Positions 1-64,000 of a stretch of DNA of 64,000 nucleotides are shown here, piece after piece. Source of the stretch: Botryllus schlosseri. Taxonomy: Eukaryota. Position 1 is the stretch's first letter; each line of letters starts with the position of its first letter. A program made the position numbers and the translations under genes. The notes below the pieces were generated by a model that did not search any database, had not been told where the DNA came from, and was given only the letters and a program-made list of their open reading frames with translations. The DNA is taken from positions 9,736,001 through 9,800,000 of the forward strand of contig CM119371.1 in assembly GCA_051294905.1 (NCBI GenBank), read 5' to 3'.

Positions 1-444
1 GTACGAGACAGACTCTGTTGTACGTCAGACAACAAAGCAGTTCACTGCCGCTGGGCACCGGTCCGTCGAATGTAGGATATACGCAGCGAATCTTACAAGT
101 AACCTTTTGGATTCATCCCATAAAAACATTGCCCTGCGTTATACCCGGTGGTTACAGACAAATTGTACAATTGATGAAAAACACGAACCGGTTGCAATTC
201 TGGAGGCGTGGATTTTATTCCAGCCTAGCGTACGTTTGATCTTTCGGATAATAAAACCGCAAAATAAACTATTTCCATGATCGACTTGAAGTTGTGACGT
301 CAAGTTGAAACGTACAATTTACGATTACCTTAACATTATAACACAAATAATGCTATAGCAGTGTCGTGTTATTATAGTAGGATTACAGATACGTTTTCAT
401 TTGGTTTCGAATCAATTGGGTACTGATATCGCCGGAGATAAGAA

Positions 445-1029
445 CAGGGTTGTAACCAACGCACAACGCTACAAGTCGCAAGTCAATCTCACGTTCATAG
501 TTTTGACTCGAGTGAAGTCGAGTCATTTTCAATTCACCACCGAGTTAGGTCCGAGTCCAAGTCAGCGAGCAAAGCATCGAGTCCGAGTCATGGTATTATG
601 ACTCGAGTCCGAATCCAAGTCATTGTGTTGACTGCTCAGTTTCCAGTTAAAGTCTTGTTAAACCCACATTTTATAACTCTGTTTTGTGATAGCGAATGGT
701 TTCCAATTATAATATACTAATTTTCGTCACTTTTGGCATTTCATAGTCGCATTTTCAAGTACCAGTGCCAATAGACGAAATCTCAATAGTGTGGTTACTT
801 CACTATTCTTCGAAATTACAATGAAATGTCGGTCTTGGCCGTCTGAGTCACATGACTTGGCTCGAGTCATGGGCAATGACTGGAGTCCGAGTCGAGTCAA
901 TACACAGGTTGACTCAAGTCGAGTCATTTCCGTATTTTGAGGAAATGACTCGAGTCAAGTCGAGTCATCACAAAATCGTGACTCGAGTCGGCCTCGAGTC
1001 GAGTCATGTCTCGAGTAATTACAATCCTG
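445..1029. mobile_element. hAT-like MITE with subterminal GACTCGAGTC/CGAGTC arrays
   Basis: TIR CAGGGTTGTAA / TTACAATCCTG (1 mismatch); TSD not recognisable; same internal motif as 46407-47362. Confidence 0.7.
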
Positions 1030-1372
1030 GGTTAGTTTCACCGTGGTCACAGAATCTAGCACTTTATTGTCAAGACTAGCTCACTATTCCAGCAATCCCA
1101 TAGTAATATCAAGCCCGTCCTGCTCATTATATGGAGAGAATGTCGGCATGGCATTTTGTCGGCAGACGTTTGTGTGGTCGTCACTTTTTTGAATTAGCAA
1201 GTTCAAAATATTATCTGCGGCCCGGTCAAAATCAAAATATGGCAATATATCTTAAGGTTAATCCATTCGCAACAATACATACCGCTGAAGGCCAGACGGA
1301 TAATAGTTGTGCAATTTGAGAAATGAAATCAGCAATGTCCAATCTATTATAACAACGCATACAGTTGTGCAT

Positions 1373-1995
1373 TAGGGTTCTTCAAAAATGAATTTATTTT
1401 TCTCAAATCGTACTGGCTACTTGATAACATTGTTAGGTTACCTAATTTAAGCCTACACACAAAATTTGGTTCAATTCCAGCCAGTAACCGCTTTGCTACA
1501 GGAGAAGAAAGTTTCTATTTATTATATAAAAATAAATGATAAAAAATTTGGAAACGATGCTCACCCAATTTGGTTCAATTCCAACCAGTGGAAGCGGAGT
1601 TCTTGCCGTCGAAAAATTTGGATTTCAATGAAATAGTATTTACTGTGACCGATTCTTTGTTTATTTATTATAGTTGTGCTCACCGTAGTTACTATTTTAT
1701 TAAAATCCAGATTTTTCGACGCCAATAACTCCGCTCCCACTGGTTGGAATCGAACCAAATTTGGTGAGCATCGTTTCCATAGACAGCCTAACAATTTCAT
1801 GGGGTGAACAGAAAATTTTCAAATTTTTTATTGTTCATTTTTACATAATATATAGAAACTTTCTTCTCCTGTAGCAAAGCGGTTACTGGCTGGAATTGAA
1901 CCAAATTTTGTGTGTAGGCCTAAATTAGGTAACCTAACAATGTTATCAAATAGCCAGTACGATTTGAGAAAAGAAGTCATTTTTGAAGAGCCCTA
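1373..1995. mobile_element. Foldback hAT MITE with long inverted arms
   Basis: TAGGG..CCCTA ends, arms inverted over most of the length, perfect 8-bp TSD TTGTGCAT (1365-1372, 1996-2003). Confidence 0.95.
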
Positions 1996-2245
1996 TTGTG
2001 CATACCATAGGGCGTAACAATTTCACACTTTCACGAACGGTTGCGTATATATTCGATCACAACATGGACCAACTGATGATAATGATACAACGCCAACTAT
2101 GGTCATCTACTGTATGTAAGCTTTCATTGATCTCATTGACAGTCGCAACTAAATGAAACAAAATGACGCAACGGTAAATTTTACTATGCAAGTTATCCTT
2201 GAATCCACTATCACCATAATCAGAAATTGCTGCATCTTAAATTGT

Positions 2246-2349
2246 TTATCGGTAAAATATCAGGAGAGTGGACGCGATGTCTTCTAATGAATGACCATAC
2301 GCCGATGACTTGTTGTGTGACGGTATATCGCCAGAAACACCGTACCATC
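2246..2349 (-). CDS. Gene A last exon (WYGVSG..YGHSLEDIASTLLIFYR*)
   Basis: TTTTACAG acceptor; ends in the intelectin-type LIFYR followed by TAA at 2248-2246. Confidence 0.95.
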
Positions 2350-5300
2350 CTGTAAAACGACGAAATTAAGTTATTGTCGCACATGATCTGCACAAAGAAA
2401 AGCTATTCATGGCTGAGGACGGTCAACGTAGAGGATGAACGTTGGTAGGCTACACAGGTAGAAGCGAAAGTGACTCATAAATTTGTAAGCTAACGTGGTA
2501 ACATGAGCAAATTTCTTCAAAGTGCGAGAAGGAAAAGAAGGTAAGTAATGTATCTCTATACAGCATGTTACACTAGAATATAAAAAGTGTGAGTTTAAGT
2601 ACTTTTGCCTGAAAAACTTTGATGTAGAAGTATACGTAGTCCCAATATATAGGCTACCCTCCTGAATAAGTACTGCAAGTCAGCAAAACCTACTAGAGTA
2701 CTCCAGGAAAGAGGTACCGGCTGCCTATGCTTGGTTGTAATAAAGCAACAAACATTGCAATTATTTGATATGGTGACGACAATAACAGTTAAGGCCATAA
2801 TCGTTGTGTTGTAATTTTGGTAAATTGCTCCCATCGTTCGTAGTCGATACTTTCACACCATTCAGTTCATACCATGCGTGAGGGTCTGAGGCTGGCCAAT
2901 GGCAATATCTGGAATTCGTAGTATGTCATTTACATGTAGTAAGTGCTATAAATGCGAACTAGAATCAAAATGAAACTAATTGACAGAATAATAATGAGCT
3001 TTTTGCTACTATACCAAGACAGCACTCCGTTACCCCCTCCAATACAAAAGTCTGTGCTTCCCATAGGGTGATCAAACACACTCTACATCAGGGGCGGGCA
3101 ACATACGGCCCGCGGGCCGGATCCGGCCCGCGACGGGTTTTTGTGCGGCCCGCCGACAGTTTTCGGTCTTATGTGATGATGAGGCCCGCGTCGCCGTTTA
3201 CAGGCATTTAGGCGCAAACATTTTCGAGCATGAACATTAGCAAGACAAAGTGACGTTCTAATATAACTGATGTTCACCGCATTGAAGTAGCCAGGGGCGA
3301 ATGTGGCCATGCCATTCCCCAATTTTTAGAGAATATTCGTGATATTTAAAAATAGTGGAATGTTTTCGGGCAGATGGATTCAAACTAAAAACATTTCGCG
3401 CGACTCAGTGCCTCTACGTACGTGTCTTGATTATGGAAATACAGTATCATAGATACACTAGAATAGCCCGAGGCCGTAGGGTAGCAGGAGTTTTCAACAA
3501 AGTAATTAATTATAAGGAACCCGCCCGAAGTTGATAATCTGCGATAAGCTCATGAATGTATATTCTTATGCCATGATCAATGTTCAAAATTATAATTATA
3601 CGTGCTGTAAATTTTCGAAGAAACCACTTGCCCATACACTCACCAATATAATTGATCAAATCCATTCATTTATGCAAAAATTTTCGCGCTTTGGGCGACT
3701 AGGGGCCAGATATACTGATTTTAGATCAAATTCATATCACCGATTTGGGCTCGCCCGTGAATCGGTCGCCCAATCAAGACATAGTTCGCAACTGCTGGAA
3801 TGTGTGCGTCTCTGAATTGTATGTACCAAGGGTAGTGCAGGGTAGGATGGACGGATCTGTGGCGCGTTCCCCTGGGGGGAGCTCCCATAAACTCATAAAA
3901 AAAAATCAGGAATATGGCCCGCCGCAAGTTCATGTTCCTCTATCCGGCCCGCCGGATGAAGAAGTTGCGCGCCCCTACTTTACATGTATCAAGTTCTCTG
4001 TAAACATGCAGCGGGCATTGTCAGCAAAGCTGTTCTCGACGATATTTTGGCAGCACAATTTGCTAAGTCTAATGATGGTCTGAACTTTATCAGTTTTTGA
4101 CTGTCGTGGCGTTGCGGCTGGCCTGAAATGACATTTACTAAATATTTCGCCATATCCAAAAAGTCATTTATCATCTAGGGGTGGGTATTGCATTACAAAA
4201 TATAAACTCATATATGACTTTGTTCTCGCAACAAAGCCATATATTTGAGTTTATATTTTGTAATGCAATACCCACCCCTAGATGATAAATGACTTTTTGG
4301 ATATGGCGAACAAAACCACTTGCGTTATAATCGCCAATCAAATTATATTCAACAACAACTAAATATGTAATTTAAGAATTTTCTAATTCTTTTGGGCCCC
4401 CTCTCAGCTAGTCTTTCAATTAGTGGGTTAGGGAGCATCAGCTACGGTCCAGTATATATGTTAGAGCTCGACTACAGCATTCGGCACGGTGCCGGGAAAT
4501 ACAGCCTGAGATTGATCAAGTACTTCATCGCAGAAAAAGACACAGAATAATTTGACTGTTGCGAGGATTTTGCGCTAAGCACGAATGGAACAAATTGCAA
4601 TATTCTTATTGCTCATCGAGTCATTAACTGTAATAACGATGATTTTGATCTGTTCAATGAATTGACCCAATACGGATTTTACACTGCACCGTGTTTAGGC
4701 GGATGCCATATTTAAAACTACTATCCCTACCAATACATTACAATAACGGATTAGTGAAGCCATCAGATTAGCATATTCGTTGACCGTGTCCATGTCCATC
4801 TTAACGTTCTTCCACCAACCGATATTCGGTAAGAGACATTCAGTTACCTGCATAATCTCCACATGTGCCGTAAGTAGAGATGTCGTTCGAAACTCCTCCC
4901 ACACAAGCATATTCCGGCTGGACGCCCGTCACCCTACAATGCATTAGGTAAAACTATGTATATTCCAGATCTCATCTGCCTACATTGTCATTTGCACAAA
5001 GCGGCGTCAACAGGGCGATTAATGATCTGATGAACGCTTTCCGTACTTATGTCTCGCGACGCAAAGTACAAGCCACCTGCTGCTTCCTCTATCGGTTGTT
5101 AATCTACATTTCTCAGGGGATAAAATGCAGAATGAAAATGGTTTTAAAAATAGTCACGATCGGTTCTATATTAATGCTGAGAATGGGCACTACCGATAAT
5201 TGACATCAACAAGAATGACCAATGCAAAAAATGTAACTTACTGAAACGGCATTGTCGAGAAATTTATATCTGAGTATCGACACCGAATTAACAAAGCTGT

Positions 5301-8300
5301 GATGCACTTACACAAGACCTGTACATATTCATGACAGGCCTGCATTGCAGATATTGCATTCACGGTAATGTTCATTTTCGGTGGTGTCAATTCTCGGTAA
5401 TGTCCATTCTCTATGGTGTCCATTCCCGGCAATGACATATTCTAGGTTATTTTTTATCGGTACTGACCAGACACCGTCACGATCATTTCATGTCGCATTG
5501 CATATTGGAACGAGGTCGTTTGACGTAAAGACTATGAAACTATAGGAAACTACAAAATGGCAGAACGTGCTAAGCAGGACTGTGATCAAATTTCAGGGTA
5601 GCCTATGCATCCATCGATAGGAGATCTATTCAATTTGGTTTATCTTCTCTGCGGCAAACTGTACAGTGTACATGTGATTAATCCAAAACACAATGTTATA
5701 TGGAAATCGTAAGGGCTTATTTGACAGAATAACTCTAACCAATCTGTTCATCCTATGTAATTTACATAACCTGCAAATCATAAATGGCATAACCTATTCA
5801 ATTGTTTTATTTACATGACGACTAATAGAATGACAATTGGGGTGTAAGGTGATTGATTTCTACCGCAATACATCTTCTCCCTTCCGTATGGTAAGCTACT
5901 TTAATGAGAGTTTTATACATGTGATAGCGTAGAATTACCATACTTTAGGATCCAAAAAAAGATACTTTCCTCATAAAGTTACAATAAGAGAAACAAAAGT
6001 TGGAAATTTATACAGACAATGCTGATCTTCAGGTAGATTGACTAAAAAAAACGACATTTGGGCGTTATCGGAAGACATAGGCCTACGGAATGTCGGTATC
6101 CTTATGATAGCATGTCTTCGCATTCACGGCAACCGCTACTCAAACACAAAAAATCGACCTCATACCAATTAGATCATCGAGGTGCTTCACCAATCTCTAT
6201 TCAGACACATTGTCTGCGGTTGTGTATCCAGTAGATTACATTATTCCCTGAAGCGTTGCCATCTCGTAACGACTATTAAGAGATTATTATACTGCATCCC
6301 AGGCTACGTAGCGCTATACAGTGACACATCAATGCTGCAAGAACCGTCATCAATTTATCAACTCGCTTTAGCGCTTGTACTTCTACGCAACCCGGATGAA
6401 TATCATAAAAAATGCATTCTGAAAGATATCGAATTATCCCTACCTTATACCAGGGCATAATGCATTTGCATATCCGTTTAGGTTATACGCTCGGAATTGC
6501 AGATGTCCGCTTTGGACCTGAGGCCGCATCTCAGTGGGAATCTTTTCATTCAAGGCTTCGATTGATCCTTGGTCAAAAGTCACTGGTACCGTGACAGAGT
6601 CAGCGTCCGATTGAGCTGCAGCGAAAGTTTGATATAACTACTTGACACGATGAGCGTGGACGTTGGATTGGGCTGGGCTAACTAATTGGCTAATGTAGTC
6701 ACTCCGCGAATGTAGTGACTGCTACAGTGCTACGGAGGTTACATGTCTGCGCATCTTGTAAATATTTTTTGGTAACTGTGAATTTTCGCTCATTGAATGA
6801 GAATACAGCTTCAAATCCAGACAATTATGCAAACATTTCGAAGTTATCCTGATTGTGAAGTAAAAAGCAGTTTAGGGATATGTTTGTCATACTTTACGGG
6901 TAAACTGGCTATGAACATCTTGGCGAAATAGATATTGTATTGCGATACCTAAATATACTTACTAAAATTGCACCGCTTCTTTATGTAGTATCATTAGTCA
7001 TTGCTCATTAGTCATTAGCAGGGCGATTTTTTTTTGCATGTCAAAAAGTCAATATTTTGTCAAAATTGTAGCGTTAGGTCAGATAATGGTCAGAATTGTT
7101 GGCAAAGTCCGAATTTGTATTGCAACCTGCATTTGGGTTATATCGTAGAAGTTTACTGCACTGTCGGTGAACTTATCTTCTGGCATTTTACAGCTTGTAG
7201 CCTAGCCTAATTTATAGGTCTACTGTCATTGTCAGTGATTCCCAAGCGCGACCCCGAGGGCCGCATGCGGCCCTCAGAAAGCCTTCTTGCGGCCTTCAAA
7301 AATATATAGAGAAATCGATCTATGACAAAAAAAAATTATATTTTTAAAATACTCTAGCTTAGCTTGGTATCTGTAGTTTTGAATTATAGAATTGCAGGAA
7401 AGTTGTGAGTATAGACTGCTAACGTTGCGTCATTGCTGTTTAAATGCAATGTGCCCTATCTTCCAGTTGAACCAGCAGTAGCTATAGACGTAAATAGGTA
7501 TTGATAACTATCAAAACCCGGATAAAATCCTGAAAAAATGGTAAATTTTAACCTCTTCGTGGTCGCTTGACTAAAAAAGAAAAAGAGGCTCAACTCCCGG
7601 AAATTACAGTTTTTCTTTCACATTAACAGGTGGTTGACTGAAAAAACAGGTCAACTTTCCGGTCCAGCTTCCGAAATAGCGTAGCGTTCCTACAGTGCTG
7701 ACTTGATGTATATCAGTCGAATTCGGCTCTATATGTAACCAAAATCCTCAAAAAATAGAACAAAATCTCAAAAAGAACACATTTGGGCGTCCTCTGAGGA
7801 CACTTCAAAAAAATCCAAAAAGAGGACAAATCATCTTAAAAGAGGACGTATGGTAACCCTATTCTGAAATCATATGTGAAAACACCTAATTTACTTACAT
7901 GTGGGTAGATTTTTTTCAATATGAAGATTGTTAAAGCAAAAAAATTTCTCAAAGTTTTGATTTTTAGGTCAAGATCCTGCATTTTAAAGTAAAAAAAATC
8001 GAACTAGTCATTAGTCATTTTGAGGTTTGCGACCCTTTGATCGGATCTACTTTATGCAACTGTCTAATACGATTTCTGCTTCCAAATGAAGTAGCTTTAT
8101 TTTTTTTTAAATCACTACTGCTGCTGGGCAGAATTTGATGGAGCGATCGTTTGACGAAATTACAGAATCACAAATGCTTGTAGTAAATTAGAGGATCCGT
8201 GGACCTGCGGCTGAGAAACACTGGTTGAGACCATATACCAGGGGTCTGAAACCTTTTTCGTCCGAAGAGCCATAGCGGACCCATATTTTCCATTTTAACT

Positions 8301-11300
8301 CAGAAAGAGCAATACAAGACAACCAACTGTTATGTCACGATTGAGGATTTGTGACGTCATCGTAGCACCAATTCGAATTCACTACATGGCAGTTGTCCCG
8401 TGCGCCATATATTCTTTGTTAAAACTCGTACAAATCATGGTGGTTGTCTCAATCGAGTATGCGATACTTGACTTCATAGATATTTTGGAAGTAACATCTT
8501 TTCATTTGTATTACATTGAGATCGATATTATAGTTTTCGAAGCTTAGACAAATATCAGTTAGATTTCCAACAGATTTAGACAACAGTTAAATTATGCGTT
8601 TACTATTTGCAACTTTTTACAGTCAATGCTTCTTTTGGCGTTGCATGGTGTTTCTGATGGCTTTGTAGTCTGGTTGACGTTGAGAATAAGATTCATACGA
8701 AATTTGAGGCTTTCGTCAGTTATGTGAGATCGTACGTCCGTCTTGATCCTCCTCTTACATGCGAGGACCCATGATGACATGCGTAGGTGGAGCCAAACAT
8801 GGTCGCTACAGCAGTAAATACCACTGTAAGGTGCGATACGTCAGTGACAGGGGATCAGGGGAGGCGAGTGAAGGAGGCATTGCCTCACTTGTCGTCAGGA
8901 TGAGTGAGCGAAAATTGTGAGTCATTCAATGATTATTGGTATTTTCTATTGATGTTCATATTGTTCACGGATGACAAGATATTTTAAATTATTTTATCTA
9001 AATCTCGCAACTTGCGTATTTATTGTTCGGAAATAAAATGTGAAAGGAGATTTGAGGCACAGGTGGGCAGAGCTAGGCCGAGCTTTGCTGGTGTTAGTGC
9101 AATTCATCGTAAACATAATAGAAGCTGTAATAACTGATATCAATTGAATGTGATTGTCGCACTGATTCCAATTAGACGTCTCATTTCTCAAAGTATTCGG
9201 CGGTAAAATAAAGTGGCTCGAATCGACACGCTTACATTTTAACAGTGGCACTACCAAACTAACCAACCAATCAAGAACGTGAATACCTAAGGCGTTGTTT
9301 GTAATTTTGTAATTGTGAATCTCACTTCCACGGCAGTTCATTTCGTTTCATAGATCAGAAAGAAAATGTGTTTGAAAACTGCATTTTGACACCGGCGTCG
9401 TCTTGAGAGCCATATTCTCTTCGATCATTCAACGTATCGTGCAATCCAGGATATCGAAACGGGTATAGGCTACCGAATCCACGAGTGATATTGGTCGCCG
9501 GCGCAGCAGCAACTTAAACTTGAGGATTTTGTAAAGGTGGTCCGAGCCTCTAACCGTGTATTGACCTCTCAGAGACATGTTTATACTGCGAATTATGCTG
9601 GTCGTGCTGAAATTGTAATACCAAGCTGCTGCAATATTGATAAATTAAGTAGGCCTACAAAAATGAAAATTTGGAAAAGAGCCATAGGTTCCCGACCCAT
9701 GTCATATAATATGACCCTCATATTTTAATGTTCTATCCTAAACTGTAATCAACACAACGACAGATTATTTCCTCGGGGCACGGAAACTAGGTGTGGTTAT
9801 GTACATACAACTGAGATTGGGTTCCTTAATAATAGGGATGTTTTTTAATTGCTGATCGCTGTACCTTTTCCAGAAGTACACAAAGTATACAACTTCGTGA
9901 CACATCACCATAATATATTCAAGTACTTGCAGCCTACCTTTCATCAGGTCGTGCTGAAACGTGTGGACACTTTTCAAAATCGTTTCTGCAACTGCGTCAA
10001 CATCGGATTTCGTATAAATCATCCCGTTGTCTCTGCAATAATATTACTTAAACTTGATGCACGTAAATCATCACTTCGAGTCGTAAAATTCGCTACCTCG
10101 AAAGTAGTATATATCCAAACAGTATTCGGGCAGGGGATCCTTCAATTTTATATTCACCTGATATAGATCCAAAAGAGCTAATATAGAGAAAACTTTCCTG
10201 TAGCGCCGATGGATGTTTGGAATTCCACACCTTTTAACAACAATTTTCTGTGTGTATGAATTAATGTCTTTGTATTTCGATCCAAGGATGGCATAAGCTC
10301 GAAAGTGTATTGCGAGCTGGATGAACTCAGCCGTTCATGTAACATGCCTGCGCTATAAGTTTATATTAAGTATTGAATATTAATATTATTCAGTATATTT
10401 AAGAAATATGACGATCAAATATCACAACTGCACCTACCTACTTCTTCCTAATTGTAGACAAAACAATTCACAACAAAAACAATTGCAATCTTCGTCAAAA
10501 TTAAATGTATTACTTTCCAAATACATTCAGATTTAAAAAAAATTAGCGCTCGTACCCCTTGAGCTGTCATAAAGTATTTTTCCTACTCCCTATCCAGAAT
10601 TGAAACAGCTGGACTTGGGCTCCCATAAGGTTTTCAACATAACTTATTCGGATTTCAGGGACACTAGGATTCTCAGCGACTGGAGATATTGATATCGAAG
10701 TTTGCGCCTATGCGCTGTGATTTTAGTGTCGAAATGTAAATCGCCGCCGCCGGTGCATCGAAATGTCATTGGTATTGGAGTGTTATGGGTTGGAAGTTAC
10801 GGCCAGCACCAAAATGTGGGAGTATGATATAGTGCCGGCTCAGCAGGCCAACCACTGAAGCATCCTTAAGGTATCAAAGTATCATTCGCTCATAATTGCG
10901 AAAACCTCGAGATTCATATCTGCAACTTATGTTGTATTTTTTAGTTTAAACCTACCATTATTTTGTCGGAGGGAATGTCGTATTCAAATGTGAAGTCATA
11001 ATGTACTAGAGAGGGAATCACGCTAAGCGCAAAGAAACATTGAGTTTGTGGCGACACCATGTGCCACCACCACTCCGGTAATCGAAGCGTACAGTGCTTT
11101 CTCTTATGTTCATGTCGCTTTATATATAAAGCCGTTGAATGTGCTTTTGTTCAGTTCGCTCAAGTGCTGCCTACAATAAACTTGTTGCCCGCTTAAAGTT
11201 GAAGAAATCCGACCAATAATATTCCACTTTATGTTAATTTACAAAATAATATGCGTAATTAAATAACGTTTAATAGCACACTGCATCTCGTACCCCCTAC

Positions 11301-14300
11301 TTTGGTGCTTCGTACCTAGGGCTGCATTTCAAACAAATGATTGTTTAAAACACTTTTTTCAGAACATCTTTTAAACAGCGTTTTAAACATGTTGTAAGGG
11401 CCTACAGACGATTACCACCCGATGTAGCCGACATATACGATATGGGGTGGTTGGAACCCTCAGAGCTATATTTACCCTATATTTTCACTTGTCAATGAAA
11501 ATTGACTATGACGTCACAATTGAATATTCCTGACGTCACGGCTTCTAAAAAAACATAAAAAACGTGTTTTAAACAAGGGACTTGTTTTGAAAATGTTTGT
11601 TTTAAATTTATTTCTGTTTTAAATGCAACCCTATTCGTGCCCCCAATAGATCCTTGGACATCTGTTTAAGAACTGCTGGATATAGTTTTGCTATGTATGG
11701 TGATCATATAGTAGTCATGCATAAAAAGAAGTGGTAAACTTTGTTAACGAAGTATATAGAATCATTATTAAACTGTCTCCTACCATCGTGATATACAAAT
11801 ATGAGGTTCTGTCATTAGTAATATGTATTTGAAAAGAGCAAACCTCGGTACTCGAGACGTAGAAGGAAAAGCGGCACTCGGTTTTTAGTTTCTGACTCGG
11901 TTCGTAGAACTGATTCCCGCGATAGTAGATCTCGAAGTTTCCAAGTTTCCGAGTCCCCGTGAAGTTACTGGTATTACTTTTCTCGCCTTCTATTCTGTTC
12001 GAGTACACCTGTTGGACGAATACAAACAGATATACCTAGATATAAATTTGCAACGTCTATTATTCATTTCAAGGTCAACCAATCATTTTAAACGACAGGA
12101 GATAACGCGGAAAATTTTATATTATAAAATAGTGATTCGCCGCCGTCTTCATATATGCTATAGCTTTATTGCCTTTTAACATGTCACTCTGTATTCTTGA
12201 GAGAGTCGAGTTCGGAACATGAACAAAATTTTGAATGGTAATGCGTGAACTGAACTCGTATGCTGTGTAAGCTGGATCGAAAATTCGTTTAATTCTAAGC
12301 CTGCTGCTTATCTATCTGCCGTTAATACGCAGTCTACGAACGCAGTATGCTTAAACAAGACAGAAAGTCAATGTAGCAAAGTGCGTCGTACTAATTGAAG
12401 TTACAAGGATTTACTGATTCCTTATGCTATAGTTTCGACAAAATCTACTTCTTTGCCATTGTTACATTACACGCGGTCTATGCTACCAGTTGCTACGTGC
12501 TGCGTTTCCAATCCGTACTTCGCAAAGAAGTCATACCCTGCTAGTGATTATCTCTCATCATCACCCATAAAAAATGAACGGCCATGTCATAAAAAGAAAG
12601 GAGTGGGCTGAAGCGCGAAGATCCAAGAAAATTTGGATCACTCAATATTTCTTTACTGGAGCCAGATGTGAACCCTTTCATTTACTTTGTGGCGAACATA
12701 TCGCGGTGTTTAAGGAGTATAACTTCAGTCATAATTTAAGCATCATCACAAAACCACGCGGACTTAGCTAAGCAACAAGGCTATTTTACCAAGTTACACA
12801 CTGTTAGGTAGGCAGCGTGCGACCAAGACAAACTTTTTATATCCTCAATATATTTAGGTATTTTATTAGAATCACGTGTTTAGGGGTAATGTGATTATAA
12901 AAGAACACTCCTTGTTAAAAATTGTTTTGGATAATGACGCGAAATCAATATCATTTTTGTAAATAAAGATCTACTTCCTTTTACCTAATAAACACATCCA
13001 CTCAGTTGCTTGTGTTAACTATGTATTTCACTGCTTTCAATTTGGAATTAAAATTATTACGCCGGGCAATAAAGTTTTACTTTTTCAGTCAGCCCGTCAG
13101 CGTATTTTCCGCTTTTCATTTGGCCAAATGGAAAAAGTAATTTCCCACCCCTGCCCTGACATTTAACACGTGATATCATGCATTTGGTGAAAATGCATAC
13201 TTTCCGTTGTCTATCGACATATGGAGTATATAATGAATTTGTAACTATATATTATTTAGCTTTATATTTACTCACTTGTATTGCGTAGTCACTGCTATAT
13301 CCGTCATCGTTTCTTACTAATATCAATGCCATCGATGGGGATGTCAAAGTGCTGAATGATGTTGATTGACACGGCCAGCTGGAAGAATTGAGATGCATAT
13401 GACATTTATCAGCCATTGTATCATAAAAATAATTCAGTATGATTGTTATTGCTATTAGAATATACGTATTTAAATGTCACTCTTCACACGAACAGCGTCA
13501 TCTCATCATGCTTTACTTTTAATTTCAAATATAATATAATGTTGATGATAACTACATGCAGAAACATTCACATAAGCATTGAAACGAGAAACCCTCTTAA
13601 ATGCTACTGCAGGGATAACGGTAATTGCTATTTTCTCTGGTTTTAACAATGATTAGTATGGAGTGAAAAACTTGTTTAGTTCGTAAACTCCAAAGAATGA
13701 ATGAATCAATTAAAACCACGAAAACCTCCTCGTTTAGTATAGGTCATACCGTCTTTCTAGTGTATAGCGGTGATTCTTGACAATTGGATATTTTTCCCCA
13801 AAGCTGTTATTCTGCATTTCGTGAGGGAAGTTTAAATCAAATTCGTCTAAAGCAAGCTTGTCCACACTGGATTAACATAAACGTTCTTCGTTGTACTAAT
13901 TCCGAAGGAACTCCAAAATTTTGTGAATATTCCAATTACAGTATTAATCAATTGTATACGACAGAGCTGATCATTTATTTTTCTCAGCGGGCCAATTGTG
14001 CAGTGGAGAATACGATGGCGGGTCTGATAAATTTTTTAGTTATATTGGCTTACGAATTTTAATTTTCCTTCCAAATTGCATTGTTATTGAATGCTGCTCA
14101 GTGAATGTGATAATGCTAGGTAATGCGAAATTTACGGTTGATTGAAGAAATATCTATTTGCCGTCATGATTCGAGGCAATGTTAAGCACGATACATGCTC
14201 ATTTAACGTCGTTCAACTATCTTTAAACCCGTCTCCACGTTCTACTAATAAGACACTAAAACACTGGTTCTCAAAATTTTTCAGGCACGCCCACCTATAT

Positions 14301-17300
14301 GACAGTGAAATATTTCGCGTAATAATCTGAAACACAGATGGTATAACGCGTAATATTACAATGGCAACAAAGAAGGTTTGAGCTAAACTATATGAAAAAA
14401 TTGATTTCTTATGACTTTAATTGCTACTCATACTTTGCTACATTGAATTTATTTTCAATCTGGACACGCGGCGTGGCGTATTAATGCACTGGCTTCAAAG
14501 CAAACGAATTTCCTGTTCAGCGGATAGAGCCTACGGCTTTAGTCCACACATCAACATTCAATAAGCAGGTTTTCTGTTTTGAATTCGAAGCAACCATTCG
14601 CGGGCCGAACATGAAATGATTGAGGAGCTGACTGCATCGTAGTGGAGAACAATTTTGAGCTCAACACAAAGTTTTATATATCTTTAATCCTTCTTAGTTC
14701 TGGATTCACAATTGAATCAAATAGAAAAACTCTCATTCGAGTCGGGTTGAACTTATCGACGTTGCCATTCCCCGCTCATATTTGATCGTACGTGTTTTCA
14801 GTACAGTGACAACGTTTCTGACTCACGGCAGAAACCGACTTTACAGTACGGGACGTAGACACTAGAAATGTTAGAATGAGATATGGAGAGAATGATGATA
14901 ACCATCATCATTCATCCGTCTTATCATTGGCTGTAATAAATGCAGAGAAAATTTCGTTTGATAAATTTAGCGTGATGAGGGGGTGTCGGGGGGTGCTGGC
15001 ATTTTCTTCGTTTTCCATGGGGCGGTAGCTCGAAAAAGTTAGGCAAACACTGGTGTAGTTGACTGAGTTGTTGGGTTTGCTAAAAAGCTGCGCATCAAAT
15101 CTGGTTCAATTACAACCTGCGGAAGCGAGGTCATTGAAGTACATAATTTTGGATCTGAATAAAATATTATAGACGGTTGGTAATCCCATAATTAATATTG
15201 AATGATTACATGGCACATATCCGCAAGTCAACAATGAATGCTTCTTACTTGAATAATAGGTCACAACAGTAGGCTGCACCTGGACAGTATCCTACATAAT
15301 TATCGATTTAGAAGGACTAATGCTAAATGTGGAGCAATATAATGAATATATTAATCAGCACGCGGTTATATTTATCCTAAAAAGTACCTACGTTTTATTC
15401 TTTCCGTACTGTAAGTAGTGCCACCATTGATTGGTCACAAATCTGATCTAAGAATAAATAGAGATATCAAAACGAGTTTTGTGAGTGCAGTATTGGTTGA
15501 CGTAAAGTAAAATAGGTTGACCGAAAAGAATTCGCCAATAGTAAAGTTTAAGGCATTCGAGCTCGTGAACGTTGTGCAAGATTTTGGATATCTCTACACG
15601 AGGGTGTGGGAGCTAGGTGCCAAGCCTTACTTTGAAAGGACGATTAATCGAGATTTGTTCTCTTGTTTTTTCTGTAAAAAATAAAATAGCTAATGGTGCA
15701 TGTACGGGCTCTCGTGACGAGGTCTAGCTTAAGTCGTATCAATGATTTCACAATGAAGCTACTACATTGGTGACACAATTACGAAAGACTTTAAATCCCT
15801 GGATCGTAAGTTTACGGAATTGCTATTCCGTAAATGGACTGGGCTTCATGATTCGGATCTCGAATACGAATCGAGTGTTGATTGTCATGATTCGAGTAGC
15901 GGGAGACAATTTTTTCCAGTACTTGAATTATGCGCTCTCTTTGATGGTTATATGAAACGACTGAGAGAACTATTACCGAAAATAATATTGCCGCGAATTG
16001 ATGTTTTCGAGAATGTATTACTACAGAATGATGATGGTGTGTACACCATATGGACCGTGACGCTCATCCCAAGAACCAACAACACTAACACAGAGGTGGT
16101 TCAAGTAGTAAAGACGGCTACACAAATAGAAATACAAGTGGCGACGCAAAAATCTACTGAAGTCTGAGTACAAGAATTCGTTTTATTGACATCCTAAAAC
16201 TACTTCAAGTGAACGTAGAATTAGCTTGCTTCAAGTCTAATCAGGTATAAGGAAGGAAGTAACTATGTAAGTAGTTGTGAGAAGCACGTATAAATTTGCC
16301 CTCATAGGCTGTCAAAATCAGAAAAGTGCAAATGGCTGGGATTGTGCTGCTTCATACAAAAACTTAAAAAGTTTCCACTGCATCATGGGATGTAAAAGAT
16401 AATTACACCAGTGCCTGATTTCATATAATAACATGGAATAGTGATCTCACCGTATTTCGAGGCTCGTAGTTAAGGCGAAGAGCAAAGGTATCAGATACTG
16501 CATTAACGAGTTGCGCGATTTTCGTAAATTAACATGAGGTAGAGTACATTTGAGAAGATGTATTCAACTTGAAATTTTTGTTCGCAAATCGCATCGCATT
16601 TTTTAATTTTTGACCAACGGCATACCAATAAATAAAAATGACAAAATACGCCTAAATAAAAGGATGAGTGTACACTAGGGGTCTTCAAAACTGACTTTTC
16701 TGCTCCCATCGTACTGGGTACTTGATAAAACTGTTAGGTTACCTAATTTAAGCCTACACACCAAATTTGGTTCAATTCCAACCAGTAGCCGCATTGCTAC
16801 AGGAGAAGAAAGTTTCTATCTATTATTATTATTATATTCTTTATTCACAGTAAAACTGGTAAATACACACATAATCCGGGGAGCAACCTGCCCCCAAAGG
16901 AAAATGGCGAGATTGGAGTAAATTTTTAAAATTTCAGTAATACATTCAAATTGTTATTCCTATGCAATACATGGAGAAGTCAGATTACAGAATTGCAGCA
17001 GATGAAGAATTGGCAAGGGTTACAGAGCAGAGGTAGAGATGATTGAAGATGAAGAATCGAAATTACAGAAATCATGCTGTGATTCACAATTGTAATTTTA
17101 GTCCAGTGGTGCATTCAAGGCCTTCCGAAGAATGTGCACAGTGCCCAATAATGTGATCTTTTGGATCATGTCAAATCGAACGTTACCCGGAATTTGTTGG
17201 ATATGTCTCATGAGTTTTGTGCTCACGACCCCTGTAGCGCCAATGACTATCGGTACAATGTTTATTTTGCATCGCCACATTTTCTCACATTCCATTTTGA

Positions 17301-20300
17301 GCTCTGCGTATTTGGAGTGTTTTTCTAATTCTTTTTGCAGTAGGTTGTGATCAGCTGGGACAGCCAGTTTAATGAATAAGCATTCTCTTTTCTTTTTTAG
17401 TTTGACGATTATATCCGGACGGTTGTTCCTGATTTCGCGGTCAGTCATAACTGGTACATCCCACAGAATTTTTACTTGTTCGTTTTCTGTCACTGGTGCT
17501 GGGCTGTAATCGTACCAATTTTTTGTCGAAGTGGTGATGTCAAAATGTTTGCATAATTCAAGATGAATGTAGTGGCCAATCCTATTGTGTCTCCATGTGT
17601 ATTCGGAAGCTGCGAGTGCACCACAGCCAGACATGATATGTGCTACAGTTTCATTTTGGTTGTGGAACATTCTGCACTTGCCGTCCGTGTTTTGCTTCAG
17701 ACTTCTTTTGCGATAGTATTTTGTAGGAAGCGATTGGTCTTGTGCTGCGAAAATGAATCCTTCGCTTGCCGATTTCAGACCAGAGCTGGATAGCCAGGTC
17801 CATGAAAGCTCGTCTACTTCGGGCTGTGAAGTTAACTTCTTGTGCTGTCAATGAAGAGGCATCGACTCCCATATCGTTTCTCTCATTTTGAGCGTTGCAT
17901 TTTTGTATTGAATTCGTGCTGCTTTTGCTATTGTTGTGGGTTTAGCAACAGTGTTTTCTGCAGTGTACAGGTTAGCTGTTTCCATGTTGACTTGTCTGGC
18001 GTACTTGTCGTGACGATAGCTCAGAGATTTTGTTTTGCGCTGTTTGTCTTCCTGTGCAACGAGTTTGCAGTAAATGTTATCGCTGTTGTTGATGTACTGT
18101 GACAAGCCGATGATTTCTGTTTTGAAAGTTTGTTCAATTTCTTGTAGTCCTCGACCACCTTTTTTTCTGGGGATGTACGGTCTTTGTGTATCAGATTTTG
18201 GGTGATGCATGTGGTGCATTGTCATCAGTTTTCTCGTCTTCGTGTCCAATTTTTTAATTTCATCTTTGAGCCAGTTCACCACACCATAGCTATATCTCAA
18301 GACAGGCACTGCAAGACTGTTTATGGCATTGATTTTGTATTTGGAATTGAGTTCAGTTTTGAGAATTGACTTGAGCCTGCTGATGTATTCTTTTTTTAGA
18401 CTTGATTTCATTGCAGCATGTTTAATGTTGTCGCTTTCACAGATCCCTAGATATTTATAGTGATCTTCGGCATTCCCTTCTGTTATGGTTTCACCCTTTT
18501 TGAAGTTCATGTCGCCAGTGCTGGTGGCTCTTCCACGTCGTATGGTAAGTTTGGAGCATTTATCTAAGCCAAATTTCATTTTATATCTTCCAAAAACCCA
18601 TGAACAATTTTCATTTGCTTATTCAGGTCCGCATCTGATTTTGCATACAGTTTCAAATCATCCATGAACAAAAGGTGATGTATCTTTTGACCTTCAGAGT
18701 TTGCTGCTTTTTTCATCACGTATCCTGTTTCATTTTTTTTCAGCAACTCGCTGAGTGGAGCTAAGCTGAGGCAGAATAGAAGTGGTGAGAATGAGTCGCC
18801 TTGAAAGATACCATTACGTATCTGAATTGTACAGGTTTCTGTTTCACCTTGGTCATGTTTGATCAACAGTTTGGTATGTCAATTTTTCATTGAATTTTCA
18901 ATAAATCTGATGATGATCGGATTCATTTTGTACATACGCATTGTTTTCAGTATCCATGTGTGAGGGACTGAATCGAAAGCTTTTTTGTAGTCTATCCATG
19001 CCATGCTGAGGTTAGTGTGTCTCCTCTTGCAGTTTTCAAGAATGGTTTTGTCAAGGAGCAGGTGGTCCTTACAGCCAAGGGCGCCTTCCTTGCATCCTTT
19101 CTGCTCAGGCGGAAGAAGGTTTTCTAGGTGTTTGTAGCTTCGTTTTGCCAGGATTTTGGTCAGTGTTTTGTACATGGTTGACAGGCATGTTATCGACCTG
19201 TAGTTCTTGGGGTCCCTGGTGTTTTCATTTTTTTGGAATAAGATATGTGATCCCTTGTGTGAACCAGGCTGGGATCTCGTGCGAGTTGGTTGAGCATAAA
19301 AGCTCATTGTAGGTCGCCGCTAGGTAATTATGTGTAGCAGTTATTTTTTTTAGCCAAAAATTTTTGATCTGGTCAGGACCAGCTGCTTTCCAGTTCAGTG
19401 AACTTTTTAGGGCCTCCTTGATTTCTTGTTTTGTGATTTCTGACCATTGTTGTTCTGGTGTTTGTAGATGGTCAGTGTCCAGGTCTTGTATCCAATTTGC
19501 ATTTGAGTTGTGCAATTTTTTGGTTTCCCATATTTTCTTCCAAAATGATTCCACATCTGTAGTGGCTGGTATTTTGCTGCTGGTAATTTTTTGATTTGAC
19601 TTTTGTTTCATCATTCGAAAAAATTGTCCAGGTTTGCGAGCAAATAACAAGTTTTGGCGATATTGTGTTTCTCGTTTTTTATCTCGTTTCAATCGTTGTG
19701 CTTTGGTGCATATTCTCATTTTTAATTCTTCTTGCAACATTGACACTTTTTCTGTTGACTTCAGTTTGGTTTTATGCTCCAGTTCTATTCTTTTCACTTT
19801 ATATTTTACTTTGTGGGAAACATTTCCTTTTTTTAGTTCCGAGAGTATCGCAACGTCACACCTTAGTTTTGCGATTTTGTTTTCAATTCTGCGTTGCCAA
19901 GCTGGCGTATGGCTTCCCCTTTTTTTGTTGACAGTTCTTGGTATTTTGCAGTGCCTTTCTGAGATAACTGCCGCAGTGCTGTAAATGAGGTTGTTGATTG
20001 TTGTCAAGGGACATTGTGGTCTTTCTCCTTGTTTTCCATTTAGAGTTGCAGGTAGTATGGTTTCTGTCAAAATTTTGTTCGCTACTGCAATATCAGTTTT
20101 CAGTTTCTTTGTAATTTGTAGGTCAGGTAACTGCACTCTGTCATTTACATTCAATGTGGATTTCATTCGGTCGATGATTTGATTTTTGATCTCCAATACT
20201 AATTCCGTGTCTATGTCACCATCGTTAGGTGTTGATGATTCATTCGGGTGCCCGGTGGTATTTTGTAATTCTACTTCTGCGATGTTCGGGTCATCAAGTG

Positions 20301-23300
20301 ATTGTTGTGGGTTCAGGTCATCTTGGCCGAATTGCAGTTCCAGTGCCTCAGAGGTTTCTACGTTTTTGTTACACATTTCTCCCTCGATTTCTGCGAGTTC
20401 TTGTTCGGTTAATTTTTTATTTTTTAATACACAACGTCTCATTGTTGCCAGGGTATTGGCAGTCATGGTTGGGGAGTTGTTTGTTCTCTCTTTCCATTTT
20501 TGAAAAGTTCCTTCGGTTACTCCTGCCGAGTTTTCAAATTTGGCTAAGAAGTAACATCTCATTATTTCTTTATACTCTTCCTCACTCCATCTGTGTCTCT
20601 TCTTTTTTTCTTTTGCAGCATAGCTGTTTTGTGAGCCACAGTTCGGTGTTGCACAGGCGCCATGTTGAGAAATATCTTCTCTTTGGTGTTCCTGTGTGGT
20701 CGGAGTTGACGAGTCCTCAGGGGTCATCCGCTTGGTCCGACGGCGGGTACGTCCAGGTGCGATATATCCAGATCGTTTCGCAGGCATCCACAGCAGTGAT
20801 GCGTCAGTTCAGAAGTTAGGTTAAGTTAAAGTAATTAATTAATTATTTATTGATCCTTAATACAACCAAATACTCCAAATATTATTATCATATTATTTAT
20901 TCACAGTAAAACTGTGAATATTATTATTATTATTATTATTGGTAAAAACGATGAAAAGATAGTGTCGCTTTTCACATCAAAGCCTTTTGCGTCACACCAT
21001 AGCATGCATATGAGAAATGCACAAACTTATAATGCAAGAAATATTATAATGATGGGAAAATTAATGGTCGACAGAGGCATACACAGGTATATTTGGGTGA
21101 TCTATAGGGACACATCCAATTCGAAGACATAACCACTACGAATTCAGAGATATTAACATTTAAATAAAGCGCCTTGTTTCCTTGACATATTGAATGACAT
21201 GATCCAACATGCATTCACTAGTTAATAGGTCTACTGTATTAAAAAGACTGTCATTATTAATATAGCGTTTCAGATTTGCACGTTGCCGTACATACTTCGT
21301 ACAGTTCATTAGATAATGATCGACGGTTTCGGGCAACGAACATTGTTCACATAGAGGTGAATCATTGCATCCAATCTTATGCAGGTGGTAGTTGAGCCGA
21401 CAATGGCCTGATCTCAACCGAAACAAAATGATTTGCTCTTTTCTCGATGTTAAACTTGGTAACCTCTTGTAAATCGTGTCTTTGATGAGCTTGTACTGAC
21501 TTCCGGTGTCGCTTGTCCTGTACAGTTGATCCCAGTTGTTTCTGCACGAGTTCCTAAGGAGCGAGTATGCATCCCCTACGGAGACGAAGTCCAATTGTTG
21601 ACGGGGCGGTGTTTCTGATGCTGTAGCGCTTCTTGCTAATTGGTCGGCGATTTCATTGTGCTCAATACCACAGTGTGCTGGAATCCACACAAGTGATATT
21701 GTGACCTCGCGTTGTTTCAATTGGTGTATCTTCTCGACTATCTCGGTAATAAGGAGAGGAGCTGCGAAATTGAAATTTGCTATGCATGTTGATGCGCTCA
21801 AGCAATCACTGAGTATTGCCACTCTACTGTGGGTATTATTCAGCACCCAAGATAGGGAATCTGAAATAGCGATTAGTTCTATCTATTATATAAAAATAAA
21901 TATTAAAATACTTTAAAAATTTCTGTTCACCCCATAAAAGTGTTAGGTTTTCTATAGAAACGATAGCATTTGAGGTGTTCGCTACATCTCGGCATACATA
22001 GGCTTACCATACGTCCTCTTTTAAGAGGATTTGTCCTCTTTTTTGACTTTTTTGAAAGTGTCCTCGGAGGACGCCCGTTTGTCCTCTTTTTTGAGATTTT
22101 GTCCTCTTTTTTGAAAATTTAGGCAGATTTAGAGCAAATTGCGAGTGATATGCCGCATATTAGTACTGAAGTGAAGCTCCGGCGGGTATTTCGGAGTGAA
22201 AAACGGTGATTTTAGCTCTGAGCGAAAAGATGACCTTTTTTTTTTTTTTTTTATCCACCCGGCAAAGTGGAGTAAAAAACGTTATTTTGAGCTCTGAGCG
22301 GAAGTGATGACCTTTTTTTTTTTTAGTCAACCGATCACGAAGTGGGAAAAATTAACCGGTTTTTGAGAATTTGACTCCGGATTTGCCAGTTGCAAATTTC
22401 TGAAAAAGTGTCCTCTTTTTTTATCTCCAAAATATGGTAAGCCTAGGCATACATGACCTGCCATAGGCTATGTACGGGCGAGAAGAGGGTGAGAGTCTGG
22501 CGATCTTTTTCTATTTTTTTTTCATGGTTTACATTCCCTCCTGATGTTGTCCAGGATATCTTCCAGGTGGTCTTGTCCTTGGAGTCTTGTTCTTGCTTCG
22601 AGTCTCTGTAGTATTGATTTTTCTTTCCACTTGTATCCCAATTCCTTCCTTCAAACTTTGTCTTGTTTCTTGCCATCCAGGTGGCTTGCTTGAATATCGT
22701 GAATATTTTCATGAGTGCCGCTTCTTGGGTATCTGTCATGTTCCCCTCTGTATGCATGTTGAAAATTATATTGATGTCGGCTGGCTGGGTTCTCTGGTTT
22801 GTCACCTTGCTCCACGCATCTATCAATTTTTGCACGACTTTGGCTGTATGTTCGCACTTCGAGAAGAGGTGGGTGTGTGTTTCGGTGTGGCTCGAGCACA
22901 GCTCGCATTCCATTTTATTTGTTATTCCCGCTGTTTGCAATCTGCCATTTGTTGGTAGCATCTGGTTAGCCACCATCCAATTCAGGTCCCTCTGTCTTAG
23001 CGTGAGGGTTGGATGGTGTATGTTAGCCCAATTGGGCCCTTTCATTTCTTCTATGTCTCTGGAGTGTTTCCTTTCTAGTATGTCGGTGTAACGTTTTTTG
23101 TTGTCCGTCGTTTTAATCTGTGTTTTGTCTATACCCAGTCCTGTCATTGTTTCGTTTATTTCCCTCCAGTGTCTCTGTGGCTTCAAGGTGTTTGGCCTGG
23201 TGGTTGGTGTTCTATGTGACTGATATCTTTTCAGGGTGAATGCTAGCTGATGGTCTATTCTTCTTTCCCATTCCTCATTTATGTTCTCTTGGCCTTTTCT

Positions 23301-26300
23301 AAAGTATTCGACTGCCGGCTTTATGAAGATCATATCTGTTATTGTGGGTATGTCGGTCAGCTGCCTTCCTCCCTATTCCTGGCTCTGGATTATCTTGTCG
23401 TAATCCGCTCTTCTGTCCTTTCGGAAGATCAGGCTGGTGAGTATTCGCTTTAATTCGCTTCTTGTTTTGCCAGGCATTCTTGTTATGGCTGCGGGATATG
23501 TAAACAATGGTAGTATGTTGGTCGCTACCAGACTGATTTCCTGCTGTCTTTCGAAATGCATGTTCTTGATCTCATTTGTTATCTTTTTCATCTTTTTCAT
23601 TGGTTCTTCCCAGTGTTTTTCTTTATCTGGGGTTTCTCTTTCTACCATGTGCCCTAGGATTACCATCTCTTCCACCCATTTGATGTTGGTTTGGGTGTTT
23701 TTTTTACCAATTGTTTGGAAAGTTATTTCCTTGCTTTTTTCTTTGTTTATTCTTAGGGCGCTCGCTTCTCCGAACTTTTCTATGATTTCAATCGCCTCAT
23801 TTGTATCCTCCTGTCTCGCCAGCGTTATGTTTACACCGTCCGCGTATGACGGTGCAGTGATCGTTTTCTTGATTCCAGGTAGTTTGTAGCCTGTGAGTTC
23901 ATGTTCTAACCTTTGTAGTAGGGATTCTGTCGCGATCGTGAACAAATACATCGAGATGGGATCTCCCTGTTTTATCCCCCCTTTCATCTTTATTTTCTTC
24001 CCCACTCTCCCCCCTATCAAGATTCTCGCCTCTCCGAGCTCATATACTTTTCCAAAGAAGTTACAGAAGTTTCTCCCTAGGCCCGCTGCCTCCATTGTTC
24101 TTTTCAGGAATTTATGATCAACGGAGTCATAGGCTTTCTTGAAGTCTATTGAGAGTATCGTTCCTTTTCCTTTCTCTCTCATTTCGGAAGTTATTTCTCT
24201 TATTAGGAGGTTCAGTTGCCCTGTGGTTTTGGGCGGGTTTACGTGTTCGTTCTCATGGGTTATGTCTGGTAGCTCTGTCTTTAGTCGATTGGTCAAGATT
24301 TTGGTAAGGATTTTGTAGTCCGTGTTGAGAAGACTCACGGGTCTGTAGTTTCGAATTTCTTTTTTATCACCTTTCTTATAGATTATTTTGAGTACTGCTC
24401 TTGCTAGGTTCGGGGTGATGTTCTGTGTTTGATACATTTCGTTGAGAGTTTCAAGCATTTCCTCAGCCATCGTGTCGATGTTGATCATATACAGTTCTGC
24501 ACTCAACCCGTCCTCCCCCGGGGTTCTGTTTTTCTTCTGTTGGAGGACTGCTAGCCTGATTTCGTCCATCTCGATCCTTCTGTCTATTTGCTGACGTTGT
24601 TTGGCTGTGAGGGCTCTATTTTGGTAGCAGAGGTATTCTTCTGCTGTTATTTCATTCGTTTCTTGTCTGCTATAGAGGTCTTCATAGAATGTCTCAATGA
24701 GGTCCCCTATTTCTTTTGGATCTGTGGTGGTACGCCCTGTAGGAGTGTTCAGTTCGTGTATTGACGCCATTTCTCTCCTTTTCTGAAGGGCCTTACAGAG
24801 TGTGTATTTGTTGTTGTTTAGCAGTGAGTGTTTTTCTATCTTTTCCTCCTTTTTTAACTTTTGGAGTTGATCCTCCTTCATCTTCCAGAGGATCTTTTTC
24901 TCTTTTTTGTAAAGTATGCTAGAGTGGTTATGTTTTATGATGTTTTCCCTTTCTCTCAGCAGTTTTTCTTGTTGTTTCTGTATCTGTTTTCTTTTTTCAG
25001 CTGTGACTTTCTTTGTATGTTTTATCGCAAGCTCTTTTATTCTAATCTTCATGGCCTCCCACCATTCCACCCTGGTTGGGTATATGATGGGGTAGAGTGT
25101 TTTCCACTTATCCCATTTCTTTTGCAGTTCGGTCGCGAACTTGTCCGTGTGATTGATTTGTACATTGTTTTTCCAAATTGTTTTGTGTTTTTTCTGTGGT
25201 TTTCCCTATGGATATCGTTGCCATTACGGTATCGTGATCAGATAGTATGCAAGGGATGTGTTTGGGCGGATATCACGACGTTATCAATATAAATTCGAAA
25301 TGTACCAAATGGCCAATGGCTTCAAGTTCGATATTGGTACACTCGTTACCAGTCCATCAAGTGTCGATCAAGTTTATCGGAATATAATATTTTCCCGTTG
25401 AAACGAATCGAATAATCGAATTGAACACTGTGCCATGCACATTGTGACATGCCCATAACGAATTAAACTATGCAGTATGCACATTGCATATTTACAAGTC
25501 ACAGTGCCCGTTAATCCGGGAATACTAGAGTATCAAGCTGACATCAAGAATGAATTTACGAAACAGATGATTAAAAATTGGAAATTGCGTATCAAATCAC
25601 TAATTGTCTCCCACATAAAATACCATGGGGTCCTGACATCGCATTGACTAGCTCGCACCGCGACAATTGTTTGCTAGGTATAAGGGCGGTTTGGGCTACT
25701 CTTCTGCCATCCTCTATTTACGCTCGAAAATCATTACTGGGGTAAATGACGATCATGCGCAGTGATGAATTCTAATTAAAATGCATAATTGCACACTTAA
25801 TAACACTGTCCAATTTCGCGGCCCGATTAAACAACTATACTACTAAAGAACGAGTATTTGCTCATTCGATTCATAGAAACGATGAGATGGAATTTCTCGA
25901 CTCGTGCTCGTCATATTGACATGTGCAGCAAAATCACGTTTTTATCCTCTCTCCCATTTCGCGTAATACATAGTGATCATTATTTTCAAACCGTACAATT
26001 GGTCAACAAGGTTGTGCTGATGATGAAATTGCGAGTATGCCGAATACCCATAATATTCACAGGCATATTTCACATACCGAGGTTCGGCACCCATGTACGA
26101 AAATTGAACATTGAACATATGACTGCTTCGCTATTAAATCACCAGGGATATGGCTAGTCGGAAAAGGTAGCGCAAAACGATTCTTAATTTCGCGAAGGCC
26201 TGCACCGTGCAGATAAGGCCGTCAAATAAGGTAAATAGGAGATTACCTTGGGCCGCAATCCGGACCGTAACTAGTAAACCCCGAAACCCCATTGAGGAGA

Positions 26301-29300
26301 AGTAGGGTTCTGGTTTAAATCAGTCTGATTTAAATCAGTGTGATTTAAATCAGGTTTTTTTTCTTGATTTTTGATTTTAATTTCACCATTTCGATTTTAA
26401 TGATTTTTTTGATTTTTTCACATTTTCTGACGAGATGCGTGAATGTGGTTTATTATCGGACAATCATGTGCGTTTTATATTAACCGGACGTAGTATTTCG
26501 TCACCGGCACCGCTATGGTTCAGCTATTTGACAGACAGGGGGAAAAGAGCAAAGAGCGGTACGGTAGTCAATCAATATGTTAGTGTTTTTGCTGTGGATA
26601 GTTAGTTGTCTACGACATGCTGCTGCTATTTCTGAGGCACTCGTGCGATACCGAAAAGGAAGCACAATCCGGAGTCTCTATCGAAAGATTCCCTAATCTC
26701 TGATGCATAAGCGTTGCAAAAATCAGTTTGCAGTTATTGCGGACTGGAGCGATGGGCCAACTAGCTGTGGAATGTGAACACAAGTAAGATACCATGTCAT
26801 TATGTGTGATTCATATTTATGTAGCTGCTTGAATACTGGTTATGGATTGAAATAGAAATGAATCTGTGTGCACCGTAAACAGGAACTCATGCCGTAAAAC
26901 ACCATGTCCCTAGATTTATCAGAACACGCGCATGACGTTTGGTGAAAATCTCACCCTTGACTCATCCCCTCAAGCTCGATGCTGAAGCAATCAAAGGCCA
27001 TAACTTTTGCCATTGGCAAACATCTATTGGGCAATCCCGCTTGTATATGTTAACCAAAAATATGGTAGCTCGTAAGATTGCCATTTACCTTTAATTTTAC
27101 TTCAGAAAAAGAGAGACAATACGGCACTTGGATTTTGACTTAAACATGCATGCTGTGCTCAGAACAAGCAAGCTCCAATTACATAGAATAACTGTAAGCA
27201 ATGATAGCGACATCAAAACATATAGAAAGAAAAGATTTAGACCAGTGGTTTCAAAACTTTTTTTGACTAATCGCATGTCTGAATTAAAAATCTTGCATTT
27301 TTGCAGCCATCTCTGGACAATACCTCTGCTGCCCTTCTCTTATCAAGCTGGATGTGGCTCAAGCTCGAGATTAAAAAGACTATTGCTCTTTGTGCGGACA
27401 ATAAAGTCTAATGTTGTCAAAGATGCAGCTACAAGAGCATCAACTCATGTCGGGGACCATCATTTAGTTTCATGGATTCTAGATCCTCGAGTTAGAGGAT
27501 GTAGCTTGGACAATTGACATTAATCGCAAAAGAGTTGTTCGAGACCTGGCAAAATGAATATTTTCAAAGATGGAACCGAAATGCAATGATTAGTCTGCTG
27601 GTAACCTATAATCGAACAATTGGTTGGATTGATTATGATTGTAAAGTTGGTGAGTATAATTGTGTACACTCCACACACACTGAATGTCCCTTATCTTCCC
27701 TTGATTTCTAGGAATTTTCGATGCAGAATCGAGTATCTCGGTACCATATCTAATTCATCAGCCAGCATTATTCTGGATGGATCATGCCGGTGTTCTCCAA
27801 AGCTTTCAAGACTCGCCTTTCGTCCGTTGCACATGCTGCATCTTGCGAGGGGCATCAGTCATGTGCAGCCGCAACTGCAAACAAGAGTCGTGATTGCCTG
27901 CCACAGGCAAATCTTGAAGTGATCCTGCGAGTGAAAGATCACTTCATGGACTATGCTACTAACAAAGCAGATGAAGAGTTCAGGAAGATCAACAGTTTGC
28001 TGGCAGAGACCAATCCATCAATCAAGATGATGGTGCAACTATAATAGATGGTCCCGAGATAAATCAACGTGTTCCTCGCTACTAGAAGAGATCAGTAATG
28101 ATTCCAACGACCCATCATTACCACATAGGTTAAACGTTTTCAGCTATGTGGGTGATGATTCGCAGCCCCACATTATGAAAATTTAAGCGTTTTCTTTCAT
28201 CACCTTGATTGACAGTGTCGTCATTGATCGCATTTTCTTTTATTCGTATTGTCTTTGTTATTATAAGTAAAAAAACCAAAAAAATCAAAAAAATCATGAT
28301 TTGAATTAATTATTCGATTAAAATCGATTTTAATCAGAGGCAAAATGATTTAAACCGGAACCCTAAGGAGAAGTGAGTTCGAAACGAGAAGAATAGTATT
28401 TCTTTAATCAAAGCAAAGTGGTGTATTTACGGGTATATTTGTTCCATTAGAATTTTTCATTGCACGGTTTAGTGATGTTAATATGGACACCCTGTCCCCC
28501 TAAATCTAGAACAGTATATCACGTTCATACAGTCGAACGAATTGGCCATGACAAATTATGCGAACTTTGTTATAGCAACATTTGAATTTGCCTACCATAT
28601 GTCCATAGTTTCCAAACATATCGTGGTCCGTAATCCGGTCTGTGGTGTAATCGGGCATGCTATAGTTGTACCAGCCAGAAATCAAATTCTTCACAGAAAA
28701 ACTCTGTGACACGGCATGTAATATTGTTGCCCTGTAATCTGAAAATAGTGTCAGTATAGCACTTCGCGATGATTTGTGTATCGAACCGTATTTTATATAA
28801 ACTCGTAATTTTCAATAAACGATTTCATGGCCGAAACACTCAATGTGAAATGTCAATATGGAAGCCAATCTTACCGTTCCCAGCGGCAATAGGAAAGTGA
28901 TCGCTGAATAAATTTTTCAGATTTCCGCCGTACTTCTGTAGAAATTGATTGGTCGACCGATATTTGAACATAGTTCCTGATTGCATTGAATCTAATTCCC
29001 ACTGACTGCGAACATGCCACACCATCACATCAGATGCCTGTAAAGATAGAAATGGTAATCAGGTCAATACCACAAAATCTTGAATTTATGCATGGACATT
29101 GGACAATCAATCGATAGTGGTATTTTGGCTCGACAAATGGCATGTCTGCTTCAAAAACTATACCTTTTACACCTAAATTGAAATATCCTGAATTAAACAC
29201 ATGAAACTCTCTTACAGGAATGACATTCAATGATGCAATATGCTTCATCGCTGCTTGTAATGTATAGGCCTACTTACGTTTATTTTGTAATAGCCTTCAT

Positions 29301-32300
29301 TTTTGTAGTCGTCTCGCATACAGTCACGTACGTTCCCAAACGTTATTTTGTTTTCCCAGTTGGTTTTTCCTGCGAATAAGATAATTTAATGCAAATGTAA
29401 AAGAATATAATGTATGACGAGGTATCGGCTAACGACTAAAATGATTGATCGGACCGGAAAGAATGCCTACATTGTGTAAGCGTATGTAACAGAAAAAACA
29501 CATTTTGTGAACCAATAAATAATGTATTTGAGGTTTAGTTACATGTGTCCTGTGGTAGATTTCTGTTTTCATGATTCAGCGAAACCTTAAGGGTTCACAA
29601 ACCTTTGTAAATTAGAGTAATATTGCCTAGTTTCGTGAAGGTGAAGAAATACTATTGTTGAGTGAATTCAAGTGGGATACTACGTCTTTACGCACACGAG
29701 AACAGTGATTATTCAAAATCCTATATGTAGTTTCACTTTTTAAGATATAGTGTCACTATAGCTTTCGTACTTTTATTGCGACCCCCCTTCTGAAAAAAAT
29801 GTACGGAATCAAGTCTATCTTCAGTCGTCTTTACGAGCGGGGCTTTGGAGCCGGAGCCGGAGCCGGAGCCCCAGAGCCGTGCATTTTCACCGGAGCTGGA
29901 GCCGGAGCTCCATATAAAATTCAGCCGGAGCCGGAGCTGGCGCCCATTATTTGAGGAGTAGCTCCGGCTCCGACCTATTTCCTAACATGCCATTATATAT
30001 ATGCAACAACCACAGCTGCTGATTTATCATTATTGAGCAGCAGGCCTGAATTTTAATACTGTGCAGAGCAATGGCATAGTCATAGTGTAAAAAGCAATCT
30101 AATGCAACTATGATGTTGTCGACAATTGACAAGTATAAAGTATGACGTCACAAGCCGGCACGGCGGCACCTATATGTCTTCGTTGCTACATCGGATGTTA
30201 CTGACGGCTGACAGACTCTAGATTACTATCGATAACTAACCTATGGGTAGATTAGTAATCTATATAGATCAGAGATGGCCAACCTTTTCGGCTAAAGTGG
30301 CACATGCAATTGACGAACGAGTGTGCGGTCACCTAGCCGCGCCAAGCGGGTAAAGTTTATAAATAAACTAGGTCAATTACGTGAGTATTGCGGGTATACC
30401 GCCCACTAGGCTCAGTTTGCAAGGACACGACTATTCGGCGTCTGGTCACACCGATAAGGTCTCCGATAATATGCGACAATCATGTTGTGCCTACATTTCA
30501 CCGTCGACTATCTTTATACGAGCGCAAACGCGCAACTCAAACACATTTGGCCCGCGGGTTGGCCACCCCTGATATTGACAGGCCCATTCGATAATTTCAG
30601 AGCCGGAGCCGGAGCTGGAGCCGGAGCTAATGTATGATAGAAGAGAGCTCCGGAGCCGGAGCTGGGGCAGTTTAAATTTACGGCTGCTCCAAAGCCCTGA
30701 TAACGAGTGCACGGTATGCTACATTGTCGCTTTAGTTAGGCAGTCTGCAGTCAGAAAATATACAGCCGGTTGGCGAGGGACATAGAGGCGTCAGCTACCT
30801 GCCGCCACTGTTTAGGAGAGCATGCCCCTGGAAAGAGTAATGGCAATAAAACCTTAGCCCAAAATGACCAACGCCGACATGTTGAGTGAAATCATCGAGT
30901 TGCTCTGTTGGCGCAATACGATACCCCTGTACGCACGTGACCCGCAAGGGAAAATATTTCGCCTCGTGAAGAAAAGCTCTTTGTTTTCGATGCGTTCATT
31001 AAACTTGGTTTTCTTTTAGTTTGATCCATTACATGTGAGCAATTCCAATATATTTTGAGAGGCTTCGTGGACCCCTGGATTTGGTTCGCGGACCGCTAGG
31101 GGTTCGCGGACCCGTGGCTGAGAACCACTGCAGTAGAGTCAGGTGCTTAATTCGATCCCTATTCAGTCACTACGATAACGTAATCGACCAGATCCAATTG
31201 CTATCGCCATCACGTTGCCTTGAATCAAGAATGGATTGAGCGACATATTGGCTGGAATAATTCTGCAAATTTAGATCCAACTTACAGTGGTTGCCAACCT
31301 TTTTCCACCCACGTACCATTTCGAGGTTTTATGCAGCGCTCGCGTACCACCTACAATCCTACATAAGTTACGCGCGTTTCCACTATTTATGACGTCATAA
31401 TCACGTGTTTGACCTATGCGAGGTGTAATAACAAATCCCATTAAACTAGGCATGAGGTGTCAAACATTCGGCCCGTGGCCGGATCCGGCCCGCCAGACGA
31501 TTTTATCCTGCCCGCGAATCGAATCCGAGTAGATTGAAAAAAATACTATATTATCCATAACATCCACAGTAATACACCAAATTACAACGTCTGCGTTGAC
31601 AGCTAAATATCTTGTATTCATCACAACCCATACGCAGGGCTAACGCCAGATTATGACAAAATCAGAGGGAACACAGAAATATGTCAGCTTGTATCGCCGG
31701 TAATGCCACTGTTTTAGCGGTTCTTAATTGTATTCAACCGGACAATCATCATATTTTCGCCAATTTCACTGTTCGCAAATAATGGCGTTGCGACTCGCTA
31801 GAATGAAACCCCTGCGATCCGTGCAATATCTATATATGTTTGATAATAAAGTATTCCAGCGGAAAGCAATGGCACGAGAAGGCCTTTTGGATTCCGTTGA
31901 CTGGTCCGGCCCGCAAGCGATCTCATGACTTGGATCCGGCCCGCGATGCAATTTGAGTCTGACACCCCTGAACCAAGCATTATCAGCCAGGGATGATGGG
32001 ATGTATGGCATTGTTTTTTTTTCGCAAGAAGAAGCGAATTATAAAATAAAATCACCACAAAAGTCAATTTATTTAATGCGATGGCTGCATTTGTTTATTT
32101 TCCACTAGGTGGTCAATGCGTGGCATACGTTTGCTCACAGCGCATCGGTAGTCATGTATGGGCGCAACATGTCGGTTTCGTTTCTTTGACTTGATAGTCA
32201 CTATAGGGATGAAAATCCTTGCTCGCATTCCCACGTATAAGGGGAAATTAGTAGCAGGGAATAGCGTGAGACAACGGCCTCAAAAAACTCAAAATCAACC

Positions 32301-35300
32301 CCGCCTGAACTAATAACTTTGTTCGGTCGACAAAAAAAAAAACAGAATCTACTCGCGTACCACCTGGAAGATCTTCGCGTACCACAGGTTGGGAACCACC
32401 GATATAATACATTAAACTGTTAATTTAGATGTCGGATAAAATAAGATTCTTTTCAGACATAGTATTGGTTGAATGGAAATTGGTTATTTCCCATCATACC
32501 TGTGTATTGGTCACCCCTAGTATAATCGGACCATCTGTCGTCATGTGCACATTTTGCAGTGATCTCGCTCTCATGAATGCTCGCAACCAACGTCCACCCA
32601 CCTCCGTCAGTCTCCATTTCGCAATACGCCTATGCAGATTGAAAAATAATTGGGAACGCATCGCCTAAAGATTAAACTCCAGTTTTTCATTTTACTGTGA
32701 CACAGATACAATACCTCATACAGTTCGGTTCCGTTAACATGAAGCTTCAACGACTTCATTCCACTGCGATTGAATCCTCGGTGTTTCAGGTCCAAGCAAG
32801 TTTCGCTGGTCGGATATATTGTACCCTGTCCACTGAATTGTTTCATACCATAGACATTTTGAAAATATGTATCAATGTCCATTTTAAGAGTGTGAAAGTG
32901 GATAAAGTGAGAAGTAAAAGCAATTTTCTGATGATAAAGTGAATGCGACCCAAATGCCATTGCATCCATATTGGCGCCGAAACATAATTCGGAATGTATG
33001 ATGATGGTCATACTAGCATAGATACGTCAGAACAAAATCGTAAGGGATAATAATTTTTATCCTTCCCGCAGTAACACGATCGAAATGGAATCAAAATCTC
33101 AATTCGATGTGTGTCAACTTATAAAAGCAAACAACGATGATTTGTACGCATACCTTGTCTAGCGTTGGCATATTAAACCGACGATAGTAAAAATCCTATA
33201 ATTCGCGCTCACGAAATTACCTATAATTAACTGCTTCACAAAGGTTTATTGTGAAATTTTTAAAATAAAAAGTTATTATGTAGGTGCGTTTTAGAGCTAT
33301 ATCGATTTATAATTAAAAGTAGTGGGAAACAAAACAAGTCCATCAAAAATAACTCACGTTTAGACATTTTATCAGGATCGAAAATAGTCTACGTCAACAG
33401 GGAGCTACTGGCTTAACGCAGGGCGATTTATATGGGGATCAAAGTATTGTTGTGAAGTGTACTAAGCCTTCCGTTTCCTGAATGGGGCAGCGTCGCTCTC
33501 GTACAAACAGCTGGCACTCCTCTCTGATGGCACGATCAAGAAACGATGCCGCAAGGAAAGTCGGTTGATTGATGGCAGGACCCCACGCCGATTTGTTGAA
33601 GATATTGCCAGGATTAATGTGCCTACTTCTGTCCAACAATCCTGATTTTGTATTCGTTGCTCACTTATATCTGTATCCATTGTTTTTTGTTTATTAGATT
33701 ATGATAGGTTTATTAGCAATTTCAACGGTTCAACGGTTATGTTTAAAAAACATTTTATCGGTTCAATACACCTCAGAAATTGCGATACAATGAAAAGTTA
33801 GGAAAAGATAGGTGTCGAAATTACTTGGACTAGTCATTGAGATCAGATTATTAGGTGAGATTTGGTCACATGTAGATGGTCATCAACAGGTTGGAGTGCG
33901 ATATTAAGGCTCGGGGACAAGGCTATTAGGATTAAGGATTAAATTATATTAACGTAGAATTTTGTGGCCACAGCATATATATTTCGCTCGAAACATTATG
34001 AAAATTCTGCACTCAGCGCAAAAACAACCGTTGAATGCCTCGGTCTTGGTTTCTCTGTCTCGTTTGAAGAACATATAACTTCTACTTGACAAACTATATT
34101 TAGCCAAAAGTAAGTAATTAAATCGAATAATACGACGAGATAAAAGTGCCTGAAATTAGATTTACTTGATTAGGTGCGGAAAGTAGAGTAAAATTACCTG
34201 AGTAGTTACTAAAACTAGAAGTTCTTCGTTACTGACCACCTCTGATTTTTACCTGATCGTGTGATTCTTACAGCGGACCACCAAGCACTTCGTTTTCAGT
34301 ATGACATTGACGCTAAAATACGGCCTATGTTGTCGTCCTGTTCTAGCGAACGAGACCACTAAGGGAAACATTTCGTCGATGGATAGCCGAGCCATTAGCA
34401 TCTGATAAATGGATTGTTAACAGCTGCCAACGCCTCAACTGATGTATATACATGTGGTTCCAGATGTTTTTTTGGTATTGAGACCATGGCAAAAATGTTC
34501 CGCCTACATTCCCCAATCAGATATAACCTATATGTTTGCAAACCATCCAAAGCATGTTATGGTTTACATCAAGACATCGGAAGATGTCCAGCTCTGGGAC
34601 GACATTTTAAAAGTGCCATTTTTATGACCCACGGTTACTGATTGCTTGCTAGTAGGAAAATGAAGACACTGTTTCTGCAAACAGCCATCAGGAACACCCA
34701 AAACAGCTGTACAATGCCAACGTGACTTTTTTCAAATTTTTAAGTTTTTGTAAACCCATTGCTCTCACATCCATAGGGTTACAGCAGGGGCGGGCAACTT
34801 CTCCAGTCGGCGGGCCGGATATAGGAAAATGAAGTACTGGCGGGCCGGACTGCTGAAACGATTTAATCGCCCATTTATCCACATATACAAGAAATAAATC
34901 GCATTTAATAAATGTTTTGACGACAGCAGCGTCACTTCACTGCCATTTCTCGTCGATAATGACAAAGACAATGTGGATTTGATAATAGCGTCGTCATAGA
35001 GGCGCCACCATGTCTGATTCTCTCTGATCAATCAACACACGGTGCAAACCTTAATGAAGATTTCAAGGCGTTCGATGAGTCCAGTACCCCAAATTTACAA
35101 AGATATCAATTCAATAGGGTTGAGTAGGTGACTAGATTTTGAGAATCTCATGAGAAATCTCATGAGAGCCGTTGTTATAAACTTACCGATATCGTGACGC
35201 TGCACTACCAATGGACGCTGTTTTAAATACAGTTTTAGCAGTCTCTATTCGATGCCCGAGACCTATTTATGCTTGTAGGGGGTTTCATTTGTTGAGCAAG

Positions 35301-37708
35301 TTTTGAAAAGTAGTTCTAATTGATAGGGTATGTTTCTCAGTCATAAGATCAATCACTACACGCTTTTGACATCCTACCCACTGCTTCAGTGCCTAATTTT
35401 ACCTATAAAATCAGAAATTTGCTTGTAACTTTTTTCTGTTCATTTTTAAGGGTAGGTTCTATGGAAGTGAGATAGAAACATGTTGCTTCTGCATCTTTTA
35501 AGCCCAAAACTGACTTTCTAGGGTGATGATCCAGATATTGCGAAATTAGCTGTTTTTGGCTCGTTCGGTGAAATTGCACGACCACTAGAGGGTGTACAAA
35601 CCCAAAATTATGATCTAATTTATTTGTTTGCTATTTGGCACCACATATCAAGACCCTTTTTTGAAATTCAAAAATTTTCCATTTTTCACTCCACCCTAAT
35701 ATAGAGCAGTAGTTCTGAACCTTTTTAACCTCGCGCACCGGTAAAATTTCAAAAAATGTTTGGCGGACCGGCGCACTTTCATAATTGAAATAAAGCTAAA
35801 ATGTAAAATATGCCACCGTGTATAGCAATTATATGGTGTTACTGAGTGACATTTAGAGGGTTTTACTCGTAATATATTTCTTGTGATTTCATGGTAGCGA
35901 GTCTGCTGAGTCGAGATAAAATTGCCTTGTCCAGACGAACCTGCTACCACCGAGAGTCGTTTATAGTCTTTCGCGCCAAAATCCGTGGGTTTAACCAACC
36001 ACGCCAATTCAAATAATATTCTTCTCTTTGGCAATATCGAGAAAGGAAGCATTTCGGAGTCGAAACAAGCCCTTTGTCGTGCTATCATGCTCATTGCCCA
36101 CCGCCACCAGACGCAGGCTACTCTCGCAACTACGAACCAATGCGTACCGCAAGTAAATACTTTACAGCAGCTATAAGGGTCGTTTGCAAATCCGGACCGA
36201 AAAAGCACTTCGTCCGCCGACGCCGAAAAACGTTGGTTTTAAGCCCCCACAGGGCGAACTTCTTGGGGCTTCGCTCGCAGACCCTACAGTTGGGTCGATG
36301 TTTTCACCCATACTTGTGAGTACATTCATTCTGCACAGTATAAACAGAGCGTTTATGTAATATGTAGCTCAATCGCGCCAACAGCGAAAATTTTCGATCA
36401 TTCATGATTGAATCGACTTTCTCGCTGTTCAACAATCGTTGTGATGTACGAAGATGTACGAAGATTGTTTGAACGGATAACGCAACACATTCCCAAATTG
36501 ATTCGCTCAAAAACTTGCGCAAATGACCGTACGGAGTTCGCACGACAATGCAAATCAGCCGCCAAAACCGACTGTTACGACGATTACCAAGCATTAGCTT
36601 CGGCAATTGGCCAACATTTAAGTGAGAACCCTTCTTGTGCTCAAAACTATAATGACCAAATGTTTACAGTCATTGCGCGAGGCAGATCCTTGTTTCATTT
36701 GAAAGCCCTAGAATCAACAATCATCCAATTGACCAAGCCTATTTTATGTAGACAAGAAGATTTTCTGTATAACTTACAAATTTCCCATTAGTGCGTTCTA
36801 ATTCGTGTTTGTTATTGTTTGGTTTCAAAATTGCTATGTTACTAGTATCGTACTCTTCAAGTTTGTTATTGTTGCCATCGTTAAATTGCGGACTTCATGG
36901 TATGTAATTTCTGATTGTTGCGTCATACTTCGCCTTTCTGGTTTTGCTTTTCATTCTGTTTAAATCCCTTTAGTGTGCCGTTAACTCTTGAAAAGAGGCA
37001 CCCGAAAAGTCTTCGAGTTGAATAAATATTTTACTACAATGGATGTTGTATTGAAAGCTATCTTTAGTAACTACTTTTAGAATCTGTCATTCGTTCTTCC
37101 ACTTTAAGCGGCCTCGAAATATGTTGAAAATTTAGCGGTAATCACGCAGAAATTCACCTTTCTCCTTCTACTACTGCTTAAGTATAGCAACGCTGACTAT
37201 ACGTTGAGGTTGGCCACCTCTGCTTATAATGGTCACATCAGGATTAATATACAAAAGATTACCTCAGTTGCGGTCACTGATTCGTATATCGTCCGAATGT
37301 GGTCTGAATGCTCACCTGCAGGTACACCGTTCGGAATTATCTTCGGAATTAGGAAAGATCCGTGTTAGTAGTATTGATAAAGTAACCAGAAATGCAACAG
37401 TTGAGCACAAGGCGCTTATTCTCCAAACATTCATCCAATTTCTCTTCTTAGGCTCCTGTGCTATACTGACATTGCCGTATGACTGATTTATCCTTGGCTT
37501 TGAAGCAAGGCCAACTGTAATATTTTATCGTGAGGTTTTTAGTAGGCCAACATGGAAAGAAGGATCAGGCATATATGTTTCCCTAACACTTATACTCGAA
37601 AACCACCGATATATAATTTCTCCGTAAGTATAGATGAAAATACTCACATTTAGTGTAGTCCTGATTTACTCTGCGCAGAGTTTTTTCGTGTGTATGTTCA
37701 TCTTCCAT
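2246..37708 (-). CDS. Gene A: type II transmembrane intelectin-like lectin whose intelectin domain is split by a ~280-aa inserted module (multi-exon; stalk exons unresolved)
   Basis: Hand-spliced GT-AG exons with compatible phases: 37648-37708, 37316-37514, [stalk unresolved], 32715-32825, 32500-32629, 29278-29369, 28875-29037, 28596-28738, 14054-14153, 13750-13846, 13276-13378, 11844-12008, 10097-10230, 9938-10032, 6444-6615, 4848-4933, 2246-2349. Intelectin motifs: YCEMETDGGGWTLVASIHE, DDYKNEGYY, VWHV, QFRAYN..ANALCPG.RVTG, CVGG, CGD, LIFYR*. Confidence 0.8.
3089..3977. mobile_element. hAT (Buster/Charlie-like) MITE with GGCCCGC subterminal repeats
   Basis: CAGGGGCGGGCAAC..GTTGCGCGCCCCTA; TSD CTCTACAT/CTTTACAT. 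Confidence 0.85.
4146..4310. repeat. ~80-bp-arm near-perfect inverted repeat with 5-nt loop
   Basis: TTCGCCATATCC..CTTTGTT CTCGC AACAAAG..GGATATGGCGAA; one 2-nt indel and one mismatch. Confidence 0.95.
4848..4933 (-). CDS. Gene A intelectin C-half exon 2 (VTGVQPEYACVGGVSNDISTYGTCGDYA)
   Basis: Matches VTGCNTEHHCIGG..CGDF; 86 nt; paralog at 49541-49626. Confidence 0.95.
5162..5475. mobile_element. Mutator-like foldback MITE with 16-bp subterminal repeats
   Basis: 9-bp direct repeat GTCACGATC (5153-5161, 5476-5484); degenerate GACATTACCGAGAATG units; homologous to 57031-57379. Confidence 0.7.
6444..6615 (-). CDS. Gene A intelectin C-half exon 1 (QSDADSVTVPVTFDQG..GHLQFRAYNLNGYANALCPGI)
   Basis: Matches intelectin [32 protein letters not shown]; 172 nt; paralog at 50944-51115. 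Confidence 0.95.
7540..7861. mobile_element. Partial hAT MITE, inverted relative of 21999-22445
   Basis: Ends GAGGACGTATGGTAACCCTA with GAGGAC repeats; left boundary approximate. Confidence 0.6.
8239..9701 (-). mobile_element. Internally deleted hAT (Buster/Charlie-like) element
   Basis: CAGGGGTC..GACCCATG ends with AAGAGCCATA subterminal motifs; TSD CCATATAC/TCATATAA; minus-strand remnant IKTDVRSHITDESL resembles a transposase C-terminus. Confidence 0.65.
9938..10032 (-). CDS. Gene A inserted-module exon 7 (DNGMIYTKSDVDAVAETILKSVHTFQHDLMK)
   Basis: 95 nt, phase 2 to 1; paralogous 95-nt exon at 52922-53016. Confidence 0.9.
10097..10230 (-). CDS. Gene A inserted-module exon 6 (VWNSKHPS..GSPARILFGYILLS)
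   Basis: 134 nt, phase 0 to 2; paralog at 53084-53216. Confidence 0.9.
11317..11633. mobile_element. hAT MITE
   Basis: TAGGGCTGCATTT..AAATGCAACCCTA; TSD TTCGTACC/TTCGTGCC. Confidence 0.85.
11844..12008 (-). CDS. Gene A inserted-module exon 5 (VYSNRIEG..QKLKTECRFSFYVSSTE)
   Basis: 165 nt, phase 0-0; paralogous 165-nt exon at 55199-55363. Confidence 0.9.
13276..13378 (-). CDS. Gene A inserted-module exon 4 (WPCQSTSFSTLTSPSMALILVRNDDGYSSDYAIQ)
   Basis: TTCCAG/GTGAGT sites; paralogous 103-nt exon at 63783-63885. Confidence 0.9.
13750..13846 (-). CDS. Gene A inserted-module exon 3 (EFDLNFPHEMQNNSFGEKYPIVKNHRYTLER)
   Basis: GCTTTAG acceptor, GTATGA donor, phase 1 to 2, compatible with its neighbours. 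Confidence 0.6.
14054..14153 (-). CDS. Gene A inserted-module exon 2, candidate (IFLQSTVNFALPS..MQFGRKIKI)
   Basis: Phase 0 to 1 links the flanking exons exactly; strong GTAAGC donor, weak acceptor. Confidence 0.5.
16827..20880 (-). mobile_element. Near full-length R4/Dong-clade non-LTR retrotransposon (RT plus restriction-like endonuclease), inactive
   Basis: Single broken ORF 20787-17098: Myb-like RHRWSEEE, RT (GIFQGDSFSPLLF, LFMDDLKLYA), degenerate zinc knuckle, RHN and NRPDI motifs. Two frameshifts (~19230, ~18580), two TGA stops (18879, 17848); (TAA)n tail. Confidence 0.9.
20919..21876 (-). mobile_element. 5'-truncated RNase H-bearing LINE (I/Nimb/Ingi-like group)
   Basis: ELIAI..ILSDCLSA..WIPAHCGIEHNEIADQLAR (RNase H), RLRSGH, and CEQC..ETVDHYLMNC knuckle; stop at 21160; (TAA)n tail 20919-20940. 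Confidence 0.9.
21965..25290 (-). mobile_element. 5'-truncated Tx1/L1-clade LINE (ORF2), inactive
   Basis: End of APE endonuclease (LSDH), RT (NYRPVSLLNTDYKIL, IDFKKAYDSVDH, GIKQGDPIS, catalytic YADD changed to YADG), and zf-RVT CELC..ETHTHLFSKC; frameshifts near 25180, 23350 and 22610. Confidence 0.9.
21999..22445. mobile_element. hAT MITE inserted in the 3' region of the Tx1-like LINE
   Basis: TAGGCTTACCATA..TATGGTAAGCCTA; perfect TSD GGCATACA (21991-21998, 22446-22453). Confidence 0.95.
26303..28365 (+). mobile_element. Internally deleted hAT DNA transposon with decayed transposase
   Basis: TIR TAGGGTTCTGGTTTAAATCA / TGATTTAAACCGGAACCCTA; perfect TSD AGGAGAAG; remnants WILDPRVRG and PKLSRLAFR/AASCE resemble the hAT dimerisation region. 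Confidence 0.9.
28596..28738 (-). CDS. Gene A inserted-module exon 1 (DYRATILHAVSQ..GWYNYSMPDYTTDRITDHDMFGNYGHM)
   Basis: TTTTCAG acceptor in phase 1, GTAGGC donor in phase 0, open frame, separated from the previous exon by a 136-nt intron. Confidence 0.75.
28875..29037 (-). CDS. Gene A intelectin N-half exon 4 (ASDVMVWHVR..KYRSTNQFLQKYGGNLKNLFSDHFPIAAGN)
   Basis: Matches intelectin AKDLGIWHVP..RYRT..FLQ..GHNLF..YP; TTTACAG acceptor, GTAAGA donor, ends phase 1. Confidence 0.95.
29278..29369 (-). CDS. Gene A intelectin N-half exon 3 (KTNWENKITFGNVRDCMRDDYKNEGYYKIN)
   Basis: Matches intelectin NWANYNTFG..DDYKNPGYY; CAG acceptor, GTAAGT donor. Confidence 0.95.
29838..30699. mobile_element. hAT MITE with (GGAGCC)n subterminal repeats, containing a nested MITE at 30270-30571
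   Basis: C(G)GGGCTTTGGAGC..GCTCCAAAGCCCTG; TSD TTTACGAG/ATAACGAG; inner CAGAGATGGCCAACC..GGTTGGCCACCCCTG with ATATAGAT/ATATTGAC. Confidence 0.8.
31285..32401. mobile_element. hAT MITE (GCGTACCAC family) with a nested GGCCCGC-type MITE at 31451-31970
   Basis: CAGTGGTTGCCAACC..GGTTGGGAACCACCG; related copies near 40494-40830 and 59213-59632; TSDs degraded. Confidence 0.7.
32500..32629 (-). CDS. Gene A intelectin N-half exon 2 (AYCEMETDGGGWTLVASIHESEITAKCAHDDRWS..)
   Basis: Hallmark fibrinogen-like/intelectin motif; TAG acceptor, GTATGA donor, 130 nt. Confidence 0.95.
32715..32825 (-). CDS. Gene A intelectin N-half exon 1 (GTIYPTSETCLDLKHRG..NGTELYE)
   Basis: Aligns to the intelectin SCKEIK..DGLY..NG.IYQ region; GTATTG donor, phase 0; exact acceptor uncertain. 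Confidence 0.8.
36020..37060 (+). mobile_element. Penelope-like element 3' remnant (GIY-YIG endonuclease C-terminus plus terminal region)
   Basis: RLFERITQHIP..SAIGQHLSENPSCAQNYND..RSLFHLKALES..KPILCRQ..LYNL is a typical Penelope endonuclease end; hammerhead motif downstream; 5' boundary approximate. Confidence 0.8.
36981..37021 (+). ncRNA. Minimal type I hammerhead ribozyme-like motif
   Basis: Stem I TTAACTC/GAGTTGA, core TTGAAAA (U3-A8 variant of CUGANGA), short stem II, GAAA, near-palindromic stem III, TC cleavage site at 37013-37014. Confidence 0.65.
37316..37514 (-). CDS. Gene A transmembrane exon (..KKRNWMNVWRISALCSTVAFLVTLSILLTRIFPNSEDNSERCTC)
   Basis: ATTACAG acceptor, GTGAGC donor, 199 nt open; basic residues followed by a ~20-aa hydrophobic stretch. 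Confidence 0.7.
37648..37708 (-). CDS. Gene A first coding exon (MEDEHTHEKTLRRVNQDYTK)
   Basis: ATG in AAAATGG context, GTGAGT donor, phase 1 joins the next exon in frame (T+TT=Phe). Confidence 0.6.
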
Positions 37709-38622
37709 TTTATAGTCCTATGAGACTTCGAAAGTTATACAAAACACAAAAATATGAAGGTGGGTTATGATTAGACGCTGGCTTAGAAAACATCAAATAT
37801 CCCGCGAAAAAATGTATATCAAATTTGCCCTATTCATTCAGACTGGTCTTGCATAACTCCCCATGCAATTATTACTCCAAATATCGAAAGTGTTCAGGAA
37901 AAACAAATCATTCAACTATATGTGGTATCGCAAATACGACCTCCGGGTTTTTCTGCCCTGATAGCATAGATATGAAATGATATCATAGTAATAGACGGCA
38001 AATCTGTATGTAATCCTACAATGCAATCTGGATCAATCGACCAACATTTGTTTGTCTTCGCTATCCGCTTGAAACTAAGATTGCAGTGTACTGATAATGT
38101 TGACTGCCCAGCGTTTCCCTACCATAATATATCGTTTCATTAAGTCCGTGAACGAACCGGAAATTCATAGGAATACACATCGATAATGTTTCATCATTCA
38201 TAATGGGATATGAGGGGAAGGTACGTTGATATAAGAACACAGTTCACTGATACGAATATGATGCAGACTATAAATAATAACCGGAATTTGTACCATGGAA
38301 TGAGGGGGAAATGAAGTCATTGACTATTTCCTGTACAAAATTGTTGTTGTTAGCTTGTGGCCCATTTATCACATATGAGGGTAAATCTGTCTTGAGCATC
38401 TAAATAAGTGCTTAATTCGATATAAAGTACAGTGAGCCCGTAACTGTTGTCGTTTGGAAGCAATTCTAGAAAATGTTGGTAGCTATACGCTACCATTATA
38501 TACGTAGCAAAATCAAATTCACCACCAAGCCGTACGTCTTACAATATTCCTTCTACAGCCCGATTTAGGCTTAATTAGATTGTTTATACTTATTACTCTT
38601 TGTGTAGAAAAATATGTTTGAT

Positions 38623-39544
38623 CAGTGGTTCTCAACCTTTTTGTCTTCGCAGACCCCCGCGGACCCCATCATGTTTTCGTTCAAAATTAGCACAATTATC
38701 GTGCAATCGTCATCTGTCTCGTGCAAATATTTATTGCATGCTAGTGATAAACTTCCACAAAATGACTTTTCTTGAAAATTGCAGCACACTATATGTAGAA
38801 AATGGGTGGACTTTTAATATTTCAAAGGGAATTTTCCAGCTGTATTTATTGTCTTGAAAATCCGCGTCTTCGATTTGATATGAACGAGTGCCGAAAATCC
38901 ATTTCCTCAAACATATATTGGTGGCGAATGTAATATTACCGCGCAACGCTTCTGACGGCAGCTGTTAGTCTGAATTTTTAATGAACATATTACGTCCAGC
39001 CTAGTCATTTTATCTAGCATCTCTTATTGCAGTTATTTCGTGGTTATATCACAGAAGAAAATAAATTTCGTGGGGAGAATTCAATTCATTCATTGGGACA
39101 GATTGTGTGAAAACTCATGAATTTCTCTTTTAAACGTCTGTTTACTAGTTTGCTGAGACTGGCAAAAACACCAAATCCAAAATGTTTTGCAAGCATTACG
39201 AAGTCACCCTGTTAAATTTTGCTATCTCCAACATTTCATTTTCCCACAAACACAATGCAACAAAACATCTCTAAACAGTAATAGGTTTGCACCCTCCGGC
39301 TATTGGCAATTCGTCAATTAAAATGAGTTTGCACAGTCGGATATTTCATTTCAGACAACCATTTGAATGATGTTAATTCTAAAGTTGCAGCAATTACGAA
39401 GCGAAACTGGCTCATGATTTTCCTATTTTAAAAATAAATTAAAATTATGTTGTCAATCATTTTACAAATTTTGAGGCTTCACGGGCCTCTGAAAATGCTT
39501 CACGGACCCCCAAGGGTCGGCGGACCCTCGGTTGAGAACCACTG
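38623..39544. mobile_element. hAT MITE
   Basis: CAGTGGTTCTCAACC..GGTTGAGAACCACTG; TSD TGTTTGAT/TGTTAGAT. Confidence 0.9.
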
Positions 39545-41180
39545 TGTTAGATAGTAAAGATAAGTTGGCAATATTTCAGTCTGTTTTCAATATCGTACGA
39601 TTGCCATATTAGCCATCCCGCAGTTGGCTACCCGGGTCTATATAAATGTGTGTTAATCATGAAATGAGTCTTATGTAAGTAATAATTATTCAAAAAGGTG
39701 TAAGTGTTGGCTGTGATAACACAAAGATGCCGAACGTTGTTCTTGAAAGATATGTTAATTTGTGTACTGCATAGATAAGAAGTCAATGAAGCCTAAACCT
39801 ATCCAAAAAATACGTCATCAATTATTCGGATTGTGTGGGTTTGTATAGCAATTCATTTCTGATTTTACCGCCCACCGTAGATTCCAATCGGCCAAGATAC
39901 CTTGGTACGGTGAAACATTTTTTCGAATTTTGTCAGAAAATGAACCAAATGTGCTACTCGCGACATTGATGCTCCGATTCAAGTGCGGTTTAACTATTTT
40001 GTGCATTCTAAATGAGAACACACGTCGCGATGACGTAACATCTCAATTCAGTGGCCAAGTGATATTGTTGCGAGTGAATATTGTTCTTGGGTTCTCCCTT
40101 TAGGCTTCGATGGAATCACTGCACGAAAACCCCGGGAAAAGCAACGAACTTCTTGCGATATCTGTGATTTTTCTACTGCAGTGATTTCAGTGCCTAATTA
40201 ATTAATCAATAATACGATACGCTGAAGGCAAAATATTGAAGTTCTGTACCTCCAAGAAGCTCTTCGAATACAAAAGTGATAAGTTTTTTCATTTTCTTTT
40301 TATATACTATTCGATTGTATATTGAAGTTCTGTACCTCAAGGAAGCTGTTTTCTTTGTATAAACCAAAGTCCAGCTGGCTGATGAGAATGAAATTCTCTT
40401 TTTTAAGTGCGAATGGAGCTTAACAGGGCTGGAAAGCACTGCTCTATATATTCAAAGAATTCAATCTCTATTATTACTAGTTAACGCTAACAGCAGTGGT
40501 TCCTAACCTTTTCCCATCCAAGTACCAATTCGAGGCTTTATGTAGTACTCGCGTACCACACAAGTTACGCACGCCGAAAGCGGTCAAACATGTTGCCCCC
40601 GTCTTGAGCTGCGGAAGGCAGCGAAACAGAAAAATAACTGCCCAGTTTAAGGTCCATTTGGAATTCTTGTGATCAAATATATAAAAAGCGGAATTTGGTC
40701 AGGTAAGAACCCAAATTCTTTACGACTATAGATCTCTTCCCCGTAGGCCGTCATTGGTGGTTATTGCCCCTACGACGACGACGGCTTCAAAAAACTCAAA
40801 ATCAGCCCCCCTTAAACTAATAACTCCCTTTAGTCAAAATCTACTACAAATAGATATTTTGGTTCCATCAGGCAACGCGTAGCATTGGCGGGATTAGGTG
40901 TACCCTATCCGATCGTGAGATTACAAGGAAAATTATCGAGGATGACTAATATTTTTGGCTTATTTTACATACAGTTTTTATTTGAAATGTCTGAATTATC
41001 ACATGCTGTGAAAAATGATCAATCTCACGTTGGATCTGATCGATGTTTTCATTTGGTCATCTAAATTCCTATCCGTAGGAACAGTGACAGTCCAAGATGG
41101 GGATGTCATGTCTTACTGATGAAAGCTATAATGCGGGGTCTGAAAGCTATAATGCACATGTACTGTAGTAAGTTATGAAT

Positions 41181-41452
41181 ATTATTACATTCTTTATTCA
41201 CAGTAAAACTGATAAATACACACATAATAAGGGGAGCAACCAGCCCCATTGGAAAATGGCGAGATTGGAGTAATTTTTTTAAATTTCCGTGATACAGTCA
41301 AGTTATTATTTCTATGCAATACATGGAGATGTCAGATTACGGGATTGCAGTAGATGAAGAATTGACGACGGTTACAGAGCAGAGGTAGAGATGATTGAAA
41401 ATAAAGAATCGAAATTACAGAAATTATGCTGTGATTCACAAGTGGAATTTTA
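41181..41452 (-). mobile_element. 5'-truncated copy (3' UTR only) of the Dong-like element
   Basis: Colinear with 16830-17100; flanked by TATTATTA on both sides. Confidence 0.9.
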
Positions 41453-43053
41453 TTATTATCACGCCATATCTGGACATGTAGTGTTACCGGAGATCAAGTC
41501 TAAATTTGTAAGTGGGCCGGCCCAGAAGTCAAGAAAATTATTTCAAGTATATTCACGATTGGACATTGTGAACTTGACGAATTGTGTCGTACATCATGGT
41601 GTCAAATCAACAGCATGCATCAAAATACCTGTAAAAAGATACAAAACAGCGACGTGTTCATCTAATGTCCACGTCACCGCTGAAACCGGGGATCATTTGC
41701 ATTATATTCGCTTAAAATAGTAACAGCCAGTGAGCATAAGTAATTGAGTCGGATTGCAGTGTGCTCTATTAAAAACAGCTCGTGCTTCCGCTTCAAGAGT
41801 TTGTACAACTTGGCAGACCGCTAACGACTCTTGCCATAGATCACTCCATTGATTGGTGCATCAACGGCAACAGTATTGTTTGCAAAAGTAGGATTTTGTT
41901 CCGGGAAATGGCAACATGTTGTCTTAACAGACGCTGCAGTACAAGAATGCTAAGACTCACCGACACCACTCCACCCACATTGCTGCGATCGTACTACATG
42001 CAACACATGATAGAATGATGTAAACGCTTTGCACCAGCCGACTGTAATCCAACTAGTGAAACCACTGACAATTTAGTATAGGAAGATTCAACAGCGCTTC
42101 ACATATTTGCACCAGTTTCCATATCACTCGCGTTCCAAAGTTTGTAGACCACCGCCTCAAACAACATCCATTCATTGAATATGTCAGTCATGTGAAGACA
42201 GAGTAATCACCGAGATAGAACTTACATATATCGACACTTTTAATCTAATAATACTCACTTGCTATAACTACGACGTTGGTGATCTTCAACAAGTTTATTA
42301 ATCAACGACGCGGGGCATGCAACTTTTATACAAGGGGGGTGACGTTTGAGAAACATCATGTTCGTTCACTGCGAACAATAATATGTATGTCTGGGTATAC
42401 CCGTACATTCCGTTGTATTGTGTTGTGGATGTGAATGAATATTGAGGTATAATTATTGCTGTGACTACATATCCTGTTTATATCGAAACAATGGAGGCTT
42501 TGGTGACTTCATTATGTTATACTACAGGGTAAAAGTGTACTACAGAGCGAACCTTTGTCCGAAGTGCTGTTCCATTCACTGCGAATAATGTGAACGGACA
42601 CACGCAATATTTCGTTGCATTGTTTTTTTTTTTTGCGATATCACTGAATATTTGTGTGAAAAATTGTTCCTACTACATTAGTTGTTCGTATTCAAACAAT
42701 ACCGCTTTATATATTGGGTAGAAGCATGTAAGAGCGTGTTTCACTTTCTGACTGCATACAGTTTCTTATCATAACTGTGTAAATCCGTTTGCTTTATTCT
42801 ATCCCCGAAATGCGCACTTTGAACTTACGTCAGTTGCTGCAAAATATCGTCACTTCTCCCCTGTCGATCCAAATCGATATCGCTGTGACCCGCAGGTCTC
42901 TGTATATAATTGTATCCAATCGCGTGGTCATTGTATATTTGCCATTGTATTGTCCTCCAACGAATATGCCTCTACATAGTGATTCGTAACATTGTATATT
43001 ATGCATTAGTTAAGGGTTTACAGTTTACACCAGATATGATCTTTAAACCTTAA

Positions 43054-44702
43054 GGCCCTAAGGTGCAGCTAGACTTGCAAAATTTTCAAATTGCAATATT
43101 TTCTAAACAGTCGAACCTAGATTCTCAAAAATTGGTGTGTGAACTATTCATACTCAACTTCATATACTGTATAAATTTCAGCATTTCACAATAATTCCTT
43201 GGGCCCAAATTGGGGGGGAGATTGGTTAATCGGACGGTTAGTACCAGGAAACGCCTGTCTCATCGATGGATGCTGAGAGATTCTAACCAATGCTTCATAA
43301 AGTGTCCTGAGGCCTGTAAGCACCTGGTGAACTACTTGAAACTAACGAATTTTCGAAAAAATTAACAAAATATTTGTTTTGTACCAGTACAGTGCTGGAT
43401 TTTCGATTTTTTTAAATAAAATTCAGATAATAAGTAGCATTGCAAGTACACTGAAACTCCTATAGCAAAAACAATAAGTTCACCAGGTAGAACATTCTTA
43501 CTGCTTGTACTGAGCCAAGTTTGATAAGAATTGAAGGTCTTCTGATATCAAAATTTCCTCTCCCCGTGACATCATATTACGAAAAACTAGAAATGGGAGA
43601 AAATCAACTTTGAAAATTGAAAAATATTTTGGTGAAAAAGTAAAGCAGGTATTTGAAATTTATTGCTTTTAAATGGTGCAGGCATGCTTTAATCAGTACA
43701 TAGCCAAATTTGAAGACAATTGAATGTGCCTAAATGCAAAATAAGTCGTGTAGAGTATGAGTGATTTGATCACTTTTTACTCAAAACTGCTATACCACAC
43801 TTAAAATTTGCAAACCTTGATTGGAAAATAGTTAGATGTTGTCAAAATGAAACAACATATCAAGAATACTGCGACATTGTCAAAATACCCATTTCAGTTG
43901 GTATGAGTCAAGATACTACACTCATATTTTCCCCCGAGATCTTTCGAACATACAATTTTTAGCATCAATGTCATCATAACACTCCGGCACTAATTTGAGT
44001 TGCATAACCGTTATGCATAGCCTGTGCAGTTCCAATATCCTTTTCCGGATGAGCCACAGTCAGGCAATTCACAATATTTAGAACAACTGTATCAAAAATG
44101 TAGAAATTGCGAGGAAAAACGATTCCGCCGAATCCAAACCACCATTATCAGATGTTGAAAGCTCCAATCTTTTTCAAATGATTTCTTCGATTATTCAGTT
44201 CAGGAACCACTGGTTCTTTTCTATCATGGTTTCATCTTTTCCTATGCCAAATGACTTCGTAGTGTATGGCTTTGTCCTAATCGTCAATTAAGCTATCAAC
44301 AATATACCAAGGCATCTTGAAAAATATACAATATGATAAACAACGCTCATAATATCAACAGCTTTCAGCTCTTCCCAGGTTAGCGATCGGCAGCTTGGCT
44401 GCTGGCCAGCTGTATGTTTTGATAGTAACGCCTCATCGATCAGACATATGGCTCTTCTATTTATTGTATAAAATCAGCATTGCAGAGTGCTTATAGACAA
44501 TTTTGAGCGAGTTTGAATGAACGAAAGTGTATGGGGAGTGACTTTCTCAGAAAATGGGATATTTCAAGTCGTATTTTAACATACTTCTAATTCGAAATCA
44601 GACAAGAGCAATGCATTTTTGAAAAGAACTAGTTTCATAATTTAAGATTCTGCAATAAAATAAATTTGGAAAATTTTGTGATTCCAGCTGCACCTTAGGG
44701 CC
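43054..44702. mobile_element. Non-autonomous DNA transposon with ~20-bp TIRs (PIF/Harbinger- or Kolobok-like)
   Basis: GGCCCTAAGGTGCAGCT..AGCTGCACCTTAGGGCC; flanks TAA/TAT; no ORF. Confidence 0.7.
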
Positions 44703-45036
44703 TATTGATTGACGGGAGACTTTTCGACGCAAGTAAGCAATACGGTCAATCAAATGCGTTTTTTAAGAAATATATTTTTCTGTGCTACGTAATAGTAACA
44801 AAACAAATGGTAGACCGGCACGTGTTACCATGTCAACAATGAATATGTTAGTACAGGGGTGGGAAAACTACGGCCCGCGGGCCGCATGCGGCCCGCAACA
44901 CCGTTATGTGTGGCCCGCAAAAGTCTAAAGAAACTTATTAAAAATATTGATAAAATTCGTACTAAAAATCAAATTACCGTAATGCAGGGACCTTAACAAA
45001 CTTTTTTTAGTATATTTCACCATGATAATTCTAAGG

Positions 45037-45877
45037 CATTGATTGGTTCTCAACCTGGGGGACACGTGCACTTGGGGTCGTGAAAGCATCTGAAGGGGAT
45101 CGCGAAGCCGAACTCAACTGAAATTTTTTTTCGCGCTTCGCGTGATTTACCTACAGTTCATAATATTTTCTCTGTATTTAGTATGAATTGCATATTTAAA
45201 ATCTCTCATCAATAGTCGTAACTAGGGCTGGGCAAAATCGAGTACCTGAGTGATTCGATTCTGAATCACGTAATATGCTTCGAGTCGAGTAATCGAGTAT
45301 CCCTAATTATGACGTCATTACAGAACATAATATGTGAAAGTTTAAATGTGTACCTTTTATGCCACCACAAATAATATAATGCTTGTTATCTATCACATTA
45401 ATGGTACTTTGGCATTTTTTCGACCATGCCGATTTTATTGCACTTGGTGACAATGTTGCGGGACGATCATGACTTCGGAAATCTACTAGTTCCAGCAACT
45501 TCGTAGCTTTGTGCTACATGTTTCGTATGCTACGATACGGTCAATCAAGGTTTCAAGGCTTCAACAGCGAAAACTATTGTCGAAACTATATTTCTCGTTT
45601 ATAAATCAACTTCCCGTGGCGAGAAGCGTATAATTCCAGTACTCGAAAAAATCGCATTTTACTACTCGACTCGAATCATCACAATTAACACTCGATTCAG
45701 ATTCGAGTACTCGAATCATTATGCTAAGCCCTAGTCGTAACCTCTCATGCCACCAAACTATCCGTTAAGTTTGCTATAGCATCCTGGTTGCGTTTTGTGA
45801 TATGACGATAAGGGGGCGCGAAATCTTTCACCATCATAAAGGGGGGGGGCATGTCTTTCGAATTTCGAGAACCATTT
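45037..45877. mobile_element. Nested hAT MITE
   Basis: Degenerate CAGTGGTTCTC-type ends; TSD TTCTAAGG/TTCTAGGG. Confidence 0.7.
45223..45733. mobile_element. Doubly nested hAT MITE
   Basis: TAGGGCT..AGCCCTA; perfect TSD GTCGTAAC. Confidence 0.9.
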
Positions 45878-46406
45878 TTCTAGGGTAAATATTTCCTGTA
45901 TTATTTTTCATGTTTAAATTCTGGCGCGACAGCCCTATCTCAAGGCCCACGCAGTTAGAAAGGTTTCAACTGCTAAACATCACAAAATTCCTATACGAGA
46001 TAGACGTAATTCGGATCACGAGTGTGATTTCAGATTGGCCACCCAAGTTTCAATTATTTCAGTGATGTGCTTATAAAAAACGATTTGCTCACTCGTGCAT
46101 TAGATTCGTTCTTTTTCCGTAGAATTAGGGTATTTATGTTTTATCTACACTTATAGTAGAAGCGTGTTTGAAGCTAACATGGTTATGCTGGTGTCAGCAT
46201 TGTGGGTCCTGGACTGAACCAAAAGTGGAATTAGTAAATCTATGAGCAGATTTACATTTCAATCCTGTTCTAAGTATCGGGACAACAGATTTTCATCTCT
46301 ATAGTTTTGACAAATATGTTATTGCGGTCGACCAGCCTATGAAATCTCGCCATTGTTTCTGGCGCGTGTATTATATCATCATAGCAATGTTTAGTTTCTT
46401 ATGAAT

Positions 46407-47362
46407 CAGTGTTGGGATCAAGTCACTACTATCGAGTCACGAGTCATTTCGAGTCATTGCACATTTTGACTCGAGTCAAGTCAAGTCAATCGATTTTCGA
46501 AAGTGACTCGAGTCAAGTCAAGTCACCCGATTTTTGCAGATGACTCGAGTCAAGTCGAGTCAAGTCAAGTCAAGTCAAGTCACGAGTCAAGTCACAATTC
46601 AAGTCAAGTTGCCTTTTCGAAGTATGAGGCATGATTAAGTCATTGCATTTTGCTAGCTGTCTGAAATACAGATTGGGTGGTCATTGATTCTGAGCCTATG
46701 AACGAATATAAAGGTAAATATGCACGCAAGAAGGCGCTTTATCGCTCACAGAGCTGGTCAACTACGTAAGTAATTGTATAGACCTATATAGTTTATAGTT
46801 ACCAGCCAATGATTAAGATGCAATGCATTAACCAATGCCATATTGATAGGATACAATTCGAGCCTGCGCCAATGGTTGAGAAGAATATAAACTATATTCG
46901 CATTTAATTTCAATAAAACAAAAATATTTAGCCAAGGTAAGAACAGAGAGCAGAAAGATATATTCTGCTATTAAATAACTTTACTACTACTTTACGACAA
47001 CGTAAAGTAAGCTGTAAGCTTCGATCACTTCGTACGTGGCAATTCTATTGTGAGAAAACAATGGAGGCTAAGTAAAACACGATCATTGAATGGCTGGTCG
47101 CTCTCACGCATTACGCCAGCGTTTCGCGAACAATCCGAACATATGCAAGATACATTGATTGCCATCGACACCGAATACTTGATGACTTGAAATTGACTCG
47201 TGAATTTTGCTCCGAGTCACGTGTCAATCCACATTTCTGATAGGCCGAGTCAAGTCAAGTCAAGTCATTTTAGCATAGTGACTCGAGTCAAGTCAAGTCA
47301 TACGAAAAACGTGACTCGAGTCTAACTCGAGTCAAGTCATGACTCGAGTCATCCCAACACTG
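46407..47362. mobile_element. Nested hAT MITE with GACTCGAGTC and (AGTCA)n arrays
   Basis: CAGTGTTGGGAT..ATCCCAACACTG; perfect TSD TTATGAAT. Confidence 0.95.
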
Positions 47363-48929
47363 TTATGAATAAGCATATATATTATCCCCATGTCCTGCCC
47401 ATATAATCAAATACCAGCAATATTTCGTTTTGGTTTACAATTCCAATTTTATATAGTGCGGCCCGCGAATGAATTCAGATGTTGAATGCGGCCCGCGAGC
47501 TCAAAAGTTTGCCCCCCCCCCTGTGTTAGTATGTATTTCAAATTGATTTGACGCTAATGCCATTGTAAGCGGTGTCTTAAAAAAGCCTAGAAGTGGACCG
47601 TGCTACAAGTTGGCAAATATGGAATCATAACATATAATACCGAATTGTAGTAAATGAGTATTGCAGTTAAAAACGCCATAAAGACCACAAACAAACGACA
47701 ATGCAGGCTATTAAAGTACACATAGATCACAATTTCAGGTAGCTGTATGAATGGATAATATATAACAGCTACATCAGTATAAAGGAATGTATTTGCTCCG
47801 CATTACTTATTAGCCGTCGCTACTATACAATTCACACAACGCTGTCGGTTTCCGAAATTGCTAACGTGTTTCATTTCCTCCGTTCATCCTAACATGTGCT
47901 CTTACATTTATCCTGTCAGTCTTACAATTCACTGCTGCAGTGCGGTGTATGCAATTTTTAGCCAATCTACTCGAATCAGTTGCAGTAGACTCGATGATCA
48001 ACAGATCACTTCTCTGCAGCTTCGTCTTGCAATCATCGAGCACATTGGTCTTCATTCTATGACCTGTACAATGTACATCGTACATATCTTATTTGCTTTG
48101 AAATTGACACTGTAACCATTTTTTGTATGTGTACGTGTGTTGCTGACGTTTATCCTTTTTTATTGCCTGTTTTGTTATTTTGCGAGGATGAATAAAATTC
48201 TCTCTCTCTCTCTCGCTGTGGTGCGATTGTCCGATTGTTAGCGAATAGTGAGTGAGGCAGATTCGAATGTACCTCACCTGGCTGTTGTTTTTCTGTGCTG
48301 TCATTTTGCGTAATAAGATTGAATTTCACATTCCTTGCCGATTTTGAGGCGGTTCCAATGCCATAAGATTGTTAATATTCGGATTATTGGAATCGGTGCA
48401 AAAATCGCATTTGATTGATTTCAGTTTATACGAATTCTAAGCTTCTTATTATGAATTGCATTGCCGCAGGTGAGGCACGCTGTGCAACGCTTGAACAATA
48501 AAAATGAAAATTCGTGATATAGCCTACTCTACAGGCCTACCGTTGTTCACGGTCCATTGTCTGCTCATTGTGAATCATAAACGGTCAGCTGATACAAATA
48601 GGTTGACATGTTGTAATGCTGGCATTGGTCCGTATATCATGGAGCTCATGATCAATAATTGTGGTGTAATCAGCATTGCAAGATTGCAGAAACAGCAACA
48701 CGGTGTGGAACATCTTCAAATTGGTAAAATTTACATATTCATAAATATAGAATAAATGAAACATCTTCAGGTTAAACTTGAATTTTAATATCAATTCAAA
48801 TATATTGATACTCATCCGATTCTACGACTATTCCATACTTTGAGAGAGCACAAAAAGCAAGATGTCCGAGATGGTAATTTCACTCTAGATCTGCGAGCTA
48901 TATCTCACGACCCTAAATCGACTGATAGT

Positions 48930-49048
48930 TCATACGACAAAACGTCGACGATAAAATATCAATATAGTGGAACGGATATCTTCGAGTGAATGTCCATACG
49001 TAGTCGGGCGTGTGGTGGCGAGTAATTCGTCTCCAGCACCATACCATC
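48930..49048 (-). CDS. Gene B last exon (WYGAG..YGHSLEDIRSTILIFYRRRFVV*)
   Basis: Paralog of 2246-2349 with a 5-aa extension. Confidence 0.9.
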
Positions 49049-49540
49049 CTGTAAAGCAGTTCGGAATATGATATCGGCTGATATTGGAGCAAAAGAAGCT
49101 TCAGACTATATATAATGCTAGTTCTCTAACTTTACAAACATGTTTGCAATAATTAATATATATATTTATTAATTTGCCGAGAATGTGTGACTTCAATTGA
49201 CCCCTTTGTTTCTGTAAATGCAACTCATCGGTTTATGTGATGAGAATACATATATACACGGCATGCCTACCGAGATAGAAAGGTGCAAGTAACTCGTGAC
49301 TACAAGATCGAAAAATTGTCTGATATCCAAAAAACCAATCGCGACAGTGTAATATTTTATCTCAAGACACACGAGCGAGAAAAGGTGAACGATTATCCGA
49401 CAAATCACACTTGTTAAACTTCCATGCTCATTGCAATGAAAAACTTACGGAAATTCATGTCGCGTTGCCAAAGGCCTTAAAAGGCGATAAGCACCATTGT
49501 GCTGTGCCAATTAATAAAATAATACGCGACATTTGGTTAC

Positions 49541-49626
49541 CTGCAAAATCACCACATGTCCCGAAATGAGAAATGTCGTTCGAAACTCCACCCACACAAA
49601 CATATTCCGGTTTCACGCCCGTCACC
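49541..49626 (-). CDS. Gene B intelectin C-half exon 2 (VTGVKPEYVCVGGVSNDISHFGTCGDFA)
   Basis: Paralog of 4848-4933. Confidence 0.95.
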
Positions 49627-49767
49627 CTACAAAACACAACGTAGTAAATTATTTAAAGTTAGTCACGTGTGCTCGTAAAATAGCGGTTTGAATTTCGTAA
49701 GCGATGATCAATTAGACACACCAAAGGTTTATTGCACGTACTTGATACGACCTGCTACGGTATAGGA

Positions 49768-50180
49768 CAGTGGTTCCCGCTCAACGTCGGCGATATCGCC
49801 ATCAGTGGGCAATTATGAGTAACGAGGGGACGAAAATAACAAAGGGAGCGACTGAGAGGCGAAAGGGGGCGAAAATGTTGGAGCTTCCATGTAGATGTAT
49901 TTAATTAACACGGTCAAAAAATGCACGTGGATGCGACTTATTCTGCATATGACGCGTAAAGAGCTCAACGCAACGGAAAGTAGACGCGGAAACCGTTTTT
50001 CCGAATACCTACCGCCTCGGAAAATGGACTTTTTATTAAATTCACCAGCGATGAGAGTGAGGTGAAATCATTTCCCGATTATATGTCCTCTTTTTCGGGT
50101 CCGTAAGTATGGGGCGGGGACGAAAATTCGTTTCGAGATTGATAAGGGGTCGATGAGTCGAAAAAGGTTGGAAACAACTG
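49768..50180. mobile_element. hAT MITE
   Basis: CAGTGGTTCCC..GGAAACAACTG; perfect TSD GTATAGGA. Confidence 0.85.
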
Positions 50181-50943
50181 GTATAGGACGTCCTTGACGT
50201 TTTAGCGACGTATACACTCACCCATTATCAATGTTTCCTCTTATTTTTCACGAGTCTACGAGCACTCACCAACTCACTGCGCAGTCCCTTGGACAACAAT
50301 GCGTAACGACTAGAAAAGGTCATCACTTCGGATTTTTTGTGCGCAGCTTGGAGTTTTTGTGCGCAGAGGCCGTGTCAGCACTGCTCAATTGCGCATGTGC
50401 GTAGCTTAGAGGGAACATTGCTCATGATCACATGATATACACACAGTGCATGTGTATTTTTGCCGCTAGACAAGGACGGTACCGATATACCTTTTCAGGG
50501 CTTTCTAAGTCTTGCAACAACCGTCCCCTTTATCCCAGAAATGCTGAATGCCAAGCGGGGAAACACGGATACAAGTTTTACAGATCGGGTCTTTGGTCTG
50601 ACCCGGTCGAGGTGTCAATATAATTCTTATGCCAAATTATAGATCGTCTACAAAATATCTGTCGTCATACCGCCGTAGACTCCCATCGTACCTACAGAGC
50701 GTAATATGGAATATTGTCACTGGGTATGTTGAGACTCGTCATGAGGAGAGAGGCCGATTGAAAAGGAGCGGAATGATATAGGCCTACATATATCTATGCA
50801 AATAAGAATATAAAACGTATTATAAAAGTCATCAGAATGACAAAGCTGCAGTTCTACGTATGCGATATTAATAGCTGAATACGGAAGCTTCAAATAACTT
50901 GATAGTTGGAATGCATGGTAAATACAAATAATACCAGACCTAC

Positions 50944-51115
50944 CTGACGCCAGGACAAAGGGCATTTGCATACCCGTTGACGTTATACGCCCGAAATTGT
51001 AAAAAAACGCTTTGAACCAGTAATCTCATTTCGGTTGGGATTTTTTCGTTCATTTTATTGATTCCTCCATCGTCGAATGTAACTGGCACTGTGACGGTTT
51101 CAGAGTCAGGCTGAG
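50944..51115 (-). CDS. Gene B intelectin C-half exon 1 (QPDSETVTVPVTFDDG..LQFRAYNVNGYANALCPGV)
   Basis: Paralog of 6444-6615, open frame. Confidence 0.95.
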
Positions 51116-51422
51116 CTGCAGTGTGAGCAAATAGGGCCGATTAACATGATTCACTTGTACGCATTTGGTCTGCTTGAACAACAACTTGATAAAAGTAGTT
51201 ATATCCACTTAATCAGCACTATGAAAGCCACGCAATTATGGGTATTTGTCTGAATTGGAATTCAAAACGAATGTCTCACTTTACCTAAGGCGAGACCAAA
51301 AGTTTAAGTCATGCTGGACTTTCTATTTCCCGGTCGGGTTCGGGCCATCTCTGGGCAAGCGCTGTTCCACCTTGATCTGCAATCAAACCATCAGATCGGG
51401 CTTGTACCTGTCGGACTCTGGC

Positions 51423-52147
51423 TAGGACTGTGCGAACGCCTAAAAGGTTCAGGTTGGTGTGAACGCGAACCATTTTGAAAGGTTCTGTGTGAATTCGAAC
51501 GTGAACCTTATGACGACACGTTACGTCATATTGCTAATTGCTAAACCCTACATTTCAGTGAAGTGATATCTGTACACGATACCTTGCGACGACTCAGGTG
51601 ACATTTTGCCACAATGCTGAAGTACATGTTTCAACTGGAGCAATCAAATGCTATAGTAAAATCAAAATCATCCGCCGTTCTGCTAACAATTTCGACAAGG
51701 ACTTGCAATGGAATATGAGCTTATGTCCAAACGGTTTAGGGGAGACCGGACATTCGACTTCTGACTATTGCTACATTGATATTGAGCAGAGTGTAAACGG
51801 GCCTATATACTTGCTACCGATGTTACCCCATGAACAAGTTATACAGTAGCCAATACCCCGATCGCACGGATGTGGTTTTTATGATACGATAAACATATCA
51901 ACACAAGATGGATCCCGTACGCCTGCTAGATTTTCTACATTAGAAAACGATGTAGTCTTTATATAAATTTTAATGATTGTTTGAATAATCATCATTTGCT
52001 GACTCCCCACATGTGGTGGATTTCGTTCGAGCATACTTTTGTAACACAACAAGTTAAACTACTAAGGTTCGTTTGTGAACGTTAACCTCTAAATTTCTGA
52101 GATTCACGCACAGAACGTGTGTGAACCTCACGTTGACACCATCCTTA
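51423..52147. mobile_element. hAT MITE (GTGAAC family), copy 1
   Basis: Colinear with 54205-55126; TSD ACTCTGGC/ACTCTGAC. Confidence 0.85.
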
Positions 52148-52921
52148 ACTCTGACCGTGTTTGGGATCAATATACACGGCTCTATCTCACCTCTAAGTAA
52201 CAGACCAGAACAGGTAAGTAGCCTAATCGTTTGTAGGAAATGAATAGATATATTGAAGAGATTCATCATGCCCCAAAATAACACTGGCACTGAGACATGG
52301 GCATCGGTGGAATTTGACATAATTATACTAAGGAATGCATGTATATACAGCGTCACTATAGATGTAGCCTACGTGACGTCATTCCAGGTAGTACACAGTA
52401 AAGTTACAGTTTTCCCAAACGTCGATAGTTGTAGCCTAATGTAAGAAATGTCTTGATGGAATACATAATTGAATACTTTATGTGCGCCGTTCGACATATA
52501 GTCGCAACCCCCTTATATCAGTTTGTGTAGAAGAAACAATTGTAGCAATCACATTAGATGTTGCCTTGTTAGTGTCTGTTATTTATTAAACAAGGGCTGA
52601 TTAGCTCGTGGGCCACCTTTGTGTCCAAATCTCCGGGCCTACTTATTTGCTAATCCGCCCTTGCTAATAAGTCTGTAAATACGTTTCAGGTTAAGTTGAG
52701 TAGTTCGTTAACTTATTGGTGTGTATCAAAACCATATAACCTAGACGTGGTACGGGGCTAGAAAAAGTTTGCGAACCACTGCTGCCCAGCGTACGAACCG
52801 GACCTTTGCGTTTTCATCCGTACCATTGCTGAATCAAAAATAGTTACGCTACCCCACCGCGGTCAGATATAATAACAGTTGGCGTTGGAGACATTTGATA
52901 ATAGTATATGTGGATCTATAC

Positions 52922-53016
52922 CTTTTATTAATTCATATTGATGCGTGTAAACACTTTTTAAAACCGAGTCCGCCACCGCATCTAGCTCGAGTTGTGAATA
53001 GTTCATCCCGCTTTCT
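52922..53016 (-). CDS. Gene B inserted-module exon (ESGMNYSQLELDAVADSVLKSVYTHQYELIK)
   Basis: Paralog of 9938-10032. Confidence 0.9.
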
Positions 53017-53083
53017 CTGCAATGCGATAACGATGGTATGGTGAAGGCGAACAAAACAATTAATACAGAGCAATTATTGTTAC

Positions 53084-53216
53084 CGAGAAAGTAATATATA
53101 TCCGTAGAGTACTCGGGCAGGCGATCCGTCAATTATGTATTCAACAATCCTTGAACCGTAACGGGATATCGATTCAGAGTACTTGCGAAGCCGGATGGAT
53201 GTTTGGAATTCCACAC
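53084..53216 (-). CDS. Gene B inserted-module exon with frameshift (VWNSKHPS../..GSPARVLYGYILLS)
   Basis: Both ends align to 10097-10230 but in different frames; the exon is 1 nt shorter. Confidence 0.85.
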
Positions 53217-54204
53217 CTTCGTAAAATACTTTACTGAATGAGTCACCGCTCTTTATCGTGAGAATGATGAAATATATTATAGGATAAAATTGGGTATTGA
53301 TAATCAGTTCAAATTAGACATATTCATATTACTTATACTACATATAGACGGGAATCACATATAGTCGACTAATGTCACGCGCTGTCAGAACTCAAATATC
53401 GAATTTTCGAGTCACGGTCCTTCTTAATATGCATTGAGAGTGTATCTCCTTATACATCTTTTTCAACACCATCCTTTCTGCCTTATAAAACGCATCCATC
53501 GATGGCAAGTTCTCAAAGACATTGTGTGAAATTAATTGTAGAACGCCCATAATAGCAGTGATAAAGCAAGGAAGCGTACAATACCAATATACCATCGAAA
53601 CATTGCAAGTCATAAATTGATTCCATATTGATGTATGGGGCTCTGTAACGAACTTTATGTGCTTGAACCGCAATTTTAAATTGAGAGTTCGAGTATATGT
53701 TGTGCTCAGTGACAGCAACATTGTCGATGCTGACTAAATTGCAATTATCATTAGACGTTATCGATATCAAATATATTTGGTGTTGACTGCTTCAGTTTTT
53801 CAGAATACTTAAAAAGATATTAAAATATTACTTGGCATGCTCGATATTACAATATCGGTTCATTTGGAGGGTGTCACGATGCTGAAACCAAGCACAGTTA
53901 GGCAAAAAATCGTTTTTCTCCTTCACTTTGGTCACAAGGTAATAGTTATGCCATTGAACCATAATGCTATTAACAGGGATGGGTTTACACTGCAGGAGAA
54001 ATAGCAAGGCAGTTTTATGCAGACTATACCTAAGTTAAAGTCGAAATGAATAAAATTATTCTTATTTCAAGGCATTAATAAGGAATTACGTCATGATCCA
54101 GCAAAGTGACGGGAATAGTGAATCAAAAATGTATCCAATTGAATTTATCAAATGATGGGTCGCGCTGTCGCAAAAAGATCATGAGAGTTTTGTGATGTTA
54201 TAAC

Positions 54205-55126
54205 TAGGGATGGTGTGAGCCTCTTAAAGGTTCAGGTTCGTGTGAACGCGAACCTTTTTGAAAGGCTCTGTGTGAACGCGAACGTGAACCTCATGACGTC
54301 ACGTGACGTCTCATATTGCTAATTCCAACCCTACATTTCATTGAATTGATATATTAATGTACACATTGTACACGATACCTAGCGACAACTCAGGCCACAA
54401 TTTTGAAGTACATAATGACTTTTTAACCGTCCCCAAATATACCAACTGGAGCAATCAATTGATTTAATAATCCTGTAAAATCAACATCTTTCGTCGCTTT
54501 GCCGGGAATTTCGACGAGGACTTGCGAAGGAATATAAGCTTACGCCTTAACGGTCTATAGGCCAGACCGGACAATGAATTCGGGGTCTGAGTATTGCTAC
54601 ATCGATATTGCGCACAATCACACGGATTTGGTTTTTATGACACAATAAACATATCAAATCAAGATGGAACCCATATGCCTGCAAGAGTTTTTGCGTTAGA
54701 CAACGATACATTCTTTATATGAAGTTCAGTGATTGGTTGGATGACCATCATTCGCGGACTACCTACAGGTATAGCATATTCAGCTGTTGATGTTGTGTGA
54801 TTGCGAGTCAAGTTCACACTAGAGTCCCTAAACATTCACAAACGGAAAAACTTTTGTAACAAAGAAAATAAAATTTTTGAGATTGTCAAGGTTTCAGGCT
54901 CGTTTAGTGTTTATTTTTTTATGCTGCCAGTGCCATTCATAGAGTGGCCCGCAGTTGAAATGCAAATAATTTCAACCAAAGATGTTATAATGTCGTGGAA
55001 ATTGTAATATATGAAAAAGGTTCACAGTGCAAAACCTACCAAGGTTCGTTTGTGAACGTGAACCTCTAAATTTCCGAGGTTCACACACAGAACGCGAACG
55101 TGAGCCTCACGTTCACATCATCCCTA
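54205..55126. mobile_element. hAT MITE (GTGAAC family), copy 2
   Basis: TAGGGATG..CATCCCTA; TSD GTTATAAC/GTTACAAA. Confidence 0.85.
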
Positions 55127-55198
55127 GTTACAAATAATTGGTCTTAGTGAGAGTAACCCAACGCCCATCAAAAACATGATATCTAACAAAGCACGAAC

Positions 55199-55363
55199 CT
55201 TGGTGCTCGACACGTAGAAGTGGAAACGGCATTCAGTTTTTAGTTTTTGGTTTGGCTGATAAAACTGGATCGCACTGAAGTAGATTTCGAAACCGCCAAG
55301 CATTGTGTTACCCTCGAAGTAGGTGATATTGCTGTCCTCGTAGGGAATCCTGATCGATTGCAC
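55199..55363 (-). CDS. Gene B inserted-module exon (VQSIRIPYE..QKLKTECRFHFYVSSTK)
   Basis: Paralog of 11844-12008. Confidence 0.9.
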
Positions 55364-55512
55364 CTATCACAATAATTGCTGCATCCACTATAATTTCATA
55401 TATGACGATATCCTCTATCCACACCGGCATAACCGATAAATATTCCGAGATGAGGAACGTACTTGTCAGAGCCTCAACAACATGAACTTTAATGCGCACG
55501 GTATGTCTACAC

Positions 55513-56364
55513 CAGGGGGTGACCAACCTGCAGCCGTAGAAGGAAATTTTTGCGTCCGTCAACACGTAATTCGATTACTTTGTGCTGGCGATCGTCGATA
55601 TGCAAATTTAATTTAGGAATTGACTCCCCAATTTTCGCGAAATGTCATTATTTATTCATGTTTTCTTCGCGCTATGCACGATTCAATGCGCCTCATTTCC
55701 GATCCTAATAAAGTACAGCCCTTCGTAGACTGATCCCCACAGTACAGATGCGAACAGAAGAGTAAAATTATGCGCCTCGTACATAAATACTAACTAAGAA
55801 TAGTGCACTCCTCACGAAAGAAATATATTTGTGGTACGTTTGGATGATTCCAATATCTGTCCACTACACCGACAATCCTGATAGGATGTCAAGAAATGAC
55901 AGCATCAAACTGGTGATATGACTAATAACAATTGACCGCCCGAAGATGTATCATCAACATTTGTCCTAAATTTTCGAAAACACTACCTCCTTCATCTTTA
56001 CCGGTTAATCTGATCAAACGGGATGAGAAATGATAAATATTCATTAGTAATATGTAATCACTAATACTAATGACGATCGAAATTCCAAAGTGAGTCTGAA
56101 AAACGTTTCGCGCCTGGCGCTACCATAACGTATCCCAGTAACTATTCCTAATGTGACCACTCGCGATTCTGGTGCGTAGGCCTATATTAAGCCGATATGT
56201 AAAAGTAGATTAGTCCGGAGTTGACCTGAAACGGACATGGACAGTTGAACATAAATATTTGGCGACCAGTGGCTTCGTTACGGCTCTACGTCGTGGAATG
56301 TGGCCGTGTGCTACATTTGTAGTATAAATGCAACGGTGAATAGCAAAAAGTTATGCCACCCCTG
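55513..56364. mobile_element. hAT MITE
   Basis: CAGGGGGTG..CACCCCTG; TSD GTCTACAC/GCCTACAC. Confidence 0.8.
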
Positions 56365-57030
56365 GCCTACACGCTTTACACATCTCTACAAGACATCAGT
56401 CTAAACAAATCACCCAATGTCGTCTTCTACCATTGAGCTGATCCTACCCTATCCATAATCCCGACTCCTTGACCGAACTAATGCGTATCTCACGAAATGA
56501 CCAATACCACCAATTTTATATTCCTGTCATCGAATATATACAAGCGTAGCCAAGCAGCGAAAAGCACCTTCGTCCCACCATTCCAATTTGGACCTGGATG
56601 CTATGACGTCACTGGCATTTATTCAATCAATTTCGATAAAATATTTTTACATCTCTCAATTTGGGCTTGATCATGCCTATGGTGTCAAGGAGTAATAATT
56701 GAAATGATTTCGGTAGGTGAAAGGAAAATACTTTTCTTCATCGTCCATTTCACTTTATCTCGAATTGTCTTAGAAAATGATATAATTGAAAAAAATATTT
56801 CCATCACATAACTATAGTGTTTATTAAGACACGCTTCTCATTAGAAGATATGTAGACAGCCTGTACATTGTACATTGTACAGGCAGCAAGGATCACCAGA
56901 CGATTTTCTTGGGTCAGCGACAGCGTCTAGATCCGTGGTTCACATAGTTGGCTCCAGCGCCCCTTGGCGGCGTTTGCACCTCGACGGAGCTCTAGCTACA
57001 TTTTGGGCGATTTATTGAGGCCGGTGAGAG

Positions 57031-57379
57031 GGTTCCATACTATTACCGAGAATGCTATTGCCGAGAATGGACATTCCCGAGAACGGACATTACCGAGAAT
57101 GTACATTACCGAGAACGGACATTACCGAGAATGGACATTACCGTGAATGCCCAATGCCAAAAATCTAGCTTAATGTAACGGGCGTTGTCGAGAAATTTAT
57201 ACCTGAGAATCGATACCGAATGTGGCAACGCCATGATGCACACACACGATCCGTACATATGCATAACACGCCTGCATTGCATACATTGCATTCTCGGTAA
57301 TGTCCATTCTCGGTAATATCCAATCTCGGTATTGCCCATTCTCGGTAATGTCCATTCTCGGTATTGCAATATTAGAACC
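57031..57379. mobile_element. Foldback MITE with inverted arrays of the 16-bp unit GACATTACCGAGAATG
   Basis: About 5 direct units on the left and about 4 inverted units on the right; core homologous to 5162-5475. Confidence 0.8.
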
Positions 57380-59078
57380 CGCCAATTTTCCGATGTTATG
57401 ATGCATCCTTTTACATGATGTCTATAACTCATTAATTAGAAAAATTATGCCTGCACAAAAACAATTTTTTTTCAAATATTTGAAAACGTGATTTTTTTCG
57501 TGTCAAGCGTGAATAGACGCCTATAATAGTAAATTTGTTTGTGGAGTGCCTGTCGGCAAGGTCCCGTCATATAAGGCCTACTTTGAAATTATATATTGAA
57601 TATACCTATTATTGATGCTGCGGCCCGCGACTTCATCAAAATGTAGGAAATTTGCCTGCAAGCACATTTGAGTTTGAGACCTCTGGTCCAAATGTGACAA
57701 TTTGTAATCCCCTTATTTTTTTGCGAGCAAAAGAGCCACCATGATGATTGATATTTCTACATGAATGAGATGAAAGATTGGAACAAAAACAAGAAGTCAT
57801 AGCACTTCCTCAACATTGAATCTGCTTTACAGACAATTACCCACCCCCCTGAAATTCCAGTTCCAGCTTTACGTCCCAGCACCTTCGATTTACCTTAAAA
57901 CGTTCTCACCTACCATAATGAATTTTGTTTTGTTGTCCAGTGTTATGTTCGATATGGAACTGGCCAGTGGCACCTGACCAAAGTGTAATGTAGTCCGCAT
58001 TCGAAATATACCATCTTGCTCTTGATTAATGACTTTTTTGCATGGGACTGCTTCTTTTTTTTTTTGGGGGGGGGGGGGATTTTGGTTAGGGAGCCTCTAG
58101 TTTAAGCTGTAATAGACGCTGTACTTGATAAACTTGTAAATTTTGTCGCTTGTCACATATACGCTTAAACCGTTGTTGCAGAAAATTGACACAGTCTCAA
58201 TGAAAATGAAGTTTCTCGCATACCCCAAATTAAGAACCCATACTATATAGCCATGTATAGTGTTAATATGAATTTACTTCTGTGGGTAGAAGTGAAGGAA
58301 TGCTAATATAACACAAAGATGTTATCCGCAACGCAGCATTAGTCTGACATAACTTGAGAATGATTATTCAGATTACCGGCGATGGCTATGTAGAATTGAG
58401 GTAGTAAAACAGTTTTAAAGCTAGTAACTTTGTCACATCTCTATCAATATTTAGCAAATTCGGGAAGGTATATGAAAATCTATTGCAGTGTGGACGCTAT
58501 ACTACCTTAGGTTTACTTAATACGGATATTGCGAGCCCTCGGTTCACATTCACGTTCGCATGGGAACCGTGATAATCAAAATTGGTCTAATGCAGGGCTT
58601 TTCAACCTGTGTGACGGTTAGCAATTGTGCGAATGAAAAAAATTACAGTGCGAATGACGAGCATGGTGCGAACGGTGTGAATGAAAATCCCGGATGAGTG
58701 CGAATGGAAATCGTGAATAATAATTATTAATTTTTTTAGCCTGGAATAATTCAAATAAACCTTACAGGTAGAGCAGTGTAACTTTTGTTGTTGCGACGCA
58801 ATTGTAAAAAATTGTTTAACTTACGACGCACCACTAGTCGTAGCTCTCACAAGCAGTAGTGAATTAATATTTTCGCACTCTAATTATTACGTAACCAAAG
58901 GCCTGGTTTGGAGGCTGTCTGAGCCTGCGGCAGGCTGGGAAACTGACGTTAAATTGACTTTCTGCTTACTTACGTAAACAATCATCATAATTTCGTATTA
59001 CCTGTTCGATTAGTGCGAGGCACGAGGATAATTGTAAATACCGTCATCACAGACTCCCATTTGCAGGTTACTGTAACG

Positions 59079-60585
59079 TAGGGTTACCATATTTTTGTGA
59101 AGCGAATTCCGGACACTCTTTAGCGCCCACTAGCGGATTTAAAAATGAGTTGACGCATTGAGTGTCAATATGACGTCACACTAGCAAAGCATTGCCCATC
59201 GACTGTATACAGCAGTGGTAATGTTACGCGAAGGTCTTCGAGGTGGTAGGCGAGTTGATTTTGTTTTTTTCGACCGAAGGGTGTTATTAGTTCAGGTGGG
59301 GTTGATTTTGAGTTTTTGAAGCCGCCGTCGTTTGGGTAAGGTCGTCGTCGTTGGTAGGGGCTATCCCGCCAGTGACGGCCTACGGCGAAGAGATCTAGTC
59401 GTAAAGCATTGGGTTTCTTACCTAACCAAATTTCGTTTTAGTATCTTTGGCCCCAAGAATTTCAAATGGTCCCACTACAGAAATCATCTACTGCCCCTTA
59501 AAATGCACCTCAACACGGTGGAAACATTTTACCGCATTCGGCGCGCTTATCTTATGTAGGTGGTACGCGAGCACTGCATAAAAACTAGAAATGGTACTTG
59601 GGTGAAAAAAGGTTGGGAACCACGAACCACTGGTATACGAGGAATGGAGTGGAACATAGGTCATGAATTGGGCCAGGGCTCTGGTGATTGCTACTTGCTA
59701 TAGGGTCTGCAATAGATTTCTCCACGGTCCGGATAAAATTGTCTGGCGGGCCGTGTCTGGCCTTTCGGGATTGTGTTTGACAGCCCTGCTATACTGTTTG
59801 GTCGGTGCGGCTATCTGGTTATGTGTTTTAATCAGGTCCGAAAAAAACACTGATCTTGGGCCCCACACAGGGTAGTCGATGTAACTTCTTGGGCACTTAC
59901 AATATGCATTTGGCTGGTAAATTTTTTGAATGACTTCCTTCAATATTATTGATTATTCCATATATTAGTCTACTATAAAATGCACTAGCAGGTAGCACAT
60001 CCGGTGATTTACAACTTTTTATGGTCGCGACCTCATTTCCAACTTCAAAATGTTCCGTGGCCCAGCTCCAAACTTGACAAGCCGATTACTAAAAACAAAT
60101 CAGCTTGCCCAAACTTACGGCATAGGAAGCTGATTATACGTCTAACATCATCGTGATCCCCAGATAAAGGAAAACGATTTCAAGATTCGGAACCACTGCC
60201 TGTGACTGAAGCATCCAATCGGCCTTAACCCACTCTAGTAATTTACCGTTAGCTTATAATTGCGATTACAATTAGACTTATTTCAGTATAGGATGGTCAT
60301 TTATATTTATTTTCATTGCTAATTTGTCGAGGGTGCTGCCTGATTTCCATACTAAAATCAATATACGTTGCATGAACTAGCGCGCTGCGCGAAGAAAAAA
60401 ATTTGAATAGCATAAATCTACTTGAAAATAATATAGTTTATGTTGATTTACGAATAAATTTCAAGCCTACCTCAAGCCTTCAAAATTCCGGACATTTAGG
60501 CATATTTTAAAAATTCCTCCCGGACGCAGATTTTTCAGTGAAATTCCGGACATTTCCGGGAAATTCCGGACGTATGGCAACCCTA
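59079..60585. mobile_element. Nested hAT MITE (contains a further MITE at 59213-59632)
   Basis: TAGGGTTACCATA..TATGGCAACCCTA; perfect TSD CTGTAACG. Confidence 0.9.
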
Positions 60586-61287
60586 CTGTAACGCAAATTT
60601 TACCCCTTCAATGGTTATTGAATTATGGACTGCAAAAGGTATAATTTTGGGTCGACATAGTGCCAGAGTTATTTGTTAATATGTATGTAATATTTGTTGA
60701 ATTTATTGCAAAAATTCTGCTATAGTTTTTACAAATCTAAGGTCACGGTGTTGGGTACTGGAGCGAATAAGCGAGACACGCAGAAAATATGGCTTTATCA
60801 TGATAATTCAGGATAAGATTTGCCCGACTGGTTTTTCCGGAAAACATTGTCGAAGACAGTTGGGATGAACTACTGTAGGGACTAGGGATGTGCAACGAGC
60901 GAGTTCAGGTCTATGAAACTTATTCATTTCGAGGTCAACCCCTTCTGCGTCGGGTCACAGGAAGACGGAAAGTTTAGATCAACAAACCACTGATAAAATG
61001 CAATGCCAAAACATAAGCGTCGACAAACCCCTGGCCACAAAATGACCGATACTGGATGGCCAAACCATTCGATATGGATATGCTCCATTGACGGCACGGA
61101 ATCGTCCCGTTCTTGCAATCTAATTAGACCAGGGGTGTCAAACTCAACTAGCGTCGCGGGCCGGATTCAACACTTCAGATCGCTCGCGGGCCGCACCCAA
61201 ATTCCCCATTCCCAAAATACCTCAAAAATTCATGTCTTATTTTTCATTTTCATACTCCATTAACCAGCATATATACACAGTATAGTG

Positions 61288-62633
61288 CAGTGGTTCTCAA
61301 CCTTTTTTGACACGCGCCCCCCTTGGAGATGGTCAAAAAAATCGCGCCCCCCTGACCCCCATTGCATTTATCGTCATGTCAAAAAGAGCGCATCATCTAA
61401 TGCAGAGGTGGGCAACGTTTTTGATAATCATGGCCGCATTTCGATTGCTTATGTAGCGTAAGGCCGCATTCCAGGGCATAGCCGCAATGAACGATCTGGA
61501 CGCAAAATACCTATGGTAAACTGTCCATATCCATTCCCGGTGAACTCCGGACTTCTACTTTTCACAATGGCCTATTGTACGCGCCGAAATCGCGAGTGGT
61601 AATGTTATGAATAGTTGCCGGGAGGTGCACATTGTTGCGCGGAGCGCGAAAATTTTTCAGGGCCGCGAACGAATTGCTATTTCTAGCCAATTCCCATTCC
61701 GGCTCAGATTGAGAAGGGAGCTACTGCATTAAAATTGAAAAATGAAGTCTTGTTGAATTGCGCAGAGGGCGAAGAAAATTTCAAGACTAATTAAAATCTC
61801 TCGAAAATGCGGGAGTGAATTCGTAATTGCAATTTGCATGTCTACGGCCGCCAACACATACTAATTGAATGAGGCGTCGACGGCCGCTCCAATTCCCTTC
61901 TACGGCCGCAGGCTGCCCACCCCTGATCTAATAGTATACATAAGGTCTATCTTACGCCAATTTTGAATCTACATTCCAGTTGTTGAGTCTTTTACATTGC
62001 TGACAAATTTCTCCAAACTTGTTTGAAAATAACAAAAAAACATTGAACAAGACATCCATTAATTAATTTCAAGGTAGGTCACCCTGAGACTAATCCTGAT
62101 GCTGGTAGTGAGTACAGAGAGCAAGGCGTCGTTCTGTCCTGCCAGGCTAAATTTGATAAGTTTTGGAAATTAATTAAATTGTGTTGATTTATAGCCTAAT
62201 TGAGGGCGAAACCGGGCAACCTATGTTGCATCTAAGTCTGTCTTAGGCAGTGCAGTTCGCAAGCTACTGACAAGAGCTGCCCGGCGCCACAAGCTTTAGG
62301 CTACTGTCAAAGCTATGAAGCAATGAATGACTTACACGTGGGAATTGCTCTAAATTTACAAAGAATTTCAAAAATTTGCTCAAATGAAGTTGAAATCAGA
62401 CTATACTCCGTTGAGCGCGGTTGCTATAGAGTTTGTATTTTGCAAACTTTCTTGAATATGGAATAAATTTCATCTTCATTAATCGTCTTCTCATAATGGA
62501 TGTGAAACACATGTTCAGACACGTACAATTTATACTGACTTTGTCAATTTCTCGCGCCCCCCCTATACTGACTTCGTCAATTTTTTGCGCCCCCCCTGAG
62601 AGCCTCCCGTGCCCCCCAGGTTGAGAACCCCTG
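61288..62633. mobile_element. Nested hAT MITE (contains a further MITE at 61403-61925)
   Basis: CAGTGGTTCTCAACC..GGTTGAGAACCCCTG; perfect TSD GTATAGTG; inner TSD ATCTAATG/ATCTAATA. Confidence 0.9.
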
Positions 62634-62917
62634 GTATAGTGTGTTACATTACATGACGGATCATAGGGATTCTATTCTAGCTGCACCTTTTATTCGCAAA
62701 CGGTGGAATTGGCAATGATACCATAATTTGGCGGATGAATAAAGTTATAAGCCTATAATGCAGTGGCTCTAACGATGGTTCAAGTTGGCATATTTTTATG
62801 CTCCCTTCGTTTTAGTGATGTATTGGCATCAACCCTGCGAACGCGTTGTGAGGAATAGAAACGGGGACGTTGGAATTTCCTTCATTGTATTATATCGCGA
62901 TTCGAGTTTCTCTAGAG

Positions 62918-63160
62918 TAGTGGTTCTCAACCCTTCTTTAGACACGCCCGTTTATGATAGTGAAAAATTTCGCACCCCCCTTATCGTGATATCACAAAAT
63001 CCAACCGGGATGCCAGCAACCCCAACATATTGTTTGATGGCATGCAAGGTTATGACTGTTGGTAAGAGAATTAAACTATATTAAATTCGATCTATATATA
63101 GAGAAACACGCTTGAATTGGAGGTAAATCGAGTAGAGACTCCCCAGGTTGAGAACCACTG
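62918..63160. mobile_element. Nested hAT MITE
   Basis: TAGTGGTTCTCAACC..GGTTGAGAACCACTG; perfect TSD CTCTAGAG. Confidence 0.9.
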
Positions 63161-63782
63161 CTCTAGAGGCTGGAGACCTCTAATATATTTTCCATGTAAC
63201 CTATATATCAGAACAGACATCAGGACCTGGCCATCCAAGCACTGGTAGAAGCGTTTTCGTGAAATAGTTGAAATCAAAACGAGCGAAATTAGAAACCTTT
63301 TTATTGAGACACTAAATATCTTGAGATACATAGTAGCTAATTTGTTGCACATCTAAGCAAATAAATGTTGTATTTTCATCTTCTTTTTCTATAACAATTT
63401 TCGGTTAGTTTGTGCGAATGAAATTTATTTTACAAAAAAGTGCGAATGAAGCTCAAAAAGGTTGAAAAGCACTGGTCTAAGGCATATTGGAGAGATCACA
63501 CCTCAAAATGTCTTCAATCATTCTTACCGACTTCCCGAACATAAAACCAGCCCTCCTGTTCTATTATTGTCTGATGAATACTATCAATAAATATGGAAGT
63601 ATCCCTGAAGGAAGAGGAATTAAATTTATTTTCGTGTGAAACATCGAGGTGCTTCGACGGGACCGATTGATTATCGAGTCAGCACCACCATGTTGGAATC
63701 ATCACCACAATAGGTAGGTAGCGTCTTGTCATATTGATACTTCACGGAAACTAAAATGGTGGTTTACATGGAATTTACTCAC

Positions 63783-63885
63783 TCGTATTCTATAGGAGCT
63801 GCTTTCCTGGTTGTCATTTCTCGCAAAGATCAGTGTTGTCGATGGAGGAGTAGAACTACTGAAATATGTTGATCCGCATGGCAAG
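63783..63885 (-). CDS. Gene B inserted-module exon (LPCGSTYFSSSTPPSTTLIFARNDNQESSSYRIR)
   Basis: CTCCAG/GTGAGT; same size and phase as 13276-13378. Confidence 0.9.
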
Positions 63886-64000
63886 CTGGAGGTAAAGAGA
63901 TCGATTTTTCAAGATGCAACACTGTCAGTTCCAGTAATTTTTATAAACGTTTGGGACGTTATTAGTGATATATTCATGCACGGTGAATCAATCATGACAA

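Follow-up and report, generated by a model that had tools for sequence, protein, structure and literature searches.

An intelectin-like gene of Botryllus schlosseri with a probable second domain nested in a loop of its lectin domain

Introduction

Intelectins are sugar-binding immune lectins and are regarded as single-domain, secreted, microbe-binding proteins of chordates. In Botryllus schlosseri, an intelectin gene, here called gene A, has its two lectin halves split by six extra exons, and the question arises of what these exons (the module) encode, whether they are always part of the protein and how they came to lie there. The window that was analysed is a stretch of 64,000 nt (GCA_051294905.1, contig CM119371.1, 9,736,001-9,800,000), and coordinates are those of the window. 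We consider it probable that gene A is a member of an ascidian intelectin-like subfamily whose lectin domain harbours, in a surface loop, a separate domain of 232 residues.

Results

Exon structure of gene A

Gene A is encoded on the minus strand and extends over at least 37514..2246. All 14 exons found for it are open, have canonical splice sites and keep consistent phases from the anchor exon to the stop; a first exon with a start codon was not found. The coding sequence was assembled by machine from the last N-half exon to C1, and the remaining exon ends were counted by hand on the printed sequence. P0, B and C in the following denote paralogs in the same genome.

37316..37514, minus strand: anchor exon, 199 nt, phase 1 to 2; codes for basic residues that precede a hydrophobic stretch of 19 residues
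32715..32832, minus strand: lectin exon Nx0, 118 nt, phase 2 to 0; P0 and C conserve it
32500..32629, minus strand: lectin exon Nx1, 130 nt, phase 0 to 1; encodes the fibrinogen-like segment with GGGW
29278..29369, minus strand: lectin exon Nx2, 92 nt, phase 1 to 0
28875..29037, minus strand: last N-half lectin exon, 163 nt, phase 0 to 1; donor GT
28596..28738, minus strand: module exon M1, 143 nt, phase 1 to 0; acceptor AG
17098..25205, minus strand: ORFs of non-LTR retrotransposons in the M1-Mx intron (Pfam RVT_1, zf-RVT, RNase_H), outside the gene product
15392..15447, minus strand: module exon Mx, 56 nt, phase 0 to 2; newly identified
13276..13378, minus strand: module exon M2, 103 nt, phase 2 to 0
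11844..12008, minus strand: module exon M3, 165 nt, phase 0 to 0
10097..10230, minus strand: module exon M4, 134 nt, phase 0 to 2
9938..10032, minus strand: module exon M5, 95 nt, phase 2 to 1; donor GT
6444..6615, minus strand: first C-half lectin exon C1, 172 nt, phase 1 to 2; acceptor AG
4848..4933, minus strand: lectin exon C2, 86 nt, phase 2 to 1
2246..2349, minus strand: last lectin exon C3, 104 nt, including the TAA stop

All four boundaries given in an earlier note on this DNA were confirmed, but its list of exons lacked the 56-nt exon Mx (15447..15392). A hidden Markov model (HMM) built from S. clava sequences was run for the missing exon and gave no significant match; two weak matches pointed to Mx. 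A 32-nt candidate near 14330..14299 was rejected since its likeness to C extends beyond the donor and splice sites are lacking at this place in C. With Mx included, the module comprises 143 + 56 + 103 + 165 + 134 + 95 = 696 nt and encodes 232 amino acids, not the ~280 estimated before.

The exon stretch 32629..32453 matched Pfam Fibrinogen_C (E 1.6e-4, 22 bits at a cut-off of 22), and Nx1 is 68% identical to S. clava P0002 ('intelectin-2-like'). The basic residues and the hydrophobic stretch of the anchor exon resemble the type II anchors of relatives in S. clava, and the exon is conserved in paralog C (G000:C1:9870742-9870556). This suggests a type II membrane protein, as predicted from sequence, in which lectin and module would consequently face outward. 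The module is therefore probably extracellular, as had been assumed earlier, given the conserved predicted type II anchor exon 37514..37316.

The module interrupts a loop of the lectin domain

The last N-half exon (29037..28875) aligns to residues 136-186 of human intelectin-1 (PDB 4wmq_A, E 1.4e-3) and to 162-214 of lamprey serum lectin (7e1e_A, E 5e-5), and C1 (from 6615) aligns weakly to 4wmq_A 199-248 (E 0.013); C2 and C3 alone had no match among PDB sequences. The module thus lies between the equivalents of residues 186 and 199 of 4wmq_A, a 12-residue loop. Solved intelectins have 8-12 residues in this loop, whereas gene A has 232, and the one uninterrupted lectin domain is absent from gene A. 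Otherwise, the fibrinogen-like segment and both lectin halves are homologous to those of canonical intelectins (human intelectin-1, 4wmq/4wmy; Xenopus XEEL, 4wmo; lamprey serum lectin, 7e1e), which have a secretion signal in place of the predicted membrane-anchor exon.

The four boundaries 28875, 28738, 9938 and 6615 are all in phase 1 with canonical splice sites, so that the proposed phase-1 symmetry of the cassette was confirmed, and the module shows one feature expected of a shuffled cassette, 1-1 phase symmetry with a length (696 nt) that is a multiple of three. The earlier note had also held that removal of the module restores a canonical lectin; indeed, since the flanking exons align to 4wmq_A 136-186 and 199-248, direct joining of 28875 to 6615 would leave a loop of about canonical length.

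Paralogs in the Botryllus genome

All six module exons, with their phases and splice sites, are kept in three complete tandem paralogs. The module amounts to 696 nt in P0 and 693 nt in C, with no stop in either, and exon lengths and phases of both equal those of gene A except for M1 of C (140 versus 143 nt). Mx has equal length and AG/GT sites in P0, C and B, and M1 of gene A shares 87% amino acid identity with P0 and 47% with C. By coding-sequence comparison, the module exons are under purifying selection in the three complete tandem paralogs: NG86 dN/dS for M2-M5 was 0.17 (A-C), 0.30 (A-P0) and 0.09 (C-P0), and 0.20-0.23 was found for the lectin exons.

The four module motifs reported earlier (QKLKTECRF, VWNSKHPS, GSPAR.L.GYILLSR, DAVA...LKSV) were found in both copies in the window. 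The second copy, paralog B, is a relative as proposed, but it is truncated at its 5' end and frameshifted: M4 has a deletion of 1 nt (133 versus 134 nt), and neither M1 nor an N-half exon was found between B and gene C.

48948..63885, minus strand: paralog B, with M2 63885..63783, M3 55363..55199, M4 53216..53084 and M5 53016..52922
about 51113..50946, about 49646..49536 and 49055..48948, minus strand: lectin exons C1, C2 and C3 of paralog B
within G000:C1:9809412-9809327, beyond the window: Mx of paralog B

A degenerate fragment is also among the neighbours of gene A. Between A and B only exon-sized islands align (68-87% nucleotide identity), more than by chance, and introns are unalignable, repeats aside, both between A and B and between A and C. 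The genome also encodes module-less intelectin paralogs (L024, L026 and L027), in each of which one open exon runs across the insertion site. The DNGP motif, which precedes the C-half strand in canonical intelectins, is kept in XEEL and in the module-less paralogs but lost in the module-bearing clade of gene A.

Relatives in Styela clava

Three S. clava proteins, P0004 (632 aa), P0006 (595 aa) and P0019 (657 aa), which correspond to the uncharacterised LOC120342979, LOC120335122 and LOC120335029, carry an insert at the same loop and are colinear with the spliced models. They share with gene A the order of anchor, lectin N-half, an insert of ~240-255 residues and lectin C-half, with only 32-38% identity in M1, M3 and M4, and some S. 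clava relatives have a Thr/Ser-rich stalk which gene A lacks. The same insert at the same loop, again colinear, was found in P0005 (681 aa), which is encoded on one contig of 2,140 nt; since a 681-aa protein fits on 2,140 nt, this contig must be intron-free and so resembles a transcript. M4 of gene A is 36-37% identical to P0004/P0005. Another S. clava protein, P0017, matches XEEL (4wmo_F) in two separate stretches, 16-157 and 408-522, with E 4e-46. Four records for LOC120335122 that were compared differ at the N-terminus only, and all of them contain the module. A newer S. clava annotation breaks one such gene into two models, P0002 and P0018.

In a literature search, no description of a domain-in-domain insertion in an intelectin was found; the domain-in-loop design is conserved and, by this search, undescribed. 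Intelectins are named among the endostyle markers of S. clava in two papers (PMC10980280, PMC9953650).

Sequence searches and predicted fold of the module

As anticipated in the earlier note, the module belongs to no named family: on the module alone, no Pfam family was matched at E<=10, and seven full-length or ectodomain relatives matched Fibrinogen_C only. A PDB profile search with the module yielded a single chance match (E 0.27). Searches for homologous proteins with M3, and with C1 at a cut-off of E<=0.001 that was too strict, found none. A profile of M3 run against 1.84 billion proteins matched one spurious repeat protein; this search was too weak, since the known S. clava relatives were missed as well. 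A search of the ESM Atlas gave no usable match, and Foldseek against the PDB only weak ones (TM 0.19-0.31).

An AlphaFold model of the module alone reached a pLDDT of 75 and a pTM of 0.82, and in a second model, of a protein 37% identical, the blocks of the module had a pLDDT of 65-96, mostly >80; both were built on shallow alignments of 3-6 full sequences plus exon fragments. The two independent models agree in a predicted order of helix, beta-sandwich and helix. In a model of the whole ectodomain the lectin halves were folded poorly (pLDDT 22-60) and, therefore, it says nothing about the packing of module and lectin.

The best VIA-align matches of the module were 5h3z_A (Z 8.4, 169 residues, 3.6 A) and 5nz7_A (Z 8.3, 181 residues, 3.7 A); these scores are borderline, as Z 7-8 is typical for models without a true match. 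By title, 40 of the 50 and 42 of the 50 matches listed for the two models are carbohydrate enzymes (glycoside hydrolases or phosphorylases, polysaccharide lyases or epimerases, mutarotases). The best structural matches, covering 168-181 of ~240 residues, have a fold which we take to be that named galactose-mutarotase-like (N-domains of GH65/GH94 phosphorylases, GH63, GH116, aldose 1-epimerases, the periplasmic domain of YidC). Sequence identity to these domains is 6-11%, and neither Pfam nor PDB sequences gave a match. The module differs from them by a smaller number of strands, by its two flanking helices and by being nested in a lectin rather than joined to a catalytic domain.

RNA reads across the module

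Reads were taken from the sets X1, X6, X9 and X10 (three RNA-seq runs; X1 is RNA by guess), with only 6-13% of a run read. On 9850..29100, mean depth was 0 to 0.34 in the bins with M5/M4, M3, M2, M1 and the last N-half exon, and 0 in bin 14986-15627, which contains Mx; nearly all reads fell on the retrotransposons (17098..25205). X1 covers 29 of 30 bins, introns included. A contig from X1 that leaves the genome at 29041 was rejected as a sign of splicing, since its letters resemble a diverged copy of the intron and not an upstream exon.

Alternative explanations

The symmetry of the cassette had led to the proposal that it is mobile, was shuffled into a phase-1 intron and can be skipped as a whole, giving long and short lectin isoforms. 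Phase-1 introns on both sides, the length of 696 nt and the canonical donor 28875 and acceptor 6615 would allow this, and the loop left by joining them would be about as long as in 4wmq and in the module-less paralogs. However, none of these three paralogs has an intron at the site and the module was seen in no other kind of protein, albeit in weak searches, so that an origin by exon shuffling was not borne out. Further, 11 of 15 matches to module exons in the genome lie within ~15 kb of a match to a lectin exon (the other four are without established context), the module is kept in all four records of LOC120335122 that were compared, and canonical intelectins have a DNGP motif that the module-bearing clade lacks. 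A skipping splice would need to bypass six exons and 22 kb (22.3 kb from 28875 to 6615), and no reads bear on it in either direction. We therefore regard a skippable cassette as very unlikely. Matches to module exons occur on C17 (a fragment), C5 and C7.

Gene A might instead be a silent or decaying copy, a pseudogene of intact appearance. In three RNA runs, read depth was practically nil on the module exons and on the last N-half exon, no 5' exon was found, the neighbours include the truncated, frameshifted B and a degenerate fragment, and several retrotransposons lie in the introns. Against this stand 14 open exons with canonical splice sites and consistent phases and a dN/dS of 0.2-0.3 even versus the recent copy P0; besides, tissue-restricted immune lectins are easily missed when so small a part of a run is read. 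Silence of the gene is in our view unlikely. A separate gene nested in a long lectin-gene intron is hardly credible: the six exons do sit within a stretch that, without them, would be one intron of 22 kb, and in sequence the module is unlike lectins, but the exons are bounded by no start or stop codon, the M1 acceptor follows 137 nt past the lectin donor in matching phase, the M5 donor is in the phase of C1, and the S. clava proteins as well as the protein of the 2,140-nt contig run from lectin through module to lectin without a break.

Discussion

We thus favour gene A as a probable representative of lectins with a nested domain. The module would be included constitutively in a type II membrane-bound protein, with lectin and module displayed outward. 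According to the models, it may fold independently, with a beta-sandwich of ~11 strands flanked by one helix at the N-terminus and another at the C-terminus, and the two helices would return both of its ends to the lectin loop. This resembles nested domain-in-domain insertions in general, in which the insert lies in a loop of the other domain and its ends are close together. Since the sandwich resembles galactose-mutarotase-like domains of carbohydrate-active enzymes, the module would most likely serve as a second, faster-evolving surface for the recognition of glycans or other targets beside the lectin site; this step, which depends on the predicted fold, is the weakest.

Gene A and P0 differ in synonymous divergence by region, with 0.15 in the lectin exons and 0.76 in M2-M5. 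Their introns are 85-94% alike outside a block at ~5.2-14.6 kb and unalignable inside it. In Mx, 14 of 56 nt differ between A and P0 (12 nonsynonymous), compared to 60 of 581 (~10%) in the flanks (Fisher p 0.0033); by this comparison, Mx evolves faster than the flanking intron. It is conceivable, if improbable, that these lectins are membrane-bound immune receptors of ascidians whose variable part for recognition is the nested domain, with the lectin kept uniform by gene conversion and the module diversified by block exchange between tandem paralogs and by positive selection on the hypervariable Mx.

The correct exon model is useful in itself, since annotation splits one S. clava gene and labels others "uncharacterized". 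Gene A points to an ascidian subfamily with a second domain accommodated in the lectin fold; this domain is probably, to judge from the structural models, also carbohydrate-related, and the protein is predicted to be membrane-bound. Should the module bind a ligand, such proteins would be receptors with two sites and would show, in a natural case, an inserted domain that a lectin fold tolerates. Ascidians are the closest invertebrate relatives of vertebrates, and if the module is indeed diversified as outlined above, they would possess an innate receptor system built on intelectin, with a logic comparable to that of FREPs or VCBPs.

Gene structure and insertion site

The minus strand of the window carries an intelectin-like lectin gene (gene A), which extends from at least 37514 to 2246 and has its best protein matches in intelectin-like proteins of Styela clava and Ciona. 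The exon ending at 28875 aligned to residues 136-186 of human intelectin-1 (4wmq_A) and could also be aligned to lamprey and Xenopus lectins; the exon beginning at 6615 aligned to residues 199-248 of 4wmq_A. Between these two lectin halves lies an insert, the module. The boundaries at 28875, 28738, 9938 and 6615 are in phase 1, as the earlier note had described, and each has a canonical GT or AG; judged by the two alignments to 4wmq_A a direct 28875>6615 join gives a loop of about canonical length. A conserved exon further upstream, 37514..37316, codes for basic residues followed by a hydrophobic stretch of 19 residues, similar to the N-terminal anchor of the S. clava relatives. Phases, counted by hand on the sequence, were consistent over the 14 exons found, from 37514..37316 to the TAA at 2246; the start-codon exon was not found. 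The following features are referred to below (positions with the prefix G000:C1 are those of the contig; M1, Mx and M2-M5 are module exons, C1-C3 exons of the lectin C-half):

15447..15392, minus strand: exon Mx of gene A, 56 nt, of identical length and with identical AG/GT sites in the tandem paralogs P0, C and B
17098-25205, strand of gene A: a number of ORFs from non-LTR retrotransposons (RVT_1, zf-RVT, RNase_H)
48948-63885 and onward to G000:C1:9809412: paralog B, 5'-truncated, with Mx, M2-M5 and C1-C3 only

RNA reads of the retrotransposon families at 17098-25205 reached a depth of up to 340, and many of them had GT..AG gaps at 18543>18626 and 18672>18742.

The module comprises six conserved exons

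When gene A was compared with paralog B (~2-38 kb against 49-64 kb), alignment was confined to exon-sized islands of 68-87% nucleotide identity, which after translation aligned in one reading frame only. The claim that the module exons are conserved between the copies in the window was thus confirmed. Two more complete copies, P0 (G000:C1:9656760-9710754) and C (G000:C1:9817049-9866719), were found in the same tandem array. Since M1 ends in phase 0 and M2 starts in phase 2, one exon was missing between them; this is Mx. The module therefore consists of six exons (143 + 56 + 103 + 165 + 134 + 95 = 696 nt, 232 amino acids), which corrects the size of ~280 amino acids proposed before. It measures 696 nt in P0 and 693 nt in C, and the spliced models contain no stop codon. 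The dN/dS of the module (Nei-Gojobori, M2-M5, 492 nt) was 0.17 for A-C, 0.30 for A-P0 and 0.09 for C-P0, the values of the older pairs being rough because synonymous sites are close to saturation; the lectin exons (657 nt, same method) gave 0.20-0.23.

Relatives with the same insert

Protein searches with single module exons as query retrieved no relatives. With a conserved lectin exon as query, S. clava proteins of 595-632 amino acids and a protein of 681 amino acids (P0005) were obtained. The latter is encoded on one contig of 2,140 nt, which has to be free of introns and is therefore transcript-like; it does not stem from the B. schlosseri genome, where the highest exon identity was 72%. 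An insert of ~240-255 residues occupies the same lectin loop in the S. clava proteins, in the 681-aa protein and in a further record of that cluster (657 aa); all six exons of the spliced A, P0 and C models align with it colinearly. The ectodomain form of a relative (P0017) matched XEEL in two stretches, 16-157 and 408-522 (E 4e-46). Public records label these relatives "uncharacterized", and no description of an inserted domain of this kind in an intelectin was found in the literature searched. In the newer annotation, an older 657-aa S. clava gene model (P0019) has given way to two shorter ones (P0002/P0018; 362 and 223 amino acids), with the cut falling inside the module.

The module matches no named family; a possible likeness to an enzyme sandwich domain

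Pfam returned no family for single module exons and none for the module alone at E<=10; in seven full-length or ectodomain relatives only Fibrinogen_C was found, at the N-terminus. A PDB profile search with the module gave nothing. At the sequence level the domain thus remains without a name, as had been suspected. AlphaFold2 modelling of the P0005 module from a shallow alignment (pLDDT 75, pTM 0.82) predicted about eleven strands between two helices, at 4-26 and 214-232. The same secondary elements recurred in a second model, built for the complete ectodomain of a protein that shares 37% identity in the module; there the module blocks had a pLDDT of 65-96, mostly >80, while the lectin halves failed (22-60). 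Foldseek found weak matches to the module model. With VIA-align the top Z-scores of the two models were 8.4 and 8.3 (169-181 residues aligned at 3.6-3.7 A), but by the tool's own caution unrelated structures often reach Z 7-8, and the match is therefore taken as a reproducible fold-level lead and not as family membership. Among the VIA-align matches listed, 40/50 and 42/50 rows for the two models were, by their titles, glycoside hydrolases or phosphorylases, polysaccharide lyases or epimerases, or mutarotases. The aligned ranges fall on the non-catalytic sandwich domains of these enzymes, a fold which we take to be "galactose-mutarotase-like".

Mosaic copies in the tandem array

M1 and the N-half are missing from paralog B, whose M4 carries a deletion of 1 nt. 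B is a partial duplicate from the C lineage: its exons are 89-90% alike to those of C, and the 16 kb upstream of it match C's intron between M1 and M2 (66-85%). Compared with each other, A and P0 are mosaics: they are 85-96% alike in the lectin exons, in M1 and in most introns (85-94% in the introns and exons next to the block described here), whereas in a block at ~5.2-14.6 kb (exon C1 and M5-M2; ~5170-14600 compared with G000:C1:9658574-9673973) alignment was found in exons only, at 71-87%. Synonymous divergence amounted to 0.76 inside the block versus 0.15 elsewhere, and the pattern suggests that either the flanks underwent gene conversion or the block was replaced. In Mx, 14/56 nt differ between A and P0 (25%; 12 nonsynonymous, 2 synonymous), compared with 60/581 nt in its flanks (10%; Fisher p 0.0033). 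This quicker change of Mx than of the flanking intron points to positive selection or micro-conversion. Just ahead of the window, between A and P0, degenerate intelectin pieces are located (L022:1310-3453, G000:C1:9731310-9733453), of which the C1-like ones are frame-broken and contain a stop and one is C3-like; together they have the look of a copy in decay.

Origin and splicing of the module

The earlier note had proposed that the module was gained by exon shuffling and could be skipped as a whole. A gain by shuffling is not supported: in 3/3 module-less intelectin paralogs of B. schlosseri a single exon runs continuously across the site, so that a pre-existing phase-1 intron is not supported either. 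Of the module-exon matches in the genome, 11/15 lie within ~15 kb of lectin-exon matches. Other module-like exons are on C17, C5 and C7. Those on C17 (G000:C17:2056451-2056736) are M2- and M3-like, and the 16 kb examined around them held no exon of the lectin; they are either a fragment or the module in another context.

With regard to skipping, mean RNA depth in the bins with module exons and the last N-half exon was 0 to 0.34 in three runs. In S. clava, the four records for a single gene are distinguished by their N-terminus alone. The DNGP motif is kept in XEEL and the module-less paralogs and replaced in the module-bearing clade, so that a skipped product would have a loop of canonical length but non-canonical kind. 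One contig of run X1 tracks the last N-half exon and departs from the genome at 29041; its unaligned letters there look like an intron copy that has diverged, and it probably derives from a paralog or another haplotype and not from a splice.

Proposed product and role

The long form with the module is probably the normal product of gene A. This product would sit in the membrane in type II orientation, with an outward-facing lectin domain that bears, on a stalk of two helices, a second domain, a sandwich that folds independently. Given the fold-level lead, and since the module changes faster, we infer that it most likely serves as a second recognition surface.
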